A stretch of DNA of 64,000 nucleotides, taken from Elusimicrobia bacterium ADurb.Bin231. Its GTDB lineage: Bacteria; Elusimicrobiota; UBA8919; MWCF01. How positions within the stretch are numbered: position 1 is the stretch's first letter; each line of letters begins with the position of its first letter. The DNA lies in NCBI GenBank assembly GCA_002069855.1, contig MWCF01000007.1:2585-66584 (forward strand), written 5' to 3'. Below, in pieces: positions 1-64,000 of the stretch. The translations under genes were made by a program, and so were the position numbers. A model generated the notes under the pieces. It ran no database searches. It was not told the origin of the DNA and saw only the letters and a list, made by a program, of their open reading frames with translations.

Positions 1-1571
1 CTTTCAGGTAAATTCGGCTCAACTCCACGGCTGACATTTACCCATGCAGGCAAAGCATCATTTATGCCGAAACTGTTTGCTGATGCCCTGACAGCGACAT
101 TAAAAGTGGTATTTGAAGGCTGGGAAGACGGATTCCATGTTATTGTAGAAACCCTTGTTGAAGGAGAATTTGTGTTATAGACATTTGATTTGTAAGTGGC
201 ATACAACCCTGCAGGATAATGATTGGGAAATGTACCAGCAGCATAAGAAGGAGAAGTTGTGCCTGATACTGAACCATAACTTAAACATATCCTTCCATTA
301 CTCCCGGCTCCGCCATTACCTCCACATCCATTATTACTTCCGCCTCCGCCGCCTCTTGCCACTACGCGACCAAAACCTACAGTTAATGAATTTGCCTGAA
401 GATAAATACTGCCTCCTGCACCTCCACCTCCACCACCCATGCCACACCCACTTCCGCCGCCGCCATTTGAACCACCACCACCATCACTATAAATATATCC
501 TGAGATAGAAATAGTTTTAGCAGCAATAAATACTATGCCGCCGCCATAACCCCCATTACCACCGTAACAGCCATCTTCATCATGACCACCTTCACCGCCA
601 GCACCGCCAAAATACAATTTGGTTAATGTAGTGTTACCTATAGCACTACCACCATTACCTCCACAGTGACTACCACTACTCCCGCCACCGCCGCCGGTAC
701 TGGCATGACCACCGCCACCACCACCGCCAGCATCCTGAGTCCCGCAACCACCACCCGCTCCATTTGCATACGCATCACAGTAAGTACCTATGCCTTCAGA
801 ACTAGCAGCGCCTTCACCATCATAGCCATGGGTATTTCTCACACAAGAGCCGTGATCAAAACTCCTGTAACCCCTGCTGGATTGATTTATATTGCCGCTT
901 ATACTTACAGTACCCTTTGCTCTGAAAACAACAAGCCCGTATTGAGCGCCGTTCCAGTTATTGGAATACAAAGACCCGGTTATTGTCACATTATTCCAGT
1001 TAGGAACACGCTGAACATTTATTTTCTGACCTGTCAAAGTAGCATTAGAAGTGGTAGCGCCATAAATCTTTTGAACATTTGATGTAAAATAAATTGTGTT
1101 TCCTGAAATATTTCTTACCCGTAAAAACTCATAGTTTCCGACATTCCCATAATATGAACCATTGCCTTGCATATTTATCAAAATAACTTCGTTGCCTGCC
1201 ACAATACCACTTGGAGCGGCAGAACAAGTAACATAATTTGCTCCTATGGCATTAACATAATAATTTACACCATATGATGAGTTTATATTTGTGTTTCCTA
1301 AAGACACATCACCGTCTGCGCCTGTACCGCTATAATCAAGAGTGACTTTTGCTCCTGTGCCTGTTCCAGATAAGAGTGTAGCAGAATAAGAGCCGTCATT
1401 AAAATCAGCATCAGTTGTCTCTGTCCATGTCGCAGTTATACCCCAAAATGCGTCGTAAAACCTTAACAACACAAGTCCTATTATCAATATAGGCATAAGT
1501 GTTTTTTTGATTACGCGCAATTTACGGAATAGCCAAGATAGTGGAATTACTAATCTCTTTATTTGTATCAT
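1..1571 (-). CDS. Partial (C-terminus off window) secreted or surface protein. N-terminal hydrophobic signal/anchor followed by repeated beta-strand-like segments separated by Gly-rich, Cys-containing loops (GGGGGGGHASTGGGGGSSGSHCGGNGG, GGGGSNGGGGSGCGMGGGGGGAGG).
   Basis: Own minus-strand translation is open from the ATG at 1571 (AGGAG-like RBS, taaggagatgtgagATG) to position 1 with no stop. Plus-strand ORFs 155-508 and 666-1082 are its antisense shadows (His/Pro/Arg-rich nonsense). Hydrophobic stretch MPILIIGLVLL near the N-terminus. Confidence 0.6.
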   Translation of the reverse strand, partial: MIQIKRLVIPLSWLFRKLRVIKKTLMPILIIGLVLLRFYDAFWGITATWTETTDADFNDGSYSATLLSGTGTGAKVTLDYSGTGADGDVSLGNTNINSSYGVNYYVNAIGANYVTCSAAPSGIVAGNEVILINMQGNGSYYGNVGNYEFLRVRNISGNTIYFTSNVQKIYGATTSNATLTGQKINVQRVPNWNNVTITGSLYSNNWNGAQYGLVVFRAKGTVSISGNINQSSRGYRSFDHGSCVRNTHGYDGEGAASSEGIGTYCDAYANGAGGGCGTQDAGGGGGGGHASTGGGGGSSGSHCGGNGGSAIGNTTLTKLYFGGAGGEGGHDEDGCYGGNGGYGGGIVFIAAKTISISGYIYSDGGGGSNGGGGSGCGMGGGGGGAGGSIYLQANSLTVGFGRVVARGGGGGSNNGCGGNGGAGSNGRICLSYGSVSGTTSPSYAAGTFPNHYPAGLYATYKSNVYNTNSPSTRVSTITWNPSSQPSNTTFNVAVRASANSFGINDALPAWVNVSRGVEPNLPE

Positions 1572-1654
1572 CTCACATCTCCTTAAAAATTAAATAATTT
1601 TAAAAATAATTTCCTGCTTTATGTAAAAAATATTAGGATAATATAAACAATCCT

Positions 1655-2452
1655 TTATTGTTTAAGCATTTCTGTCCAGTCGTCATAATCTCCTGACAGA
1701 TAATAGGCAACTTTATAACCAATACGGTATAATTCTTCTACAACCTTACGAGCGGCATCTTTTTCGCCATAAAAAAATATTTCTTTTTCTTTGGGAAATC
1801 TTTCATAAGCAACTCCCCCTGCTGTTGTCTTTTCAAAAAGTTCTGAAGGTTGAATATTTAAGGCCCCCTGTATATGTCCTTTTTCGTATTCTTCCTTTGT
1901 TCTTAAATCAATTATATAAAAATTGGTATTTATCTCCTCGGGATGATAAAGAATACGAGAATGCAATATTTCTATTGAAACCATTTGATTATTAATACCG
2001 CTTTCGACATCAGAAACGATATGAAGATTCGTAGCGGCCCTTGTCAAATCTGCAAATACCGGATAACCCGCATTTTTGTATTTGATGAAAGGTTCAGATA
2101 GATAAAATACATTTTTATACCCCAGTTTCTTCAACTTATCTGCGGCGAATTTGGCTGTAGAAGCATCAGAGCCGCAATGACAGTATGTTATAAACATATC
2201 AGCCTCCGGCAAGTTATTATGGTCGCGTTCCATATTTTCTATTGATATATTTATCGCACCTTCAATATGTTCAATATCATAGGCACTGGAATGCGCAATA
2301 TCAATCAACACATAGTTCTTATCGGAAGATGTTTGTATTTCTCTTAACTTTTCAATTGATATCTTACCCGCATCATTTAGATTATCCGCAGCAAAACAAT
2401 ATCCTGTTATTTGAAAAAGTGTACAAAGTAACAATATGCTTAAATTCTTCAT
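1655..2452 (-). CDS. Periplasmic tandem rhodanese-domain sulfurtransferase-like protein with signal peptide.
   Basis: N-terminal MKNLSILLLCTLFQITGYCFA signal. Two rhodanese-like segments (VLIDIAHSSAYDIEHIEGAINI and YIIDLRTKEEYEKGHIQGALNI). Candidate active-site Cys in CHCGSDAS. Confidence 0.7.
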   Translation of the reverse strand: MKNLSILLLCTLFQITGYCFAADNLNDAGKISIEKLREIQTSSDKNYVLIDIAHSSAYDIEHIEGAINISIENMERDHNNLPEADMFITYCHCGSDASTAKFAADKLKKLGYKNVFYLSEPFIKYKNAGYPVFADLTRAATNLHIVSDVESGINNQMVSIEILHSRILYHPEEINTNFYIIDLRTKEEYEKGHIQGALNIQPSELFEKTTAGGVAYERFPKEKEIFFYGEKDAARKVVEELYRIGYKVAYYLSGDYDDWTEMLKQ

Positions 2453-2646
2453 TTTTCTTCCTCCTATTTTTTAACAGCCATAAAATCATCATTGCGTTTA
2501 AATACCATCTCTTTCATAATATATTATACTAAAAAGTTGTGAATTTTTTGTGAACTTTTTATTTTTTTTTATTTTTCAAAAAAAGGGAAAGATTTATTAC
2601 AAAACAAACAGCCACTCAATAAAATGGTATTGTTTATTGTAATATT

Positions 2647-4143
2647 TTACCAGCCGGATACTACTTTATTAGCAGCCATTTCTATTGCTTTTAACATAGC
2701 GCGGGATTTATTAAGAGTTTCTTCATACTCTTTTTCAGGCACAGAATCAGCAACTATTCCAGCTCCGGCCTGAATATAAGCATGTTTGCCTTTAACAATG
2801 ATTGTTCTGATATTTATAGCAAAATCCATATTCCCGCGATAATCAAAATATCCCACAGCTCCGGCATAAAGTCCTCTTCGCGTGGGTTCAAGTTCTTCGA
2901 TTATCTGCATTGCCCTGATTTTAGGAGCGCCTGAAACGGTACCAGCAGGAAAAGTTGCTTTAAACAAATCAAATGAGGATATATTTTTATTCAATACTCC
3001 GGAAACTTCTGAAACTATATGCATAACATGGGAATATCTCTCTACTATCATAAATTTTTTCAATTTGACGCTGCCGAAATTGCATACCTTGCCGAGATCA
3101 TTTCTGCCGAGATCAACAAGCATCAGATGCTCTGCCAGTTCTTTTTCGTCATTCAAAAGATCAGATTGAAGTTTTTTATCTTCCGATAAATCTCTTCCGC
3201 GCGGACGGGTGCCTGCTATGGGCCGCAATACTGCGGTCCCGTTTTCAAGTCGGACGAGAATTTCAGGAGAAGCACCGATTATTTTCAAATCGCCGAAATT
3301 GAAATAATACATATACGGAGAGGGATTCAATATTCTCAAAGCCCTGTAAATTTCAAATGTGTCTCCGTCATATTCGGCATGTAATCTTTGCGATAAAACT
3401 GCTTGAATAATATCCCCGTCTTTTATGTACCTCTTTGCTTTTATAACTGATTTTTCAAATTCTTTTTTGGTTGTGTTGGATTTTACCGGACTCATTGAAG
3501 ATCGCTTTGTGGTAATCATTATAGGCTGTTTGAGAGCGTTTATTGTATTTTCTATATCTCGGCAGGCGGCCATGTAGGAGGTTTTTTCATCCGGAAGAAC
3601 AAGACGGATAATTTTAATTTTGTTTTTCAGATGATCAAAAGCAAGAACAACTTTCGGAAATACGAAAATCAATTCCGGAAGATCTATCCCTTCTTTTTGT
3701 ATATTACCGATACTCTCTATTTTTTTTACATATTCATAAGCGATGCATCCTATCGCCCCGCCGGATAAACGGGGAAGCGAAGAATCTTCAGATATAAGTT
3801 GAATTTTCGCTATACAAGATTTAAGAGTTTCCAGCGGATCTTGAGATCGGAATGTCTTTTTGCTCGGTTTTCTTTGTTTTATGCCGCTAAATTTTGTGAG
3901 TGTAACATTATTCCCTTTGCTTTGAAAAACCATAAAAGGTTTAATAGCGAGAAATGAATACCTGGCAAATTTTTCTTCCCCTTCAATACTCTCCAATAGG
4001 CAGGAATAAGGTTCCAAACCAAGTTTGAGATATGCGGATACAGGTGTTTCTCCGACAGCTGAAATTTCCTTCCACATTTCAACTGCTTTTCCGCTCTTTA
4101 TAAGATCTTGAAATATTTGTTTTGTCGGATGATACGCATTCAT
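2647..4143 (-). CDS. Chorismate-utilising enzyme: anthranilate synthase or aminodeoxychorismate synthase component I (TrpE/PabB family).
   Basis: LLESIEGEEKFARYSF N-terminal signature. C-terminal chorismate-binding motifs GAPKIRAMQIIEELEPTRRGLYAGAVGYFDY. 498 aa. Confidence 0.75.
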   Translation of the reverse strand: MNAYHPTKQIFQDLIKSGKAVEMWKEISAVGETPVSAYLKLGLEPYSCLLESIEGEEKFARYSFLAIKPFMVFQSKGNNVTLTKFSGIKQRKPSKKTFRSQDPLETLKSCIAKIQLISEDSSLPRLSGGAIGCIAYEYVKKIESIGNIQKEGIDLPELIFVFPKVVLAFDHLKNKIKIIRLVLPDEKTSYMAACRDIENTINALKQPIMITTKRSSMSPVKSNTTKKEFEKSVIKAKRYIKDGDIIQAVLSQRLHAEYDGDTFEIYRALRILNPSPYMYYFNFGDLKIIGASPEILVRLENGTAVLRPIAGTRPRGRDLSEDKKLQSDLLNDEKELAEHLMLVDLGRNDLGKVCNFGSVKLKKFMIVERYSHVMHIVSEVSGVLNKNISSFDLFKATFPAGTVSGAPKIRAMQIIEELEPTRRGLYAGAVGYFDYRGNMDFAINIRTIIVKGKHAYIQAGAGIVADSVPEKEYEETLNKSRAMLKAIEMAANKVVSGW

Positions 4144-4217
4144 ACAAACAACCTCTCAAAGATATTGTGTTTATGCTGGAAAAATATTATTACATACGCA
4201 TAAAAATTAGCAATCTT

Positions 4218-4583
4218 TCATTTTGTTTTTTTATAAATTTTTTCAGGGTCAAACAATTTCTTGCCTATAGTCTTTCCGGCATCAGTTCTAAAGAAACAAG
4301 TTTCATATCCTGTATGGCATGCCGCACCTTTAGGTTCTACCAGAATAAGAAGAGCGTCGCTGTCGCAATCAACCAGTATTTTTTTGACTATTTGAACATT
4401 CCCGGATTCTTCGCCTTTCATCCAAAGTTTTTTCCTGCTTCTTGAATAGAACCATGTCTTTTTTGTTTCCTGTGTTTTTTTAAATGATTCCGCATTCATA
4501 TACGCAAGCATTAACACCTTGCCTGTTTTTTCATTCTGCACTATAGCAGGAATTAAACCGTTTTTATCAAATTTCAATGTCAT
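4218..4583 (-). CDS. hisI: Phosphoribosyl-AMP cyclohydrolase.
   Basis: 121 aa. [27 protein letters not shown] metal-binding signature of HisI. Overlaps hisF by 4 nt. Confidence 0.85.
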
Positions 4584-5365
4584 AATTTTACCCTTATGCC
4601 TTTCTTTGAAAGATATTGTTTTAATTTTTTTATTGTAATTTTCCTATAATGAAAAAGCGATGCTGCAAGCACAGCATCAGCCTTCCCTTTTTTAATAGCA
4701 TCGTAGAAATGTATTAATTTACCGGCGCCGCCGGAAGCGATTACCGGAATATTTACCGCTTCAGATACCGCCTTTGTCAGATCAACGTCATAACCGTCCT
4801 TTGTCCCGTCTTTATCCATACTGGTCAAAAGTATCTCTCCTGCTCCGAGACGCTCCGCTTTTTTTGCCCATTCAACTGCATCCAAACCTGTAGGAGTCCT
4901 GCCCCCGTAAGTATATACTTCCCAATGAGAACCCGCTTTGTTTTTTTGAGACGCTGATTTTTTAGCGTCTATAGCAACAACGATACATTGACTTCCGAAT
5001 AGTAATGAAGATTTGCGAATAAAAGAGGGATTTTCAACTGCCGCGGTATTCATTGAAACCTTATCTGCGCCGGCTTTAAGAAGGTTCCGGATATCCGAAA
5101 TATTTTTTATCCCGCCGCCGACAGTCAGAGGCATAAATACCTTTTCAGCGGTTTTCTTTACCACATCTATAATGATATTCCTTTTTTCATACGAAGCAGT
5201 AATATCAAGAAAAACTATTTCATCCGCGCCGTCGTCATTATATCTCTGCGCAATTTCCACAGGATCTCCGGCATCGCGCAGATTGATGAATTTTGTGCCT
5301 TTCACGACCCTTCCGTTATTGACATCCAAACAAGGTATTATTCGTTTCGTAAGCATATTAAACAT
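4580..5365 (-). CDS. hisF: Imidazole glycerol phosphate synthase, cyclase subunit.
   Basis: [21 protein letters not shown]-terminus and (beta/alpha)8 barrel motifs. 261 aa. Confidence 0.9.
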
Positions 5366-5418
5366 AGCAAAATCGCGCTTTCATTCATCTGAGTATCTTC
5401 TTTATGCCGTGGCGCGTA

Positions 5419-6150
5419 TTATTTGCATTCCTCCTTCACGATATATATGGCATCCTCCAGTTTTATGGATCCGGTATAAAGCGCTTTTCCTATTATCATT
5501 CCGACCACGCCGCAACTTTCAAGTTTACAAATTTTTCTGACATCATCAGATGTTGAAACACCGCCTGAAGCGATTACGGATAATCCGCTGCGGCATAATC
5601 TTTTAATCCCTTCTATGTTGGCACCTCTCATCATACCGTCTTTCATTATATCTGTCATAATTATTTCTTTGATACCTATATCCTGCATTGTTTTTGCAAA
5701 TTCCAGAGCGTCATGATTGGTCTTTTCCTTCCATCCGCCTATAGCAATTTTGTCATCCAAAACATCAATGGCAAGTATTATTTTATCATTGTGTTTAGCC
5801 ACTGCCTCTTTTAGCATACAGAGATTAAACACCGCTGACGTTCCTATGATAATCTTGTTTATTCCGATAGATACAAGTTTATCCACAGTTTCAAGTTTCC
5901 GGACGCCGCCGCCGAATTCTATTTCAACAGACGTTTCCATGCGGATTTTTTCGACTAACGTCAAATTTTGAGGCGCGCCTACGAAAGCGCCGTCGAGATC
6001 AACTATATGTATCCTTTTGATCCCTTTAGTCTGAAACATTTTCGCTATAAAAACAGGATCTTTGGAAAATATTGTTTCAGCTTCAAGTTTTCCCTGAGTA
6101 AGCATAACACAATTGCCGCCTCTGATATCAATTGCCGGTATAATCTGCAT
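5419..6150 (-). CDS. hisA: Phosphoribosylformimino-5-aminoimidazole carboxamide ribotide isomerase.
   Basis: MQIIPAIDIRGGNCV start. 243 aa. Position between hisF and hisH. Confidence 0.9.
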   Translation of the reverse strand: MQIIPAIDIRGGNCVMLTQGKLEAETIFSKDPVFIAKMFQTKGIKRIHIVDLDGAFVGAPQNLTLVEKIRMETSVEIEFGGGVRKLETVDKLVSIGINKIIIGTSAVFNLCMLKEAVAKHNDKIILAIDVLDDKIAIGGWKEKTNHDALEFAKTMQDIGIKEIIMTDIMKDGMMRGANIEGIKRLCRSGLSVIASGGVSTSDDVRKICKLESCGVVGMIIGKALYTGSIKLEDAIYIVKEECK

Positions 6151-6748
6151 AATTCCTCAATAATTTTAATCCTTTATTCTGGCTTTTTTCCGGATGAAAT
6201 TGCGTGGCAAAAATATTTTTATAAAATACGGATGACACGAAATTCGTCCCGTAAAACGATACGCTCGAAGTAATATTCTTATCGCAAGGAACGACAAAAT
6301 AAGAATGCACAAAATAAAAATAAGAGTTATCCTGAATCCCGCTAAAAATATAATTTTTAACGATAGACCCGTTTAATTTCACATTATTCCAACCCATATG
6401 CGGAATTTTTAATTCTCCTGCCGGTAAAATTTTTTTTACGCAACCTTTTAATATTCCCAGTCCTTCTGCTTTTCCCTCTTCGCTTTTTTCAAAGAGGACT
6501 TGCAAACCGAGGCATATACCGAGAAACGGTTTGCCGGAAAAGATATAATTCTTTATAGGTTCAACGAGTTTTTTCTTTTTTAAATTTTTCATAGCGGAAT
6601 CAAACGCTCCGACACCGGGCAATACAAGCAAAGAAGATTTCATAATTTTTTTTCTGTCGGCGGTTATTATAGCAGGCTTTCCTATATATTCAAAGGCTTT
6701 TTGAACGCTTCTTAGGTTTCCCATATTGTAATCAATTATCGTAATCAT
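6128..6748 (-). CDS. hisH: Imidazole glycerol phosphate synthase, glutamine amidotransferase subunit.
   Basis: MITIIDYNMGNLRSV start. Class I GATase Cys in GICLGLQ. 206 aa. Confidence 0.9.
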   Translation of the reverse strand: MITIIDYNMGNLRSVQKAFEYIGKPAIITADRKKIMKSSLLVLPGVGAFDSAMKNLKKKKLVEPIKNYIFSGKPFLGICLGLQVLFEKSEEGKAEGLGILKGCVKKILPAGELKIPHMGWNNVKLNGSIVKNYIFSGIQDNSYFYFVHSYFVVPCDKNITSSVSFYGTNFVSSVFYKNIFATQFHPEKSQNKGLKLLRNYADYTGN

Positions 6749-7353
6749 AACATTTTTTTTGTGGAGGGTATTCCGGCTGATTTCTTTTCAATCTTTACCG
6801 CCTGGCTTACTGCTTTTGCGAATCCCTTGAATATTGATTCGGCAATATGATGATTGTTTGTCCCTTTGTGAGTTTTTATATGTATATTCATTTTTGCGCT
6901 GTTCGCCAATGCTCGAAAAAACTCTTCAATAAGACCGTAATCGAAGGATATGTTCGTTGCGCCGCAAAAACTCTTTCTTAATACTTTAGAAAATTTCACA
7001 TCATAAGAAAGGTACGGTCTGCCGCCGAAATCAATGGCAACATAACTTAATGCTTCATCCATAGGAAGAAAAAAGTTTCCATATCGAGAAATACCGGTTT
7101 TTTTGCCGAGCGCTTTATTAATAGCTTCGCCGAGAACTATACCAAGATCTTCAGTCAAATGATGATCGTCGATATGCGTATCACCCTTCGCTTTTATTTC
7201 AAGATCTATGTAAGAATGTTTGGCAAACAATGAGAGCATATGGTCTAAAAACGGGATTGTGGTTAATATTTTATATCTGCCGGTACCGTCCAAATTAAGC
7301 GATAATTTTATGTCGGTTTCAGCAGTGATTCTATTGATTTTTGATTTTCTCAT
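6745..7353 (-). CDS. hisB: Imidazoleglycerol-phosphate dehydratase.
   Basis: DHHLTEDLGIVLGEA and HHIAESIFKGFA metal-binding motifs. 202 aa. Confidence 0.9.
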   Translation of the reverse strand: MRKSKINRITAETDIKLSLNLDGTGRYKILTTIPFLDHMLSLFAKHSYIDLEIKAKGDTHIDDHHLTEDLGIVLGEAINKALGKKTGISRYGNFFLPMDEALSYVAIDFGGRPYLSYDVKFSKVLRKSFCGATNISFDYGLIEEFFRALANSAKMNIHIKTHKGTNNHHIAESIFKGFAKAVSQAVKIEKKSAGIPSTKKML

Positions 7354-7504
7354 ATTTTAAAAGCGCGGCATTAAGTTTGGACACAAGCGCTTCCTCCTCA
7401 TCAGTCATAATTCCGCCGGAATCAAAAGAAAAATGTCCTTGTGTGGCGGTTTCAATAAGCACAAGAATAAGTTCCAATTCCCGTTTTGTAAGTTGTATGT
7501 TCAT
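7331..7504 (-). CDS. Unannotated 57-aa ORF between hisD and hisB (MNIQLTKRELELILVLIETATQGHFSFDSGGIMTDEEEALVSKLNAALLKYEKIKNQ), apparently translationally coupled within the his operon.
   Basis: ATG at 7504 lies 9 nt downstream of AAAGGAGAA and directly abuts the hisD stop codon. The ORF overlaps the first 7 codons of hisB in another frame. It is below the 60-aa cutoff of the ORF track. Confidence 0.4.
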   Translation of the reverse strand: MNIQLTKRELELILVLIETATQGHFSFDSGGIMTDEEEALVSKLNAALLKYEKIKNQ

Positions 7505-7506
7505 TC

Positions 7507-8661
7507 TTAAATTCTCCTTTTTAATGATTCCGCATGTTTTACAAGCCCTTCAGTATTTGCAATATTTATTACATCAGACGAAATTTTTCGCAAAGATGCT
7601 TTAGTGTATTCAATAATACTTACTTTTTTCAAAAAACTATAAACTGAAAGACCTGAAGAAAATTTTGCGGATCCGCCTGTAGGAAGAACATGGCTTGGAC
7701 CTGCATAATAATCGCCTATCGCTACCGGAGTATAATTCCCTAAAAATACCGCTCCGGCATTTTTAATCTTTAGAACAATATTATGCGCATTTTTCATCAT
7801 TATTTCCAAATGTTCAGGGGCGAACCGATTGGCTATATGTATCGCTTCGTCAATACTTTTCACATCCAATATTTTAATTTGTTTCCTGACGGATAAAGTA
7901 TTCTTGATACAATATTCCGATAATTTTCGGGAAAACGACAACAAAACCGCTCCGGCATCTGAATCATGCTCGCATTGCGCCATAAGATCGGAAACAACGA
8001 ACTCAGGATTTGCCGAGGTGTCAGCCATTATCAAAATTTCGCTCGGACCGGCTATCATATCTATGCCTACTTCACCGAACAATTGTCTTTTGGCCTCAGC
8101 AACATATTTATTGCCGGGACCTACAATAATATCGACTTTAGGAATGGTTCTCGTGCCGCATGCGAGCGCGGCAATTGCTTGCACACCGCCGATTCGATAA
8201 ATTTCTGTTATTCCGCATAAATGCGCAGCTGCCAAAACAGGTGCCGTCAAATTTTTAGGAGGTGTAACCATTACTACTTTTTTTACTCCGGCGACGAGCG
8301 CAGGTATAGAAGTCATCAATACTGTTGACGGATACGGAAATCTGCCTCCAGGAACATATATTCCAGCGGATTCTACCGGAAGAAAAACATTTTTTATCTT
8401 AACTCCGTTTCCGGAAATAACGGTCTGTTTCGGAAGAATATTTTTTTGAAATGATTCTATATTCTGTTTCGCGCGTTTAAGAGCGGAATAAAGTCTAGAA
8501 TCTATTTTTTTTAAGGATTCTTTTATTTCCCGTTCCGAAACCTTAAACTCTTTCGGATTTATCTTTATCCGATCGAATTTTAAAGTAAATTTCGAAATAG
8601 CGGTATCCCCGCACGCGTGCACGGCTTTGATTATGTTTTTAACGTCTTCACCGATATTCAT
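7507..8661 (-). CDS. hisD: Histidinol dehydrogenase.
   Basis: 384 aa. Motifs IDMIAGPSE and HLE typical of HisD. First gene of the his block in the direction of transcription. Confidence 0.88.
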   Translation of the reverse strand: MNIGEDVKNIIKAVHACGDTAISKFTLKFDRIKINPKEFKVSEREIKESLKKIDSRLYSALKRAKQNIESFQKNILPKQTVISGNGVKIKNVFLPVESAGIYVPGGRFPYPSTVLMTSIPALVAGVKKVVMVTPPKNLTAPVLAAAHLCGITEIYRIGGVQAIAALACGTRTIPKVDIIVGPGNKYVAEAKRQLFGEVGIDMIAGPSEILIMADTSANPEFVVSDLMAQCEHDSDAGAVLLSFSRKLSEYCIKNTLSVRKQIKILDVKSIDEAIHIANRFAPEHLEIMMKNAHNIVLKIKNAGAVFLGNYTPVAIGDYYAGPSHVLPTGGSAKFSSGLSVYSFLKKVSIIEYTKASLRKISSDVINIANTEGLVKHAESLKRRI

Positions 8662-8700
8662 GCAAATGGCCTCATTTAATTAATTATATTATATTTAATC

Positions 8701-9954
8701 TTAACCTTCAATACGTTTTATCGATGCACCCAGTTTTTTCAGTTTGTGCTCAAAGTTCTCATATCCTCTGTCCAAATAACCAAGTCCGGAAACGGAAGTT
8801 TCTCCTGCAGAACATAGTCCGGCAAGCACCAATGCAGCGGAGGATCTAAGATCAGACGCGCAGACCTCTGCGCCTTTAAGAGAGTTTACTCCTTTCACAA
8901 TTGCGCAGTTCCCTTTTACTTTTATATCTGCTCCCATCCTTGAAAATTCCGCTATTGTTTTAAATCTGTTTTCAAAAATTGTTTCTACTATTAGTGACTC
9001 TCCGGCAGAAATCGTCATCAAAGCCATCCACATATTCTGAAGATCCGTTGGGAACCCAGGATAGACACTTGTCTCAATGTTAACCGGAAATATTTTACCA
9101 GTTCTTTTTATATTTATCACTCCGGAACAATTTTTGAGTTCGCAACCGGAAACTTTAAGTTTCTCCGTTAAAAAATCATTATGCTCAGGAATAGTCCCGC
9201 ATATTTTAATGTCTCCGCCGGTAATAGCTGCGGCAATCATAAATGTGCCGGATTCAATCCTGTCCGGCATTACGGAGTAAGAGCATCCTGAAAGTTTTTT
9301 TACTCCTTTTATTATCAACTTCCGTGTGCCTATGCCGGAAATACAAGCGCCCATTTCCACTAAAAAATCAGACAAATCCGCAATCTCTGGTTCAATAGCG
9401 GCATTCTCTATAATAGTTTCACCCTGCGACAGAGCAGCTGCCATCAACAAATTTTCTGTGGCCCCGACTGAAGGGAAATCCAGAACAATCCTGCTACCTA
9501 TTAGCCCGCTGGTTTTTATTTTTATATCACCATGAAATATGTCGCAGACAGCGCCCATCTTTTTGAAACCGTCAAGATGTATGTCTATCGGCCTTAATCC
9601 TATCTCACATCCGCCGGGCATAGACACTTTGGCTTTTTTATAACGTGCCAGAAGCGGACCCATAACAAGAATCGAAGCCCTCATCTTTTTTACCAATTCA
9701 TAAGGCGCTTCGGTTATCAATCCTCCGGATTGCGAAACAGTTATTTCATGGTTGTGAAATTTAATCTTTTTACCGAGATGCTTTAATAATTTAACAACTA
9801 TCATTATATCCTGCAGAACCGGAACATTTTTTATCACGCAATTATCATCCGTAAGCAGAGTTGCAATAAGTATCGGTAACGCGGAGTTTTTCGATCCGCT
9901 TATATTAACGCAACCTTTCAATCTTTTGCCGCCTTTAATTAACATTTTTTCCAT
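8701..9954 (-). CDS. murA: UDP-N-acetylglucosamine 1-carboxyvinyltransferase.
   Basis: 417 aa. MEKMLIKGGKRLKGCVNISGSKNSALPILIATLL N-terminus characteristic of MurA. Confidence 0.9.
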   Translation of the reverse strand: MEKMLIKGGKRLKGCVNISGSKNSALPILIATLLTDDNCVIKNVPVLQDIMIVVKLLKHLGKKIKFHNHEITVSQSGGLITEAPYELVKKMRASILVMGPLLARYKKAKVSMPGGCEIGLRPIDIHLDGFKKMGAVCDIFHGDIKIKTSGLIGSRIVLDFPSVGATENLLMAAALSQGETIIENAAIEPEIADLSDFLVEMGACISGIGTRKLIIKGVKKLSGCSYSVMPDRIESGTFMIAAAITGGDIKICGTIPEHNDFLTEKLKVSGCELKNCSGVINIKRTGKIFPVNIETSVYPGFPTDLQNMWMALMTISAGESLIVETIFENRFKTIAEFSRMGADIKVKGNCAIVKGVNSLKGAEVCASDLRSSAALVLAGLCSAGETSVSGLGYLDRGYENFEHKLKKLGASIKRIEG

Positions 9955-10786
9955 ACAAAACTCTTTCCTCTCCGGAATAATCCTTAATTACATGCATATC
10001 GGTAAAAAGGCAGTCGCGCATAATCTTTTTTACACGGCCGGAATGATGATACCCAATCTCAAAAAAAAGGTATCCGGCATCAGACAATAACATTTTTGCC
10101 AATGGTGTAATCCGCTCATAAAATGCCATACCGTTATCACCTCCGTGAAGCGCTATAACAGGTTCGTGCCTCACCTCAACAGGCAAATTATTCATATCCT
10201 CGGAATTTATGTACGGCGGATTAGAAACTATTATATCAAATTGTTTTTTTAATATTTTATGCGCGGAAGAATCCGAAAAAATATCCATTTCAACAAATGT
10301 TATTTTGTCTTCAACTGAGTTCGCGAAGGCGTTTTTCCGCGCGATCTCAAGCGCGTTTGAGGAAACATCAACAGCAAGCACAGTTGCGCCAGACAAAAAT
10401 TTTGCCAGTGATACTGCAATGTTCCCTGTGCCTGTTCCTATATCCAATATGGAAACCGGACCGCGCCACACTGACGCAGTCTTTATAATATTTTCGACAA
10501 GTATCTCTGTTTCCTGTCTGGGTATCAAAACATTTTCATCCACCATAAACTTCAAGCCCATAAATTCAGTTTCACCAATCAAATACGGAGCTGGGACACC
10601 TCTCATTCTATTCTCAAGTAAAATCTGAAATTTATTTTCTTGTTCGCGCAAAACGGTTTTTTCGCAAAGATAAATTTCTTTATCCGCAATACCCAGACAG
10701 AACCCGAGCAGTAATTTTATATCGCGCGACGGAATATTTTTATATGTTCTCATTGCGTAATTTAAAAGATTTATCACATTCATCAT
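9935..10786 (-). CDS. prmC: Release factor glutamine N5-methyltransferase.
   Basis: NPPY motif (VSNPPYINSED). SAM-binding motif ILDIGTGTGNIAV. Overlaps prfA and murA. Confidence 0.85.
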   Translation of the reverse strand: MMNVINLLNYAMRTYKNIPSRDIKLLLGFCLGIADKEIYLCEKTVLREQENKFQILLENRMRGVPAPYLIGETEFMGLKFMVDENVLIPRQETEILVENIIKTASVWRGPVSILDIGTGTGNIAVSLAKFLSGATVLAVDVSSNALEIARKNAFANSVEDKITFVEMDIFSDSSAHKILKKQFDIIVSNPPYINSEDMNNLPVEVRHEPVIALHGGDNGMAFYERITPLAKMLLSDAGYLFFEIGYHHSGRVKKIMRDCLFTDMHVIKDYSGEERVLYGKNVN

Positions 10787-11837
10787 AAATTTCGGAATTT
10801 CTAAGTTTATTAATTATATCTTTCATATCTCCGTCTAAAATCGCAGTAATATTATGCCAGTTTTCGTTTATTCTATGATCTGTTATCCTGTCCTGCGGAT
10901 AATTATATGTCCTGATTTTTTCGCATCTTTCCCCTGTACCCACTTGTTTTTTACGGTCGCTTGCGATTTGTGCGCGGCGATCGCGCTGGATTGCATCATA
11001 TATTTTCGCTTTAAGAATTTTCATCGCCTTTTGTTTGTTTTTAAGTTGAGACCTTTCATCCTGACATGCTACCACTGTATTTGTAGGAATATGAGTGATT
11101 CTAACTGCGGAATCCGTTTTTTGCAGATATTGACCGCCGTGACCGCCTGCGCGGTAGGTATCAATCTTTAAATCCCCTGGATTTATTGCGATTTCGACAT
11201 CCTCGGGTTCAACAAGCACCGCGACAGTAACAGTTGAGGTATGTATCCTGCCTGAAGATTCCGTTTTGGGAACTCGCTGAACACGATGGGTGCCGCTTTC
11301 ATATTTGAGCATCCCGTAGGAGCCATTGCCCTCAACTGAAAAAATGATTTCTTTTACGCCGCCGAGATCAGTAGCGTTTAATTCAAGCAAAGTAATTTTA
11401 AGATTGTTTGTTTCCAAGAAACGCGTGTACATTCTGTACAATTCCGAGGCGAAAAGAGACGCTTCTTCCCCGCCGGCTGCTGCGCGGATTTCAACTATCA
11501 CGTTCTTTGAATCAAGCGGATCTCTCGGTATCAAAAGAGCTTGAAGTTCGCGAGACAATATTTCCATTTTTGCTTCGTATTCTTTTTTATCTTCTAATGC
11601 GAGCTGCGCGAGTTCCGCGTTATCGGAAACCATAAGTTCTTTTAGAGAAAGAATCTCTTTTTCAAAATTCCGGTATGCCCTGTATTTTTCTACTATTAAT
11701 TGAATCTCTTTTCTCCTTTTTGAAAGGTCGCAGAGTAAAACAGAATCCGCCAATGTCTCGGATCTGCCCAAAGCATCGTCGATTTCACAATATTCTTTTT
11801 CAATCTTATCAAGTTTTTCTTTTAAGGTTTCTACCAT
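10740..11837 (-). CDS. prfA: Peptide chain release factor 1.
   Basis: GGQ motif (RAGGHGGQYLQKTDSAVRITHIPT). PxT-type tripeptide region. 365 aa. Confidence 0.9.
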   Translation of the reverse strand: MVETLKEKLDKIEKEYCEIDDALGRSETLADSVLLCDLSKRRKEIQLIVEKYRAYRNFEKEILSLKELMVSDNAELAQLALEDKKEYEAKMEILSRELQALLIPRDPLDSKNVIVEIRAAAGGEEASLFASELYRMYTRFLETNNLKITLLELNATDLGGVKEIIFSVEGNGSYGMLKYESGTHRVQRVPKTESSGRIHTSTVTVAVLVEPEDVEIAINPGDLKIDTYRAGGHGGQYLQKTDSAVRITHIPTNTVVACQDERSQLKNKQKAMKILKAKIYDAIQRDRRAQIASDRKKQVGTGERCEKIRTYNYPQDRITDHRINENWHNITAILDGDMKDIINKLRNSEIYDECDKSFKLRNENI

Positions 11838-11882
11838 ATTATCACAAAAATTTTTGAAATATAGGCAACAAATTTATTTATT

Positions 11883-11921
11883 AAAAAAGCAAAGTTTCTG
11901 TAATGAACCCTTTGCTTTTTT
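11883..11921 (-). terminator. Rho-independent, bidirectional-looking terminator downstream of rpmE.
   Basis: Stem gcaaag/ctttgc (11889-11894 and 11910-11915) flanked by an A-run on the left and a T-run on the right. Confidence 0.5.
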
Positions 11922-11948
11922 ATAATTCAGGATTTGATGAATATATGT

Positions 11949-12302
11949 TTATTCCTTTGTCTTTTGTTCTTTTTTCTTTTTTATTGTGACAGATTTTTTG
12001 ACCGGCGCCACAGCAGCAGCCTTTTTAATCTTCTTAAGCGGTTTTATTTTCATAACCACTTTTTTAGGTTTTCTCTTAATCATTTTGCCGCCAGTATGAG
12101 AATATTTGGAATGGAATCTCTCCACCCTGCCTGCCGTATCTATAAGTTTCTGTTTGCCTGTAAAGAAAGGGTGACATTGCGAGCATATGTCAAGTTTAAG
12201 TTCCGGCACAGTGGACCGGGTTATAAAACTATTCCCGCATGCACATGACACTTTGCATTCAACATAATTCGGATGAATATCTTTTTTCACTTTTGCCTCC
12301 AA
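11949..12302 (-). CDS. rpmE: 50S ribosomal protein L31 (Zn-binding type) with an unusually long Lys-rich C-terminal extension (117 aa total).
   Basis: KKDIHPNY, CxxC...CxxC (CACGNSF...[10 protein letters not shown]). Tail [42 protein letters not shown]. Confidence 0.85.
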
Positions 12303-12404
12303 TTTATATATTATACTATTTTATAAGCTGCAAGTCAATATAATAATTAATAATTTAATAAAATATGCTTAATCTATGCGGGCGCAAACGATAGAGGTAT
12401 ATCA

Positions 12405-13676
12405 TTATTGCGATATTTCCATAGATTTAAGAAAATCCTTGTTAGATTTTGTCGCCAGGAATTTTTCGACCAGCAGTTCCATGGTTTCTATGGATGACAT
12501 ATTGGCAAAAAGTTTTCTTAATATCCAAACCTTATTGAGTTCTTCCGCACCCAGCAACAGCTCTTCCTTGCGCGTCCCAGATTTGTTTATGTCTATAGCC
12601 GGGAAAATTCTCCTGTCCGCGAGTTTTCTGTCGAGATGTATTTCCATATTGCCTGTACCCTTGAATTCTTCGAATATGACATCATCCATTTTACTGCCTG
12701 TGTCGACTAATGCTGTGGCCATTATGGTTAAAGAGCCTCCTTCTTCTATATTCCTTGCCGCGCCGAAAAATCTTTTAGGCCTTTGCAAAGCGTTTGAATC
12801 CAAACCGCCTGAAAGAATTCTGCCTGAAGAAGGCTGGGTCGCATTGTATGCCCTTGCCAATCTGGTTATAGAATCCAGAAGTATAACAACATCTTTCTTA
12901 TGCTCAACCAATCTCTTTGCCTTTTCAAGAACCATCTCCGCCACCTGAATATGCCTCTCAGGAGATTCGTCGAAAGTCGATGATATCACTTCCGCCTTAA
13001 CAGATCTTTGCATGTCTGTTACCTCTTCAGGCCTTTCGTCTATCAAAAGAACTATCAAATAGACTTCAGGGTGATTGGTGGTAATGGAATTGGCAATCTT
13101 CTGATGTATTATTGTTTTTCCCGCGCGCGGCGGCGACACGATCAGTCCTCTTTGCCCTTTTCCAATAGGAGTAAGAAGATCCATAGTGCGCATAGTAATT
13201 TCATCTTTTTTTGTTTCAAGTTTTATCATTTCGCTGGGATAAAGAGGAGTGAGATTGTCAAAAAACGGTCTTTCTCTGATCTTTTCAGGCGCTGCTCCGT
13301 TTACGGAACGAACTTTTAAAAGGGCAAGAAATCTTTCACTTTCCTTAGGCAAACGAACTTCTCCTGTTACAGTATCGCCTTTTCTAAGTCCGAATTTTTT
13401 AATCTGGGAAGGCGATATATAAATATCTTCCGGACCAGGCAGGTAATTATCGTTTTGAGAACGGAGAAATCCAAACCCGTCCGGCAATATTTCAAGTACT
13501 CCCTCATCAATCATCAATCCGTTTTGTTTCATCTGTCCTTGAAGTATTTTAAATATCAGCTCCTGCTTCCTAATTCCCGCTATGTCCTCGATTTTTAGTT
13601 GTTTCGCGCGCTCCATAAGTTGTTCCATGCTCATCTTAGACAGAGCGGTAATGTCAATGGCGTTCTTTTCTTCCAT
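12405..13676 (-). CDS. rho: Transcription termination factor Rho.
   Basis: 423 aa. N-terminal [16 protein letters not shown]. Walker A motif [14 protein letters not shown]. RecA-like ATPase core. Confidence 0.9.
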
Positions 13677-13734
13677 TTATCCTCCATAATTTTGGTATTT
13701 TTCTTTAGATGTAATTTAGATTTTTTTGTTTGAA

Positions 13735-14403
13735 TTATTCATTCATATTTTTTTGATTCAGGGTAACCTTCTGCGAATGGACACTTTCGAATTGTTTTAT
13801 ATTTTTTATTATTTTACTTTTTTTATTTATTTTGTCAAGAATATTTTTTAATTTTTTCTTTATTCCTTTGACTTCTCCTGAATTATCAATGACAAAATCG
13901 GATATAAAAATCTTTTTAGATATCGGGATTTGCGAGGATATTCTTTTTTTTGCTTCGCTTGCCGATATGCCGTCCCTTTCGTGAATCCTGGAAATTTGAA
14001 ATTCTTCGGGACAATATACGGTAATTATCAAATCAAAATAATCTTCCAAGCCCAGCTCAAAAAGAAGAGGAGTTTCCACAGCCATACAACCGGAACCGTT
14101 TTTTTTGAATTCGGATATCTTTTTTCGAAGTTCTTTTAGCACTTCAGGCAGCAGTATTCTTTCAAGTGCCGATTTTTGTTTTTTATCGGAAAAAATAATT
14201 TTTGCGATTTTTTTTCTCTCGCAAGTTTTAAACTTTTTCGTTATTCTACTTAATATATCCTTGCGATAAAACAACTTTTTCGATATTGCGTCGCAGGAAA
14301 TAGTTTCCCAATTCAGTTTTTTTAACTGATTGAGAATCAAACTTTTGCCTGCGGCAATTCCTCCGGTCAATCCCACAACCAATCTTTTTTTATTTTTTTT
14401 CAT
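13735..14403 (-). CDS. coaE: Dephospho-CoA kinase.
   Basis: P-loop VGLTGGIAAGKS at the N-terminus. 222 aa. Overlaps the polA end. Confidence 0.8.
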   Translation of the reverse strand: MKKNKKRLVVGLTGGIAAGKSLILNQLKKLNWETISCDAISKKLFYRKDILSRITKKFKTCERKKIAKIIFSDKKQKSALERILLPEVLKELRKKISEFKKNGSGCMAVETPLLFELGLEDYFDLIITVYCPEEFQISRIHERDGISASEAKKRISSQIPISKKIFISDFVIDNSGEVKGIKKKLKNILDKINKKSKIIKNIKQFESVHSQKVTLNQKNMNE

Positions 14404-17053
14404 AAATTTTCAAATCAGCCCAATTGTACCCGCATTTAACATCTACGACAATCGGTATATCCAGTTTAACGCAATCTTCCATTCCGGTTTTGATAACCGG
14501 CACCAGCGAGGTTATGTCTTTTTCCGGTATCTCGAAAAGGAGTTCATCGTGGACCTGAAGCAGCATCTTAGCGGATGTGTCCTTACTTCTCATATCAGAA
14601 AATACTTTTATCATGGCAATCTTTATTATATCCGCGGAACTTCCCTGTATAGGCGTATTTATAGCCACCCGTTCGGCAAACATTCTCGACTGAGCGTTTT
14701 CGCTGTTTATCTCGGGAAGAAACCGCATTCTGTCGCGCAAAGTTTTAACATAACCATTTTTACGCGCGGTTTCAATTATTTCGCCTATCCATCTTTTCAC
14801 GCCGTTGTATCGCAAAAAATATTTGTCTATGAATCCCTGCGCCTCTTCCGTACTTATGCCGAGTTGTTTGGAAAGCCCCCATGCCTGCTGACCGTAAACA
14901 ATGCCAAAGTTAATTCCTTTCGCGCGTTTTCTCATCTCGGAAGTTACATCTTCTACTGGCACTCCGAATATTTCAGACGCTGTGATGGAATGAACATCCT
15001 TTCCGTTTATAAAAGCCGATTTTAATATTTCATCTCCGGTAATGTGAGCGAGGACTCTAAGATCTATCTGGGAATAATCAAACGAAGCTAAAATATTACC
15101 GCGCGAGGGTATAAAGCCATGTCTGATTTTTTTATCAATTTCAGTTTTTACCGGTATATTTTGCAAATTCGGCTCCGACGACGATAAGCGCCCTGTGGAT
15201 GTGCCTGCCTGATTTAATGATGTATGCACGCGCAACGAGTTAGGATCAGCCTTTTGAATAAGAGAATCAACAAACGTGGATTTCAATTTTGATATTTCCC
15301 TGTAAGACAAAATCAACCCGGGTAGTTCATGCTTATCAGACAAAGACAACAGTACCGATTCATCAGTGGAAAAACCTGTTTTATTCCTTCTTGCAGGTTT
15401 CAAACCGATTTTACCGAACAGGATCGCAGAAATTTGTCTCGGCGAATTTATATTGAACTTTTCACCGGCACAATCATATATTTTTTCTTCTATTATCTCT
15501 AATTCTTTTGCGAAATCGGAAGAGAGCCTCTTAAAATATTCATTATCTATCAATATGCCATTGCTTTCCATAGAGTATAAAACATTCATCAGAGGCATCT
15601 CAATTTCAAAGAACAGATTTAAAAGGTTGTTTTCCGACAGTTTCTTCTCAATTTCTGTTTTTAATTTGTAAATAAGATTTGCCGTACAGCATAAATCATT
15701 TTTAATTTCCTCCGAATATAAAAGTTCTGTATCCGAAGTTTTCGAGCATATTCCCGAAGACAAATATTCAACTGAAAGATCGTCAAGAGAATACCTTTTC
15801 TTAGACGGATCCAGAAGATACGCAGCAATTTCAGTATCAAACAACTTTATATATTCATCGTTTATATATTTATAAATAGGCACCCCGAATTTCTCCAGTG
15901 CAGAAAACATGGTTTTAATTCCGTGGCCTATCAAAAGAAGATTTGCGTCTTTCAACAACCCCTCAAGAAAACTCACTCCCGCGGCAAAAGACAATCCCTT
16001 CTGCGACGAGAATAGTTCTGTTTTCGAGAAAAACGTATAATACACAATACCCGGTTCGCTACAAAAAGCGGCATACAACATATCTGTTGTTTTATTTAAT
16101 TCGATAGAAAGCGAATATTCGCCAGCGGAAGCTATCATATTTTTAACTTCTTCAACACCATTGCATGGGATCACCTTTACGGGATCGTTTTGAATAACCG
16201 GTAAATCCGACGGTACCGATATTGAATGCAAAAGCGAATAAAACTCGAATTTCTTGAATACTTCCGTTATCAGCACCGTATTCGGAGATTTATATTTTAA
16301 ATCTTCCAATTCAATCATCATAGGTATATCTTTAACAAGGGTCACCAATTTTTTAGAGAAAAGCGCTTTTTCATGTGATGATTTTATAATTTTACCGGTG
16401 CGCCCAGGTATCAAGTCGGCGTTTTTATGAATATTTTCTATGTCTCCGAATTCTTTAATAAGTTTCGTTGCCGTCTTTTCGCCTATACAGGCGACACCAG
16501 GCACATTATCGGAAGCATCTCCCGCAAGGCTGAGATAATCCGTAATATTTTCAGGAGGAATCCCCCATTTCTCAATTATTTTCTTCCTGTCATAAAGAAT
16601 GTTCAAGGGTTCATTCAAAACATTTATTTTATCATTGACAAGTTGCAATACATCCTTATCCGATGTGACTATTGTGACGTTCTCGCCGAGTGTCGATGAT
16701 TTTTCGGCAATAGTCGCCAATATGTCGTCAGCCTCATATCCCTCCATTTCAAAATATTTTATGTTCATAGCGCAAAGAACTTCCTTAACCAAAGCGAATT
16801 GACTTTTCAATGCCTCATCGGTTTTTTTTCTTTTCGCCTTGTAATCGGAATAAATATTATGGCGAAAGGTTTTTTTAGGGGAGTCGAAGCAAACGGCTAT
16901 TTTGTCGGGGTTGTTCTCCTTAATAATTTTCAGTAACATTTTTGTAAAACCGAATACCGCATTTACGGGAATCCCCTGAGAAGTGGTTAAATAACGTATG
17001 GCATGATACGCCCTGTGAATATAAGAATTGCCGTCTATAAGGAATAAACTCAT
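14390..17053 (-). CDS. polA: DNA polymerase I.
   Basis: 887 aa. 5-prime nuclease domain N-terminus (LIDGNSYIHRAYHA). C-terminal pol A motifs (RRxAKxINFGIVYG, QVHDELLFE). Confidence 0.9.
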   Translation of the reverse strand: MSLFLIDGNSYIHRAYHAIRYLTTSQGIPVNAVFGFTKMLLKIIKENNPDKIAVCFDSPKKTFRHNIYSDYKAKRKKTDEALKSQFALVKEVLCAMNIKYFEMEGYEADDILATIAEKSSTLGENVTIVTSDKDVLQLVNDKINVLNEPLNILYDRKKIIEKWGIPPENITDYLSLAGDASDNVPGVACIGEKTATKLIKEFGDIENIHKNADLIPGRTGKIIKSSHEKALFSKKLVTLVKDIPMMIELEDLKYKSPNTVLITEVFKKFEFYSLLHSISVPSDLPVIQNDPVKVIPCNGVEEVKNMIASAGEYSLSIELNKTTDMLYAAFCSEPGIVYYTFFSKTELFSSQKGLSFAAGVSFLEGLLKDANLLLIGHGIKTMFSALEKFGVPIYKYINDEYIKLFDTEIAAYLLDPSKKRYSLDDLSVEYLSSGICSKTSDTELLYSEEIKNDLCCTANLIYKLKTEIEKKLSENNLLNLFFEIEMPLMNVLYSMESNGILIDNEYFKRLSSDFAKELEIIEEKIYDCAGEKFNINSPRQISAILFGKIGLKPARRNKTGFSTDESVLLSLSDKHELPGLILSYREISKLKSTFVDSLIQKADPNSLRVHTSLNQAGTSTGRLSSSEPNLQNIPVKTEIDKKIRHGFIPSRGNILASFDYSQIDLRVLAHITGDEILKSAFINGKDVHSITASEIFGVPVEDVTSEMRKRAKGINFGIVYGQQAWGLSKQLGISTEEAQGFIDKYFLRYNGVKRWIGEIIETARKNGYVKTLRDRMRFLPEINSENAQSRMFAERVAINTPIQGSSADIIKIAMIKVFSDMRSKDTSAKMLLQVHDELLFEIPEKDITSLVPVIKTGMEDCVKLDIPIVVDVKCGYNWADLKIYEKK

Positions 17054-17058
17054 AAGTT

Positions 17059-18081
17059 TTATTTTTTCCAGTCGTGAAGTTCCAGATCCGGTAAAGGAAC
17101 AAATGTCTTTTTAATATGGCCGCACACTTTCATTTTATGGTACGCAGCAGCGGCAATCATAGCCGCATTGTCAGTACAGAACTCTGGCGGCGGAATGTGG
17201 AGTTTTATTTTTCCGGCTGCGCATGCCTGTTCAAATAAAATCCGTATCAAACTGTTTGACGATACCCCTCCGCCCAGAACTATTCTCTTCAAACGATATT
17301 TATTGGCAGCATCAATGGTTTTTCGCAAAACCACGTCGACACACGCCTTTTGAAATGACGCACATAGATCTGCTTTCTTAAAATCATAAGTGCCGCGAGT
17401 TTGATGCGCGCTCGCATAATTTATCACCGCAGTTTTTAGACCTGAAAAAGAAAAGTCCCATGTCCATGGCATATACGGTCTGGGCAGTTTAATCTTGCCG
17501 GGATCTCCTTTCCATGATAATCTGTCTATAACAGGTCCTCCCGGATACCCCAGCCCAAGAAATTTTGCCACTTTATCGAATGCTTCCCCTACGGCATCGT
17601 CTCTTGTCCTTCCGAGTATTTCATATTTACCCTTCTTTTTTACGATTATCAAGTCGGTGTGCCCGCCTGAAATTATCAACGCCAGAAAAGGCGCTACAGG
17701 CTGCGAATTTTCACGGAATTTATTTGTGTAAAGATAATTTGAAAAAATATGTCCTTCAATATGATTTATTCCGAAAACCGGCACTCCCAGCAATTGCGAT
17801 ATTGCTAACGCGGATGATGCTCCTATAAGAAGAGATCCTATAAGCCCAGGCCCTTCAGTCACAGCTACGGCATCGATCTTTTTGGTTTTTTCTAAAGCCA
17901 ATCCTATAACATTATTTATGTTTTCAAGATGTTTTCTTGATGCAAGTTCAGGAACCACGCCATTAAATTTTTTATGTATCCGGATCTGAGAAGACACCAC
18001 ATTGGAAAGAATTCGGCAGCCGTTTTCAACCACTGCCGCTGATGTGTCGTCACAGGAAGTTTCTATCCCAAGTATTTTCAT
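17059..18081 (-). CDS. tsaD: tRNA N6-adenosine threonylcarbamoyltransferase.
   Basis: MKILGIETSCDDTSAAVV. Kae1/Gcp family metal-binding His pair (GINHIEGHIF). Confidence 0.9.
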   Translation of the reverse strand: MKILGIETSCDDTSAAVVENGCRILSNVVSSQIRIHKKFNGVVPELASRKHLENINNVIGLALEKTKKIDAVAVTEGPGLIGSLLIGASSALAISQLLGVPVFGINHIEGHIFSNYLYTNKFRENSQPVAPFLALIISGGHTDLIIVKKKGKYEILGRTRDDAVGEAFDKVAKFLGLGYPGGPVIDRLSWKGDPGKIKLPRPYMPWTWDFSFSGLKTAVINYASAHQTRGTYDFKKADLCASFQKACVDVVLRKTIDAANKYRLKRIVLGGGVSSNSLIRILFEQACAAGKIKLHIPPPEFCTDNAAMIAAAAYHKMKVCGHIKKTFVPLPDLELHDWKK

Positions 18082-19154
18082 ATATTTGAAGATGCGGATT
18101 CCTGAATTTTCATATATTCCTCAATCGTTAAAAATTCTATCCCGCTTTTTTTAAATTCAGGAATAGCTTTTTCAAGAGCGCGAGGAAGATTTTTCTTCTG
18201 ACAATGACCTATAGCTACCGCCAATCCCTTTTGTAGTATCCGATCTTTAAACACATTCAATCTGGAAAGAATATATTCTTCTTCGTCCTTATTATCAAGG
18301 AACACATCGTTTTTTAAAGCAGGCACCCCCATATCCAATGCGATTTTGTACGCGACCGAATACGGACTGGTCATAGAATCAACATAGATCATATCTTTAC
18401 TCTTTACAAGAGCCATTAATTCTCTCATTTTTACTTTATCCTTAGTAAATGCGCTTCCCATATGATTATTTAATCCGACCGGAGAACGAGTGGAATATAA
18501 GTTTTTTTCAAATATTCTTTTAATTTCTTTTTCTTCCATATTCAAAAGCAAAGCGGCGGAACCGGGATTAATTTCGGGAAATCTTTCCGGTTCCATAGGT
18601 TGATGCAAAAAATAAGCTTCTTTTTTCTCCGCCAATATATTGATTATATTCTCTGTTTTTTTCTCAAAAGGAAGAATGCTGTAAGTCATAGGTATGCCGA
18701 GTTTTAAGAAATCTTCCAACATAGAATCGCTGATTCCGAAATCATCGATTATTATAAGAGCAAAATACCGTTTTGAATCTGATAAAACTACGCGCAACCG
18801 AAGAAAAATCATATCTTCTTTAAACACAGTGAAAGAATCTTTTTCGCTGTAATCTATTTTAACTGGAAGTTCGGAAAGCGCGGATTCTAATTTCTGAAAC
18901 AATTCAGCCGCATCCCGGGTAATCTTGATTTCCTTGGTTATTTCCAACCATTTGTTTGAGCCTGATTTGCGCTCCTCCGTCAATTGTCTTACAATATTCT
19001 CATCACCTATACCGGATTCGGCAAGCACACTATTAATACGAATATCTATTTCCCGCGATAAACGGACATAATCCTCTGATCCGTATTTTACCACGCTAAA
19101 TATAAAAATAACGGTTATCAAAAGAATTAATATGAATTTTTTTGTGTCTTTCAT
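18078..19154 (-). CDS. Divergent polysaccharide deacetylase family protein (YibQ-like) with N-terminal TM anchor.
   Basis: HQPMEPERFPEINPGSAAL and NNHMGSAFT motifs. N-terminal hydrophobic helix. Confidence 0.7.
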   Translation of the reverse strand: MKDTKKFILILLITVIFIFSVVKYGSEDYVRLSREIDIRINSVLAESGIGDENIVRQLTEERKSGSNKWLEITKEIKITRDAAELFQKLESALSELPVKIDYSEKDSFTVFKEDMIFLRLRVVLSDSKRYFALIIIDDFGISDSMLEDFLKLGIPMTYSILPFEKKTENIINILAEKKEAYFLHQPMEPERFPEINPGSAALLLNMEEKEIKRIFEKNLYSTRSPVGLNNHMGSAFTKDKVKMRELMALVKSKDMIYVDSMTSPYSVAYKIALDMGVPALKNDVFLDNKDEEEYILSRLNVFKDRILQKGLAVAIGHCQKKNLPRALEKAIPEFKKSGIEFLTIEEYMKIQESASSNI

Positions 19155-20486
19155 TTATTTCAGCAATAAATCCCTGACCTTGAGAAATTGCACTGCCCGT
19201 TCAAGAACTTCATCTTTGATTACAACAGGTTTCGCGCCGCCGGTAGATGACACCACTGAATATGTGGAAGTTTTAGCGTCATATTGCTTATTTCTTTCTT
19301 TTGCTTCCGCAATTTCCGTATCAACCTCCTGTTTTTGAAGAGCTATTTCGGCATCTCTGGATACTTCAATTACCACATCTGGAGTGATACCGCCTTTTTT
19401 TGTCTTTTCATCTCTATGGATGCATTTCCCGGACGGCGTATAATACTTCTGTGTCGTAAGACGCAGGGATGACTCGCCTTCAAGAGGCAATAGGGATTGC
19501 ACGGAACCTTTACCGAATGTTTCCATCCCCAAAATTAGCGCTCTTTTATGGTCTTGCATACAACCAGCGACTATTTCCGCGCCGGATGCGCTTCCTCTGT
19601 TAACCAAAACAACGATAGGGAGCTCAGCGTAAGCGGCGGAAGCGTCAGCAAGATATTCCTGTTTTGGAATTCTTCTGCCCTGAGTATAAACTATAAGTTT
19701 TTTATCTCCTATGAAACGTTTGCATATATCTATAGCAGTGCTGAGGAGACCGCCCGGATCGTTTCTGAGGTCAATGACTAAGGACTTCATACCGCGTTTG
19801 TTTAAATCTGCCAACGCCTTATCCATTTCTTCCGCGGTTTTGGCATTCATCTCAGTTATTCTAAAATATCCGATATCCTTTTCAATCATCCTAACACCCG
19901 TAATAGTAAATATAGGAATATCCTCGCGGATTATGGTAAGATCGAAGGGTTCCGTTCCTTCGCGCGCAATGGTGATAGTGACTTTTGTTCCGGGTTTGCC
20001 GCGAAGTTTTTCAACTGCTTCGTCCGTTGAAATATCCTTTGCGACCTCACCTTCAATCTTTATTATTTTGTCCTCGGGAAGTATACCCATTCTCCATGCG
20101 GGGGTTCCTGGTATTGGAGTCACAACTGTAATCCAGCCGTCCTTTGAAGTTGAAATGCGTATTCCGAGTCCGCCGAAATGCCCCTCGGTGTGAACCTTCA
20201 TCTCCTTTGCCTCTTTTGGAGGCATAAACTGGGAAAAAGGATCAAGAGTCCTTACCATGCCGTCTGCTGCGCCGTATATTAATTTCTGTATATCAGGTTC
20301 TTCCACATAATTTTCTCTGACATACACAAGTATCTGCGCTAAAATTCTTATCTGAGCGTAAATATCTTCGGCTGAAACTTTAATCGCGTTTATTTTCAGA
20401 GAAAAAACGCTTATAAGAAAAAAGCAGCATATACCAAGAAGCCATTTTTGTTTTTTAAACATATATCCCTCCGTTTTAATTTGCAC
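19155..20486 (-). CDS. ctpA: Carboxyl-terminal processing protease (S41, with PDZ domain).
   Basis: 443 aa. Signal anchor, PDZ-like region. S41 catalytic motifs (GSASGAEI, KGSVQS-like TFGKGSVQSL). Confidence 0.85.
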   Translation of the reverse strand: MQIKTEGYMFKKQKWLLGICCFFLISVFSLKINAIKVSAEDIYAQIRILAQILVYVRENYVEEPDIQKLIYGAADGMVRTLDPFSQFMPPKEAKEMKVHTEGHFGGLGIRISTSKDGWITVVTPIPGTPAWRMGILPEDKIIKIEGEVAKDISTDEAVEKLRGKPGTKVTITIAREGTEPFDLTIIREDIPIFTITGVRMIEKDIGYFRITEMNAKTAEEMDKALADLNKRGMKSLVIDLRNDPGGLLSTAIDICKRFIGDKKLIVYTQGRRIPKQEYLADASAAYAELPIVVLVNRGSASGAEIVAGCMQDHKRALILGMETFGKGSVQSLLPLEGESSLRLTTQKYYTPSGKCIHRDEKTKKGGITPDVVIEVSRDAEIALQKQEVDTEIAEAKERNKQYDAKTSTYSVVSSTGGAKPVVIKDEVLERAVQFLKVRDLLLK

Positions 20487-20626
20487 ACATATTCTTTATT
20501 AAAATATATTCGGCTATAAAAAACAGGCCAATATGATTCCAATATGATTACACATACAGCGCTAAAATATCTTTTAATGCTCCCGCACAGTGTCTTATCC
20601 CTGCGCACAGACGGACAGCACAATAA

Positions 20627-21892
20627 TTATTTCAACCAGACAAGAGGATTTTGCGGCGCGCCGTCTTTTCTGACTTCAAAATAAAGAGATGCCTTTTGAC
20701 TTGACTGCGGCAATCCGACCTTTCCCAACAGTCCTCCGACGACTATCTTTTGTCCGTTTTTTACATTTATGCTTTCCAAATTTCCGTAAATCGTGTACAA
20801 TCCCTTGCCGTGATCAACGATAACCATATTGCCGTATGATTTAAATTCTCCGGCATAAACAATAACTCCGTCCATAGAAGCGATTACGTTGGACCCGGCG
20901 GGAGCTGTTATTCTTATACCGTTGTTAATGATCCATGTGTTAAGCTCTGAATGCTTTTGTCTTCCGAACTTATCTGAAATCCCTTTTTTTAAATTTACAG
21001 AGTTGCCTTCCAGCGGCCAATTCAACATTTTTGCTGGGGACGACGCTGCCGCAGGCTTGGATACAGCCGGCAAAACGTTTTTTTTAGCTTGTTCCTTAGC
21101 CTTTTTTTCGTATTCTTTCAATAATTCTGAAAGCAGTTTTTCCGAATCCTTTAATTTCTGCAATTCCTGTTCATGGAACAATCTTTGTTTGGAAACAGAT
21201 GAAAGAAGCTTTTTCTTTTGCCGCGTTTCCGAATAATATTTATTTTCCGCTGTCCTCTTTTTTCGTTCAAGTTCGCCGATATCTCTAAGTTCTTTATCAA
21301 GCACTTTTTTTAGAGACAAATACTCATCTATTTTTTTAAGAGTTTGAGCGTAAACAAATGTTTTCTGTTTTGTAATCGCCTGAATAAATTTTTTCTTCTT
21401 TGCCGCTTCTGCGCTTGAGGAGGTCAATAATATCATATCCTGCCCGGACATCCCCATCCTGTGTTTATATGTATACCTGACCTCATTACCAAGCACTTCT
21501 TTCCAGTAAACGGATTCTATTGTCGTCTTCTCAAGTTTATTTTTCAGCAAATTCGCCGATTCATTGCGGCGTTTCATATCCGCATGTAAAACAGAAATTT
21601 CTTTCTTTGTTTTCTCAAGCTTTTTTGTAATACTCTCCAGCTGATGCTTTAAGGAAACTTCTTCATTTTTTTTTACTGCCACACTTTTCTGTTTACTTTG
21701 TATCTGAGACTTAACTTTGGAAAGTTGTTGTTTATTCTTATCTATTTTAGTTTTAAAATCCGTTGTCTGTGCTGCGTAAATATAAGAGGCAACGACACAA
21801 AACAATAATACAAAGCGCAATCCAGCCAGACAAGCTTTCTTCAAAGTTATTAAATATAAATCGTCCCGGCCACTTCTATTTTTCCATAACAT
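20627..21892 (-). CDS. EnvC-like murein hydrolase activator: coiled-coil N-terminal region plus C-terminal M23/LytM peptidase domain.
   Basis: Long Lys/Glu/Gln-rich coiled-coil region. C-terminal M23 signature (VDHGKGLYTIYGNL, GAPQNPL). Confidence 0.75.
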   Translation of the reverse strand: MLWKNRSGRDDLYLITLKKACLAGLRFVLLFCVVASYIYAAQTTDFKTKIDKNKQQLSKVKSQIQSKQKSVAVKKNEEVSLKHQLESITKKLEKTKKEISVLHADMKRRNESANLLKNKLEKTTIESVYWKEVLGNEVRYTYKHRMGMSGQDMILLTSSSAEAAKKKKFIQAITKQKTFVYAQTLKKIDEYLSLKKVLDKELRDIGELERKKRTAENKYYSETRQKKKLLSSVSKQRLFHEQELQKLKDSEKLLSELLKEYEKKAKEQAKKNVLPAVSKPAAASSPAKMLNWPLEGNSVNLKKGISDKFGRQKHSELNTWIINNGIRITAPAGSNVIASMDGVIVYAGEFKSYGNMVIVDHGKGLYTIYGNLESINVKNGQKIVVGGLLGKVGLPQSSQKASLYFEVRKDGAPQNPLVWLK

Positions 21893-22613
21893 TTTTAGGT
21901 AATCTTACTATGACTCCGGCTATTATGAATATGCCGGCAATTATTATAAGTTCCTTTCGGGATAAAAAGGATAAATTCATAAATATTTTTGAAAAAATTT
22001 CCTTATGAAAAAAGTATAACAGAGCATATCCAAAAGCCGTTCCTATAAGAGCATCAATAACACCGTATCCGGGTTTCTTTTTGGGAATAGCGAGAGAAAC
22101 GAGCAATGAAGAAAAAATAAATAAAACAGCATAAAGAATATTAAACCAGGATTTGAAAATTAAAATGGTCTTTTCTATTGTTGAAAGACTTTCCGCTTCA
22201 ACTATAGTATAATATATGTCTTCCACTCCTTCGATTCTTCTGAGTTTTTCCGCGGTCTCTTTGATTACTTCCGGAGATTTCAATTTCAAAAAAACATCTA
22301 TGGAATCCGGAAGAGGATTCCGGTCCAGTATTTTAATTTGCTGCTCGAATTCTCCGTCTTTTTTTAATTCTTCCAGCGCCTCTGCCTTAGACGTATATTC
22401 TATTCTTTCTATTATTTCATCGGAACGCAATTGGTTGAAGATATTATCCTTTTCCATATCCGTTAAGCCGTCGTTTAAAAAAAGTATTATTTCCACTCTC
22501 TCTCCGAGAGAATCAAAATATGATGACACATTCTTTACGGTAATAATAAAATATCCGTAAAATGTTATATGTATTGCCACAAAAAACGAGACAAGAAAGG
22601 ATAGATTTTTCAT
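21876..22613 (-). CDS. ftsX: FtsX-like cell-division permease (no ftsE adjacent).
   Basis: 245 aa. TM1, an extracytoplasmic domain, then 3 C-terminal TMs. Sits immediately upstream of the EnvC-like gene as in FtsEX-EnvC systems. Confidence 0.55.
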   Translation of the reverse strand: MKNLSFLVSFFVAIHITFYGYFIITVKNVSSYFDSLGERVEIILFLNDGLTDMEKDNIFNQLRSDEIIERIEYTSKAEALEELKKDGEFEQQIKILDRNPLPDSIDVFLKLKSPEVIKETAEKLRRIEGVEDIYYTIVEAESLSTIEKTILIFKSWFNILYAVLFIFSSLLVSLAIPKKKPGYGVIDALIGTAFGYALLYFFHKEIFSKIFMNLSFLSRKELIIIAGIFIIAGVIVRLPKNVMEK

Positions 22614-24058
22614 TTTATCGCGGATTTAAACAATTTTACATATTCAATAACGGATTTTTTCCAGCAGAAATCTTTTTTCATGCATTGCCTGACTCTTTTA
22701 TCCCAAGTTTTCCTAACATGATACGCAGCAATAACTCTATCAGCAGCTGTTAACATTCCCAGAGGATCGGCGTTTTCAATAAAGAACCCGCAGGTTTCGT
22801 CGACTGTATCTTTAAATCCGCCTGTCTTTGTAACAAGCGGCACAGTTCCATAGCGCATAGCTATAATCTGTCCCAAACCGCAAGGTTCAAATAAGGACGG
22901 CATCATAAAAACATCGGCGCCGGCATAAATATTATGGGCAAGAGATTCATCAAAAGCAATATTTACAGACAGATTTTCCGGGTATTTTTTAGAAATTTCT
23001 ATAAGATCTTTCTGGAATTTTTGCGCGCCTTTCCCAAGAATGACAAGAGATAACCTCTTCTTCAATAGTTCAGGCAATATTTCAAGCAATAAATCGAATC
23101 CTTTTTGGGCTTCAAGACGGGAAACCATGCCGAAAAGAGGCTGATCGATATTTTTTAATCCTACTGACGCAAGAAGGTATTTTTTGTTTTCCTTTTTCAG
23201 ACGCAATTTGTCGACTGAATATTTTTTCTTCAACAGGGGATCTTTTTCCGGATTCCAATATTGGCAATCGATCCCGTTCAGTATCCCGGAAAGATCAGAT
23301 TTTCTGAGTTCCAGAAGATTTTCAAGGCCGTGGCCGAAAAAATTATTTGTTCTAATTTCTTCGGCATACGACGGGGAAACTGTGGAAATCTTATCCGCAT
23401 AAACAATTCCGGCTTTCATAAAATTGAATTTCCCGTAGAATTCAAGCCTGTCCGGAATAAAATCCATATCCGAAAAACCGGCAAGATTGTAAATATCTTT
23501 TTCAAAAAGGCCTTGATATGCCATATTATGCACGGTAAATACAGATTTCGTTGAAGCAAAAAACGCATCTATTTTATACACTGTTTTCAAATATGCGGGT
23601 ATTATTGCGGTTTGCCAGTCATTACAATGTATCACATCAGGTTTAAAATCCACAAATTTCGCCGTTTCCAAAACTGCTTTGGAAAAGAATATAAACCTTT
23701 CAGCCTGATCGGGGTAATCGCCTTCGGGAGTGCCGTAAATATTATCTCTGTCAAAGTAAAGATCATTTTGAACAAAATAGACAATAAAACCTTCTTTTTT
23801 GGTTTGCCAAACGGATGTTTCAATGTATTTTCCGGCCATCGGAATAATAAAATTCCCCGCAATTTTTTTCAAGCCGAATTTCTTTTTGTCTATTGTTTTG
23901 TAAAGAGGCATTATTACCCGAAGATTAATCTGCTCGGACGGCAAAAACTTTCCGAGAGAGCCGCATACATCCGCAAGTCCCCCTACTTTCGCGAACGGAA
24001 CGCATTCAGTTGAGGCAATAAGAACATTCATTTTCTTCGATACAACAGAGCGGTTCAT
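22610..24058 (-). CDS. glgA: Glycogen/starch synthase (GT5, ADP-glucose type).
   Basis: KVGGLADV motif near the N-terminus. 482 aa. C-terminal GT-B Rossmann motifs. Confidence 0.85.
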   Translation of the reverse strand: MNRSVVSKKMNVLIASTECVPFAKVGGLADVCGSLGKFLPSEQINLRVIMPLYKTIDKKKFGLKKIAGNFIIPMAGKYIETSVWQTKKEGFIVYFVQNDLYFDRDNIYGTPEGDYPDQAERFIFFSKAVLETAKFVDFKPDVIHCNDWQTAIIPAYLKTVYKIDAFFASTKSVFTVHNMAYQGLFEKDIYNLAGFSDMDFIPDRLEFYGKFNFMKAGIVYADKISTVSPSYAEEIRTNNFFGHGLENLLELRKSDLSGILNGIDCQYWNPEKDPLLKKKYSVDKLRLKKENKKYLLASVGLKNIDQPLFGMVSRLEAQKGFDLLLEILPELLKKRLSLVILGKGAQKFQKDLIEISKKYPENLSVNIAFDESLAHNIYAGADVFMMPSLFEPCGLGQIIAMRYGTVPLVTKTGGFKDTVDETCGFFIENADPLGMLTAADRVIAAYHVRKTWDKRVRQCMKKDFCWKKSVIEYVKLFKSAIK

Positions 24059-25116
24059 CCGAATTTCTCCTTTAATTTCATACGATTGCGTAAAAGGTCA
24101 TCCGGTGTTTTTATAGGGAAAAACCGCTCTTCCCTGTTTACTACGACATACATGGATTTAAGAAAAATAGAAAGATCTCCCGCAAGCCGTTCAAATTGAA
24201 TAACCTTTTTATCTTTTACCGTTTTTTCCACATAGTAAAAAGGCAGATCAAATTTTCTGTCCAGAGCCTTTGCTGAAAATATATAAGTGGCAGTATTGAA
24301 TACTGTAATTGAATCCTGATCAAAATCCTTTGGGAACTTAAACTGTTCGACTATTTCCAAGCGGCCGTCAACAATTGCCGGAGCGCCGCCTTTGTCGCCC
24401 GCATATTTCTGCGCGAGCTCAACAGTCATCTCGGAATCCTGGGATATATGCGCCCCGAGTATAACTCCGTCTATGGTTGCTCCGAGATTGTCAACATTTG
24501 AAAACCACAGATATTCTCCTCCTTGAGAAATAAATTCGTTAAGATATCCGCTTTTTCTAAACGCCACTGCGAAATCCCCATGTCCTGGACCGTAATAACT
24601 TTCATTTTCCGGATTGAAATAAGTTCCATCCGCGTTCAAACGTTTGGCGATGAACTGATTGAAACATTTAATGGAATTTTTTAATCCGAAATAATTATTC
24701 TTTTCAAGATGCTCGATTGTTGAGGCCTCGGTAGCGTAACTGTTCATCAAGTAAACCGGAATATGTGTTTGATATTTCTCATTTGCCTTTTTAATCTGTT
24801 CCAACTTTATCTGGAGAAAACTTTTAGCGTCATAGACCTCAACAACGCCTTTGACTACTCCTCCGAATCTTGTGGCCATGCCGCCGTTCACGATAACAAT
24901 CCCAAGCTTCCCGCGTCTTATAGCATTATCCGCAATTTTTGAATATTCGGAGTCCTTACCTTTGTCTCTGCCGCAATAAAAATACATTGATTCTTCCGGC
25001 GCAGAAACTTTCCCGCGGATAAGATTGTTTTTTCTGGAAAGTTCTCCTGAAATAAACTTATTCCTTAATTCTTCAAAAAGTTTGCTATCATATCCGTATT
25101 TAGATAATATATCCAT
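24055..25116 (-). CDS. UDPGP-family sugar-1-phosphate nucleotidyltransferase (UGPase/UAP-like pyrophosphorylase), short form (353 aa).
   Basis: VNGGMATRFGG, equivalent to the LNGGLGT(S/T)MG nucleotide-binding loop of the UDPGP family. Position inside the glucan cluster. Confidence 0.5.
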   Translation of the reverse strand: MDILSKYGYDSKLFEELRNKFISGELSRKNNLIRGKVSAPEESMYFYCGRDKGKDSEYSKIADNAIRRGKLGIVIVNGGMATRFGGVVKGVVEVYDAKSFLQIKLEQIKKANEKYQTHIPVYLMNSYATEASTIEHLEKNNYFGLKNSIKCFNQFIAKRLNADGTYFNPENESYYGPGHGDFAVAFRKSGYLNEFISQGGEYLWFSNVDNLGATIDGVILGAHISQDSEMTVELAQKYAGDKGGAPAIVDGRLEIVEQFKFPKDFDQDSITVFNTATYIFSAKALDRKFDLPFYYVEKTVKDKKVIQFERLAGDLSIFLKSMYVVVNREERFFPIKTPDDLLRNRMKLKEKFG

Positions 25117-25161
25117 GTTTACCTCTTGCTCCCGATAGAAGATATAAACTTTTATCCCAAT

Positions 25162-26295
25162 CTATTTAGATAAACCTTCATACAGTTTCTTGGTTTGTTC
25201 CGCGATATATGTCCAGGAAAAGTATTTTTCCACTCTTTTTCTGCCATTTTCACCGAAGCGCTTTCTCAAATTATCGTCTTTTAAAAGCCTATTCACAGCC
25301 GCGGCAATCTGTTCGGAATTCTTGGGTTCCACATGAAGACCAGTCTCTTCAGGAACAACTACTTCCAATATGCCTCCGGTAGCTGCCGCGACAACCGGAG
25401 TTTTGCATGCCATAGCCTCAAGATTGATTATTCCAAACGGTTCATAGATAGAAGGACAGACAAAAACTTTAGCGGAACTGTACAATTGCACGTACTCTTC
25501 CTCTTTTAACATCTTGTGTATCCATACTATATTTTTTTTCTGCTCCACCTTTTTCATCATTCTCTCTTCATAATCTTTTGTATCCGCGCCTACCGCGCCA
25601 AGCACTATTTGTACCGGTATGTCGTCGGCGGCATCGATAAGATATTCCAAACCTTTTTGAGGCGTAGGCCTGCCAACGAATAAAATATAATCGTCCGCAA
25701 TGCCGTATTCCTTTTTTAGAGAATCATTCAATGGTGTATGATTCCATTTATTCAAATCAATGCCATTGTGTATCACAGCCACTTTTTCTTCAGGTATATT
25801 AAAGCAGTTTAGAATATCCTGTTTCATTAATTTTGAGACCGCTATAACCTTGTCGCACTGTTCAATGGCTGTTTTTTCAATCCACGCGCTTAACTGATAA
25901 CCTCTGCCCAACTGGTCTTCCTTCCACGGCCGCAATGGCTCAAGAGAATGGCATGTGGCAACAAAAGGAATATCATACAGTATTTTTGTAAGCAGCCCGC
26001 CGAAATGGCCGTACCATGTATGCGTATGAACCACATCAGCATCTATTTCTTTCATCTGAGACAAAAGATTAACGGACATGGTTTCCAGAGCAGGAGAAAA
26101 CTTTTTTCCTTTTAAAGCGTCCCAGCCTTTATATCCTGTTGCCTGAAGCGAGGTGTCATTAACATTTTGATCGCCGAAACACCGGATCTCGACATCCATT
26201 ATTTTAGAAAGTTCTTGCGCCAAATATCTCAAATGCACACCTGCTCCTCCATAAACGTATGGAGGATATTCCCTTGCCATCATGGTTACTTTCAT
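25162..26295 (-). CDS. glgM: GT4 glycosyltransferase of the GlgM type (alpha-maltose-1-phosphate synthase; Corynebacterium-family glycogen synthase).
   Basis: REYPPYVYGGAGVH, HSLEPLRPWKEDQLGRGYQLSAWIEKTA, VFVCPSIYEPFGIINLEAMA, FSWTYIAEQT. These match conserved GlgM blocks as recalled, not searched. Directly upstream of GlgE. Confidence 0.65.
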   Translation of the reverse strand: MKVTMMAREYPPYVYGGAGVHLRYLAQELSKIMDVEIRCFGDQNVNDTSLQATGYKGWDALKGKKFSPALETMSVNLLSQMKEIDADVVHTHTWYGHFGGLLTKILYDIPFVATCHSLEPLRPWKEDQLGRGYQLSAWIEKTAIEQCDKVIAVSKLMKQDILNCFNIPEEKVAVIHNGIDLNKWNHTPLNDSLKKEYGIADDYILFVGRPTPQKGLEYLIDAADDIPVQIVLGAVGADTKDYEERMMKKVEQKKNIVWIHKMLKEEEYVQLYSSAKVFVCPSIYEPFGIINLEAMACKTPVVAAATGGILEVVVPEETGLHVEPKNSEQIAAAVNRLLKDDNLRKRFGENGRKRVEKYFSWTYIAEQTKKLYEGLSK

Positions 26296-26678
26296 TCCAG
26301 CCTCCCTTGTTGAAATTTTCTATCCGTATTTTAAATAACCATACACTCCTGCGGTACGGCATATCATACAATTATCATATCGGGTTAAACAGCCTCTGTA
26401 AAGAAATTTTGAAGTATATATTTATTAATTATATTACTTTTTCAGAAAAAAACAAATATTTTTATAAGTAAAATCGCTGCGATAGTATTTGGTACGGCAA
26501 TATCGCGCTAAATATTACGTTTTATTTAAAGAAATGCGATAAACTTTTTGCCGACTTTAACAATAAATTTCTTAAACTCCAGGATATTGGGTTCCAAAAA
26601 AGATGAATCAGGCATGACATCGCGCCAGCATGTCTTCCAAATTATCTTCCTATTGGCAATGGCCTTATCGAAATAATT

Positions 26679-28616
26679 CTAATGCCCGGGTGTCGTGAAA
26701 TAAGCGTTAACAATAGTCGGAAATCCGAATTTTCGGGATTCAATATTAATGGCAGCATAATACTTTTCGTCAAAAGTTTCACCTGTATATACCAACGGAA
26801 TAATTTCTTTCGTAAAAAGATCGGCCAGTTCTCTTCTCGCATATACATCGTTATAGGCGGTCGCGCGATATCTCAAATCAAAAAATCTTTTCGCATGCTG
26901 TTCCGCGAGCTGATTTCGAACTATGCTCCCGGATTTAGAAGGAACCTTTTTATCAAGCCGAATTTTGAAAATATACGCTGGCTCTTTGTACGGATCCAGC
27001 CGCACATAATTTTCTCTTCCCTGCCATAGATAAAACTTTCCGATTATCAGTTCCTCTACCCAATATTCCTGATCAGAGGAAATGCCGTATCTTTCCACAG
27101 GGACTGCCAAACGGACATCCTGGGTTGTTCTCGGATCCAGGTTAACCGCTGTAAGAATGATATTATCTTTAAATTTTTTCCCGTAAAATAATATATTATC
27201 ATTGATGGAATTTAAAATTTCAAGATTATCGTAATAATGCAAAGCAGGATTATTCCGGATAATGTTATTGAGCTTTTCTATATAACCTTTTATATTTCCG
27301 GGTCTGTCCCAATCCCATACCTTATATTGATATTTTTCCGAGTTCACATATATCTCTGTGCCGGGAAACGCTTTGTTTTCACACAGCTCATATCCGTTAT
27401 ACATCCCGTACACCGACGACAGCGTCGAGGCAAGAACTATGCGCATTTTAAATGCGGGCCGGCCGCCTGATTGTAAAATCGGAGGACATATATCCGGAGT
27501 GTTGGTAAAGAAATTCGCTCTTAAAAATTCTTTCAGATATGTGCCGGTTAACTTGAAAACATATTCTATCAATTCGTCTTTCTTATTTCTCCACGTAAAA
27601 TATGTGTATGACTGTGAAAAGCCCACCTTTGCCAATTCTTCAAGCTTTTCATAATTTGTAAACGCTTCGGCAAGAAAAACCGTATCCGGATAGGCCAATT
27701 TTACTTCCCTGATCATCCATCTCCATAATTCGCTTGGTTTCGTATGAGGATTGTCTACACGAAAATGAGTTACTCCGGCAGCGCACCAGAACATAATGAT
27801 AGATTTTAATTCTTCCCACAATTCTTGTTTGTTGGGAGGAAAGAAATTCAACGGATACACATCTTCGTATTTTTTTGGAGGATTCTCTGCGCAGGCTATA
27901 CTTCCGTCAGGCCGATGAAAAAACCATTCTGGATGTTGTTTTACATACGGATGGTCGGGAGAACAATTCAGAGCAAAATCTATGGCTGTGTCAAATCCCA
28001 TATTTTTGGCTGACGCGACAAAATGTTTAAAATCATCCATTGTTCCGAGTTCCGGATTCACAGATTTATGTCCGCCAAATTCATTGCCAATCGCCCATGG
28101 AGAACCCGGATCATTAGGACCCGCTGTAAGAGAATTGTTCTGGCCTTTGCGTTTTGTTTTTCCTATAGGATGAATCGGCGGAAAATAAATAACATTGAAG
28201 CCCATTTTTTTTATTTCCGGCAGACGCGCCTCGCAGTCCGCGAACGTGGCGCTTGCATTCGGCGTTTTGCCCTGTGATCTGTGGAACATTTCATACCATG
28301 CCGCAAATCTCGCTATCTCAGGATCAACAATTACTTCAAGAACTTTGTCGTAACGAATTTTCCCGCATTCAAAGGTATATTGATAGATGCCTGTTGCGGC
28401 AAAATTTATATCCGCAAAATATCCTTTTCCTGATTTTTTCATACGGCTCTTATTCCACAAATCAGTTCCCACCCTTCTATACTTGAGTATCGGAACATTA
28501 GACGCTTTACCTTCTATTTCGCAATAAATCGCCATACCCCTGTCCAATTCGGTTTTTACCGGATATTCTCCGCCTTCGATTTCAGGATAAACATTTTTGA
28601 TCTTCATACACATCAC
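26679..28616 (-). CDS. glgE: Alpha-1,4-glucan:maltose-1-phosphate maltosyltransferase.
   Basis: 645 aa. N-terminal GlgE domain. GH13 core with WFFHRPDGSIACAENPPKKYEDVYPLNF signature. Confidence 0.85.
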   Translation of the reverse strand: MMCMKIKNVYPEIEGGEYPVKTELDRGMAIYCEIEGKASNVPILKYRRVGTDLWNKSRMKKSGKGYFADINFAATGIYQYTFECGKIRYDKVLEVIVDPEIARFAAWYEMFHRSQGKTPNASATFADCEARLPEIKKMGFNVIYFPPIHPIGKTKRKGQNNSLTAGPNDPGSPWAIGNEFGGHKSVNPELGTMDDFKHFVASAKNMGFDTAIDFALNCSPDHPYVKQHPEWFFHRPDGSIACAENPPKKYEDVYPLNFFPPNKQELWEELKSIIMFWCAAGVTHFRVDNPHTKPSELWRWMIREVKLAYPDTVFLAEAFTNYEKLEELAKVGFSQSYTYFTWRNKKDELIEYVFKLTGTYLKEFLRANFFTNTPDICPPILQSGGRPAFKMRIVLASTLSSVYGMYNGYELCENKAFPGTEIYVNSEKYQYKVWDWDRPGNIKGYIEKLNNIIRNNPALHYYDNLEILNSINDNILFYGKKFKDNIILTAVNLDPRTTQDVRLAVPVERYGISSDQEYWVEELIIGKFYLWQGRENYVRLDPYKEPAYIFKIRLDKKVPSKSGSIVRNQLAEQHAKRFFDLRYRATAYNDVYARRELADLFTKEIIPLVYTGETFDEKYYAAINIESRKFGFPTIVNAYFTTPGH

Positions 28617-28724
28617 CGCCTTTTAAATTTAACATATTTATTTGAAAAACATTTTTTTATCATGCTGTAAATAAAATTTCAGATACTCCATTAGATTCAA
28701 CATCCAGAAAAATTTCCAAAAAAG

Positions 28725-29723
28725 TTACTGCGCTTCCCTTAAAAATTTTGCGGCTTCTTCAGGAGGAGTAGGATTCCTGTAAAAACCGGTACCCCATTCA
28801 AATCCCGCAGTTCTTAACAATTGAGGCATCATTTCTATATGCCAGTGGTAATAAGAAAGTTTTCCGTTTCTGCAAGGCGAATTATGAATTACAAAGTTGT
28901 AAGGAGGATTCTCAAGAACTCTGTTCATACGAGAATTCAGATCCTTCAATATCAAGGCAAGATTCGACACTTCATGCTTCTGAGAATCTTCAAAAGACGA
29001 AGAATGCGTTTTCGGCAATATCCATGTCTCAAAAGGAAATCTGGAGGCAAAAGGAGTAATGCATATAAAATCCTCATTCTCGGAAACTATCCTTGTATTG
29101 GATTCTATTTCCTCTCTAATAATGTCGCAGAAAGCGCATCTCTCTTTATAATCATAGTAATTTCTGCTGCCGTCCAATTCCTGTTTGACTCTGACAGGGA
29201 CAGTGGGCATGGCTATTATTTCGGAATGAGGATGAGTTAACGACGCTCCAGCAGCTTCTCCGCGATTTTTAAAAACAAGTATATACTCGAATCTTGAATC
29301 CTTTTTCAGATCAAGAATCCTATCCCTCCATCCCCATATTACCTCTTCCACCTGTCTTGTTTCAAGATCGGAATAATCCGCGTTATGAATTTGCGATTCC
29401 ACAACAACTTCATGGGCGCCTATTCCGTCCATTAGATCAAACATGCCTTCGCCCCGTTTATTCACGTTCCCTTCAATTCTCAAGACCGAAGATTTGCTCG
29501 GAATAATCCTAACCCACCAGCCCTTTTCATTTTTCTTTGTGCCGGGCTCGCGAAAAGATGAAATTTCAGGAGGTGTTTTGCTTTCATTCCCGGGACAAAA
29601 CGGACATTTGGCTGCAGTGATCTTATCGTCTGAAATATTAGCATGAATAGGATGAATCTTTCCCCGTTCCGTTGTTATTATAACCCATCTGCCTATAATA
29701 GGATCCCGTCTTAATTCAGACAT
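28725..29723 (-). CDS. Galactose-1-phosphate uridylyltransferase (GalT) family hexose-1-phosphate nucleotidyltransferase.
   Basis: CPFCPGNE zinc motif and HPHSEIIAMP active-site His-Pro-His. 332 aa. Confidence 0.75.
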   Translation of the reverse strand: MSELRRDPIIGRWVIITTERGKIHPIHANISDDKITAAKCPFCPGNESKTPPEISSFREPGTKKNEKGWWVRIIPSKSSVLRIEGNVNKRGEGMFDLMDGIGAHEVVVESQIHNADYSDLETRQVEEVIWGWRDRILDLKKDSRFEYILVFKNRGEAAGASLTHPHSEIIAMPTVPVRVKQELDGSRNYYDYKERCAFCDIIREEIESNTRIVSENEDFICITPFASRFPFETWILPKTHSSSFEDSQKHEVSNLALILKDLNSRMNRVLENPPYNFVIHNSPCRNGKLSYYHWHIEMMPQLLRTAGFEWGTGFYRNPTPPEEAAKFLREAQ

Positions 29724-29739
29724 TTTTCCTCCATTATTG

Positions 29740-30642
29740 CTACACTATTCCGCATTTTTTTAAATATGCGGTGGAATTTTTAAGTTCCTCGTCGTTTGAC
29801 GACAAAGAATGAGTTTCGTTGACAAGCAGCGTATCCTGTCTAATAAAAACAGATATATCTGAAAAATTAACTTCTCCTGTACCAGGCGCTTTATGGTCGT
29901 AAACGTCGGTTACATCATGCAGATGCAATCCCACAATCCGTTTCCCGTACGCTTTCAGAAAATCTAATCTATTATTTACAACGCCCTGTTTTTCAGCGAT
30001 TACCGCATGTCCTACGTCATACCAAAAGCCGAGATTGGGTGAATCAAGTTTCTGAAGTATAATTCCGGTTTCTTTATAAGAAGGTATTTCGTTTGCCCAA
30101 AACCTGTTTTCTATTCCAATCTTTATCTTCTTTTTTACAGCGTAATTAAGAACCCTGTCCAAAACCGCGACAACATTTTCAAGAAACACAGCACTCTTTT
30201 TATTTCTTTCTTTAAGAAAATTCGACAATATTTCCTTATAACCATCTTTCCCTTTGGTTTCATTGAAGTGGCGCGCCAGATGCCTGCCTGTGAATTCAGT
30301 CACAACTTCGCCGGAATGAATAACCAAAGCGGTCGCGCCTACGCCTGCCGCGACATCTATGCTTTTCAAAGTAAGTTTCAATGCCAATGCCCTTTCTTCA
30401 ACATCTTCGGAGGACATCAAATAAGGCGAATAGATTGTTCTTCCTTCCGGAACAGTTTCCACTTTAGGACAATAATTATGCACAGATATAATTTTTAACC
30501 GACCGGATAACTTATTGATGAATGACGCAGGAATTTCCACGTTTAATTCAATGGCGGGAAATCCAAAACTTTTAATTTCATCTGCCAAAGAATCAGGATT
30601 GTTATGCCTGCGTATATTGTATGCCGTAGAAAGAGCTATCAT
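29740..30642 (-). CDS. Sugar phosphate isomerase/epimerase (xylose-isomerase-like TIM barrel).
   Basis: 300 aa. Metal-binding residues spaced as in AP-endonuclease 2/xylose isomerase-like barrels (VGLHLHD, ETHS). Confidence 0.55.
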   Translation of the reverse strand: MIALSTAYNIRRHNNPDSLADEIKSFGFPAIELNVEIPASFINKLSGRLKIISVHNYCPKVETVPEGRTIYSPYLMSSEDVEERALALKLTLKSIDVAAGVGATALVIHSGEVVTEFTGRHLARHFNETKGKDGYKEILSNFLKERNKKSAVFLENVVAVLDRVLNYAVKKKIKIGIENRFWANEIPSYKETGIILQKLDSPNLGFWYDVGHAVIAEKQGVVNNRLDFLKAYGKRIVGLHLHDVTDVYDHKAPGTGEVNFSDISVFIRQDTLLVNETHSLSSNDEELKNSTAYLKKCGIV

Positions 30643-30773
30643 TTTATACCTTTATAAATAAAATTCACAAACGCGGCAGCGCAAACTCAATCATAATATC
30701 CACTCTCCGATATTTGCCGCAACATTTTATTCCACTGCAGATTTAATTTTTAAAAAAATTCCGGTTTTATAAG

Positions 30774-32735
30774 TTATCTGCCTTCCTGCTGATGTTTCTG
30801 ATATAATTCTATTAAAGGCTGGGCAACATTTGAAGGAGCTTCTTCATAATGAGAAAACTTCATCTTGAATGAGCCCGCACCTTTTGTTATTGAACGCAAA
30901 TCAGTCGAATACATCCCTACTTCGGAAAGAGGCGCTGATGCTATTACCTTTTGTCTTCTGCCTGCGCGTTCCATTCCCATCACCCTTCCGCGTTTAGAAT
31001 TCAAATCTCCCATAACATTGCCCATATATTCATCGGGAATTACTATTTCAAGTTCAAATATCGGTTCCAATAAAAGAGGCTTCGCTTCAACGACTCCCTT
31101 TTTGAATGCCATGCTGCCGGCTATCTTGAACGCCATATCAGACGAGTCCACTTCATGATAACTGCCGTCGTATAAAGTTACCTTTATATCAGTAACAGGA
31201 TACCCTGCGATAACACCCTGTTCCATTGCCTCTTTAATGCCTTTTTCAACTGCGGGAATATAGTTTTTAGGTATCCGACCCTCTCGTATGGCATTTACAA
31301 ACTCATATCCTGCTCCGCGTTCCTTTGGCTCAAGTTTTATCCAGCAATCTCCGTACTGACCGCGACCGCCGGTCTGCCTTTTATATTTTCCCTGAACCTC
31401 GCATTTACCTCTGACTGTCTCTCTATATGCCACTCTAGGCAAACGAAGTTCGACATCCACCCCGTATCTTGATTTAATTTTTCCCACTCCTGTTTCAAGA
31501 TGAACCATTCCCATGCCGGAAAGTATCATCTCCTTTGTTTCCGCATTGTAAGAAGACTTAACAGTCAGATCCTCTTTCATCATAGATTGTAACGCGGAAG
31601 CAACCTTTTCTTCCTCTCCCTTTGATTTCGGATAAACGGCCATGCTTATGTTTGGTTCAGGGAAAGCGACACGTTCAACCTTTTCGGCAAGAGTGTCATC
31701 TCCCAAAACATCATTGGTATGGGTATCCTTCAGTTTAACAGCCACGCATATATCCCCGGCGGAAGCGTCCTTCAGTTCGCTTCTCTTTTTTCCGAGCAGA
31801 GTGCATAAAGTGCCGAACCTTTCACTGGATCTTCTGGAAACATTTTTTATATCCGCGCCCTGCGTTATTTTTCCTGAAAGCAGTTTAACAAAAGAAAGAT
31901 TTCCGGAATGCGGTTCAACAACGCTTTTAAACACCAAAGCGGAAAGCGCGGCCTGTTCAGAACCGGTATCAGGGAACGGGAAATAATCCTTTATAAAATT
32001 GATGAGAGAATCGCAACCTATATTTTTCGTGCTGCTTCCCGACAGGATAGGTATCAATGTTTTTCCCAATATTCCTTTTTTAAAAGAGGATATCAATTCT
32101 TCTTTCGAAATTTCCTTGCCCTCCAAATATTTTTCTATTAACACATCGTCATTAGACGCGACGGTCTCTATTAATTTTTCTTTGAAAGCAGCGAAATTAT
32201 CCGGGATTGTTGAATCTAAAAGCGAAAAGACTTTTGCCAGCTGAACGCCTGTAGAATCAGGCAATATGAAAGGAACTGCAGCCTTGTCAAATTGTGAAAT
32301 CATATCAATGTTTTTATTTAAATCAATATCTTCTTTGTCAAGTTTGTTTAAAAATATTGCTTTGGGTTTGTTGAATATTTCCCACAACATTTCAAAAGAA
32401 GCGTCTATATCGGTATTCGCGGGAAGAACAAAAATTGCGGCATCCGCCGCTGTTATAGCGGACATGGTTTCTCCGACGAAATCATAATATCCTGGAGTAT
32501 CCAGAATATTCAGTTTTACACCGCCAGAAACAAAAGAACACAAAGAGGTATAAATTGAAGAACACCGCGCAATTTCATCAGGGCTGTTGTCGCTTACAGT
32601 ATTACCCTCTTCAACCTTGCCAAGCCGGGTCGTAAGTTTGGCATTATAAAGAATCGCTTCTACTAAACTTGTTTTACCGGCTCCGCCTCCGCCCACTATC
32701 GCCACATTTCTAATCTGTTCCTTCGGATAACTCAT
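30774..32735 (-). CDS. Divergent EF-G-like translational GTPase (653 aa) with non-canonical P-loop.
   Basis: G1 motif AIVGGGGAGKTSL instead of AHIDAGKTT. G3 motif DTPGY, G4 motif NKLD. C-terminal EF-G domain IV/V motifs (RGRVMGMERAGRRQKV...LRSITKGAGSFKMKFSHY). Confidence 0.75.
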   Translation of the reverse strand: MSYPKEQIRNVAIVGGGGAGKTSLVEAILYNAKLTTRLGKVEEGNTVSDNSPDEIARCSSIYTSLCSFVSGGVKLNILDTPGYYDFVGETMSAITAADAAIFVLPANTDIDASFEMLWEIFNKPKAIFLNKLDKEDIDLNKNIDMISQFDKAAVPFILPDSTGVQLAKVFSLLDSTIPDNFAAFKEKLIETVASNDDVLIEKYLEGKEISKEELISSFKKGILGKTLIPILSGSSTKNIGCDSLINFIKDYFPFPDTGSEQAALSALVFKSVVEPHSGNLSFVKLLSGKITQGADIKNVSRRSSERFGTLCTLLGKKRSELKDASAGDICVAVKLKDTHTNDVLGDDTLAEKVERVAFPEPNISMAVYPKSKGEEEKVASALQSMMKEDLTVKSSYNAETKEMILSGMGMVHLETGVGKIKSRYGVDVELRLPRVAYRETVRGKCEVQGKYKRQTGGRGQYGDCWIKLEPKERGAGYEFVNAIREGRIPKNYIPAVEKGIKEAMEQGVIAGYPVTDIKVTLYDGSYHEVDSSDMAFKIAGSMAFKKGVVEAKPLLLEPIFELEIVIPDEYMGNVMGDLNSKRGRVMGMERAGRRQKVIASAPLSEVGMYSTDLRSITKGAGSFKMKFSHYEEAPSNVAQPLIELYQKHQQEGR

Positions 32736-33261
32736 TGGCTACCTCCTCGATATTTTCTATATCAATGTCTTCCAGCGACGGCAAATCTTCAGTCGATTTC
32801 AGCCCAAAGTACAAAAGAAATTGTTGTGTCGTGCCGTATAAGGCAGGATTGCCTATAGATTCTTTTTTGCCGGCGATCCTGACAAGATTTTTTTCCAGAA
32901 GCGTTCTAACAACACCACCGGATTCCACACCCCGAATCTTGTCTATCTCTCCTCTCGTAATAGGTTGTTTGTATGCTATTATAGCAAGCGTTTCCATAGC
33001 GGAATTGGAAAGTTTAATTGTGGTTTCTTTTTTATAAAGTTTTTTTATGTACTGCCCGTATTCCTTTCTTACTGAGAACTGCCAGCCGCCGGCGATTTCC
33101 GTTATTTGCATGGCGGAATCGTTTTTTGTGTAATCGTTTTGCAATTCAGATATATATTTTTTTATATTTTCCTGCGTTTCATTATCCAACACCTTTTGAA
33201 TATCTTCAACTTTCAAAGGACCTTGAGAAACCAACAGCAATGCTTCTATTATTTTTTTCAT
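32710..33261 (-). CDS. scpB: Segregation and condensation protein B.
   Basis: 183 aa. Tandem winged-helix motifs (EALLLVSQGPL, ITRGEIDKIRGV). Confidence 0.8.
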   Translation of the reverse strand: MKKIIEALLLVSQGPLKVEDIQKVLDNETQENIKKYISELQNDYTKNDSAMQITEIAGGWQFSVRKEYGQYIKKLYKKETTIKLSNSAMETLAIIAYKQPITRGEIDKIRGVESGGVVRTLLEKNLVRIAGKKESIGNPALYGTTQQFLLYFGLKSTEDLPSLEDIDIENIEEVANELSEGTD

Positions 33262-33962
33262 ATTTTTATCGTTTTACTCCCGTAAATTCTTATATCTCCG
33301 AAATTTTTATCCTGTCTGGCTGCGGCAAGACCTCTCTTTATCAGTTCAAGAAGCGCGAGAAAAGTCACTATTATCGCCCTTTTGGTTTCGTCGGATTCAA
33401 ATATGGAAAAGAATGAAATAAACTGCCTTCCTTCCAATTGTCTTATTATAAGTTTCATTTTTTCTTCCACGGTACATTCTTCTTTGATAATCTCCTTGGG
33501 GATTTTTTTAGAACGTTCAATAACCACTTTGAAGGCATCAAGAAGATTAAATATTGTGACCTCGATTCCAAAATCCTCATCCGCGAATTCAGGACTTGTA
33601 TTTCTGTAAAAAATATCTTTTTGCGTTTCAAGATTGTTCCTGAGAATTTTTGACGCCTCCTTATATTTTTTATATTCCACCAAACTTCTTACAAGTTCTT
33701 TACGGGGATCTTCATCCTGCTCTTCCTCGCCATGAGAAGGAAGCAGCATCTTTGATTTCATTTTCATCAAAGTGGCTGCCATCACAAGAAAGTCGCCTGC
33801 AACCTCAAGATTAAGATTCTTCATCATATCCAGATACAGCAAATATTCTGAGGTTATTTTTGCGATCGGGATATCGTATATATCAAGATTATTTTTTTGT
33901 ATCAAGTATAAAAGAAGATCCAACGGACCTTCAAAAACTTCAAGTTTTATGCCATATTCCAT
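33258..33962 (-). CDS. scpA: Segregation and condensation protein A.
   Basis: 234 aa. FEGPLDLLLYLIQKNNLDIYDIPIAKIT N-terminus typical of ScpA. Overlaps scpB. Confidence 0.75.
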   Translation of the reverse strand: MEYGIKLEVFEGPLDLLLYLIQKNNLDIYDIPIAKITSEYLLYLDMMKNLNLEVAGDFLVMAATLMKMKSKMLLPSHGEEEQDEDPRKELVRSLVEYKKYKEASKILRNNLETQKDIFYRNTSPEFADEDFGIEVTIFNLLDAFKVVIERSKKIPKEIIKEECTVEEKMKLIIRQLEGRQFISFFSIFESDETKRAIIVTFLALLELIKRGLAAARQDKNFGDIRIYGSKTIKI

Positions 33963-34939
33963 AATTTTACGGCCTCTTTAACTTCAGCGATTGTCTTAGA
34001 CGCTTCCTCGCGGGCTTTAAGAGAACCTTTTTTCAACACATCTACGATATAATCGCGATTATTGCAAAGTTTTTCCCTTTCGATTCGAATATTTTCCAAT
34101 GAACTATTTATTTCCTGAATAAGATATTTTTTACATTTCACGCAGCCAATCTTTCCCTCTTTACAAAGAGTTTCTATCTCCGCATTATTTTTTAAAAACA
34201 CTTTGTTCAAAGCAAATACAGGACATATTTCCGGATGCCCTATATCAGTAGGATGTATTCTCGCCGGATCTGTAATATACGAAGAAATTGTTTTTTGAAC
34301 ATTCTCTCTGCTGTCTGATAAAAACACGCAATTCGAATATGATTTAGACATTTTTCTTCCGTCATTGCCCGGCATTTTTGGAACTTTTGTAAGTATTGCC
34401 TGCGGTTCCTTCAGAATATTTCCGTACATAGAATTAAACCGCCGCGCTATTTCTCTGGTAAGTTCCAAATGAGAAAGCTGGTCTTCTCCCACAGGAACGC
34501 CGTCTGCCTTATAAATCAGTATATCTGCGGCCTGAAGCACAGGATATCCCAAAAAGCCGTAAGTATGCAGATCGCGCATTTTTATTTCTCTTAATTGCTC
34601 TTTATATGTGGGACACCGTTCAAGCCATGGCAAAGGTGTAATCATTGACAATAAAAGATGCAACTCGGCGTGTTCCGGTACCTGTGACTGCACAAAAATA
34701 GTGGATTTTGCCGGATCTAGACCCGCTGAAAGCCAATCAATAGTCATATCTATTGTGTCAGCGCTTATTTTCGTTGTGTTGCCATATTCGGTAGTTAAAG
34801 CATGCCAGTCGGCAACAAAATAAAAACACTCGTAATCTTCCTGAAGTTTTATCCAATTAGAAAGAGCTCCGTATAAATGACCGAGATGCAATTTACCTGA
34901 AGGCCTCATACCTGACAAAATTCTTTTTTTCATTTTCAA
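33947..34939 (-). CDS. trpS: Tryptophanyl-tRNA synthetase.
   Basis: 330 aa. HIGH-like (GKLHLGHLYG) and KMSKS (KMSKSYSN) motifs. Confidence 0.9.
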   Translation of the reverse strand: MKMKKRILSGMRPSGKLHLGHLYGALSNWIKLQEDYECFYFVADWHALTTEYGNTTKISADTIDMTIDWLSAGLDPAKSTIFVQSQVPEHAELHLLLSMITPLPWLERCPTYKEQLREIKMRDLHTYGFLGYPVLQAADILIYKADGVPVGEDQLSHLELTREIARRFNSMYGNILKEPQAILTKVPKMPGNDGRKMSKSYSNCVFLSDSRENVQKTISSYITDPARIHPTDIGHPEICPVFALNKVFLKNNAEIETLCKEGKIGCVKCKKYLIQEINSSLENIRIEREKLCNNRDYIVDVLKKGSLKAREEASKTIAEVKEAVKLWNMA

Positions 34940-34973
34940 AACCCACTTTCAATATTATTACAAATCACTTAAT

Positions 34974-35618
34974 TTATATGCCCCAAAAAAGGAATCTCTG
35001 TATATAACTTACAATCTTCCAGATAAAATCAAGCATTCCGAAAGACAATAAGATAAAAACCAAAAATATACCGTATCTTTCCATTTGATTATATTTATAC
35101 GCAATATGCGCCGGTAATAACGCGGAAACAATTCTAGATCCGTCTAAAGGAGGAATAGGTATAAGATTGAATACGGCAAGCACAAGATTTATCTGTATAT
35201 TCATGTACATAATTTTAATAAGCAGAAAATTAAAATTGTTAGAAGGATTTGCGCCGAAAATTTTCAGTAACCAAATAAGCAAAACCGATAATAATGCGAC
35301 AGTAAAATTTGCTGCGGGACCTGCCATTCCGACTTTAGCCATATCCTTAACCGGATCATTCAAACGGTACGGGTTGATAGGAACCGGTTTCGCCCAGCCA
35401 ATCAATATAGGAGCCCGAATCACGATGAGCATAACCGGCAGCAACACAGTGCCTATGGGATCAATATGCGGCAGAGGATTTAATGTCAAACGTCCCATTT
35501 GTTTAGCTGTATCATCGCCGTTTAAGTATGCAGCCCAACCGTGGCAACATTCATGAATTACTATCGCAAAAAACAAGAGAGGTATGCCGAGTATCCAATC
35601 AATATTATTTATGCCCAT
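34974..35618 (-). CDS. M50 family (site-2 protease-like) membrane metalloprotease.
   Basis: HECCHGWAAY (HExxH) in first TM. Multiple TMs. 214 aa. Confidence 0.8.
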   Translation of the reverse strand: MGINNIDWILGIPLLFFAIVIHECCHGWAAYLNGDDTAKQMGRLTLNPLPHIDPIGTVLLPVMLIVIRAPILIGWAKPVPINPYRLNDPVKDMAKVGMAGPAANFTVALLSVLLIWLLKIFGANPSNNFNFLLIKIMYMNIQINLVLAVFNLIPIPPLDGSRIVSALLPAHIAYKYNQMERYGIFLVFILLSFGMLDFIWKIVSYIQRFLFWGI

Positions 35619-35665
35619 ATTTAATAAATTATATTTTTTTTTAAAAAAAAGTCAATTAGACCGTA

Positions 35666-36697
35666 TCAAATCATGTAAAATGTAACCCTGTACGAGGGGG
35701 TTACAAATGGACCGGTGCTCAAGGATTGCAGTATTTAAAAAGTATTTATCAACGTTATCACAAATCATCACTCGAAAAACAAAGAGAAATTCTCAATGAA
35801 TTCTGTAAGGTATGCGGATATAACAGGAAATATGCTATTCGCATACTGAACGCTCCATTGCCCGAGCGAAGAAGCAGGCCGATGAAGAAACGAGATAAAA
35901 TCTACAGCCCTGCCGTTATTCCCATTTTAGAAGCGATTTGGGAAGCGAGCGGCTATCTTTGGTCGCATCGTATTAAAGCCGCCTTCCCTTTATGGCTACC
36001 TTGGGCAAAACAACGATTTCATATAACAGAACAAATCCGGCAACAGTTGCTTTCTATTTCGCCGGCTACAATAGACAGCAGACTTAAAAACAAAAAATGT
36101 CAGCTAAAAAAGAAAATCTACGGCACTACCAGACCAGGTACTTTACTCAAACATCAATTTCAGATTACGACAGACAACTGGGATGTCACAATACCGGGAT
36201 TTCTGGAAATAGATATGGTATCGCATTCCGGCTCTTCTGCCGATGGTAACTTCATCCAATCCCTTAACTGTACTGATATTCATACCACATGGACTGAAAC
36301 CCGCGCCGTTTACGATTCCCTTGCGGCTCTTAATGCGATGAAAGATCTCTACCGCAATAAATTACGCCTCTTCCATAATTTCTTCCAGCCATCCATAAAA
36401 TTGGTTAAAAAGATTCGTATCGGCTCCAAACTCAAAAGAGTTTATGATAAACCTAAAACCCCGTTTCAGAGACTGTGCCAGTCAAATCATATCAATAAAG
36501 ATAAACTCGCTCAACTTAAAAATATTGCCGGCATATTAGACCCGTTTGCCTTAAGTAAAACTATTGACTTTAAATTGACCAAAATTTATAACTTGGCTTC
36601 TAAAAATAAAAAAATTTATGGAAATGTTGGTCCCGTACCTTACTCTGTTAATAATTCCCTTCCCTCTATATTAGGGTTACATTCTTAAATGATTTGA
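35666..36697 (+). mobile_element. IS-like insertion (about 1032 bp) bounded by imperfect terminal inverted repeats, carrying a single transposase ORF.
   Basis: Left end tcaaatcatgtaaaatgtaaccct (35666-35689). Right end is its inverted counterpart agggttacattcttaaatgatttga (36673-36697), with 2 mismatches and 1 indel. The element holds the only plus-strand gene in the window. No convincing target-site duplication seen. Confidence 0.55.
35726..36688 (+). CDS. Putative transposase (family not assignable from sequence alone).
   Basis: 320 aa. Basic N-terminal helix-turn-helix-like region. Central acidic residues (DNWDVT...EIDMVSHSG...). Lies between the inverted repeats. The only plus-strand CDS. 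TTG start in the ORF track. Confidence 0.5.
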   Translation: MQYLKSIYQRYHKSSLEKQREILNEFCKVCGYNRKYAIRILNAPLPERRSRPMKKRDKIYSPAVIPILEAIWEASGYLWSHRIKAAFPLWLPWAKQRFHITEQIRQQLLSISPATIDSRLKNKKCQLKKKIYGTTRPGTLLKHQFQITTDNWDVTIPGFLEIDMVSHSGSSADGNFIQSLNCTDIHTTWTETRAVYDSLAALNAMKDLYRNKLRLFHNFFQPSIKLVKKIRIGSKLKRVYDKPKTPFQRLCQSNHINKDKLAQLKNIAGILDPFALSKTIDFKLTKIYNLASKNKKIYGNVGPVPYSVNNSLPSILGLHS

Positions 36698-36873
36698 CAG
36701 GTTAGAAGCAAAAAAACAATATGGTAGTCATTAATCTTTGAGGAGAAGCACTACATTATAGAAACGGGCTTTTTATATTCAAAACAAACTTTGATGAGGA
36801 AACAGAAATCTTCTCTAAAATCAGTTTTTAGCACATTTATTAAAAGCAAAAATCTTTCTCTGATTTAGAATTT

Positions 36874-37338
36874 TTACGCAAAAACGGATTTTATCAAAAT
36901 CCATATAGCTTTTAATCCTATCACTAAAATTGCGGATCCTATTATAGTGCCGACGGTAAGAAAAATATATGACTTCTTCTTTTTCAGTTTCATAATATGA
37001 CTAAGAAGAACAGCCGAATACATACCTCCCATATACACCGGCAATGCTGCCAATATCATAATGCCCCAATATCCGTGTTTGCGCATTTTTACAACCATTC
37101 TGGTCCTTGACACACTGTTCTTAGACGGAAAAGTCCGCGAAATCATTATTCCTATCTTCTTGTTTAAACCGGCTCCTTCAAGAAAATAAAAATACGCAAA
37201 CATTTGAACAATATCTATGACAACTGCTATAAAATAAGCGTTCCACCATCCCAGTCCCGAAGCGAAACCGAGCACCGGAATTATTATGAATTTGTTGAAA
37301 AAATAGTGTAAAGCGTTAAGAATGACTCCCATATTCAA
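36874..37338 (-). CDS. Small multi-TM membrane protein (small multidrug-export-like family).
   Basis: 154 aa, 4 predicted TM helices. Overlaps upstream cNMP/GAF gene by 4 nt. Hairpin ggattttatcaaaatcc (36886-36902) with following U-run on the mRNA overlaps its stop. Confidence 0.5.
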   Translation of the reverse strand: MNMGVILNALHYFFNKFIIIPVLGFASGLGWWNAYFIAVVIDIVQMFAYFYFLEGAGLNKKIGIMISRTFPSKNSVSRTRMVVKMRKHGYWGIMILAALPVYMGGMYSAVLLSHIMKLKKKKSYIFLTVGTIIGSAILVIGLKAIWILIKSVFA

Positions 37339-38294
37339 AATTCTCTTCTCTGTCTTATCTCGTTAAGCCTATTCCGCGCTTCTTCTTCGGCAATGAAGGA
37401 TATATTGTTTATTGAAACCGAAGCAAGAGAGGCTATCGATGATAGAAGTATCAAATCATTAATAGCGAAACTGTTTTTTTCAGAAGAGGCAAGCATAACG
37501 AAACCAAGGAATTTATTTTCAAAATAAAAAGCTGAAGCTATTAAAGATTTTCCAGTAATAAAACCGCTTTTCAATTCAGGTTGTTCGACGCTAATATTAT
37601 TGAGTAAAATCTCCTTTTTAAATTGAATAAATTGATATATCCCGTCAGTTTTTGCAACGCCAGTTAATCCCGGATCAATTCCAAACGCCGCGTGAATATC
37701 CAGCTCTTCGGTAAACTCATTATACACAGCCATTATACCGGAATTGCAATTCTTGCACATATTCCTGATATTTTTAAAAACCCTATCGCACATCTGAGCC
37801 AAATTCTTGGAAGAGGCTATTGTTTTGCCTATTTCATAGAGACACGCAAGCTGTTTATTAGTGGCTGAAAGCCTGTTGAATGTCGCAGACATTATCGCGG
37901 ACAAGAGCTTCATTCCGGAATCAAGATCACTTGAAATTAATTTACGAAAATTATCTCTTTTGATGCTCAAAAGAGTGACATCAGACAGTGCCTTTACGGA
38001 GGCGATTCGGGGCTTGTCTTCGAATAACGACATTTCTCCGAACTGGTCGCCGGGCAATAATATGGATAGTACTTTCACATCTTCAGACGAAATACGTTTA
38101 AAAATTTCTATTCTTCCTTCTTCAACCAGATAAAAATCATTAGCTACCGATCCTTCCTCAAAAATTATTTCGCCTTCTTTTATTCTTTTTTCTTCTATTA
38201 TACCTGAAATATTTTTTAAAACATTGTCGGACAACTGACTAAATACGGCAAATTTTTTTAATTCCATTTTTCCTCCCTGCATTTTGAAACACAA
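37335..38294 (-). CDS. Cyclic-nucleotide-binding (CAP-effector) domain protein with C-terminal GAF-like domain.
   Basis: cNMP-binding motifs (GEIIFEEGSVANDFYLVEEGRIEI, GDQFGEMSLF, RIASVKA). C-terminal half has alternating pattern typical of GAF. Confidence 0.6.
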   Translation of the reverse strand: MCFKMQGGKMELKKFAVFSQLSDNVLKNISGIIEEKRIKEGEIIFEEGSVANDFYLVEEGRIEIFKRISSEDVKVLSILLPGDQFGEMSLFEDKPRIASVKALSDVTLLSIKRDNFRKLISSDLDSGMKLLSAIMSATFNRLSATNKQLACLYEIGKTIASSKNLAQMCDRVFKNIRNMCKNCNSGIMAVYNEFTEELDIHAAFGIDPGLTGVAKTDGIYQFIQFKKEILLNNISVEQPELKSGFITGKSLIASAFYFENKFLGFVMLASSEKNSFAINDLILLSSIASLASVSINNISFIAEEEARNRLNEIRQRREF

Positions 38295-38336
38295 GCATAT
38301 TATTGCTATGTGCGTTATCAGGAATTACAATCACTT

Positions 38337-39401
38337 TCATGAATAACGGCTGGCGAATTTGACCATTTCAGGATTGTGAGCTTTTGCCAAAGCGTCATCA
38401 AGGGATATTACCCCGTCCCTAACAAGATGTCCCAGCGACTTATCAAGAGATTTCATGCCGGCTTTTTCTCCTACTTCTATGGCTTGATATAACTGATGCG
38501 TTTTCCCCTCTCTTATAAGATTGGATATAGCAGTAGTAACTATCATTATTTCTCTTGCCGCAACCCGTGAATTACCGTCAAGGGTGCGTACCAAAGTCTG
38601 TGAAATAACAGCCTGCAGACATGTGGAAAGCTGCATCCTGATCTGCTGTTGTTGGTACGGAGGGAACACATCTATTATTCTGTCTATGCTTGACGGAGCA
38701 TCCGTAGTGTGCAATGTGGCGAGCACAAGATGTCCTGTCTCAGCTATAGTTATAGCGGCGCCTATAGTTTCCAAATCTCTCATTTCTCCCACAAGCACCA
38801 CGTCCGGATCTTCTCTGAGAGCATGCTTTAACGCGTCCGTAAAAGAATGGGTATGCATCCCGACTTCTCTTTGCGTAACAATGCAATTTTTCGACTCATA
38901 AACAAACTCAATAGGATCCTCTACCGTAATTATGTGATCCTTGCGGGTTTTATTTATAATATCCAAAAGGCAGGCAAGAGTGGTTGATTTTCCGCTGCCT
39001 GTAGGTCCTGTGACAAGTATCAGCCCTCGCGGGAGATGAGCGAGTTTAACAATCGATTCCGCAAGCAGTAATTTCTCAGGAGAAGGTATTTCAGACGGTA
39101 TAGATCTAAACACCGCGCCCATGCCGTTTTTATGTTTAAGCACATTCAATCTGAATCTTGAAATTCCGGGCAAATGTATAGAACAATCCAGTTCCAGTTT
39201 CTCATCAAAATGTTTCTTTTGTTCATCCGACAAAACTGCGTGTATCAATCGTTTTGATTCTCCGGCTGATATCGCTTCGTTGAACTCTCTAAGTTCCTGA
39301 ATTTCTCCGTTTATTCTTGCCAACGGCAGTTTGTTAACCACTATGTGAATATCAGAAGCGCCTTTTTTAACGGCAGCAGCTAAAATGTCAATCATCTCCA
39401 T
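38337..39401 (-). CDS. pilT: PilT-type twitching-motility/type IV pilus retraction ATPase.
   Basis: 354 aa. Walker A GPTGSGKSTT. Asp box and His box (PilT-family AIRHALREDPDVVLVGEMRD). Confidence 0.85.
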   Translation of the reverse strand: MEMIDILAAAVKKGASDIHIVVNKLPLARINGEIQELREFNEAISAGESKRLIHAVLSDEQKKHFDEKLELDCSIHLPGISRFRLNVLKHKNGMGAVFRSIPSEIPSPEKLLLAESIVKLAHLPRGLILVTGPTGSGKSTTLACLLDIINKTRKDHIITVEDPIEFVYESKNCIVTQREVGMHTHSFTDALKHALREDPDVVLVGEMRDLETIGAAITIAETGHLVLATLHTTDAPSSIDRIIDVFPPYQQQQIRMQLSTCLQAVISQTLVRTLDGNSRVAAREIMIVTTAISNLIREGKTHQLYQAIEVGEKAGMKSLDKSLGHLVRDGVISLDDALAKAHNPEMVKFASRYS

Positions 39402-39422
39402 ACTATACCTCCTCTAAAATAA

Positions 39423-40949
39423 TTACGCAAAAAAATTTCTTACCGGAACTGTAAATAGACCCGGAAAACCGCATTCTGTGCATGTCCCTTTTTTTGTATC
39501 ACAAAAATCTCGGAATATCTGCAAAAGTCCTTGCTGCGTCCTTTCGTTTTTTATAATTTTTCCAAAACCGATTTTAGTTGAAGTGCAAAGTGTAATACTA
39601 TTTATTGAACGCGAAGGTATCCTCGCCCAGAAATCGAATAATTTTCTCTCTTGCGTGCGGTCATCATTCAATGCCAAAGCCAAAGGAATAAATGTGTTTA
39701 TTATAATTGAAACAGTGCGTTCGTCGCCGAGATACGACACGTCAGATGCCATTTTCCGCGCGTTAAAAGACACTCTCCTTTTCCAATAATCGGCATTGCC
39801 GGAATTTTCGCACATCAGTTTTTTCCGAAATGATGCAGCGGAAAACCTGCCTTCCATTACCTCTTTTAAAAAATCATTAAATAATTTTTCCAAACCGCAT
39901 GCGTCATATTTACTTAAAATTATACTTAAAGCCGCTATTCTCCGGTATGGAAAATTAAAAGGACGCAGACCCTTAAATTTCCATGAATCCTTTTTTAAAA
40001 CCTCTGACGCAGATATGTCCTTTCTTATTGTTTTCCATATCTTGCGTACTTTGGAGATATATTCTTCAGATTCATTGTCAATCGCGTTAACTCTCTCAAT
40101 TTCCGGTATAAGTCCGGACACGCCCAAAACAAGAGACTGTATTCTCAGAGACTTTTCTTCGAATTTTTCAGCTTTAATAACATCTTCTATTCTCTCAAGC
40201 GGCAGCATATCAGCCAATTTGCGAAAATTCGCCCTGTTAGCTCCATACCCCAACCCGTCCATAAGTCCCCTGTAAATTATGCCGGCAATCGAGCGTTTCC
40301 GCAATTCCTCTGAAAAGACACCGCTTTTAATCCTTACTCTTTCATCACCTGCAACGGCAACAAGATGTTCAAGCAAACTGTATTTATCCGGATTATATGA
40401 AGCGCATCTGCCGCGGTGTTTTCCTTCCCCGCCGGGATAATTTTCCACATCAAATTCCGCGTTATATCGATCTATTTCATTATTGGCACAGGAGCTAAGT
40501 TCCAAACAAGGTATTTTTTTCCCTAAGGAATCAATAATAATATCTTCTTTGGTGTTTTTCCACGCTATTACAAATAAAACCGCATTTTTCAACAACGGAT
40601 CTTTGCCGCGACCGAATTTAATCCAGTCCGAGGAAAACAGATCTGTTACAATGTCTCCGGCGATTTCTTTATTATTGATTAAAATTTTTGCGTTTTTGAA
40701 ATCCGGTCCAACATCGAAATTCCAATTACCCGGGCATAAGACACAGATAGAATCTCCGGAGGAAGCGCGCAATCCTCTGCGTTCTATTCGTTGTTCACCC
40801 CAGATTGTTTTAAGCAATTTTTTAGTAACTGGCGGTTTGTCAGCAGGATTCTCCTCTGTTCTTTTAAGAAGAAAGTTGTCTCTTATTTTGGCATATTTAT
40901 CGGTAAATCCGGAAGGCTTGGGAAATTTGATTTCGTCTATGTATTTCAT
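39423..40949 (-). CDS. Conserved hypothetical protein (508 aa) with C-terminal Cys cluster.
   Basis: Long uninterrupted ORF in operon context between CpXC and pilT. C-terminal CDTKKGTCTECGF. I cannot assign a family with confidence. Confidence 0.6.
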   Translation of the reverse strand: MKYIDEIKFPKPSGFTDKYAKIRDNFLLKRTEENPADKPPVTKKLLKTIWGEQRIERRGLRASSGDSICVLCPGNWNFDVGPDFKNAKILINNKEIAGDIVTDLFSSDWIKFGRGKDPLLKNAVLFVIAWKNTKEDIIIDSLGKKIPCLELSSCANNEIDRYNAEFDVENYPGGEGKHRGRCASYNPDKYSLLEHLVAVAGDERVRIKSGVFSEELRKRSIAGIIYRGLMDGLGYGANRANFRKLADMLPLERIEDVIKAEKFEEKSLRIQSLVLGVSGLIPEIERVNAIDNESEEYISKVRKIWKTIRKDISASEVLKKDSWKFKGLRPFNFPYRRIAALSIILSKYDACGLEKLFNDFLKEVMEGRFSAASFRKKLMCENSGNADYWKRRVSFNARKMASDVSYLGDERTVSIIINTFIPLALALNDDRTQERKLFDFWARIPSRSINSITLCTSTKIGFGKIIKNERTQQGLLQIFRDFCDTKKGTCTECGFPGLFTVPVRNFFA

Positions 40950-40972
40950 TTTAACCTTCTATACTGTCAGAT

Positions 40973-41365
40973 TCACAACAACTCTTCGTTTTGTTTTATA
41001 AAGAAAACAAGTTCATCCATGCCTTTAAAGACATTAAAGTTGTAATTTGAAAGAAAATCGCACTCTGATTTTGCCGTAAGAGTCGCATAATCCTTAAGAG
41101 CTTTTGACAATAAATCATCTCTTGTTTCAGGGCAATCCCGGGTATAAACATAAAACATAAATTTTTTCTTTTCATCGTGATAAAGAACAAATTTTTCGAC
41201 ATAAAACATTAAACCGCAAACAGGACAAATAACGACATTTACCTCGCCGTTTAATAATTTTTCTTTAAGTTCCGGATTTTTTGTCACATTGATAGAATCC
41301 CACAATTTAGCCTGGAACTCAGCGTGGCAACGACATTCTACATCGTAAATCTGACAGGTGGACAT
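40973..41365 (-). CDS. CpXC-domain zinc-ribbon protein.
   Basis: 130 aa. N-terminal CQIYDVECRC and ICPVCG motifs. Confidence 0.5.
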   Translation of the reverse strand: MSTCQIYDVECRCHAEFQAKLWDSINVTKNPELKEKLLNGEVNVVICPVCGLMFYVEKFVLYHDEKKKFMFYVYTRDCPETRDDLLSKALKDYATLTAKSECDFLSNYNFNVFKGMDELVFFIKQNEELL

Positions 41366-41376
41366 AACTCATTCCT

Positions 41377-41973
41377 TTAATTTTTAAAATAATTTTTTAT
41401 AATCTTTTGCATGGATTTCAGCGCCTTGCCTCTATGGCTCACACTGTTTTTTTCAGTTAATGTCATCTCGGCAAAAGTCTTTTTAAAAGGCGGATAATAA
41501 AATACAGGATCAAATCCGAATCCTCTTTTGCCTGTAGGTTTTTCAATTATGTACCCAGACACCCGCCCTTTAACTATTTTTAGAGTTCCGTTGGCGAAAA
41601 CCACAGCCATAACAGTTCTAAATCTTGCGAACCTGTTTTTATACGGAATTCCCCGCAACAGAAACAATAATTTTTTAACATTGTCGGCGTATGTGCTTTT
41701 TTCTCCGGCAAATCTCGCGGAACGAACACCGGGCTGCCAGTCCAGTGCCTTTACTTCAAGGCCTGTATCATCAGCTATAACAGTCATACCGGAAACTTTA
41801 TAAAAAGCCATAGCTTTTTTAACGGCATTTTCTTCCAGGGTATTTCCGTCTTCAAGAACCGATGGCGGATTTTTAAGAGTAATTATATTATATTTTCCGC
41901 CAAGAAGTTTTTTAATTTCCTTTATTTTATCTTTGTTATTGGTAGCTAGAACTATATTATTTTTTAACTGCAT
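41377..41973 (-). CDS. rdgB: Non-canonical purine NTP pyrophosphatase (dITP/XTPase, HAM1/RdgB).
   Basis: 198 aa. IVLATNNKDKIKE N-terminus and FGFDPVF motif. Confidence 0.85.
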   Translation of the reverse strand: MQLKNNIVLATNNKDKIKEIKKLLGGKYNIITLKNPPSVLEDGNTLEENAVKKAMAFYKVSGMTVIADDTGLEVKALDWQPGVRSARFAGEKSTYADNVKKLLFLLRGIPYKNRFARFRTVMAVVFANGTLKIVKGRVSGYIIEKPTGKRGFGFDPVFYYPPFKKTFAEMTLTEKNSVSHRGKALKSMQKIIKNYFKN

Positions 41974-42667
41974 TTTTTTCTATTTTTACTATTTTTGAGA
42001 TACCCTTTTTGGCAAGTGCAATCAAGTCCCTTAATTGCATATCGGAAAATGTATATTCTTCTCCTGTGCCTTGTATTTCAATAAATCTGCCGGAACCTGT
42101 CATTACTATATTCATATCTACCGCCGCATCATTGTCTTCAGATTCGCATAAATCAAGCAATGGTTTGCCGTTTACTATACCCACGGACACAGCTGCGATA
42201 AAATCTTTTACCGGAAATGAATTTATCATTTTAAGTTTCATCATTTTTTTGAATGCTTCGCTCATGGCGATAAACGCCCCGTTTATGGAAGTTGTCCTTG
42301 TGCCCCCGTCCGCTTGTATAACATCGCAATCAATCATCACAGATCTTTCTCCGAGCAATGACAAATCCACAGAAGATCTCAAACTTCTTCCTATAAGCCG
42401 TTGAATTTCATGGGTTCGGCCGGCTGAAAAAGATCTTTGTCTGGAAGTTCTTCTTTTGCCTGCACGCGGAAGAAAAGAATATTCCGCAGACACCCAGCCA
42501 GTACCGCTGCCCACCAGATGAGGCGGAACAGTTTCCTGTATAGTTGCTGCGCACAGCACCTTGGTATCGCCAAAACTTATAAAACATGAGCCGTCAGCGT
42601 ATTTCTGATATCGTTTTTTAATGTAAATCTTTCTAAGTTCGTCAGCTTTTCTTCCGTCTTTTCGCAT
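41957..42667 (-). CDS. rph: Ribonuclease PH.
   Basis: 236 aa. RKDGRKADELR N-terminus. GTGW and CDVIQADGGTRT motifs. Confidence 0.9.
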   Translation of the reverse strand: MRKDGRKADELRKIYIKKRYQKYADGSCFISFGDTKVLCAATIQETVPPHLVGSGTGWVSAEYSFLPRAGKRRTSRQRSFSAGRTHEIQRLIGRSLRSSVDLSLLGERSVMIDCDVIQADGGTRTTSINGAFIAMSEAFKKMMKLKMINSFPVKDFIAAVSVGIVNGKPLLDLCESEDNDAAVDMNIVMTGSGRFIEIQGTGEEYTFSDMQLRDLIALAKKGISKIVKIEKNAVKK

Positions 42668-45595
42668 TTATCCGCCTATATTAACAATAAGATTTGCGTA
42701 CTTTGTCTTCTTGCCGCACGCTTCAATGTACCTGGCTTTGACTCTTTGAACTTCTTCAGGAATCGCTTTGTCCATAAAATTTTTGTTTTCAAGTTTTTTT
42801 AGATAACCGGAAATTTCCTGCTCAAGTTTGGATATTTTGATTTCTAATCTTTTCTTTTCCGCTGTAAAATCTATCTTGCCTTCAAGAGGTATAAATATTT
42901 CGGCATCACCCACAACCGCGGAAGCGGAATGAGCGGGATTGGCGTCCTTTTCCTTTATGAATTTCACAGATTCCGCTTTACCTAACATCTTTATGTACTC
43001 CGCATATCCGCTTATGGTTTTTTCAGAACAAGAATCCGCAATTCTTAAGTATACTTCCACTGTTTCTCCGGGTTTAATGTTCATTTCAGAACGAATATTC
43101 CGTATCGCAGAAATAATATCTATGATCTTTTCCACATCGGCTGTATCTTGATTAGGCACATTTCTCTTTACTGATAGAGCTCGCGGATATTCGCAAGAAA
43201 GTATGCTCCCGGGATTATCTTTATTTATATATCCGTAAATTTCTTCCGTTATAAAAGGCATAATAGGATGAAGCAATTTTATGATATTTTCAAGCACTTC
43301 CAAATGAATCTTTAAAACTGTATTCCTCTGCTTTCTGTCGGAGCCATACATCCTGACCTTTGAAAACTCAACATACCAGTCACAATATTTTGCCCAGATG
43401 AATTCGTATAATGTCCTTGCTGCTTCCGCCGGGTTATAAGAATCTATAGCTGCATTTGCGCTCTCAATCGCGGCGGCTAATTCTGAAAGAATCCATTTGT
43501 CTATGTTTTCCAATTCGCATTCTTTTGAAACGAAATCTTTGTCTGAATCATCGAGATTCATAAGAATAAACCTGGAAACATTCCAAATCTTATTGGTAAA
43601 ATTTCTTGCCATTATAAAATTTTCGTCTGAAATCTGCATGTCTCTTCCGGGAATGCTTTGATACGCGAGAGCAAAACGCAGCGCATCTGTTCCGTACTTA
43701 TCCATAATGGTGAGAGGATCTATAACATTGCCAAGAGACTTTGACATTTTTTTACCGTGGGAATCGCGAACTATGCCGTGAATGTAAACATTCTTAAACG
43801 GCACTTCTTTTTTAAAATACAACCCGGTCATTACCATTCTGGCAACCCACAGATATAATATTTCATGTCCAGTAACAAGCACATCAGTAGGATAATAATA
43901 ATTTAGATCCCCGTTGTTTTCCGGCCAACCGAATACAGACATCGGCCAAAGAGCCGAGGAGAACCAAGTGTCAAGAACATCAGGATCCCGAAGAAAATCC
44001 GATTTGCCGCAATGCGGGCATTTAGACGGCTCATGTCTGGAAGCGACAACTCCTTTCACATCCTTCGACATATTTTCTACGGTAATGGAAGCATTTTGTT
44101 TAATATATTCCGGGGTAAGGTGCATTGTGTTGAGCATCCAATCAACGGTGCCAGAACAAGACGAAGAAAAATCGTCTTTCCCTTGATCCGGCGCAATTGA
44201 TTCTTTTTTATCAGGACAGCAAACCGCCTGTATATCCTTTCCCGCGCAATGCATGCAATACCACAGCGGAATTCTATGCCCCCACCATATCTGTCTGGAT
44301 ATGCACCAGTCCTTAAGATTTTCAAGCCAAAGAATATATGGTTTATACCAAGATTCCGGGAAAAACACAGTTTCTCTTTTTTTTGCCGACTCAATGGCAA
44401 TCGCAGATAGTTCAGACATTTTCAAAAACCATTGTCTAGACACAAGCGGTTCCGTGGCAGTATCACACCTATAACATCTCGTTATGGGAAGCGTATAATT
44501 TTCTTCCTTTTCCAAAAAACCCTTGTTTTTTAATTCATCCAGCAGGATTTTTCTCGCTTCATATCTATCTTTAGACCACAAGTGTTCCAATACTAAATGC
44601 CCGGCGCCTTTTTCTTTATCAATGATCGGCTGCCTTTTCAAATCAAGAGATATGTGAGATGTGATTTTTGCCTCTTTGTCAATGACATGAATAAAAACAA
44701 GGTTGTGCCTGATAGCGGTTTCAGCGTCGTTCCTGTCATGCGCAGGCGTAATTTTAACAGCTCCTGTACCGAACTTAGGATCAACCATTTCATCCGCAAT
44801 TATCGGTATAATTCTATTTACAAGAGGAAGAACAGCATATTTTCCGATAAATTTTTTATACCTTTCGTCTGACGGATTTACAGCCACAGCAGTATCTCCG
44901 AGCATAGTTTCAGGCCTGGTGGTGGCAACTGTTATATAATTCTCAAAAATATTTTTACAATCTTCTTCAGGACAATTAACTACAGGATATTTTATATGCC
45001 ATAAATGCCCTTTTTCATTTTCCTGTTCAACTTCGCTTTCATTTAATGCGGTACCGCAGCGTGGGCACCAGTCAACTATCCTCTCACCTCTGTAAATATA
45101 TCCTTTGTTGAAAAACTCCACAAACGCAGCATTTACGGCGCCGCACCGTTTTTCATCCATAGTAAAGGAAGTTCTATCCCAGTCGCATGAACAGCCGAGC
45201 TTGCGCAACTGATATAAAATAGTGTCTCCTGTTTCTTTGCGCCATTGCCACATCGTTTCTATAAACTTATTCCGGCCAAGAGTTTCCTTGCGTTTGCCTT
45301 CTTTTTTCAGAAGTTTTTCAACCACATTTTGAGTCGCTATTCCGCCGTGATCAGTGCCGGGGACCCAGCAGGCGTTATAACCTGTCATGGTTTTATATCT
45401 TATTAGAATGTCTTGCAGCAAATTATTAAGAGCGTGGCCCATATGAAGAGAACCCGTAACATTCGGAGGAGGGATTACTATTGTAAACGGCTTTTTTGCC
45501 TTATCCGGCATAGAATGGAATAAACGTTTTTCAGCCCATTCTTTCAGCCATTTTTCTTCCACATCTTTAGGTGAATACGCTTTTTCCATTTCCAT
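42668..45595 (-). CDS. valS: Valyl-tRNA synthetase with an extra Cys-rich insertion and C-terminal coiled coil.
   Basis: PPPNVTGSLHMGHA and KMSKSLGN motifs. 975 aa. Insertion CMHCAGK...CCPDKK...CPHCGK between HRIPLWY and DVLDTWFSS. Confidence 0.9.
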   Translation of the reverse strand: MEMEKAYSPKDVEEKWLKEWAEKRLFHSMPDKAKKPFTIVIPPPNVTGSLHMGHALNNLLQDILIRYKTMTGYNACWVPGTDHGGIATQNVVEKLLKKEGKRKETLGRNKFIETMWQWRKETGDTILYQLRKLGCSCDWDRTSFTMDEKRCGAVNAAFVEFFNKGYIYRGERIVDWCPRCGTALNESEVEQENEKGHLWHIKYPVVNCPEEDCKNIFENYITVATTRPETMLGDTAVAVNPSDERYKKFIGKYAVLPLVNRIIPIIADEMVDPKFGTGAVKITPAHDRNDAETAIRHNLVFIHVIDKEAKITSHISLDLKRQPIIDKEKGAGHLVLEHLWSKDRYEARKILLDELKNKGFLEKEENYTLPITRCYRCDTATEPLVSRQWFLKMSELSAIAIESAKKRETVFFPESWYKPYILWLENLKDWCISRQIWWGHRIPLWYCMHCAGKDIQAVCCPDKKESIAPDQGKDDFSSSCSGTVDWMLNTMHLTPEYIKQNASITVENMSKDVKGVVASRHEPSKCPHCGKSDFLRDPDVLDTWFSSALWPMSVFGWPENNGDLNYYYPTDVLVTGHEILYLWVARMVMTGLYFKKEVPFKNVYIHGIVRDSHGKKMSKSLGNVIDPLTIMDKYGTDALRFALAYQSIPGRDMQISDENFIMARNFTNKIWNVSRFILMNLDDSDKDFVSKECELENIDKWILSELAAAIESANAAIDSYNPAEAARTLYEFIWAKYCDWYVEFSKVRMYGSDRKQRNTVLKIHLEVLENIIKLLHPIMPFITEEIYGYINKDNPGSILSCEYPRALSVKRNVPNQDTADVEKIIDIISAIRNIRSEMNIKPGETVEVYLRIADSCSEKTISGYAEYIKMLGKAESVKFIKEKDANPAHSASAVVGDAEIFIPLEGKIDFTAEKKRLEIKISKLEQEISGYLKKLENKNFMDKAIPEEVQRVKARYIEACGKKTKYANLIVNIGG

Positions 45596-45632
45596 AATAT
45601 TCGAAAAAAAATTGCCTCTCTGAAATAAAAAG

Positions 45633-45705
<73 letters not shown>

Positions 45706-45920
45706 ATTTCATTATTCACGAATATTTTACAAAATTTCGATATTTTGTCAAACAAAACTTTTTTTGACATGAATTAATTCTACTGTTCTAAAAGCTTTAT
45801 ACAAAATAATATGCGGACAATTTTTCACAATCGTTTGCTCGATAATTCAATTATAAATTATAAAAAAGGCTCCTTGCCAAGCAATTGTTTGCCAATGGTT
45901 TTTCAAGCAAGTCGCAAACA

Positions 45921-45954
45921 ATAAAAAAGTATTCCGATTAAGAATACTTTTTTG
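45921..45954 (-). terminator. Rho-independent terminator downstream of etfA (end of acd-etfB-etfA operon).
   Basis: Perfect 8-bp stem aagtattc/gaatactt (45927-45934 and 45942-45949), 7-nt loop, A-run on the left and T-run on the right. Confidence 0.55.
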
Positions 45955-46024
45955 TTATTCTATTTGCATTTCAAATCACAAAAATTTTACTCCAATAATC
46001 TTTTCGAAAAAGAGTAAAAAAATA

Positions 46025-47236
46025 TTATTTTTTTAATTCTTTTATTATTTCAGGAACAATTTGGTACAAATCGCCTTCAATCGCATAAGTAGCAAGTTTC
46101 ATCATAGGGCATTCTGGATCTTTATTTATAGCCACTATTATCTCAGATGATTGCATGCCCACAAGATGTTGTATCTGGCCGGAAATGCCGCACGCTATAT
46201 ATAATTTCGGAGCAACTGTCCGGCCGGTTTGACCGACCTGATGCGAATAAGGAATCCATCCGGCGTCTACCGCGGATCTGGAAGCTCCTACCGCGCCGCC
46301 CAAGATTTTGGCAAGTTCCTCTATTAATGCGAATCCTTCGGGTTTTCCAAGACCTCTGCCGGCTGAAACAATTATATCTGCTTCTGATATATTTATCTTC
46401 TGAGAAATATCTGCGACAAATTGCAAAAATTTTGTTCTATTGTTAATAGTCCGCGGTTCAAAGGATTTTTTTATTATTCCCCCCTGCCTGGTTTCATTTT
46501 TTTTCGGGGCGCAAAACACCTTATGCCTTACGGTAGCCATTTGCGGCCTGTGATCTTTTGTGAGTATCGTAGCCATAATATTTCCGCCGAAAGCGGGACG
46601 GGTTTGCATCAGATTGCGGGTTTCAGGATCAACATCCAGCCCGGTGCAATCAGCAGTAAGACCCGTGCGTATTTTCGCAGCTACGCGGGAAGCGAAACTT
46701 CTGCCTATGTTGGTCGCGCCCATCAGAATAATTTCAGGTTTTTCCTCTTCTATCAGATTGGATAAAAGATACGAATACGGATCATCCTGAAACTCTGCGA
46801 GTATTTCATGGTCATATAAATATACTTTGTCTGCGCCGCAAGCAATCAGGTCAGCGGCTTTATTTTCTATTTTATGCCCCATCAAAACCGCGCAAAGTTC
46901 TACACCAAGTTTATCCGCGAGTTCTCTGCCTTTCCCGAGAAGTTCATAAACCACATGAGAAATCTCTCCGTGTCTCTGTTCAGCGTAAACCCACACACCT
47001 CTGTAATTATTTTTGTCAGGAGCTGAAACGCATACATCCTTTTCCATAACTATTGCTTTATATTTTTTGCATGCTTCGACGCAAGCGCCGCAATAAGTAC
47101 ATTTCATTTCATCAATAACGGCAAGTTTCAATTTCCTGTCAGGTATTGAAACCAATGATATCGCGCCAAAAGGGCATGATTTAACGCACAACCCGCATCC
47201 TATACATTTCTCGGACAGAATAATAATTTTACTCAT
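46025..47236 (-). CDS. etfA: Electron transfer flavoprotein alpha subunit with N-terminal 2x[4Fe-4S] ferredoxin domain.
   Basis: 403 aa. Two CxxCxxCxxxCP-type clusters ([25 protein letters not shown]). Followed by EtfA FAD-binding motifs ([14 protein letters not shown]). Confidence 0.85.
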
Positions 47237-47247
47237 TGTTTTCCCTT

Positions 47248-48033
47248 TTAAATAATTTTAATTTCTTTCAGTTTCCCGACTAACTTGCATGCCTGTTCCT
47301 GAGGCTCTCCGGCTATTCTTTCTCCGCCTTGCCTCTGTGGAGGAGTAAAAACCTTCATTACAGTGGTAGGCGAACCGCAAACTCCGATTTTAGTCGCATC
47401 AGCTTCAATCTGTTCAGCATTTAAATGTTTTATTTCAGCCTTTTTAGAAAACATCATTCCTCGCAAAGACGGAAGACGGGGAGTGTTTATTTCTTTGACT
47501 ACCGTAAAAAGACAAGGCAATGGCGTTTCCACAACGTCATAACCGTCTTCCATAAATCGCTCAACAACAGCCGAATTATTTTCTATTTTTTCTATCTTTT
47601 TAACATATGCGACATGGGGAATATTAAGCATTTCAGCCACACCAGGCCCTACCTGCGCTGTGTCACCGTCAATAGCCTGTTTCCCGCACAATATAACATC
47701 GTAATTACCTAATTTCTTTATACTTTGAGCCAAAGTGTAAGAGGTTGCCCACGTGTCAGAACCGGCAAAAGCCCGATCTGAAACAAGTACTGCGTCATCG
47801 CATCCCATGGCAAGAGTTTCTCTGAGAGCGCGATCTGCCTGAGGAGGTCCCATTGTTAAAACGGTTATCTTACCGGTAAATTTTTCCTTTAAGCGGATCG
47901 CCTCTTCTACGGCATAAAGATCAAACGGATTTACCTGCGCCTCAACGCCTTCTCTTTTCAACGTTCCTGTCTTATCGTCTATTTTGACATTCGTAGTAGC
48001 AGGAACCTGCTTTATTAAAACTATTATATTCAT
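47248..48033 (-). CDS. etfB: Electron transfer flavoprotein beta subunit.
   Basis: 261 aa. [11 protein letters not shown] start. [17 protein letters not shown] motif. Confidence 0.85.
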
Positions 48034-48088
48034 AGTATTTCAAACTCCCATAAAAATATTTAAGCGTATGAAGTTCTTAGACGCGGCT

Positions 48089-49246
48089 TTATTTCTTCTT
48101 CGCAGATTTCTTGATCAGATCCAAGGCTATAACATTTCTCTGTATCTGATTAGTTCCTTCATAGATCTGAGTAATTTTCGCGTCCCGCATCATTTTTTCG
48201 ACGGGATATTCCTTCATATATCCGTACCCGCCGAATATCTGCACGGCATCCGTTGTAACTTTCATCGCCGTATCCGACGCGAAAAGTTTGCACATCGCGG
48301 AAATACCGGAAATATCTTTTTCCTTATTATCTATCGCTCTTGCAGTTAAATATATAAGAGCTCTGGCAGCTTCAACCTGTGTCGCCATATCGGCAAGCAT
48401 ATGCTGTATTGCCTGAAAACCAGATATCGGATGACCGAATTGTTTTCTTGTTTTTGAATACTCGACTGCTTCGTCAAGAGCTCCCGCTGCTATACCGAGC
48501 GCCTGCGCAGCAACACCAGGCCGCGACTGGTCAAGAGTTTTCATCGCTACTATAAAACCCGCTCCTTCTCTGCCCAATAAATTCTCTTTGGGAATTCTGC
48601 AATCTTGAAATATTAACTCGCAAGTGGCAGAAGCTCTGATTCCCATTTTGTCCTCTTTCTTGCCGAAAGTAAATCCCGGGGTGCCTTTTTCAACTATAAA
48701 AGCAGAAGCGCCGCGCGAACCTTTCGCCTTGTCCGTCATCGCGATAACCGTGTATATTTCAGCGACTCCGCCGTTTGTTATAAAACATTTCGTGCCGTTT
48801 AACACATAATGGTCTCCGTCTTTTACGGCAGTAGTCTTAGTGGCTCCGGCATCGCTGCCTGCTTCAGGTTCCGTAAGACCGAAGGCTGCCAGACATTCCC
48901 CTTTCGTTATTCTTGTAAGATATTTATTTTTCTGTTCATCCGTGCCGAACAATAGTATAGGGAAAGTTCCAAGCGCTGTAGCGGCAAGAGAAAGAGATAT
49001 TCCTCCATCCACCTTGCATAACTCTTCCACAGCAAGACAAAGCTCAACAACGCCCCCTCCGAAACCGCCGTATTGCTGAGGTATATATAACCCCATAAGA
49101 TCCGCTTGCGCGAGCTCTTTCACTATTTCCCAAGGGAACTCGCCGGATTCGTCATACTGCTGCCGCACCGGTTTAATCTTTTCCTGGGCAATCTTTTTTG
49201 CCAATTCAACTATCATTTTCTGTTCGTCGGTGAAAAAATATTCCAT
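48089..49246 (-). CDS. Short-chain acyl-CoA (butyryl-CoA-type) dehydrogenase.
   Basis: 385 aa. ACAD motifs (GLTEPEAGSDAG, QIFGGYGY, catalytic YEGT region). Confidence 0.85.
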   Translation of the reverse strand: MEYFFTDEQKMIVELAKKIAQEKIKPVRQQYDESGEFPWEIVKELAQADLMGLYIPQQYGGFGGGVVELCLAVEELCKVDGGISLSLAATALGTFPILLFGTDEQKNKYLTRITKGECLAAFGLTEPEAGSDAGATKTTAVKDGDHYVLNGTKCFITNGGVAEIYTVIAMTDKAKGSRGASAFIVEKGTPGFTFGKKEDKMGIRASATCELIFQDCRIPKENLLGREGAGFIVAMKTLDQSRPGVAAQALGIAAGALDEAVEYSKTRKQFGHPISGFQAIQHMLADMATQVEAARALIYLTARAIDNKEKDISGISAMCKLFASDTAMKVTTDAVQIFGGYGYMKEYPVEKMMRDAKITQIYEGTNQIQRNVIALDLIKKSAKKK

Positions 49247-49261
49247 AAACTACCTCCAGAT

Positions 49262-49960
49262 CTAGCACGGTTTATCGTGATTATATATTTTTTTCAATGC
49301 CTCGCAGGCTGCCGCCTGCTGAGCTTCCTTTTTATTTTTACCTATGCCGGTTCCCATAACTTTTTTATTTATTGAAACCAAAATCTTAAATAATTTGGCA
49401 TGCTCCGGGCCGGCTGATGCTATAATATCATAATGCGGTACTGTCTTATATTCGCATTGCACTATTTCCTGCAACTGCGATTTAAAGTCTTCTATAACAA
49501 TTTCTTTCGAATCAAGATTTTCGAAAATAAATTTTTTCGAAGTTTCGAATCCTGAATCAATAAAAATCGCCCCAATGACCGCTTCCATTGTATTTGAGAG
49601 AATCGACTCTTTTTTCCTTCCGCCAGTCAGTTCTTCAGACTCCGAAATACGGACATATCTTGCTATATCATATTTTTGCGACCAATTAAAAAGCATTTTC
49701 CTGCTTACAGCAGTTGATTTCAATTTAGAAAGTGTCCCTTCATCGGTATCCGGATATTTATTAAACAGATACAACCCCGCAGCCAAAGATAAAACGGCAT
49801 CTCCCAAAAATTCCAGACGTTCGTTATGAGCATCAATGCCTTTTTCCACCGCGAATGATTTATGAGTCAGCGCCTGTTCTAAATATTCCGCACGCTTGAA
49901 TCCTATACCAAGAACTTTCTGAAAATTTTGCGTCCAGTTTTTTCCGGCATTATGATTCAT
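49262..49960 (-). CDS. rnc: Ribonuclease III.
   Basis: 232 aa. NERLEFLGDAVL signature. C-terminal dsRBD. Confidence 0.85.
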   Translation of the reverse strand: MNHNAGKNWTQNFQKVLGIGFKRAEYLEQALTHKSFAVEKGIDAHNERLEFLGDAVLSLAAGLYLFNKYPDTDEGTLSKLKSTAVSRKMLFNWSQKYDIARYVRISESEELTGGRKKESILSNTMEAVIGAIFIDSGFETSKKFIFENLDSKEIVIEDFKSQLQEIVQCEYKTVPHYDIIASAGPEHAKLFKILVSINKKVMGTGIGKNKKEAQQAAACEALKKIYNHDKPC

Positions 49961-49965
49961 ATATT

Positions 49966-51216
49966 TTATTCATGCGCTTTCAAAACAAGCGACGCATTAT
50001 GCCCGCCAAAACCGAGCGAATTTTTCAGAACCGCGCGAACTTTCTTTTCCCGCGGTTTGTTAGGCACATAATCAAGATCACAATCCGGATCCGGAAATTC
50101 GTAATTTATAGTCGGATGTATAATGCCACGCTCTATTGAAAGCGATGAAGCAATAACCTCCACAGCTCCGGCTGCGCCAAGCAAATGACCAACCATAGAT
50201 TTTGTGGAAGAAACAGCAAGTTTTTTAGCATGTTCGCCAAAAACTTTTTTTATAGCTCCTGTCTCGGATTTATCGTTAAGTTCCGTTGATGTCCCATGAG
50301 CGTTCACATAATCTATGTCTTCTGCTGTAATTCCGGCGTCGGATATAGCGGCGGACATAGCAAAAGAAGAAGCTACAGCGTTAGGCTCCGGAGCGGTAAT
50401 ATGATAGGCATCGTCGGAAGCTCCATACCCTGCGATCTCACAATAAATCCTTGCCCCTCTCGCTTTGGCATGTTCTTCAGTTTCCAGCACAACAATGCCT
50501 GCACCTTCACCCATTATAAAACCGTCCCTCTTAGCGTCAAAAGGTCTTGATGCCTTTTGCGGATCGTCATTCCTTGTAGACAATGCTTTAAGCGAACAAA
50601 AACCGGCAAGTCCAAGCGGAGTAATCGCGGCTTCCGTGCCGCCTGCTAAAGCCACATCCAAATCTCCGTATCTGATAAGACGCAAAGCATCCCCTATGCA
50701 ATGAGTGGAGGAAGCGCAAGCGGAAGTAATTGCATAATTAACTCCCATTAAACCATAATTTATCGCAACCTCTCCTGCAGCCATATTAGTAATCAGCATT
50801 GGAATAAAAAACGGAGAAATTCTATTTGCACCTTTTTCAAACATCACTCTGGACTGTTCTTCTATGGTATTTAATCCGCCTATTCCGCTGCCTATGATTA
50901 CTCCGCAGCGGGTTCTGGTTTCTTTTGTAAAATCTATACCGGAATCCTCTACGGCAAGTTTTGAAGCCGCAAAAGCAAACTGAACAAACCTGTCCATCCG
51001 ACGCGCCTTCTTTTTATCCGTATACAGTTCCGGATTAAAATCATTTATGCACGCGCCTATCTTGGCTGAATGTTTTGAAGTATCAAAATGTTTAATCAAA
51101 TCAACTCCGGATTTCCCATCCATTAGAGATTTCCAGAATTCTTCTTTACCGGAGCCTATAGGTGAAACAACACCCAAACCGGTAATCACAACCTTTTTCC
51201 GCATATTGCCCTCCAA
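49966..51216 (-). CDS. fabF: 3-oxoacyl-ACP synthase II.
   Basis: 416 aa. Active-site Cys (ITSACASS). His-His motifs (NAHGTST, GHLLGAAG). Confidence 0.9.
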   Translation of the reverse strand: MEGNMRKKVVITGLGVVSPIGSGKEEFWKSLMDGKSGVDLIKHFDTSKHSAKIGACINDFNPELYTDKKKARRMDRFVQFAFAASKLAVEDSGIDFTKETRTRCGVIIGSGIGGLNTIEEQSRVMFEKGANRISPFFIPMLITNMAAGEVAINYGLMGVNYAITSACASSTHCIGDALRLIRYGDLDVALAGGTEAAITPLGLAGFCSLKALSTRNDDPQKASRPFDAKRDGFIMGEGAGIVVLETEEHAKARGARIYCEIAGYGASDDAYHITAPEPNAVASSFAMSAAISDAGITAEDIDYVNAHGTSTELNDKSETGAIKKVFGEHAKKLAVSSTKSMVGHLLGAAGAVEVIASSLSIERGIIHPTINYEFPDPDCDLDYVPNKPREKKVRAVLKNSLGFGGHNASLVLKAHE

Positions 51217-51421
51217 AATATAATTCCTTTCGGCAAAATATATTAGTTTGATTATTTAATAAATTTGTAAACCGACCAAAATTATTTTTATCTCTTTGTT
51301 TTTCCTGCCGATATATAGCAAACGAAACCGGAGATTAAACGGATTTACAAATTATGATATTTCATTATATAAAGATATATCCCGAATAATTAACAGCTAA
51401 ATCCCGAACTCAATAAACGAT

Positions 51422-51658
51422 TTACTGTTTAAAATTTGCTTTAATATAATCAATCGCCTGACCGACTGTAGTTATTTTTGACGCTTCTTCATCAGGTATT
51501 TCAAGTTTAAATTCTTCTTCAAGCGCCATAACAAGCTCTACCGTATCAAGTGAATCTGCTCCAAGATCGTTGATAAATGATGCCGCAGGCACAACTTTAT
51601 CGGCATCCACACCCAATTGTTCAGCTACTATTTCTTTAACCTTTGCTTCTACATCCAT
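51422..51658 (-). CDS. acpP: Acyl carrier protein.
   Basis: 78 aa. [19 protein letters not shown] phosphopantetheine site. Confidence 0.95.
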
Positions 51659-51760
51659 AATACTTCCTCCTTTTTTAATTAAAAAGAAAATGACCTAAAA
51701 AACAGTGATTATAGTCCGTCCACTTTCTTAATATTTTTTTAAAATCAGTTTTATCTCTGC

Positions 51761-52513
51761 TTACATATACATTCCGCCGTTGACGGAAATCGTTTGTCCC
51801 GTAATATAGCTTGCGTTGTCTGAACATAAAAATGCGACTACAGAAGCAACATCCGCAGGATCTCCGAGACGGCACAATGGTATAATATCAATCAATTTCT
51901 TTCTCGCGTCTTCCGATAATTTATCCGTCATCGCGGTCTTGATGAACCCAGGAGCAACGGCATTAACATTTATATTTCTTGAAGCAAGTTCTCTGGATAA
52001 AGATTTTGTCATCGCTATAACGCCGCCCTTGGAAGCCGAATAATTCGCCTGACCGGCATTGCCCATCAATCCTACGACAGAGGCTATGTTAACTATTTTT
52101 CCATAACGCTGTTTCATCATAATTTTGGCGACGGATTTTGAACAGTTAAATACGCCTTTTAGGTTTATTGAAATAACCTTGTCCCATTCATCATCGGACA
52201 TTCTTATTAACAGATTATCTCTTGTGATACCTGCATTGTTTACCAGTATATCCAGTCTGCCGAATTTTTCAATTACCTTTTTCGCCATCATATCCGTATC
52301 CGCGGAAAGAGACACATCAATCTTAATCGAGAATGTTTCCACGCCGCATATTTTGGATATTTCTTCGGCGGAGGTTCTCGCCTGTTCTTCATTAACATCC
52401 ACAATCGTCAATTTAGCGCCAAGATTCGCAAGCCCCGATGCTATTTCACGGCCTATGCCTTGTGCCCCGCCGGTAACAACGGCTATTTTGTCTTTTAAAA
52501 TTTTTTCTGCCAT
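51761..52513 (-). CDS. fabG: 3-oxoacyl-ACP reductase.
   Basis: 250 aa. TGGAQGIG Rossmann motif. NNAG. SxxxYxxxK catalytic triad. Confidence 0.9.
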
Positions 52514-52530
52514 ATTCTTTTCATCCTTTT

Positions 52531-53478
52531 TTAAATTTTAGATAATCCTTCCAAAGTATTCTTGAGAGTAATTTCATTCTCCACATTAAATATGTTTGCT
52601 TCAGGATGGATTTTTCTTATCATTCCTGAAACTATGTTCTTCGGCCCGAATTCTATGAATGTCCCGTATCCGGCTGATACCGCTTTTTGTATGGTATCTA
52701 TCCACAAAACAGGCGATGCGATCTGTTTAACGAGTTTTGCGGGAATATCGTATGCCTCTGTGTTTATTTCAGCGTCACAATTTGTTATTATTGGAAATTT
52801 CGGTTTATCGAACTGATATTTTTTCATTTCAATTGCCATTTTTGCAGCTGCATCTTTCATTAAACTTGAATGAAACGCACCTGAAACAGCCAATGGAATC
52901 ATTTTTACCTTTTTCTCTTTTGCCAGCCTACGTGCTGTTTCCAAAGCAGCAAGTTCGCCGGATATGATAATCTGCCCGGGAGCATTAAAATTGACCGCCT
53001 GACATATTCCGCAAGAAGATGCCTCTTTACAAATATCGCAGACTATTGATTCTGTTGCTCCGAGTATCGCAGCCATTCCTCCTTTTGATTTATCGCTTGC
53101 TTCCTGAAGGTATTCCGCACGCTTTAATATTAAAGCAAGTGCATCTTCAAATGTAAGCGCGCCGCAAGCAACAAGAGCGGAATATTCTCCCAGAGAATGG
53201 CCTGCGCAAAGGCATTGAACATCTGTCATCGGGAATTTGGATTCAAAAAGGCAAAAACATGCTACAGATATGATAAATACCGCAGGCTGAGTATGTTTTG
53301 TAAGAGACAATTGGTCTAAAGGCCCTTCAAAAATTATTTTTTTGATATCATACCCCACAGCATCATCGTTTGCACGATTTATTATATCTGAAAAAATGGA
53401 ATGATTATCAAAAAATTCTTTTCCCATACCTACATATTGTGACGCCTGTCCGGGAAAAACAAACATTATTTTTTTCAT
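52531..53478 (-). CDS. fabD: Malonyl-CoA:ACP transacylase.
   Basis: 315 aa. GHSLGEY active-site motif. Q in FPGQASQ. Confidence 0.85.
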
Positions 53479-53490
53479 ACTATAATCCTG

Positions 53491-54468
53491 TTAAATTTTA
53501 ATAACAGCTGCTCCCCATGTCAATCCGCCGCCGAATGCCACAAGAACCGCTATATCTCCCTTTTTAATTTTTCCTTCATAAATTGCCTCTTCAAGGGCTA
53601 TCGGGGTCGTGGCAGCAGAAGTATTTCCATATTTCTGTATATTTATATAAACTCTATCAAGAGTTATATTCATCAATTTTGCGACGCCTTCTACTATGCG
53701 TATATTCGCCTGATGAGGTATCACAAGTGTCACATCATTCGGAGAAATCCCAGCCATGTCTATAGCCTTTAAAGCTGAATCTGCCATTGCTCTAACCGCG
53801 ACTTTAAATAATTTATTTCCTTCCATTTTCAAATAATGTAAACGATCTTCGACTGTTTTTGCAGTAGCCGGATTTCTCGAACCGCCGCCCGGCATAAACA
53901 GCAACCCTGATGAATTTCCATCAGCGCCCAAATAAACGGATAAAATATCTGAATCCGAATTAGAATTTCTAAGTATCACCGCTCCTGCACCGTCACCCAA
54001 AAGAACGCATGTGCCCCTATCTTTCCAATCAGTGATTCTGGATAATGTTTCAGCGCCTATCAACAAGATGTTTTTATAGGTTCCGCATCTTAAAAAATCC
54101 CGGGCTATACCTAATCCGTATATAAACCCCGAACATGCTGCGCTTATATCAAAAACTGCTGCGCTATTCATTCCAAGACCCTTTTGAACGAAACATGCGG
54201 TAGATGGGAAAAACATATCAGGCGTAATTGTAGCAACTATTACGGCATCTATGTCTGAAGTCTTTAATTTTGCCTTTTTTAACGCTCTTTCTGCAGCGCG
54301 AATAGCTAAATCGGATGTTGCTTCGCCGTCTTTCGCTATTCTTCTTTCCTTAATTCCTGTTCTGGTTGTTATCCATTCGTCATTGGTATCAACAATCTTT
54401 TCCAGATCCGCATTCGTTAATATCCGTTCCGGCAGGTATGAACCGATTCCAGCGATTTCAATCCCCAT
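53491..54468 (-). CDS. fabH: 3-oxoacyl-ACP synthase III.
   Basis: 325 aa. Active-site Cys (AACSGF). HQAN and NTSAA motifs. Confidence 0.9.
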   Translation of the reverse strand: MGIEIAGIGSYLPERILTNADLEKIVDTNDEWITTRTGIKERRIAKDGEATSDLAIRAAERALKKAKLKTSDIDAVIVATITPDMFFPSTACFVQKGLGMNSAAVFDISAACSGFIYGLGIARDFLRCGTYKNILLIGAETLSRITDWKDRGTCVLLGDGAGAVILRNSNSDSDILSVYLGADGNSSGLLFMPGGGSRNPATAKTVEDRLHYLKMEGNKLFKVAVRAMADSALKAIDMAGISPNDVTLVIPHQANIRIVEGVAKLMNITLDRVYINIQKYGNTSAATTPIALEEAIYEGKIKKGDIAVLVAFGGGLTWGAAVIKI

Positions 54469-55468
54469 TGTTCTCTCCCAATTTTTTTAATTCTTCTTCA
54501 ATATGCCCGTTTATATTATTTTTTACTGCATTGGCAGTAACTCTAATTCCGTTCTTAATCGCCTTGGCATTCGAAGAACCATGCCCTATAAAACACACCC
54601 CGTTTACACCGAGCAATGGCGCTCCGCCGTATTCATCATAATCTATTTTCTTTTTTATATTTTTAAACACTCCGCGCAGCAATAAATAAGCAGCCATAAC
54701 TTTTATCGGATTTTTTTTCATTTCGTTCTTTATCAACGAAATAAGAAGCTGCGCTACGCCTTCTCCTAATTTAAGCACTATATTGCCGGTAAATCCGTCG
54801 CAGACCACAACATTTATTTCTCCGCGAACAATATCTCCGCCCTCTATATTTCCCACAAAATTCAAATCCGAGTTCTTTAGAAGTTTATATGTTTCAAGGG
54901 TCAATTCATTTCCCTTTGTTTCTTCTTTACCTATTGAAAGTAATCCGACTGCAGGATTTTTTATTCCGAAAATATATTTGGAATATAAACTTCCCATTAC
55001 CGCGAACTGGAAAAGATTTTTCGGCTTGGAATCTACATTAACGCCGGCATCCACAAGCACACAAGGAGCATTAAGCGTTGGAAAAACCGTAGCTATTGCA
55101 GGTCTTGAAACGCCTTTAATACGTTTCAGAGTTATCAGCGCGGAAGCGCCAACTGCTCCTGAATGCCCCGCGGAAAAAAAACCGTCCGCTTTCTTTTCGG
55201 CAAGCAGCTTTATGCCTTGAGCTATCGACGAATTAGGTTTGCTCCGCAATGAACCGGCAGCGGAATCGCTCATTTCCACAACTTCGGATGCATGAATAAT
55301 ACTTATCGGAAGACCCGCTGAATTGTATTTATTTAATTCCGCGGAAACAAGTTTTTTATCTCCGATAAGAAGTATTTCGTGGCCGTATTCTTTTGCGGCA
55401 TCCACGGCCCCGGCTGCAACAACGGCAGGGGCATAATCTCCGCCCATCGCATCTACAACTATTTTCAT
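54458..55468 (-). CDS. plsX: Phosphate acyltransferase PlsX.
   Basis: 336 aa. MKIVVDAMGGD start. Confidence 0.9.
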   Translation of the reverse strand: MKIVVDAMGGDYAPAVVAAGAVDAAKEYGHEILLIGDKKLVSAELNKYNSAGLPISIIHASEVVEMSDSAAGSLRSKPNSSIAQGIKLLAEKKADGFFSAGHSGAVGASALITLKRIKGVSRPAIATVFPTLNAPCVLVDAGVNVDSKPKNLFQFAVMGSLYSKYIFGIKNPAVGLLSIGKEETKGNELTLETYKLLKNSDLNFVGNIEGGDIVRGEINVVVCDGFTGNIVLKLGEGVAQLLISLIKNEMKKNPIKVMAAYLLLRGVFKNIKKKIDYDEYGGAPLLGVNGVCFIGHGSSNAKAIKNGIRVTANAVKNNINGHIEEELKKLGENNGD

Positions 55469-55476
55469 AGAAGATT

Positions 55477-55683
55477 TTACTGTCCTTTTCGCTCTTCGGT
55501 TTTTTTAGTTTTTATTTTTACAACGGAAACATTATTGTAAAAACCGCAAGAAGGACACACTCTATGCGATAGTTTGGGCATTTTGCATTGAGGACATAAT
55601 ATTGAACCTACTGCCGATAATTTCCAGTGTGTTCTTCTTTTATTCTGCCTTGATGTAGAATGACGTCTTTTAGGATTTGCCAT
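55477..55683 (-). CDS. rpmF: 50S ribosomal protein L32.
   Basis: [17 protein letters not shown]. Zn-ribbon CxxC...CxxC. Confidence 0.85.
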
Positions 55684-55760
55684 AATCTTTAAATCTCCTT
55701 AAATATTCAAGTTTACCTGCTTATTATAACAATATAAATTATTTTATTTTAACTTATTTT

Positions 55761-56969
55761 TTACATATTGTCAAGAAGTATTCTGGTCTGCCTTGCTATA
55801 ACCATAGCCTCATTGGTCGGCACAACATATACCTTGACATTGGAATCATCCGCTGAAATTTCCGCGATATTGCTTACACATAAATCATTTTTCTTGCCTG
55901 AAATCTTTATCCCGAGAGATTGAAGATTTTCAAGTATCTTTCCCCTTATAAAAGGAGAACGTTCCCCTATGCCTGCGGTAAAAATTATATAATCTGCGCC
56001 GTTCAATACACCAATATAGGATGTTATGTATTTTTTCACTCTGTAACAAAACATATCTATGGCGAGGCGCGCCTTCGAATTCCCATTTTCATATTCATCC
56101 AGAACAGTTCTCATATCAGAGCTTATTCCGGAAATCCCCAGTATGCCGCTTTGTTTGTTGATAAGAGTTTGAACCTCGTTGGGTTTCAATGAATCTTTAG
56201 ACATCAAATACGGAATTACTGCAGGATCCATATCACCTGTCCTTGTACCCATCATAAGCCCTTCGAGCGGAGTGAAACCCATTGACGTATCCACAGATTG
56301 GCCGCCGAGCACAGCGCAAACGCTTGCTCCGTTACCGAGATGACAACTGATAAGTTTTAGATCCGTTATAGGGACTCCCACTGTTTGTGAAAGTTTTTCC
56401 GTAACATATTGATGAGAAATACCGTGGAATCCGTATTTTCTTATATTATATTTTTCATAAAATCTATAAGGCAACCCGTATATATGGGCATAATTTGGAA
56501 TTGTTTGATGAAAAGCAGTGTCAAAAACCAGTATCTGCGGAATATTCGGCAGAATAGATTCTATAGCCATAATACCTTTAAGATGATGCGGAGTGTGAAG
56601 CGGAGCAAGTTCAAAACAATCCTCAAGCTTTTTTTTAACCTCTTCAGTCACGATAGCCGGCTCTTTAAAATATGCGCCTCCGTGAACTATTCTGTGTCCT
56701 ACAGCATTTATTTCAGATTTATTTTTAATAATACCGGTTTCGGAAGATATAAGGATATTGACCACTTCGTTAATCGCTTCAGTATGATCTCTCGCGGAAA
56801 TCGGCACTTTTATCTTCTTATCGGCATGCGAATGCACCAGTATAGTACCTTCGCAGCCCACTGCTTCTATCTCGCCTTTAGCAAGGCATGTTTCTCCTGA
56901 AACTGAACACAACTCATATTTTACAGAAGAAGAGCCACAATTGAGAACCAGAATTTTTTCAACTGCCAT
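55761..56969 (-). CDS. ackA: Acetate kinase.
   Basis: 402 aa. VLNCGSSSVKY N-terminus. HLGNG and GIGE motifs. Confidence 0.9.
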   Translation of the reverse strand: MAVEKILVLNCGSSSVKYELCSVSGETCLAKGEIEAVGCEGTILVHSHADKKIKVPISARDHTEAINEVVNILISSETGIIKNKSEINAVGHRIVHGGAYFKEPAIVTEEVKKKLEDCFELAPLHTPHHLKGIMAIESILPNIPQILVFDTAFHQTIPNYAHIYGLPYRFYEKYNIRKYGFHGISHQYVTEKLSQTVGVPITDLKLISCHLGNGASVCAVLGGQSVDTSMGFTPLEGLMMGTRTGDMDPAVIPYLMSKDSLKPNEVQTLINKQSGILGISGISSDMRTVLDEYENGNSKARLAIDMFCYRVKKYITSYIGVLNGADYIIFTAGIGERSPFIRGKILENLQSLGIKISGKKNDLCVSNIAEISADDSNVKVYVVPTNEAMVIARQTRILLDNM

Positions 56970-56995
56970 AAACTATTACTCCCGAAAAATATTTT

Positions 56996-57448
56996 TTATT
57001 TTACTTTCTCTTTCCAATCGTCATCGGAATATACAAACAATTCAGATGCTTTAAAGAAATATTCCATCTCTGTTTTCGCAGTAGCAGCCGAATCCGAGGC
57101 ATGAATTATATTCCTTCTGTCGTTAAATCCGTATTCGTTTCTCAATGTGCCCTTTTCCGCTTTTTTTGAATCCGTATTGCCTATTATTTTCCGTACCGCG
57201 GCGACAGCATTTTCTCCTTCTATCACGCATACTATGATCGGAGCGGAAATCATAAATTCGACATAGGGCTCAAAAAAAAACTTGCCTCTATGATTAGAAT
57301 AAAAATCTTCGGCAGTTTTTTGGTTCAATCTTATCATTTTCATACCTACAATTTTGAAACCTGCGGTTTCCAATCTCTCTAAAACTTTACCTATAAGACG
57401 TTTGCACACTCCATCCGGTTTTACTATTATAAAAGTTTTTTCAATCAT
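56996..57448 (-). CDS. ndk: Nucleoside diphosphate kinase.
   Basis: 150 aa. FIIVKPDG start. NIIHASD active-site His. Confidence 0.9.
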   Translation of the reverse strand: MIEKTFIIVKPDGVCKRLIGKVLERLETAGFKIVGMKMIRLNQKTAEDFYSNHRGKFFFEPYVEFMISAPIIVCVIEGENAVAAVRKIIGNTDSKKAEKGTLRNEYGFNDRRNIIHASDSAATAKTEMEYFFKASELFVYSDDDWKEKVK

Positions 57449-58504
57449 TTATACCTCTCTGATCTTTCTTATTATTTCATCCGCCATTTCGCTCGTTTTC
57501 GCAGTGCCTCCAAGATCATATGTAACAACCCTTTTTTCAAATATAACCTGGGCAACAGCATTTTCCAATTTCTTGGCAGCGTCCTTTTCTCCTATGTAAT
57601 CAAGCATAAGTGCCCCGGACAAAATCATAGCCACAGGATTAACCTTATTCATACCTTTATATTTCGGAGCGGAACCGTGAACCGGTTCAAACAAAGCGAT
57701 ATCCTCGCCGATATTAGCTCCCGGAGCAACCCCCAATCCGCCGACAAGTCCAGCGCAAAGATCGGAAATGATATCCCCGTACAAATTCGGAAGCACCAAA
57801 ACGTCATACAATTCAGGCTTCTGGACCAACTGCATGCACATATTGTCTATAAGCCGTTCCTCATATTCTATATCAGGATAATCTTTGGCAACTGAACGTG
57901 CTACTTCATAAAAAAGGCCGTCGCTAAACTTCATTATATTGGCCTTAGTGACGGCAGTTACCTTTTTTCTATTATTTTTTTGGGCATATTCAAATGCGAA
58001 TTTAACAATTTTTTCCGTAGCTGTTCTTGAAATGGACTTTATGCTTATTGCGGAATCGTTTCTTATTCTATTATTCGATAATTTTATTATTTCGGCAGTT
58101 TCACGGCTCCCTATTTGAAACTCCACGCCAGCATACAGATCTTCTGTATTCTCCCTCACCACTACAAGATCTATATTGGTATATTTAGATTTTACGCCTT
58201 CATAATATTTACACGGTCTAAGACACGCGTATAAATCCAATTCTTTACGAAGAGCAACATTGACGGAACGAAATCCGCTTCCTATAGGAGTAGTAATAGG
58301 TCCCTTAATAGCCACCTTGTTTTTTCTTATTGAATCCAGCACTGTCGCCGGCAAAGGAGTGCCGTATTTTTCCATTACATCGCTGCCCGCTTCAGCAATT
58401 TCCCAATCAATCTCAACTCCGGTTGAATCCAAAACTCTGCGGGTCGCTTCTGATATCTCCGGACCAGTACCATCTCCAGGTATCAAAGTTATTTTATATA
58501 TCAT
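57449..58504 (-). CDS. Isocitrate/isopropylmalate dehydrogenase family enzyme (likely NAD(P)-dependent isocitrate dehydrogenase, short type).
   Basis: 351 aa. [14 protein letters not shown]-terminus. [10 protein letters not shown] motif. Confidence 0.7.
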
Positions 58505-58539
58505 AATTAAAGAATTTTATAATTTTTTTATCTTTTAGT

Positions 58540-58700
58540 CAAGGGGGCGCTCGGGAATTCCTTCTCGGAACCGACTCGTCCCAGAGGGCGGTCTCTCGCT
58601 CAGTCGGCTGAATGAATTAAGCCGACTTCCGCGAAGTTCCGTTCAGGGACACCCTCGCTTCTGCATTAAGAAAGGTGAAAAACGCAGTCATAAAGTATCA
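58540..58700. other. Short GC-rich (about 55-60% GC), dyad-rich intergenic island of unknown nature at the junction between the core genes and the restriction island.
   Basis: Composition contrasts sharply with the AT-rich surroundings. Hairpin gtcggc-[tgaatgaattaa]-gccgac (58603-58626), flanking gtcccag/cagggac and gaggg/ccctc complementarities. EcoRI-like palindrome ggaattcc. Confidence 0.3.
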
Positions 58701-58751
58701 TAACCGGCCCAATACTTTTATGACTGAAGTGAAGAATCACGTAGCTACCAT

Positions 58752-61049
58752 TTAACGGTGGGAAAAATTGAAATCTTTATAGAGATTTTTCTGGAAATTA
58801 AAAAATGTGGAACGGATTTTTTCAACTCCGCCGAGAGTTAGTTCGGCATCGGAAATGGCTTGATATTTTAAATTAAGCAATTGCGGCAACTTTTCTTCGT
58901 CAAGTTCCTCCACTCCCTTTTCCACATATTTAGTAAGTACAAATTCTAAAAACTCTTTTTGTTTGTCATCTAATCCGCTGAAAATCGCAGGACGGGCTTT
59001 TATTGCTCTCTCTATTCTTGATATCGGTTTTGTGGCAAAAGCGATATATGATAGCACATCAAATAAATCACTCTTCTCTGCATCTATCAATTTCTGTAAT
59101 GTTTCCAGTTCTTCCTTGTCATAACCGCGTTCTGCAATTTTTTCTAAAAACGCTTTTCTTGTTACCGGGTTTGACCAAATTTTACGCAGTTCGGCCTCAT
59201 TTTTGAAAAATTCCGGTAATGTTCCAAACATATTATGCAGGAATTCTTCTGCGGAAATCGGTTTGCCATCAGCGCTCCAAAACGAGGTAGAAATCATATG
59301 TTGAATTTCACGCTCTTTCCCGTCCCGAAGTTTTATCTTCAATATTTTTGCTGTGTAGGGTCTTGGACTTGAATCTCCAGGTTCCTTAACCATTCCCGGC
59401 TTCTTCCCAGTGGTCATATCTATGGGCTCGCCGTCCCATTCAGGGTCAAAAAAATGCTTATAAGCGTCAACAAAGTCGAGGATGGTGAAAAACTCTTTAC
59501 CGTCAAAAAGCCGTGTTCCGCGGCCGATTATTTGTTTAAACTCTATAATAGTATTGATGGGACGCATCAGGACGATGTTGCGGATATTGCGAGCATCTAC
59601 TCCAGTAGATAGTTTTTGTGAAGTCGTTAAAATCGTTGGGATCATCTTTTCGTTGTCACGGAACTCATCCAAAAACTGGTCGCCGCGAGCGCCTTCATTC
59701 GCAGTAACGCGCACACAATAATTCGGTTCTGAACTATCCTTGAATTGGTTGATTAAGTCCCTCACGGCAAGCGCATGGTCTTGCGTAGCACAAAAAATAA
59801 TCGTTTTCTCTTTCTGATTGATTTCGTCAAGCACTATCCGCACTCTCTTGGCTTCCCGTTCTTTTATTTCAATAATTTTATTGAAATCCGGTTCTTCGTA
59901 AACTTTCCCCTCTTCAACCTCGCCTTCAATTATCTGGTCATCGGATGTATAAACATAGTTATCAAGTGTGGTTTGAATTCGTTTTACCTTAAAGGGCGTT
60001 AAAAATCCGTCATTAACGCCTTCCTTTAAGGAATAAATATAAACCGGTTCGCCGAAATATCTGTAAGTGTCAATATTGTCTTTTCTTTTTGGCGTTGCCG
60101 TAAGTCCGAGTTGCACAGCAGGAGAAAAATATTCAAGAATATCCCGCCAGTTTGACTCGTCGTTTGCACCTCCGCGATGGCATTCGTCAATAATTACAAA
60201 ATCGAAAAAATCCCGTGGGTACTCGCCAAAATACGGAGTATCATTGGGCCCGCTCATAAATGTTTGGTAAATTGTAAAAAATACGCTACCTGTAGTTGGC
60301 ACACTGCCTTTCTTCCTTATATCGGCCGGACTAATGCGCACCAAGGCATCTTCCGGGAAACCGGAAAAATCATTAAACGCTTGATTTGCCAGAAAATTCC
60401 TGTCGGATAAAAATAGAATTCTCGGCTGGCGACCTCCGTCCCTGTTCAAATTCCATCTTGCCTGATAAAGTTTCCACGAAATTTGAAATGCGATGAATGT
60501 TTTTCCGGTTCCGGTTGCCAGAGTAAGCAAAATGCGGTTTTTTCCCTTTGCTATTGCGTCTAATGCGTTATTTATAGCGATTTCCTGGTAATACCGAGGT
60601 TTTTTGCCTGCTGATTCTCCATAAGGTATGGCTATAAATTTTTCCTGCCATTTGTTATACCCGGAAAATGTCTTTTGCCACAAATCATCCGGGGTCGGAA
60701 ATTTATCAACATATCTTTCAGCTCCGGTTTCCATTGAAATCTCATAGATCTCTTTGCCGTTGGTGGAATAGGTATACGCTATGCCTAATTTATCTGCGTA
60801 GGCTTTGGCTTGAGTTACGCCTTCGGTTGCCCGCAGCCCTTCCTGCTTGGCTTCTATAACAGCAAGTTTTTGATTTTTATAAACAAGAATATAGTCGGCA
60901 ATTTCCGGCTTCCCGCGCATGCCGCCTGTTTGAATTCTGCCTTCTGTAAAGCGGTACTCACGAAGTATTTTTGTACCTTCTACTTCTCCCCAGCCGCTCG
61001 CTTTGAGTTTCGGGTCAATGTATTCAGCCCTGGTTTCCGCTTCGTTCAT
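58752..61049 (-). CDS. hsdR: Type I restriction enzyme R subunit (short, EcoEI/type IB-like form).
   Basis: MNEAETRAEYIDPKLKASGWG HsdR N-terminal domain. Walker A GTGKT. DEAH box IIDECHRG. C-terminal EcoEI-R-like region. 765 aa. Confidence 0.85.
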   Translation of the reverse strand: MNEAETRAEYIDPKLKASGWGEVEGTKILREYRFTEGRIQTGGMRGKPEIADYILVYKNQKLAVIEAKQEGLRATEGVTQAKAYADKLGIAYTYSTNGKEIYEISMETGAERYVDKFPTPDDLWQKTFSGYNKWQEKFIAIPYGESAGKKPRYYQEIAINNALDAIAKGKNRILLTLATGTGKTFIAFQISWKLYQARWNLNRDGGRQPRILFLSDRNFLANQAFNDFSGFPEDALVRISPADIRKKGSVPTTGSVFFTIYQTFMSGPNDTPYFGEYPRDFFDFVIIDECHRGGANDESNWRDILEYFSPAVQLGLTATPKRKDNIDTYRYFGEPVYIYSLKEGVNDGFLTPFKVKRIQTTLDNYVYTSDDQIIEGEVEEGKVYEEPDFNKIIEIKEREAKRVRIVLDEINQKEKTIIFCATQDHALAVRDLINQFKDSSEPNYCVRVTANEGARGDQFLDEFRDNEKMIPTILTTSQKLSTGVDARNIRNIVLMRPINTIIEFKQIIGRGTRLFDGKEFFTILDFVDAYKHFFDPEWDGEPIDMTTGKKPGMVKEPGDSSPRPYTAKILKIKLRDGKEREIQHMISTSFWSADGKPISAEEFLHNMFGTLPEFFKNEAELRKIWSNPVTRKAFLEKIAERGYDKEELETLQKLIDAEKSDLFDVLSYIAFATKPISRIERAIKARPAIFSGLDDKQKEFLEFVLTKYVEKGVEELDEEKLPQLLNLKYQAISDAELTLGGVEKIRSTFFNFQKNLYKDFNFSHR

Positions 61050-61072
61050 TTACACCCCATAACATATTTTTT

Positions 61073-61097
61073 AACTACCGAGAAATCCTCGGTAGTT
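61073..61097. other. Perfect 10-bp stem / 5-nt loop hairpin in the hsdS-hsdR intergenic spacer.
   Basis: aactaccgag-aaatc-ctcggtagtt. The T-run follows on the plus strand only, so it is not an intrinsic terminator for the minus-strand operon. Confidence 0.5.
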
Positions 61098-61107
61098 GCC
61101 GCTTTTT

Positions 61108-62322
61108 TCATAATTTCCCCGCGAATGCTTTTTTAAGGACGGATTTTTTCAATTCATCCAAGTCATCCAGTTTTTTCTGATAAATTTGCTCGAGCTTTTT
61201 GGTTTCTCCAGAAAGCGCATCGAGTTTGTTAACGATTAATTGTTGCTCTGTTGGACTAGGGATATGCATAGCCGAGTTTTTTGCCTTAATAATAGTAAAT
61301 GTTCCAACGGTAGCGCCATTGGAACTATTAATATATTTTTTAAATGACGGGGAATTAAAAAAATACTCTACAAAACGGGAGTTTATATTCCCTTTGGTTT
61401 TTAACCAAATAATGTTTCCATCTTTAAAATAAAATTTATCTTTTTGTTTTACAACATAACATATTCCAAGTGTACCAACCCCTGTAACCATGATATCGCC
61501 TTCTTTTGGAATACCGTATTTTTCACTATATATCTTATACATTCCCTCTGAGATGAACAATTCATTTTTTACATATCCTTGTTTAGCAAGTTTTACTATT
61601 TCTCTGGCTCTATAAAAAGGTACTCCTTTATTTTTCCACTCTGATTTAAAAACTCGTTTGCTTGATGTAATTTCAAAAAAATCACTTAACGTTTTGCTTT
61701 CCCAACCCTTGCCGGGATTCGCAAAAACACTCTGCAAATACGATTCAAAAAGCTCGCGGGCATTTTTCAGATTCTTTTCAGTATTTTCTCTTGCCTTTGA
61801 AATCCCCGCAAAAACCTCATCCAAAATTTTCACAATATGGCGCTGCTCTTGGAGCGATTGCGGATACGAAATTTCAATTTCTTTGAGTTTTGCTTTATTT
61901 AATGTTTTCCCTTTTATTTTAACATCCCCTTGTGCGGCAGTATGCCAGTCGAAGAAACTTAAAAAATAGTATAAATAATTTTTTGATATTTCTTTCTCAT
62001 TTTTTATCGTTAATGCTGCAATTGCTTCGTTTGTATATAAATCTTTGCCAGCAAAAGCAAGCCGGCCAAGAGTCAATTTGAAGCTTACCAATAATGTTCC
62101 TTTTTTGACAATTTTACCTAATTGGGCACCCTCATCCGATATATATTCTTTGCTATCCAATACAATATTGTCAGTCGTGTTCAAAAGATCCGCAATAGAA
62201 AGCCAAACATTGTCACCTCTCCTATCTGGGTCCCAATATTTATGGTTTCCTCTATAAGGCGTTTTTCCAAGCTCAATTGTACATAAATCACCAAGTTTTT
62301 TTGTTTGCCAATTATTATTCAT
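61108..62322 (-). CDS. hsdS: Type I restriction-modification specificity subunit.
   Basis: 404 aa. Two target-recognition half-domains separated and followed by conserved coiled-coil spacers (LKNARELFESYLQSVFA ... LEQIYQKKLDDLDELKKSVLKKAF). Confidence 0.85.
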   Translation of the reverse strand: MNNNWQTKKLGDLCTIELGKTPYRGNHKYWDPDRRGDNVWLSIADLLNTTDNIVLDSKEYISDEGAQLGKIVKKGTLLVSFKLTLGRLAFAGKDLYTNEAIAALTIKNEKEISKNYLYYFLSFFDWHTAAQGDVKIKGKTLNKAKLKEIEISYPQSLQEQRHIVKILDEVFAGISKARENTEKNLKNARELFESYLQSVFANPGKGWESKTLSDFFEITSSKRVFKSEWKNKGVPFYRAREIVKLAKQGYVKNELFISEGMYKIYSEKYGIPKEGDIMVTGVGTLGICYVVKQKDKFYFKDGNIIWLKTKGNINSRFVEYFFNSPSFKKYINSSNGATVGTFTIIKAKNSAMHIPSPTEQQLIVNKLDALSGETKKLEQIYQKKLDDLDELKKSVLKKAFAGKL

Positions 62323-62851
62323 GTAATTTAGATACTACACTAAAGCTCAATCCAATTTTTTTGTAAAATCTTTCAAGATTTAAATGTTCAATACCATAAT
62401 GTGAACAGACTGAAGGAATTTTATCTTGCCTTTTCTCACTTTCTTCGCTGATCACATAAATTATTTCTAGCCCATTTCTATATTTTTCTTCTATCGCTAT
62501 AGCAATTAACCAAGGATCTGCTTGTTCCTTTTCGTACTCAGGGTCAATTAATCTGGGATATTTTTTAATAATATCTGCTACTATTTTTGCCTGACTGTAT
62601 TTTTGTGTTTCAAAGTAATCTCTTAAAGGCATAACACTTTTTGCTAAGGCATCTGGTTGCCTTGAAGTAGTAGCAATTTCCTCGTAAACAAACCTATGAG
62701 AAATCAATTGCCCGGATTTAAACATTGCTTCTAGTTTTTCCCAAATAAGTTCTCTTAATGACTGCGGATAAAAGCGAAATATCCGTATTAGGGCACTTGC
62801 ATCAATATAATATTTCTCATAATTTGAATTATCGATTATCTGCATTCTCAT
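62315..62851 (-). CDS. PIN-like (DUF4411-type) putative nuclease.
   Basis: 178 aa. PIN-type acidic motifs: YYIDASALI (beta1 Asp) and ADPWLIAIAIEE. Overlaps both neighbours by 4-8 nt. Confidence 0.55.
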   Translation of the reverse strand: MRMQIIDNSNYEKYYIDASALIRIFRFYPQSLRELIWEKLEAMFKSGQLISHRFVYEEIATTSRQPDALAKSVMPLRDYFETQKYSQAKIVADIIKKYPRLIDPEYEKEQADPWLIAIAIEEKYRNGLEIIYVISEESEKRQDKIPSVCSHYGIEHLNLERFYKKIGLSFSVVSKLHE

Positions 62852-63969
62852 AAGTGAATAAAATGATTTATTTTTAACCCCAATATATCGGCCGCGCTAC
62901 TATAAGATATCCGATTGATTTTTGACGCTTCAATGACTTTATTGAATAAATATTGACCTCTTGAATTTATGCTTTTTCGCATTGGATTTAAATTAGGAAT
63001 AAAATTCTGATTTGGTTTGACTTTCGAGCGAATATCATTAAGCAATTTGAAAAACGATGAATCAGAAATAAGTTTTAAAGTGTGCATTCTTCGAAGATAG
63101 ACTTCACTACTTATTCTCAGCCACTTCGCCTTTTTGTAGATTTCATCACTATTATCCATCAAAGTCACAACTTTAGCAGGAACTAAAAAACTTCCAGCAA
63201 AAGAATTGCACTCAAACTCGAGTCTTTCATCTTTTTTTACCTTTTCAGGGTAGCAAATAGAGGATTGATTTTTTAGGATGTGCCCAAGTTCATGTATCAG
63301 GGTAAATATTTTTCCTGTTTGAGCGTGATGAATGCTATTAACCGCTATACAATATGGCATTTCTTCAGCGTAACAAAATCCCTGAATTTCTTCTACAGGC
63401 ATTTTGAACTGAAAAACAGGAACTCCTAATTTATATTCTATTAAATTTCTTAATAAGTTATAAAAATCAAAAGAACTATTTGTTTTTAACTGATCTTCTA
63501 TAGATAAACCCATAGTGTTTCTAAGCCACTCCGCAATATTTTCATCGTCAATCGTCTTGATGTGTGGATATTTTATTTTTAATTCTCCTTGCCATTTATA
63601 TTTTATTTCATAATATCTTTTATCATTCAGTTCCATTAGCAATGTTTTATACCGGCTTGCCCGGCGAATAGCAAGAGAGGTGTCGTTCGACAAGTTGGAA
63701 TTGAATAAACTTAAATTTCTGTGGTCTGAAGGTCTTCTTGATTTTTTTGGTATATCAGGTAGAAAAAAGCAGGATATTTGTCTTTTATAAAGTTTTGCTA
63801 ATACTTTTAAATCCGTAAACGGGATATTCTTTCCATTATTTTCCCAGTTACTATAAGTTTCAAGACTAATTTGTAATTCAGAAGCAATATCATTGGCTCT
63901 AATCTGCATTTCTTCCCGGGCCCAAATCAACATCTGTGGGTTAATATCTATCAGATTATCTTTCGTCAT
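62848..63969 (-). CDS. XRE-family HTH fused to ImmA/IrrE-type (COG2856) zinc metallopeptidase.
   Basis: N-terminal HTH (IRANDIASELQISLETYSNWENNGKNIP). HEXXH in LIHELGHIL. 373 aa. Confidence 0.8.
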   Translation of the reverse strand: MTKDNLIDINPQMLIWAREEMQIRANDIASELQISLETYSNWENNGKNIPFTDLKVLAKLYKRQISCFFLPDIPKKSRRPSDHRNLSLFNSNLSNDTSLAIRRASRYKTLLMELNDKRYYEIKYKWQGELKIKYPHIKTIDDENIAEWLRNTMGLSIEDQLKTNSSFDFYNLLRNLIEYKLGVPVFQFKMPVEEIQGFCYAEEMPYCIAVNSIHHAQTGKIFTLIHELGHILKNQSSICYPEKVKKDERLEFECNSFAGSFLVPAKVVTLMDNSDEIYKKAKWLRISSEVYLRRMHTLKLISDSSFFKLLNDIRSKVKPNQNFIPNLNPMRKSINSRGQYLFNKVIEASKINRISYSSAADILGLKINHFIHL

Positions 63970-64000
63970 ATTTTTCCCTCACCAATTCAAACCTTTTCAT

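Follow-up and report, generated by a model that had tools for sequence, protein, structure and literature searches.

A probable composite alpha-glucan synthesis locus in an Elusimicrobia bacterium, combining GlgA with a GlgM-GlgE maltose-1-phosphate route

Within the window (that is, the whole 64-kb stretch of DNA analysed here), the segment 22610-30642 contains six consecutive, co-oriented minus-strand genes (Table 1). An ORF check recovered them at exactly the coordinates proposed by a first-pass annotation, and the sequence contains both motifs quoted there, KVGGLADV and [28 protein letters not shown]. Five of the six family assignments made at that time hold; the sixth, a TIM-barrel 'sugar-phosphate isomerase', is a superfamily-level guess only: the protein matches PF01261 at 69 bits, its NCBIfam matches are weak and sub-threshold, and the PDB entry that it resembles most, MJ1311 (E = 5e-6), is itself uncharacterised. 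Conservation of this gene ahead of the GalT-like gene is confined to six close relatives (L001-L005 and L011), and the L082, L084 and L086 loci do not have it; with nothing tying it to glucan metabolism, its membership of a glucan pathway is not supported.

Table 1. Features of the locus (window coordinates).
Feature	Position	Strand	Details
Xylose-isomerase-like TIM-barrel protein	29740..30642	-	300 aa; PF01261
Class I GalT-family HIT nucleotidyltransferase	28725..29723	-	332 aa; nearest ADP-glucose phosphorylase
GlgE	26679..28616	-	645 aa; PF21702 + PF11896, catalytic motifs
GlgE C-terminal extension	26682..26966	-	~residues 551-645
glgE/GT4 intergenic gap, 383 bp	26296..26678	.	sigma-70-like site inside
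GlgM-type GT4 glucosyltransferase	25162..26295	-	377 aa; TIGR02149
Short UDPGP-family sugar-1-phosphate nucleotidyltransferase	24055..25116	-	353 aa; PF01704
GT5 glycogen synthase GlgA	22610..24058	-	482 aa; TIGR02095
FtsX-extracellular-domain protein	21876..22613	-	245 aa; Pfam; context gene

The earlier description of a compact cluster stands as regards co-orientation, but not as regards an unbroken run: the gap separating glgE from the GT4 gene contains a sigma-70-like site (minus strand, 26402-26374) and, by prediction, probably carries an internal promoter. This gap has no match in Rfam, and the same junction holds inserted genes in L003 and L025. At each end glgA shares 4 bp with its neighbour, the UDPGP gene on one side and the FtsX-like gene on the other, and the latter overlap means that the co-oriented run extends beyond glgA; the FtsX-like gene is the first of a downstream cell-envelope string (FtsX-like, M23, S41 and polysaccharide deacetylase, by Pfam). 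GC content is even throughout the locus, whose genes are presumably co-transcribed. Homologues of GlgB, GlgC, GlgP, GlgX, GH57 enzymes, TreS-Mak, MalQ and PGM were not found in the window by tblastn or by Pfam scans of its other large ORFs, and the lack of glgC, glgB, treS and pep2 previously remarked upon for the cluster thus holds across all 64 kb.

The GT5 protein is recognisable as a canonical glycogen synthase, given its scores against TIGR02095 (554.7 bits versus a cut-off of 328) and against E. coli GlgA (E = 3.8e-84); its KVGGLADV motif begins at K24. The GT4 protein groups with GlgM, as had been claimed, rather than with ordinary GT4 enzymes: it scores 471 bits against TIGR02149 (cut-off 302), its top PDB match is M. 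smegmatis GlgM (6TVP, E = 2.3e-86), with the runner-up (1e-36) 50 orders of magnitude weaker, and it keeps all eight of the published GlgM donor-binding residues (PMC7137382), namely H116, V153, N177, R209, K214, E285, G288 and I289. Hence it is predicted to be an alpha-maltose-1-phosphate synthase. Likewise, the 645-aa protein is identifiable as a true GlgE: both of its Pfam domains score over cut-off, residues 93-552 align with S. coelicolor GlgE1 (phmmer E = 5.7e-148), and the catalytic and maltose-1-phosphate-binding residues are not missing, the nucleophile, acid/base and substrate-phosphate motifs being intact (RVD288NPH, FLAE317AF, NTPD375I and ENPPK248K249Y250).

The short UDPGP protein matches PF01704 at 192 bits over profile positions 4-345 of 413, has no match in NCBIfam, and most closely resembles, among PDB entries, eukaryotic UGPases (E ~1e-34, core region only); N77-G85, Q154, H179-D181 and N207-N210 are invariant throughout its family. 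It is a core-only UDPGP pyrophosphorylase, predicted to supply UDP-glucose. Rather than a cluster-specific oddity (the first-pass annotation had called it unusual), this is a common enzyme whose relatives mostly stand alone in several other phyla. The idea that it supplies NDP-glucose is strengthened, for GlgM in particular, by natural single-polypeptide GlgM-UDPGP fusions (P0241-P0244 and L010), which tie the pyrophosphorylase to GlgM: the fusions form four 90%-identity clusters, 53-82% identical to L010, of which one adjoins GlgE on a Muiribacteriota contig and another was found on six contigs. In close relatives the cell-wall genes DUF5693 and CsaB come after the UDPGP gene, and the enzyme may therefore also serve these. 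One constraint on donor choice is that, in M. tuberculosis, GlgM is ~250-fold less efficient with UDP-glucose than with ADP-glucose (PMC4981310); therefore either a UDP-glucose-fed GlgM would need a shift in specificity, or the UDPGP-like enzyme would make ADP-glucose.

The context of GlgE was surveyed in 80 loci, which together span more than 15 phylum-level lineages, with a GT4 gene counted when within 4 kb. A GlgM-type GT4 without TreS-Mak occurs in 40 of these loci, TreS-Mak without GT4 in 27, and both together in none, so that the two wirings beside GlgE are mutually exclusive in this sample. Within the Elusimicrobia, the GalT-GlgE-GT4-UDPGP order is kept in at least five related genomes (L001-L005), and the neighbours in relatives are therefore not unrelated ones. 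The six genes do not, however, form one conserved unit: relatives carry either GalT-GlgE-GlgM-UDPGP without GlgA or GalT-GlgA without GlgE-GlgM-UDPGP, and the closest relatives lack GlgA at the corresponding position, whereas in the present genome GlgE-GlgM-UDPGP sits between the GalT-like gene and glgA. The non-canonical wiring of glucan synthesis originally envisaged is partly supported.

On balance, the locus probably serves the synthesis of a glycogen-like alpha-glucan and is composite, consisting of two modules that occur separately elsewhere. In the first (GlgE-GlgM-UDPGP), the short UDPGP enzyme would convert NTP and glucose-1-phosphate into NDP-glucose, most likely UDP-glucose; the GlgM-type GT4 would move glucose from NDP-glucose onto glucose-1-phosphate, yielding alpha-maltose-1-phosphate; and GlgE would extend an alpha-1,4-glucan by maltosyl units with release of phosphate. 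In other words, this would be the GlgC-GlgM-GlgE route, but with GlgC replaced by a UDPGP-type enzyme and with no TreS or Pep2. In the second module (GalT-like and GT5 GlgA), GlgA would lengthen, and perhaps prime, the glucan using NDP-glucose, while the GalT-like HIT enzyme would, as does its closest characterised homologue, catalyse NDP-glucose + Pi <-> NDP + glucose-1-phosphate and therefore buffer or recycle the sugar-nucleotide pool. Both a GlgA route and a GlgM-GlgE maltose-1-phosphate route would then be encoded in one compact Elusimicrobia cluster.

The GalT-like protein, which is 100% identical to P0001 of Elusimicrobia bacterium ADurb.Bin231, matches both PF01087 and PF02744. Its previous placement in the GalT family is correct, but ADP-glucose phosphorylase is closer to it than Leloir GalT is: its top PDB match is Arabidopsis At5g18200 (1z84, E = 2.4e-66, versus 2e-26 for E. 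coli GalT, a difference of ~40 orders of magnitude), an ADP-glucose phosphorylase (PDB 1Z84/2H39) according to McCoy et al. 2006 as cited in PMC6329318. Like At5g18200 it keeps the Zn-site residues (C40, C43, H104 and H164) and the nucleophilic histidine (H166); it differs from the plant enzyme in that, in the window copy, Glu168 replaces the Gln of the HxHxQ motif (Q168E; codon GAA at 29222-29220). This substitution is unique to the window copy, Gln being present in the other 119 homologues listed and in 94 motif-pattern matches within fetched loci, and it may weaken the enzyme in the present genome.

Q168E fits an alternative view, unlikely though the most probable of the alternatives considered, in which GlgE-GlgM, alone or together with UDPGP, would make up the whole functional module; the GalT-like, TIM-barrel and GlgA neighbours would be there through phylum-level synteny, and the GalT-like protein would be a housekeeping HIT nucleotidyltransferase with no part in glucan synthesis. 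The Elusimicrobia backbone TrpRS-ScpA-ScpB-GalT-...-FtsX-M23-S41 is kept with or without glucan genes; the cell-envelope string likewise lies downstream of the GalT-GlgA-DUF5693-CsaB region in L082 and L084, and in L084 GalT is directly followed by DUF5693. Furthermore, no glucan gene lies within 8 kb of 68 of the 80 metagenome GalT-like homologues, and these usually come after a UPF0102 gene, with Fe-S and chaperone genes close by. Against this view, the GalT-like gene directly precedes GT5 glgA in 12 of the 80 metagenome loci and in Elusimicrobia L082, and the two genes are also paired in unrelated lineages, their ends often overlapping or nearly abutting: in Caldisericia L086 the GalT-like gene is directly upstream of glgA within a full glycogen cluster (with a GH57 branching enzyme, PGM and PGI), and in Auribacterota L015 it is next to GlgA (order GlgE-GlgM-GlgA-GalT-GH57). 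Thus GlgA is its recurrent partner elsewhere, even if its surroundings are non-glucan in most lineages sampled; moreover, its closest characterised homologue acts on ADP-glucose, a substrate of both GlgA and GlgM.

It is improbable that the GalT-like and UDPGP-like enzymes instead make up a galactose route of the Leloir or Isselbacher type that channels galactose into glucose-1-phosphate for glucan synthesis (UDP-glucose + galactose-1-phosphate -> UDP-galactose + glucose-1-phosphate, with a UDP-hexose pyrophosphorylase closing the cycle). The GalT-like protein does pass the galT_1 model TIGR00209 (136.9 versus 102), and fusion of the short UDPGP family member P0402 to galactokinase suggests that the family has a wider sugar specificity and that some members handle galactose-1-phosphate; but the Leloir equivalog NF008724 scores 157 against a cut-off of 448, the match to ADP-glucose phosphorylase far exceeds that to E. 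coli GalT, and galK and galE are missing both from the window (searches of its ORFs) and from every GalT-like context examined. Slightly more doubtful still is a GalT-GlgE-GlgM trio that stands in for glycogen phosphorylase by running chiefly backwards (GlgE phosphorolysing glucan to maltose-1-phosphate, GlgM yielding ADP-glucose + glucose-1-phosphate, and the GalT-like enzyme phosphorolysing ADP-glucose; net, maltosyl + 2 Pi -> 2 glucose-1-phosphate, ADP being catalytic). In its favour, the reactions known for GlgE, for GlgM (PMC4981310) and for ADP-glucose phosphorylase would form a stoichiometrically closed loop, neither the window nor any of the GlgE-GlgM loci examined yielded glgP, and the GalT-like gene is directly upstream of GlgE in L001-L005, L011 and L025. 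On the other side, GlgM reversal is estimated to be thermodynamically uphill and has no report, the GalT-like gene is absent from most GlgE-GlgM loci, and glgP may lie elsewhere in the genome.

The composite, two-module reading has partial precedents. In TreS-Pep2(Mak)-GlgE-GlgB operons of Proteobacteria, Chlamydiae and others (PMC7935935, PMC8084333), GlgE is likewise a polymerase using maltose-1-phosphate, which there has another source. The UDP-glucose-based network of Pseudomonas aeruginosa (PMC8084333) resembles the present locus in that GlgC is absent (here, from the window), UDP-glucose is the proposed entry point and GT5 GlgA coexists with GlgE; it differs in using GalU, of a different pyrophosphorylase family, and in reaching GlgE via TreY/TreZ-TreS/Pep2 rather than GlgM. 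Non-actinobacterial glgM-glgE has also been annotated in Nitrospira marina and Defluviicoccus (PMC8115632, PMC9041414), at annotation level and with no UDPGP or GalT-like partners, fusions or exclusivity analysis reported. Closest is the GlgC-GlgM-GlgE pathway of Mycobacterium and Streptomyces (PMC4981310, PMC7137382, PMC11046441), which shares the GlgM-type GT4 and GH13 GlgE, with identical catalytic and donor-site residues, and the sequence NDP-glucose + glucose-1-phosphate -> maltose-1-phosphate -> glucan. Unlike these actinobacterial systems, the present locus belongs to an Elusimicrobia bacterium, has no glgC, treS, pep2 or glgB nearby, has a UDPGP-family pyrophosphorylase adjoining GlgM, and includes GT5 GlgA within the cluster; Gram-positive GlgE, according to a review (one of the three sources just cited), co-occurs only with GT4 homologues. 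In the present GlgE, moreover, the S part of the N/S domain seems to be absent, and the protein bears a novel C-terminal extension (ending ...AYFTTPGH) that has no match in Pfam or PDB. This extension is subfamily-specific, being kept in 13 related loci, which by record titles belong to Elusimicrobia, Endomicrobia, Wallbacteria, Hydrogenedentota, Muiribacteriota and Bacteroidia.

The six co-oriented, minus-strand genes proposed in the first-pass annotation are found exactly where it had placed them, between 22610 and 30642, and their order of transcription runs from the TIM-barrel gene to glgA. Along this path the successive intergenic distances are 16 bp, 108 bp, 383 bp and 45 bp, followed by a 4-bp overlap; a further 4-bp overlap joins glgA to the FtsX-like gene lying 3' of it.

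Genes of the alpha-glucan cluster, with window coordinates and position in the order of transcription
Gene product	Coordinates	Strand	Order of transcription
TIM-barrel protein, 300 aa	29740-30642	-	first
GalT-family protein, 332 aa	28725-29723	-	second
GlgE, 645 aa	26679-28616	-	third
GT4 (GlgM-type), 377 aa	25162-26295	-	fourth
UDPGP-family protein, 353 aa	24055-25116	-	fifth
GT5 GlgA, 482 aa	22610-24058	-	sixth

The 383-bp gap between glgE and the GT4 gene (26296-26678) lacks a terminator-like hairpin and has, on its coding strand, a sigma-70-like site. The single Rfam match in the window is a tRNA-Lys; the interval 26200-30900 is empty even at E<=1, and nothing in Rfam suggests that the spaces between the genes of the cluster hold a riboswitch or leader. 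This same glgE/GT4 junction is variable within the lineage: it is a plain gap in the window, is occupied by a PIN-domain gene and an unknown ORF in L003 (12190-13403), one of the homologous loci fetched from other genomes and metagenomes, and in another such locus, L025 (12176-14557), by a pair of polyamine-type genes, one encoding a decarboxylase and the other a saccharopine-dehydrogenase-like protein. We reject a recent acquisition of the cluster by horizontal transfer, since GC content is flat across it (0.37-0.41) and skew is likewise uniform. Elusimicrobia bacterium ADurb.Bin231 has proteins 100% identical to the GalT-like and UDPGP-like ones, and the closest loci come from other Elusimicrobia MAGs. 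The window was also searched (by tblastn) with E. coli GlgB, GlgC, GlgP and GlgX and with GH57, TreS-Mak, MalQ, PGM and PGI references from related loci. No further glucan genes were found in the 64 kb outside the cluster; the absence of glgC, glgB, treS and pep2, first remarked for the cluster itself, thus extends to the whole window. By Pfam scans the other sizeable ORFs are housekeeping genes only, and neither galK nor galE is among them.

The 645-aa protein is, by homology, a genuine GlgE (GH13_3, EC 2.4.99.16), for which maltosyl transfer is the predicted activity. Residues 93-552 match S. coelicolor GlgE1 (phmmer E=5.7e-148), and the motifs RVD288NPH, FLAE317AF and NTPD375I align with those of that enzyme, where these residues serve as the Asp nucleophile, the Glu acid/base and the second Asp. 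Along with these catalytic motifs the protein keeps the motif that binds the phosphate of maltose-1-phosphate (M1P), ENPPK248K249Y250EDVYP, whose key residues are identical to those of solved GlgE. The GLGE_C domain is matched; GlgE_dom_N_S is matched in its first half only (profile positions 4-85 of 179), and, compared with S. coelicolor GlgE1, about 107 residues are missing from the N-terminal region. In this GlgE subfamily the shortened N-terminal region seems to lack domain S. At its other end the protein has a C-terminal extension of about 80-90 aa (residues ~551-645, window 26682-26966) with the motifs NDVYARRE, YTGETFD and a terminal ...AYxTxPGH. Thirteen related loci, belonging to several phyla (L001-L007, L009-L013 and L025), share this extension, which has no match in Pfam or the PDB; no record was found with exactly the sequence of this GlgE protein.

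The GT4 enzyme, whose gene adjoins glgE, groups with GlgM rather than with ordinary GT4 enzymes, as had been proposed. It scores 471 bits against the GlgM-type model TIGR02149 (cut-off 302.4); its nearest solved relative is M. smegmatis GlgM (6TVP, E=2.3e-86), the next GT4 standing at 1.1e-36; and it keeps all eight donor-site residues (H116, V153, N177, R209, K214, E285, G288 and I289), the M. smegmatis reference being His109, Val146, Asn171, Arg207, Lys212, Glu289, Gly292 and Ile293. For the acceptor site, the literature defines no residues (PMC7137382). An ordinary exopolysaccharide GT4 is ruled out by the HMM, PDB and context evidence combined.

How general this pairing is can be seen from the surroundings of GlgE elsewhere. 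With one genome taken per species, 228 relatives were found, and the best 80 of these 228 loci (L001-L080) were analysed. A GlgM-type GT4 occurs within 4 kb of GlgE at 40 of the 80, none of which has TreS-Mak; a TreS-Mak fusion, usually together with GlgB and GlgX and without the GT4, occurs at 27; the two are found together at none; and the remaining 13, many of them cut by a contig end, have neither. By record title, GlgM-linked GlgE occurs in Elusimicrobia, Endomicrobia, Cloacimonadota, Hydrogenedentota, Muiribacteriota, Wallbacteria and Auribacterota, as well as in Dependentiae, Fibrobacteria, Omnitrophota, Bacteroidia, Magnetococcales, Rhodospirillales and Betaproteobacteria. Among all loci gathered, the two-gene GlgE-GlgM module without TreS-Mak is present in more than 15 phylum-level lineages. 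This pattern suggests that the GlgE pathway is wired in either of two ways, through GlgM or through TreS-Mak, largely according to lineage; and, because the GT4 and TreS-Mak are mutually exclusive beside GlgE, it makes a strong contextual case for the GT4 as the source of maltose-1-phosphate in GlgM-linked loci. According to the latest comprehensive review, GlgM is mostly actinobacterial and other GlgE-bearing bacteria have TreS-Pep2 only (PMC11046441), statements with which the 40-versus-27 exclusivity sits poorly. Mentions of glgM-glgE in Nitrospira marina and Defluviicoccus exist at the level of annotation (PMC8115632, PMC9041414).

The gene that follows the GT4 encodes, again as first described, a short UDPGP-family pyrophosphorylase. 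Its match to PF01704 (192 bits, gathering cut-off 22) covers profile positions 4-345 of 413, that to human UGP2 covers residues 123-421 of a 526-residue chain, and eukaryotic UGPases match it at E ~1e-34 over the catalytic core only. The C-terminal beta-helix domain of those enzymes is missing, the protein ending at 353 aa, and no NCBIfam model matches it. The core motifs (the Gly-rich loop, NQ, PGHGD, NVDNLG and KGG) align with human UGP2 and are invariant in 11 diverse family members; the Gln of this core would contact uracil.

Gene order and fusions tie this enzyme to GlgM. The gene order GlgE-GT4-UDPGP is common to L001-L005, and in L010, a Muiribacteriota contig, the GT4 and UDPGP parts form a single 737-aa ORF (4165-6378) directly 3' of GlgE. 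In the protein database such GlgM-UDPGP fusions make up four 90%-identity clusters (P0241-P0244) of 736-754 aa, with 53-82% identity to one another, the GT4 part being N-terminal and the UDPGP part C-terminal. One of these clusters was found on six contigs, and L172 and L173 are fusion loci; the P0244 fusion adjoins a PEPCK gene and has no GlgE within 8 kb. Fusion of a pyrophosphorylase to the transferase that would use its product is a classic sign that the two catalyze consecutive steps. The fusion is rare, being represented here by those four clusters, since no full-length example occurs in the best 150 matches of an exhaustive search of 50%-cluster representatives. Most of the other UDPGP fusions found (to FtsJ, RNase J or LMW phosphatase) look unrelated to the glucan pathway.

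Fusion to GlgM argues for glucose-1-phosphate as the predicted substrate of the UDPGP-like protein. Another database protein, P0402 (805 aa), joins a galactokinase (a GHMP kinase with the galactose-binding signature) to a short UDPGP domain; this fusion suggests that some short-UDPGP members may be UDP-galactose or UDP-hexose pyrophosphorylases, and argues for a broader use of hexose-1-phosphates across the family as a likely property. The more distant genes of the family, from Planctomycetota, Dependentiae and others, stand by themselves in unrelated surroundings. Because distant members stand alone and one member is fused to a galactokinase, the short UDPGP family probably serves these phyla as their general UDP-hexose pyrophosphorylase and has here been recruited to a glucan locus. 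The fusions to GlgM bear also on the donor: they hint that these GlgMs use a donor other than ADP-glucose. With M. tuberculosis GlgM, the efficiency with UDP-glucose is about 250-fold below that with ADP-glucose (PMC4981310), which implies either that donor preference has shifted in the present GlgMs or that the pyrophosphorylase makes another NDP-glucose.

The last gene in the order of transcription encodes a canonical GT5 glycogen synthase, GlgA. The protein scores 554.7 bits against TIGR02095 (cut-off 328.45), matches E. coli GlgA over residues 10-477 (E=3.8e-84) and has the KVGGLADV motif (K-x-G-G-L), on which the original assignment had relied, starting at residue 24. The first gene is less clear: its product does fall in the TIM-barrel, xylose-isomerase-like superfamily, and its description as a defined sugar-phosphate isomerase is rejected, since matches were obtained at the superfamily level only. 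A place for it in the glucan pathway is unsupported.

The GalT-like protein, described at first as a GalT-family HPH nucleotidyltransferase, does belong to the class I GalT family and is nearer to an ADP-glucose phosphorylase than to the Leloir enzyme. Its best PDB match is Arabidopsis At5g18200 (1z84; E=2.4e-66, 227 bits), as against 136 bits for P. aerophilum GalT and 96 bits (E=2e-26) for E. coli GalT, and At5g18200 is an ADP-glucose phosphorylase, not a GalT (PMC6329318). It passes the broad galT_1 model and fails the Leloir GalT equivalog model (157.2 bits, cut-off 448); galK and galE are absent from the window and from the contexts of the GalT-like homologues examined. In the homologue alignment C40, C43 and H164 are invariant and H104 nearly so, and all four align with At5g18200; following text on class I GalTs we take them to be the structural Zn ligands.

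At the active site H164 and the nucleophilic H166 are present, and the motif reads HPHSE instead of HxHxQ. Only the window copy has Glu168: Gln is found in the other 119 homologues listed and in 94 motif-pattern matches from the fetched loci. A single base makes the difference, codon 168 (window 29220-29222, minus strand) being GAA rather than CAA. In E. coli GalT the equivalent of that Gln is Q168, which according to text on class I GalTs makes contact with the phosphoryl group being transferred. The substitution may impair or alter the enzyme, possibly inactivating it, or it may be a MAG consensus error.

In several settings homologues of the GalT-like gene lie immediately upstream of a GT5 glgA. 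The order is ScpB-GalT-GlgA-DUF5693-CsaB-FtsX-M23-S41 in L082 (Elusimicrobia) and GlgE-GlgM-GlgA-GalT-GH57 in L015 (Auribacterota); in L086 (Caldisericia) the GalT-glgA pair shares its cluster with three GH57 genes (a branching enzyme and a glucanotransferase among them), a nucleotidyltransferase-PGM fusion, PGM and PGI. Among 80 metagenome loci, the gene is directly upstream of glgA in 12, two of which have DUF5693 3' of glgA. A GH57 branching-enzyme homologue sits beside one further GalT-GlgA locus (L161) and, in L164, beside a GalT-like gene without glgA. Most of the metagenome homologues form a soil clade, in which the GalT-like gene lies 3' of a UPF0102 gene, has Fe-S and chaperone genes nearby and lacks any glucan gene within 8 kb; the family is thus not exclusively glucan-linked. 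Literature searches gave no relevant report of galT in clusters with glgA, nor of glycogen in Elusimicrobia.

Comparison with these loci reveals how the present cluster is put together. The window and L082 share a backbone running from TrpRS-ScpA-ScpB through FtsX-M23-S41-deacetylase-TsaD. They depart from each other in that, in the window, GlgE-GlgM-UDPGP lies between GalT and GlgA, and EF-G and the TIM-barrel gene lie upstream. In the closest relatives, L001-L004, GalT-GlgE-GlgM-UDPGP is followed by DUF5693-CsaB and there is no GlgA. Because GlgE-GlgM-UDPGP lies between GalT and GlgA here while L001-L004 lack GlgA, the cluster is best seen as two modules joined at one locus rather than as a conserved unit of six genes. 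The main thrust of the non-canonical wiring first suggested, GlgM-GlgE with a UDPGP-family enzyme, is supported, with the correction that the architecture is modular. As to the flank of the cluster, the FtsX-like protein (window 21876-22613, 245 aa) has an extracellular-domain match only. DUF5693 and a CsaB-like polysaccharide pyruvyl transferase, which lie 5' of the FtsX-like gene in relatives (L082 10471-13786; L001 14413-17880), are missing from the window; an M23 peptidase, an S41 protease and a divergent polysaccharide deacetylase follow the FtsX-like gene both in the window and in relatives.

From homology and context, the UDPGP-like enzyme would form an NDP-glucose, which GlgM would combine with glucose-1-phosphate to give maltose-1-phosphate, to be polymerised by GlgE; GlgA would contribute either a classical elongation route or a priming route. 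For the GalT-like enzyme, the closest characterised homologue suggests the reaction NDP-glucose + Pi <-> NDP + glucose-1-phosphate. By a general thermodynamic estimate, cellular Pi levels would favour the phosphorolytic direction; for this reason the enzyme, instead of replacing GlgC, would drain or buffer the sugar-nucleotide pool while conserving energy.

A bolder proposal, which we consider unlikely, is that the GalT-like HIT enzyme is an unrecognised component of bacterial alpha-glucan metabolism, acting through ADP-glucose synthesis or through a PPi cycle. Under the first option it would make ADP-glucose from ADP and glucose-1-phosphate, providing a GlgC-independent, ATP-free entry to both GlgA and GlgM. 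Under the second, the pyrophosphorylase would convert NTP and glucose-1-phosphate (G1P) to NDP-glucose and PPi, and the GalT-like enzyme would convert NDP-glucose and Pi to NDP and G1P, for a net reaction of NTP + Pi -> NDP + PPi; such a cycle could provide PPi-dependent anaerobes with PPi and would need no glycogen turnover. Combined with the UDPGP-GlgM fusions, the proposal would imply a third, UDP-glucose-fed GlgE wiring, widespread in uncultivated phyla. Reverse, phosphorylase-like use of GlgE, GlgM and GalT is more improbable still.

Since every enzyme of the cluster belongs to a known family, the cluster represents a variant, an extension of a known pathway, and no new type of system. 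It is of interest for the breadth of GlgE-GlgM outside actinobacteria, for the UDPGP-GlgM fusion and for an uncharacterised, GalT-like partner of glycogen synthase. These observations point to a UDPGP-family enzyme, sometimes fused to GlgM, as the supplier of sugar nucleotide in some lineages, and to an ADP-glucose-phosphorylase-like enzyme as a recurrent partner of glycogen synthase. Biochemical confirmation would mean that the assumed distribution and donor specificity of the maltose-1-phosphate pathway need revising; it would also lend a function to the widespread annotation 'galactose-1-phosphate uridylyltransferase' in galactose-pathway-free bacteria, and improve understanding of carbon storage in poorly known anaerobic phyla.

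Three other regions of the window deserve mention. At 39423-40949 a 508-aa DUF2851 protein adjoins a type II/IV secretion ATPase and a cNMP-binding protein. At 46025-49246 an ETF alpha with an N-terminal ferredoxin (2x 4Fe-4S) domain, an ETF beta and an acyl-CoA dehydrogenase occur together, in an arrangement resembling that of electron-bifurcating Bcd/Etf-type complexes. The region from 58752 to 63969, near the end of the window, where GC drops to 0.33, encodes the R (765 aa) and S (404 aa) subunits of a type I restriction-modification system and a 373-aa IrrE/M78-peptidase-domain protein, and may be a mobile defence island.

What the first reader, a model, noticed from the sequence alone, without database searches (positions are those of the whole stretch)
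58752..63969. Type I restriction island with an HTH-ImmA peptidase + PIN-like module wedged upstream of hsdS; hsdM not in window
Read in the direction of transcription, the locus is HTH-ImmA(HEXXH) then PIN-like DUF4411-type protein then hsdS then hsdR. All neighbours have overlapping or near-overlapping stops and starts, which implies one transcript. The expected hsdM is absent from the window and would lie just beyond position 64000. An XRE-HTH/COG2856 zinc peptidase paired with a small nuclease-like protein is the architecture of predicted toxin-antitoxin or abortive-infection modules. Here it would be co-regulated with a type IB-like restriction enzyme, suggesting a layered defence unit, or a specificity/addiction accessory to the restriction-modification system. 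Whether the PIN-like protein is a toxin held in check by the ImmA protease/repressor has not been tested for this family.
Basis: partly seen in the sequence, partly recalled or inferred. Interest (0 to 1): 0.55.

Follow-up and report, generated by a model that had tools for sequence, protein, structure and literature searches.

The report
VapBC52-type toxin-antitoxin inside restriction operon
A two-gene toxin-antitoxin cassette (a self-cleaving HTH zinc-peptidase antitoxin plus a DUF4411 PIN RNase toxin) sits inside a type I restriction operon of an uncultured Elusimicrobia bacterium; both the cassette type and this kind of embedding are already described, so it is a new example and not a new system.

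Summary
Four tightly packed minus-strand genes encode an HTH + M78/ImmA peptidase (373 aa), a DUF4411 PIN-like protein (178 aa), a complete HsdS and a type IB (EcoAI-family) HsdR. No hsdM is in the window. One open frame runs off the right edge, and its tail resembles an HsdM C-terminus.

PDB 9VZY/9VZZ and a June 2026 NAR paper characterise the homologous M. tuberculosis VapBC52 pair:
- The DUF4411 toxin is a tRNase.
- The large antitoxin binds it 1:2.
- ssDNA triggers antitoxin self-cleavage through a cysteine-switch peptidase.
- Toxin overexpression protects against phage D29.

Every residue named for that mechanism is conserved in the window proteins.

In 112 related loci the two genes are always paired (81/81 testable). 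Type I R-M genes directly abut the pair in 13/77 loci (17%), and 19/77 (25%) have one somewhere in the locus. The pair occupies different slots (M/S, S/R, after R), and embedded copies fall in at least 8 separate clades mixed with standalone copies. It is therefore an autonomous mobile cassette that repeatedly lands in R-M operons, as PrrC, DarTG2, tvrAT and other PIN toxins do. Verdict: new member of a known kind, of modest interest.

The parts
62848..63969 (-). Antitoxin: VapB52/RmrA-like protein, 373 aa. It has an N-terminal Xre-type HTH (about residues 11-69), a linker carrying the D82-H83-R84-N85-L86 motif (the counterpart of the VapB52 'FR' self-cleavage motif), an IrrE/ImmA/CapP-like zinc peptidase (H226-E227-x-x-H230, E251, cysteine-switch C239) and a C-terminal helical bundle (about 303-372).
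   Evidence: Pfam HTH_3 + Peptidase_M78. PADLOC RmrA full length, E 1.7e-19. Profile match to PDB 9vzy_A at E 2.9e-34 over positions 9-368, with the residue-level alignment. H226, E227, H230, C239, E251 and R84 are invariant in 56/56 homologues. AF2 model pLDDT 91.9, closest folds CapP 7t5t and PprI-ssDNA 8sln.
62315..62851 (-). Toxin: DUF4411 PIN-like nuclease, 178 aa, VapC52-like. Predicted catalytic acids are D17, E58, D112 (in the ADPWL motif) and E137.
61108..62322 (-). hsdS: type I specificity subunit, 404 aa, with two target-recognition domains. Its start overlaps the toxin's stop by 8 nt.
   Evidence: Pfam Methylase_S, two stretches, E 8e-35. PADLOC Specificity_I E 9e-57.
58752..61049 (-). 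hsdR: type IB (EcoAI/EcoEI family) restriction subunit, 765 aa.
   Evidence: NCBIfam restrict_EcoAI equivalog, 824 bits (cutoff 550), full length. Pfam ResIII, EcoEI_R_C, HSDR_N_2 and Helicase_C.
63956..64000 (-). 3' end of an upstream ORF that runs off the window (...MKRFELVREKYDER*) and overlaps the antitoxin start by 14 nt. It is probably the C-terminus of hsdM.
   Evidence: It is the only open frame at the edge. The MKR[LF][DE] core matches HsdM C-termini of the 484-aa family that partners this HsdR family (L014). Synteny in L002, L045, L080 and L094. Inferred, not shown.
61072..61098 (.). 11-bp-stem hairpin in the 58-nt hsdS-hsdR spacer. On the transcribed (minus) strand it is followed by A's, not U's, so it is not an obvious intrinsic terminator for the operon.
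   Evidence: Its function was not tested.

Best explanation
The two genes at 62315-63969 are an autonomous, horizontally mobile type II toxin-antitoxin / abortive-infection cassette of the VapBC52 type (Rosmer-like). It has landed in the hsdM/hsdS slot of a type IB restriction-modification operon. Proposed mechanism, by homology to M. tuberculosis VapBC52: one antitoxin molecule holds a dimer of the PIN toxin. The antitoxin's N-terminal HTH-like domain grips the toxin and its C-terminal helical domain blocks the toxin's active site. The antitoxin's zinc peptidase is kept off by Cys239 sitting on the zinc (the 'cysteine switch'). Single-stranded or fragmented DNA, which appears during phage infection or DNA damage, displaces that loop. 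The peptidase then cuts its own linker near D82-H83-R84, the N-terminal domain falls away, and the freed toxin cleaves tRNAs (host and/or phage). Translation stops and the infection is aborted. Embedding in the restriction operon gives co-expression and co-transfer with a first-line defence, but the cassette does not need the restriction enzyme to work. Shown here: gene order and overlaps, domain and fold identities, conservation of every mechanistic residue, strict pairing of the two genes, and variable, repeated association with R-M. Inferred from the homologue: stoichiometry, the ssDNA trigger, self-cleavage, the tRNA target and phage defence.
For: Homology to the solved complex 9VZY: antitoxin profile E 2.9e-34 full length and toxin profile E 1.1e-13, with single-sequence alignments. 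Residue mapping: H226/E227/H230 = VapB52 H216/E217/H220; C239 = C229, with the same +9 spacing from the second His; E251 = E245; R84 = R76 of the FR motif. All are 56/56 invariant, and position 83 is F/Y/H/N. Toxin D17/E58/D112/E137 = VapC52 D6/E48/D99/E117. PIN fold confirmed. Peptidase fold closest to CapP and ssDNA-bound PprI. Experimental mechanism of VapBC52: PMC13273310. PADLOC RmrA hits, with Rosmer established as a defence system using a Zn-peptidase antitoxin. Autonomy: ImmA is directly upstream of DUF4411 in 81/81 testable loci across many bacterial phyla and archaea. Among loci whose flanks could be classified, 33 have no R-M gene next to the pair and 20 do. Slots vary (M/S, S/R, after R). 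R-M-linked copies lie in at least 8 clades interleaved with standalone ones, and L086 and L094 (distance 0.15) sit in different slots. DNA similarity between the window and its closest relative covers only the two-gene cassette plus about 35 nt of hsdS. GC falls from about 0.40 to 0.33 over 61-64 kb.
Against: Sequence identity to VapBC52 is low (single-sequence E 9.7e-14 for the antitoxin and 4e-4 for the toxin), so the trigger and RNA target may differ. The window protein has His, not Phe, before the conserved Arg of the putative cleavage motif. The phage protection reported for VapC52 came from toxin overexpression, and co-expressing the antitoxin abolished it, so defence by the intact pair at native levels is not yet shown even for the homologue. 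The PADLOC library has no toxin model that matches this DUF4411 protein. Nothing here tests expression, toxicity or defence in this organism. The strong enrichment next to type I R-M (17-25% of loci) leaves room for some functional interplay.
Confidence: 0.72

Rival explanations
1. Restriction-coupled guard or second line. The cassette is functionally wired to the type I enzyme. Either restriction and subsequent degradation of phage DNA produce the ssDNA or DNA fragments that switch on the antitoxin's peptidase, or, as with PrrC in EcoprrI, inhibition of the restriction complex by a phage anti-restriction protein releases the toxin.
For: The pair abuts type I R-M genes in 13/77 loci and shares a locus with them in 19/77. 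It sits inside the operon with overlapping reading frames, not merely nearby. The homologous antitoxin is activated by ssDNA. PrrC and PARIS are established R-M guardians (PMC12707154). Deleting vapC21 next to hsdM/hsdS.1 in M. tuberculosis alters their transcript levels.
Against: Most classified loci carry the pair with no R-M gene nearby (33 against 20, and the 20 is an upper estimate). Positions in the operon vary. Close relatives switch between R-M and non-R-M contexts (L005 against the window/L002; L018 against L055/L056). VapBC52 itself (Rv2514c/15c) was characterised with no reference to an R-M partner. There is no sign of an R-M-specific subfamily in the tree.
Confidence: 0.13
2. Addiction module. 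The pair mainly stabilises the restriction island (or the mobile segment carrying hsdS) by post-segregational killing, with no role in sensing phage.
For: Classical TA behaviour. TA modules are proposed to stabilise defence islands (PMC5499597). In L019/L066 the cassette travels with an hsdS fragment into a housekeeping context. The closest relative's locus is decaying around an intact cassette, with hsdS cut by an IS1595 transposase and a Bro-N insertion.
Against: Type I R-M systems are themselves weakly addictive at most, and the pneumococcal tvrAT pair inside a type I locus showed no addiction phenotype (PMC6265443). An invariant ligand-gated self-cleaving peptidase (Cys switch, HEXXH) points to signal sensing and not simple antitoxin instability. 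Homologous and Rosmer systems give phage phenotypes.
Confidence: 0.1
3. Regulator of the restriction operon. The HTH-peptidase acts like a controller (C) protein or an ImmR/ImmA-type switch that sets hsdS/hsdR expression, and the PIN protein is a cofactor and not a toxin.
For: There is an Xre-type HTH at the N-terminus. The VapB52 N-terminal domain is structurally similar to the R-M controller protein C.Csp231I. Small repressors such as RptR do control type I islands (PMC12255303).
Against: The pair is strictly conserved as a unit in loci with no R-M genes. The PIN catalytic acids are invariant. In VapB52 the HTH-like domain binds the toxin. No promoter-like signal above background lies between the cassette and hsdS; the reading frames overlap.
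Confidence: 0.05

Closest known systems
M. tuberculosis VapBC52 (Rv2515c/Rv2514c; PDB 9VZY, 9VZZ; Singh et al., NAR 2026, PMC13273310)
   Same: Same two-gene order (large antitoxin first, DUF4411 toxin second). Same three-part antitoxin: HTH-like N-domain, IrrE/CapP-like HEXXH peptidase, helical C-domain. The same zinc ligands and cysteine-switch residue sit at identical spacing. There is a conserved Arg in the linker motif and four PIN acidic residues. Full-length profile matches.
   Different: Low sequence identity. The window antitoxin is shorter (373 against 415 aa) and has H-R instead of F-R in the linker motif. The host is an anaerobic-digester Elusimicrobia MAG. The cassette is embedded in a type IB R-M operon, whereas the VapBC52 paper mentions no R-M context. 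Trigger, target tRNAs and defence are untested here.
RosmerTA (RmrT/RmrA) anti-phage toxin-antitoxin systems (Millman et al. 2022; Ernits et al. 2023, PMC10440598)
   Same: The antitoxin is an HTH + ImmA/M78 zinc peptidase, and the window protein hits 12 PADLOC RmrA models, the best full length at E 1.7e-19. NetFlax links this antitoxin node to PIN-like toxins.
   Different: The tested Rosmer toxins are other families, for example a membrane-depolarising toxin. No PADLOC toxin model matches the DUF4411 protein, so a standard defence finder built on that library would probably not call this pair.
DUF4411.1 + HTH-DUF955 'three-component' TA prediction and PIN-like toxins in type I R-M operons (Matelska et al. 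2017, PMC5499597)
   Same: Exactly this architecture was predicted. The same paper notes PIN-type TA modules transcriptionally coupled to hsdM/hsdS/hsdR, with arrangements not conserved between related species.
   Different: That work was purely computational and did not quantify the DUF4411 pair's R-M linkage. This analysis adds counts (81/81 pairing; 17-25% R-M linkage; at least 8 independent clades).
Toxin or defence genes embedded in type I R-M loci: PrrC in EcoprrI, DarTG2 in the EPEC RptR island, tvrAT (Phd-Doc) in the pneumococcal tvr locus, vapBC21 next to hsdM/hsdS.1 in M. tuberculosis
   Same: An RNA- or DNA-targeting toxin module is inserted between hsd genes and co-oriented with them. 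The hsdS/hsdR junction is described as a recombination hotspot for defence genes.
   Different: The toxin and antitoxin families are different. Only PrrC has a demonstrated functional dependence on its R-M partner; none is shown here.
CapP/CapH (CBASS regulator) and IrrE/PprI-DdrO, ImmA-ImmR
   Same: Same peptidase fold and cysteine-switch/ssDNA-activation logic. CapP (7t5t) and ssDNA-bound PprI (8sln) are the top structural matches.
   Different: Those proteases cleave a separate HTH repressor to switch on transcription. Here, as in VapB52, protease and substrate are fused in one protein and the output is release of a toxin.

Membership tests
VapBC52-type TA (HTH-IrrE peptidase antitoxin + DUF4411 toxin) | The toxin belongs to DUF4411 and has a PIN fold | tested here: met
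   Pfam PF14367 E 4.3e-19. The AF2 model matches VapC/PIN structures. Profile hit to 9vzy_D and 9vzz_A.
VapBC52-type TA (HTH-IrrE peptidase antitoxin + DUF4411 toxin) | Four catalytic acidic residues of the PIN site (VapC52 D6, E48, D99, E117) | tested here: met
   D17, E58 and D112 are invariant, and position 137 is E/D in 21/21 sequences. The alignment to 9vzy_D places D17, E58 and D112 on the VapC52 residues; the fourth is offset by 2-3 positions in the pairwise alignment, so it is assigned from the family alignment.
VapBC52-type TA (HTH-IrrE peptidase antitoxin + DUF4411 toxin) | Large three-domain antitoxin encoded immediately upstream, homologous over its full length to VapB52 | tested here: met
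   Profile E 2.9e-34 covering 9-368 of 371 positions against 9vzy_A residues 2-380. The AF2 model shows HTH, linker, peptidase and C-terminal helices. The gene is adjacent and overlapping in 81/81 loci.
VapBC52-type TA (HTH-IrrE peptidase antitoxin + DUF4411 toxin) | Zinc site HEXXH + Glu plus the cysteine-switch Cys | tested here: met
   H226, E227, H230, E251 and C239 are invariant in 56/56, with the same spacing as VapB52 H216, H220, E245 and C229.
VapBC52-type TA (HTH-IrrE peptidase antitoxin + DUF4411 toxin) | Conserved 'FR' motif at the N-domain/peptidase linker (the probable self-cleavage site) | tested here: inconclusive
   R84 is invariant and embedded in D-x-R-N-L. The preceding residue is F/Y in 41/56 sequences but His in the window protein. 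Cleavage itself cannot be tested here.
VapBC52-type TA (HTH-IrrE peptidase antitoxin + DUF4411 toxin) | Toxicity neutralised by the antitoxin, ssDNA-induced self-cleavage, tRNA cleavage | not testable with these tools
   Needs expression and biochemical assays.
RosmerTA (PADLOC/DefenseFinder definition) | RmrA antitoxin (HTH + Zn peptidase) | tested here: met
   12 RmrA models hit, the best at E 1.7e-19 over residues 9-368.
RosmerTA (PADLOC/DefenseFinder definition) | Adjacent gene matching a catalogued RmrT toxin model | tested here: not met
   No PADLOC family matched the 178-aa protein at E <= 0.01. So it works like a Rosmer system but is not a member as that library defines it.
Type IB restriction-modification system (EcoAI/EcoEI family) | HsdR of the EcoAI family | tested here: met
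   NCBIfam NF046051, 824 bits against a cutoff of 550, full length. Pfam EcoEI_R_C.
Type IB restriction-modification system (EcoAI/EcoEI family) | HsdS with two target-recognition domains | tested here: met
   Two Methylase_S stretches and full-length matches to Specificity_I models.
Type IB restriction-modification system (EcoAI/EcoEI family) | HsdM methyltransferase in the same operon | tested here: inconclusive
   Absent from the window. An open frame with an HsdM-like tail runs off the edge. The source contig could not be retrieved.
PrrC-type R-M guardian | Toxin activity controlled by the state of the partner restriction enzyme; obligatory co-occurrence with R-M | tested here: not met
   Co-occurrence is not obligatory: 33 classified loci lack R-M neighbours, and the slot varies. 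Control by the enzyme cannot be tested here.

The most novel reading that the evidence does not exclude
The recurrent insertion of this ssDNA-sensing toxin-antitoxin pair inside type I restriction operons is functional. DNA fragments or ssDNA produced when the restriction enzyme (with host exonucleases) attacks incoming phage DNA would be the natural ligand that flips the antitoxin's cysteine switch. Restriction would then itself arm an abortive-infection back-up whenever it is engaged but failing. That would be a direct molecular hand-off between a first-line and a second-line defence.
Probability: 0.12. Interest if true: 0.6.

Novelty: new member of a known kind. Interest (0 to 1): 0.22.

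Why it matters
This is a clean, intact example from a candidate-phylum bacterium (Elusimicrobia) of a defence-type toxin-antitoxin pair whose mechanism was worked out only in mid-2026 in M. tuberculosis. The comparative data show three things. The VapBC52 architecture is widespread across bacterial phyla and archaea. Its mechanistic residues are universally conserved. It repeatedly inserts into the two inter-gene slots of type I restriction operons. That supports the view of hsd operons as docking sites for defence cargo. It also flags a gap in one defence-annotation library, because the PADLOC models scanned here do not recognise the DUF4411 toxin. It does not reveal a new kind of system.

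Tried and rejected
1. Retrieving the sequence beyond position 64000. Exact-protein look-ups failed for ImmA, HsdR, HsdS and P0022. The DUF4411 look-up returned only a 2.4-kb Logan contig identical to the window, and a reported 20-50 kb contig was never delivered. A metagenome scan with the ImmA protein found nothing.

2. Finding the source MAG's HsdM by homology. The HsdM family is so conserved (85-91% identity in the top 120) that the ADurb.Bin231 protein did not appear in the list, and no listed protein carries the window-edge tail.

3. Promoter/terminator scan of 58300-64000. It was no better than shuffled sequence, so it neither supports nor refutes a single transcript.

4. Rfam search of the GC-rich hsdR-icd spacer. 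No match.

5. NCBIfam 'spr1629 family antitoxin'. 31.7 bits against a cutoff of 335, so rejected as a membership.

6. Foldseek of the antitoxin model could not show 9VZY because that library ends in April 2026. The sequence-based PDB search was what revealed it.

7. The idea that the R-M-embedded copies form a dedicated subfamily was rejected by the tree.

8. The hairpin in the hsdS-hsdR spacer as an operon terminator was rejected, because the T-run is on the non-transcribed strand.

Full report
**What is in the sequence.**
- **62848-63969 (373 aa):** Pfam HTH_3 at residues 16-63 and Peptidase_M78/IrrE at 180-274, E 1.5e-13.
- **62315-62851 (178 aa):** a full-length DUF4411 match, E 4.3e-19.
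- **61108-62322 (404 aa):** an HsdS with two target-recognition domains.
- **58752-61049 (765 aa):** an HsdR that passes the NCBIfam EcoAI/FtnUII equivalog model (824 bits, cutoff 550) and carries the EcoEI_R_C domain, so it is type IB.

The antitoxin stop overlaps the toxin start by 4 nt (ATGA). The toxin stop overlaps the hsdS start by 8 nt. hsdS and hsdR are 58 nt apart. No hsdM-like sequence exists anywhere in the 64 kb. Downstream of hsdR lie housekeeping genes (icd, ndk, ackA, rpmF, plsX, fabH). GC falls from about 0.40 to 0.33 across hsdS and the two-gene module. The 373-aa protein is 100% identical to a protein of 'Elusimicrobia bacterium ADurb.Bin231' on a 68,227-bp contig, so the window is nearly that whole contig.

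**The missing hsdM.** Only one reading frame is open at the window's right edge. It ends ...MKRFELVREKYDER* and overlaps the antitoxin start by 14 nt. I could not obtain the extra 4.2 kb of the source contig. Four pieces of indirect evidence favour hsdM:
- The closest relative of the module, in Elusimicrobia HGW-1 (76.6% DNA identity over only the two genes plus about 35 nt of hsdS), reads hsdM - BroN - [44-aa remnant resembling an hsdM C-terminus] - antitoxin - toxin - hsdS fragment - IS1595 transposase.
- That 484-aa HsdM family partners the same HsdR family in L014.
- Its C-termini read ...EEMK[RK]LD.E..., sharing the MKR[LF][DE] core with the window tail.
- In L045, L080 and L094, hsdM overlaps the antitoxin start just as the unknown ORF does here.

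I rate 'hsdM directly upstream' as probable but not shown.

**The antitoxin.** Across 56 homologues, H226, E227, H230 (the HEXXH motif), E251, C239 and R84 are invariant. The model (pLDDT 91.9) shows an N-terminal HTH, an extended linker, a mixed alpha/beta peptidase and a C-terminal helical bundle. Its best structural matches in a library that ends in April 2026 are CapP and ssDNA-bound PprI/IrrE. PADLOC assigns it to RmrA, the antitoxin of the Rosmer defence system (best E 1.7e-19, full length).

**Already solved and tested.** A profile search of all PDB sequences found entry 9VZY. It is a complex of an 'HTH cro/C1-type domain-containing protein' (E 2.9e-34, full length) with a 'DUF4411 family protein' (E 1.1e-13). 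Entry 9VZZ is the DUF4411 protein alone. These belong to Singh et al., NAR June 2026 (PMC13273310), on M. tuberculosis VapBC52, Rv2515c/Rv2514c. The paper reports the following:
- VapC52 is a PIN tRNase with catalytic residues D6, E48, D99 and E117.
- VapB52 binds a VapC52 dimer 1:2. Its N-terminal domain grips the toxin and its C-terminal domain occludes the active site.
- The middle domain is an IrrE/CapP-like peptidase whose zinc is held by H216, H220, E245 and a 'cysteine switch', C229.
- ssDNA triggers HEXXH-dependent self-cleavage that removes the N-terminal domain, near a conserved F75-R76 motif.
- VapC52 cleaves host tRNAs and phage D29 tRNAs.
- Overexpressed VapC52 protects M. smegmatis from D29, but co-expressing VapB52 abolishes that protection.

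Using the alignment, the window residues map one-to-one onto VapB52:
- H226/E227/H230 correspond to H216/E217/H220.
- C239 corresponds to C229, nine residues after the second His in both proteins.
- E251 corresponds to E245.
- R84 corresponds to R76.

The residue before R84 is F or Y in 41 of 56 homologues and His in the window protein. The statement that the toxin/antitoxin relationship 'has not been tested for this family' is therefore no longer true. The architecture had also been predicted computationally in 2017 (DUF4411.1 with HTH-DUF955; PMC5499597) and linked to Rosmer-type systems in 2023 (PMC10440598).

**Is the link to restriction-modification real, and what kind of link is it?** I collected 29 loci from species-representative genomes and 80 from metagenomes, plus context look-ups, giving 112 non-redundant loci. 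I scanned them with iterated HMMs.
- **Pairing:** an antitoxin gene lies directly upstream of DUF4411 in 81 of 81 loci with enough upstream sequence. These span many bacterial phyla and some archaea.
- **R-M linkage:** a type I R-M gene is present in 19 of 77 loci with at least 1 kb of flank (25%). One directly abuts the pair in 13 of 77 (17%). Among loci with at least 3 kb on both sides the figures are 7/28 and 6/28.

That is far above what a random gene would show. My rough expectation from typical genome content is well under 1%; this is an inference, not a computed control. But the position varies:
- **Between hsdM and hsdS:** the window, L002, L045/L046, L080, L094, and possibly L036 (only hsdS downstream is visible on its 2.1-kb contig).
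- **Between hsdS and hsdR:** L020, L055, L056, and probably L012, L060, L086 and L090.
- **After hsdR:** L014.

Other neighbours are type IIG enzymes, a short pAgo, a Shedu-like gene, an AAA_15 ATPase and a Macro-domain protein, which is typical defence-island company.

In a tree of 82 antitoxins, R-M-embedded copies fall in at least eight clades interleaved with standalone copies. L086 and L094 (distance 0.15) occupy different slots. The sister of the window/L002 clade (L005) has no R-M genes.

The simplest reading is that this is an autonomous mobile cassette that repeatedly lands in the inter-gene slots of hsd operons. The same behaviour is documented for PrrC, DarTG2 (whose authors call the hsdS/hsdR junction a recombination hotspot for defence genes), tvrAT, vapBC21 and other PIN modules.

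**Mechanism and rivals.** My best explanation (confidence 0.72) is a VapBC52-type, ligand-gated toxin-antitoxin/abortive-infection cassette that works on its own and is merely co-expressed and co-transferred with the type IB system. The rivals are:
- a restriction-coupled guard, or a module armed by restriction-generated ssDNA (0.13);
- an addiction module that stabilises the island (0.10);
- a regulator of hsd expression (0.05).

The first rival is the most interesting reading not excluded by the data. It is disfavoured by the many standalone copies and by the variable positions. It is not refuted by the enrichment, or by the fact that the homologous sensor responds to ssDNA.

**Limits.** All mechanistic steps beyond sequence and fold conservation are inferred from a distant homologue. 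Defence by the intact pair at native expression has not been shown even for VapBC52. The single-transcript claim, the hsdM claim and any phenotype in this organism remain untested.

**Verdict.** This is a new member of a known kind, and its interest is modest (0.22). Its value lies in the comparative census and in a clear example of defence cargo docking in a type I operon.

Noticed in passing
window 61072-61098: A perfect 11-bp-stem hairpin (TAACTACCGAG...CTCGGTAGTTG) fills much of the 58-nt hsdS-hsdR spacer. Its T-run is on the plus strand and there are A-runs on both sides on the transcribed strand. It could be an RNA processing or stability element, an attenuator, or a terminator for antisense transcription.
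   Followed up: partly
window 58505-58751 (hairpin about 58603-58626): The 247-nt spacer between the hsdR stop and the icd start is unusually GC-rich for this genome and contains a GTCGGC...GCCGAC hairpin. A sigma-70-like promoter match lies at 58542-58514, just upstream of icd. There was no Rfam match even at E <= 1.
   Followed up: partly
L002/L003/L004 6423-11806 (Elusimicrobia HGW-Elusimicrobia-1): The closest relative's R-M locus is decaying around an intact cassette. A Bro-N gene sits between hsdM and the antitoxin and is followed by a 44-aa ORF that resembles a duplicated hsdM C-terminus. hsdS is truncated to 105 aa by an IS1595-family transposase, and no hsdR is present.
   Followed up: partly
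L014 897-10507 (Candidatus Portnoybacteria MAG): The same HsdM and HsdR families as the window's system, but here the hsdM/hsdS slot holds a Shedu-like (SduA_C) gene plus two unknown ORFs, and the antitoxin-toxin pair sits after hsdR. So both slots of one operon type carry different defence cargo.
   Followed up: partly
L045 1850-2461, L046 666-1277, L080 1853-2485, L094 2160-2678: In the loci where the pair sits between hsdM and hsdS, an extra 170-210-aa ORF with no Pfam match lies between the toxin and hsdS. The three versions did not look alike on inspection of their N-termini (not aligned). They may be further unknown cargo or a third component.
   Followed up: partly
L019 and L066 8529-10507: The cassette is preceded by a 110-aa hsdS fragment but is otherwise surrounded by housekeeping genes (arginase, deoxyhypusine synthase, a TonB receptor). 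This suggests the cassette can move together with a piece of hsdS.
   Followed up: no
L086 vs L094: Two antitoxins at a distance of only 0.15 sit in different slots of type I operons: after hsdS in L086, and between hsdM and hsdS in L094. This implies recent relocation or hsd gene shuffling around the cassette.
   Followed up: no
L031 1-7478; L096 881-4549; L035 8849-12218: Other defence-type neighbours of the pair are a 418-aa Piwi-domain (short pAgo) gene plus an hsdS (L031), a Macro-domain protein followed by an N6-methylase (L096), and an AAA_15/AAA_21 ATPase (L035).
   Followed up: partly
window 45633-45705: A single tRNA gene on the minus strand is the only Rfam family hit in the whole window. 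GC skew is negative throughout the 64 kb, and every gene identified in the inspected part (53.5-64 kb) lies on the minus strand.
   Followed up: no
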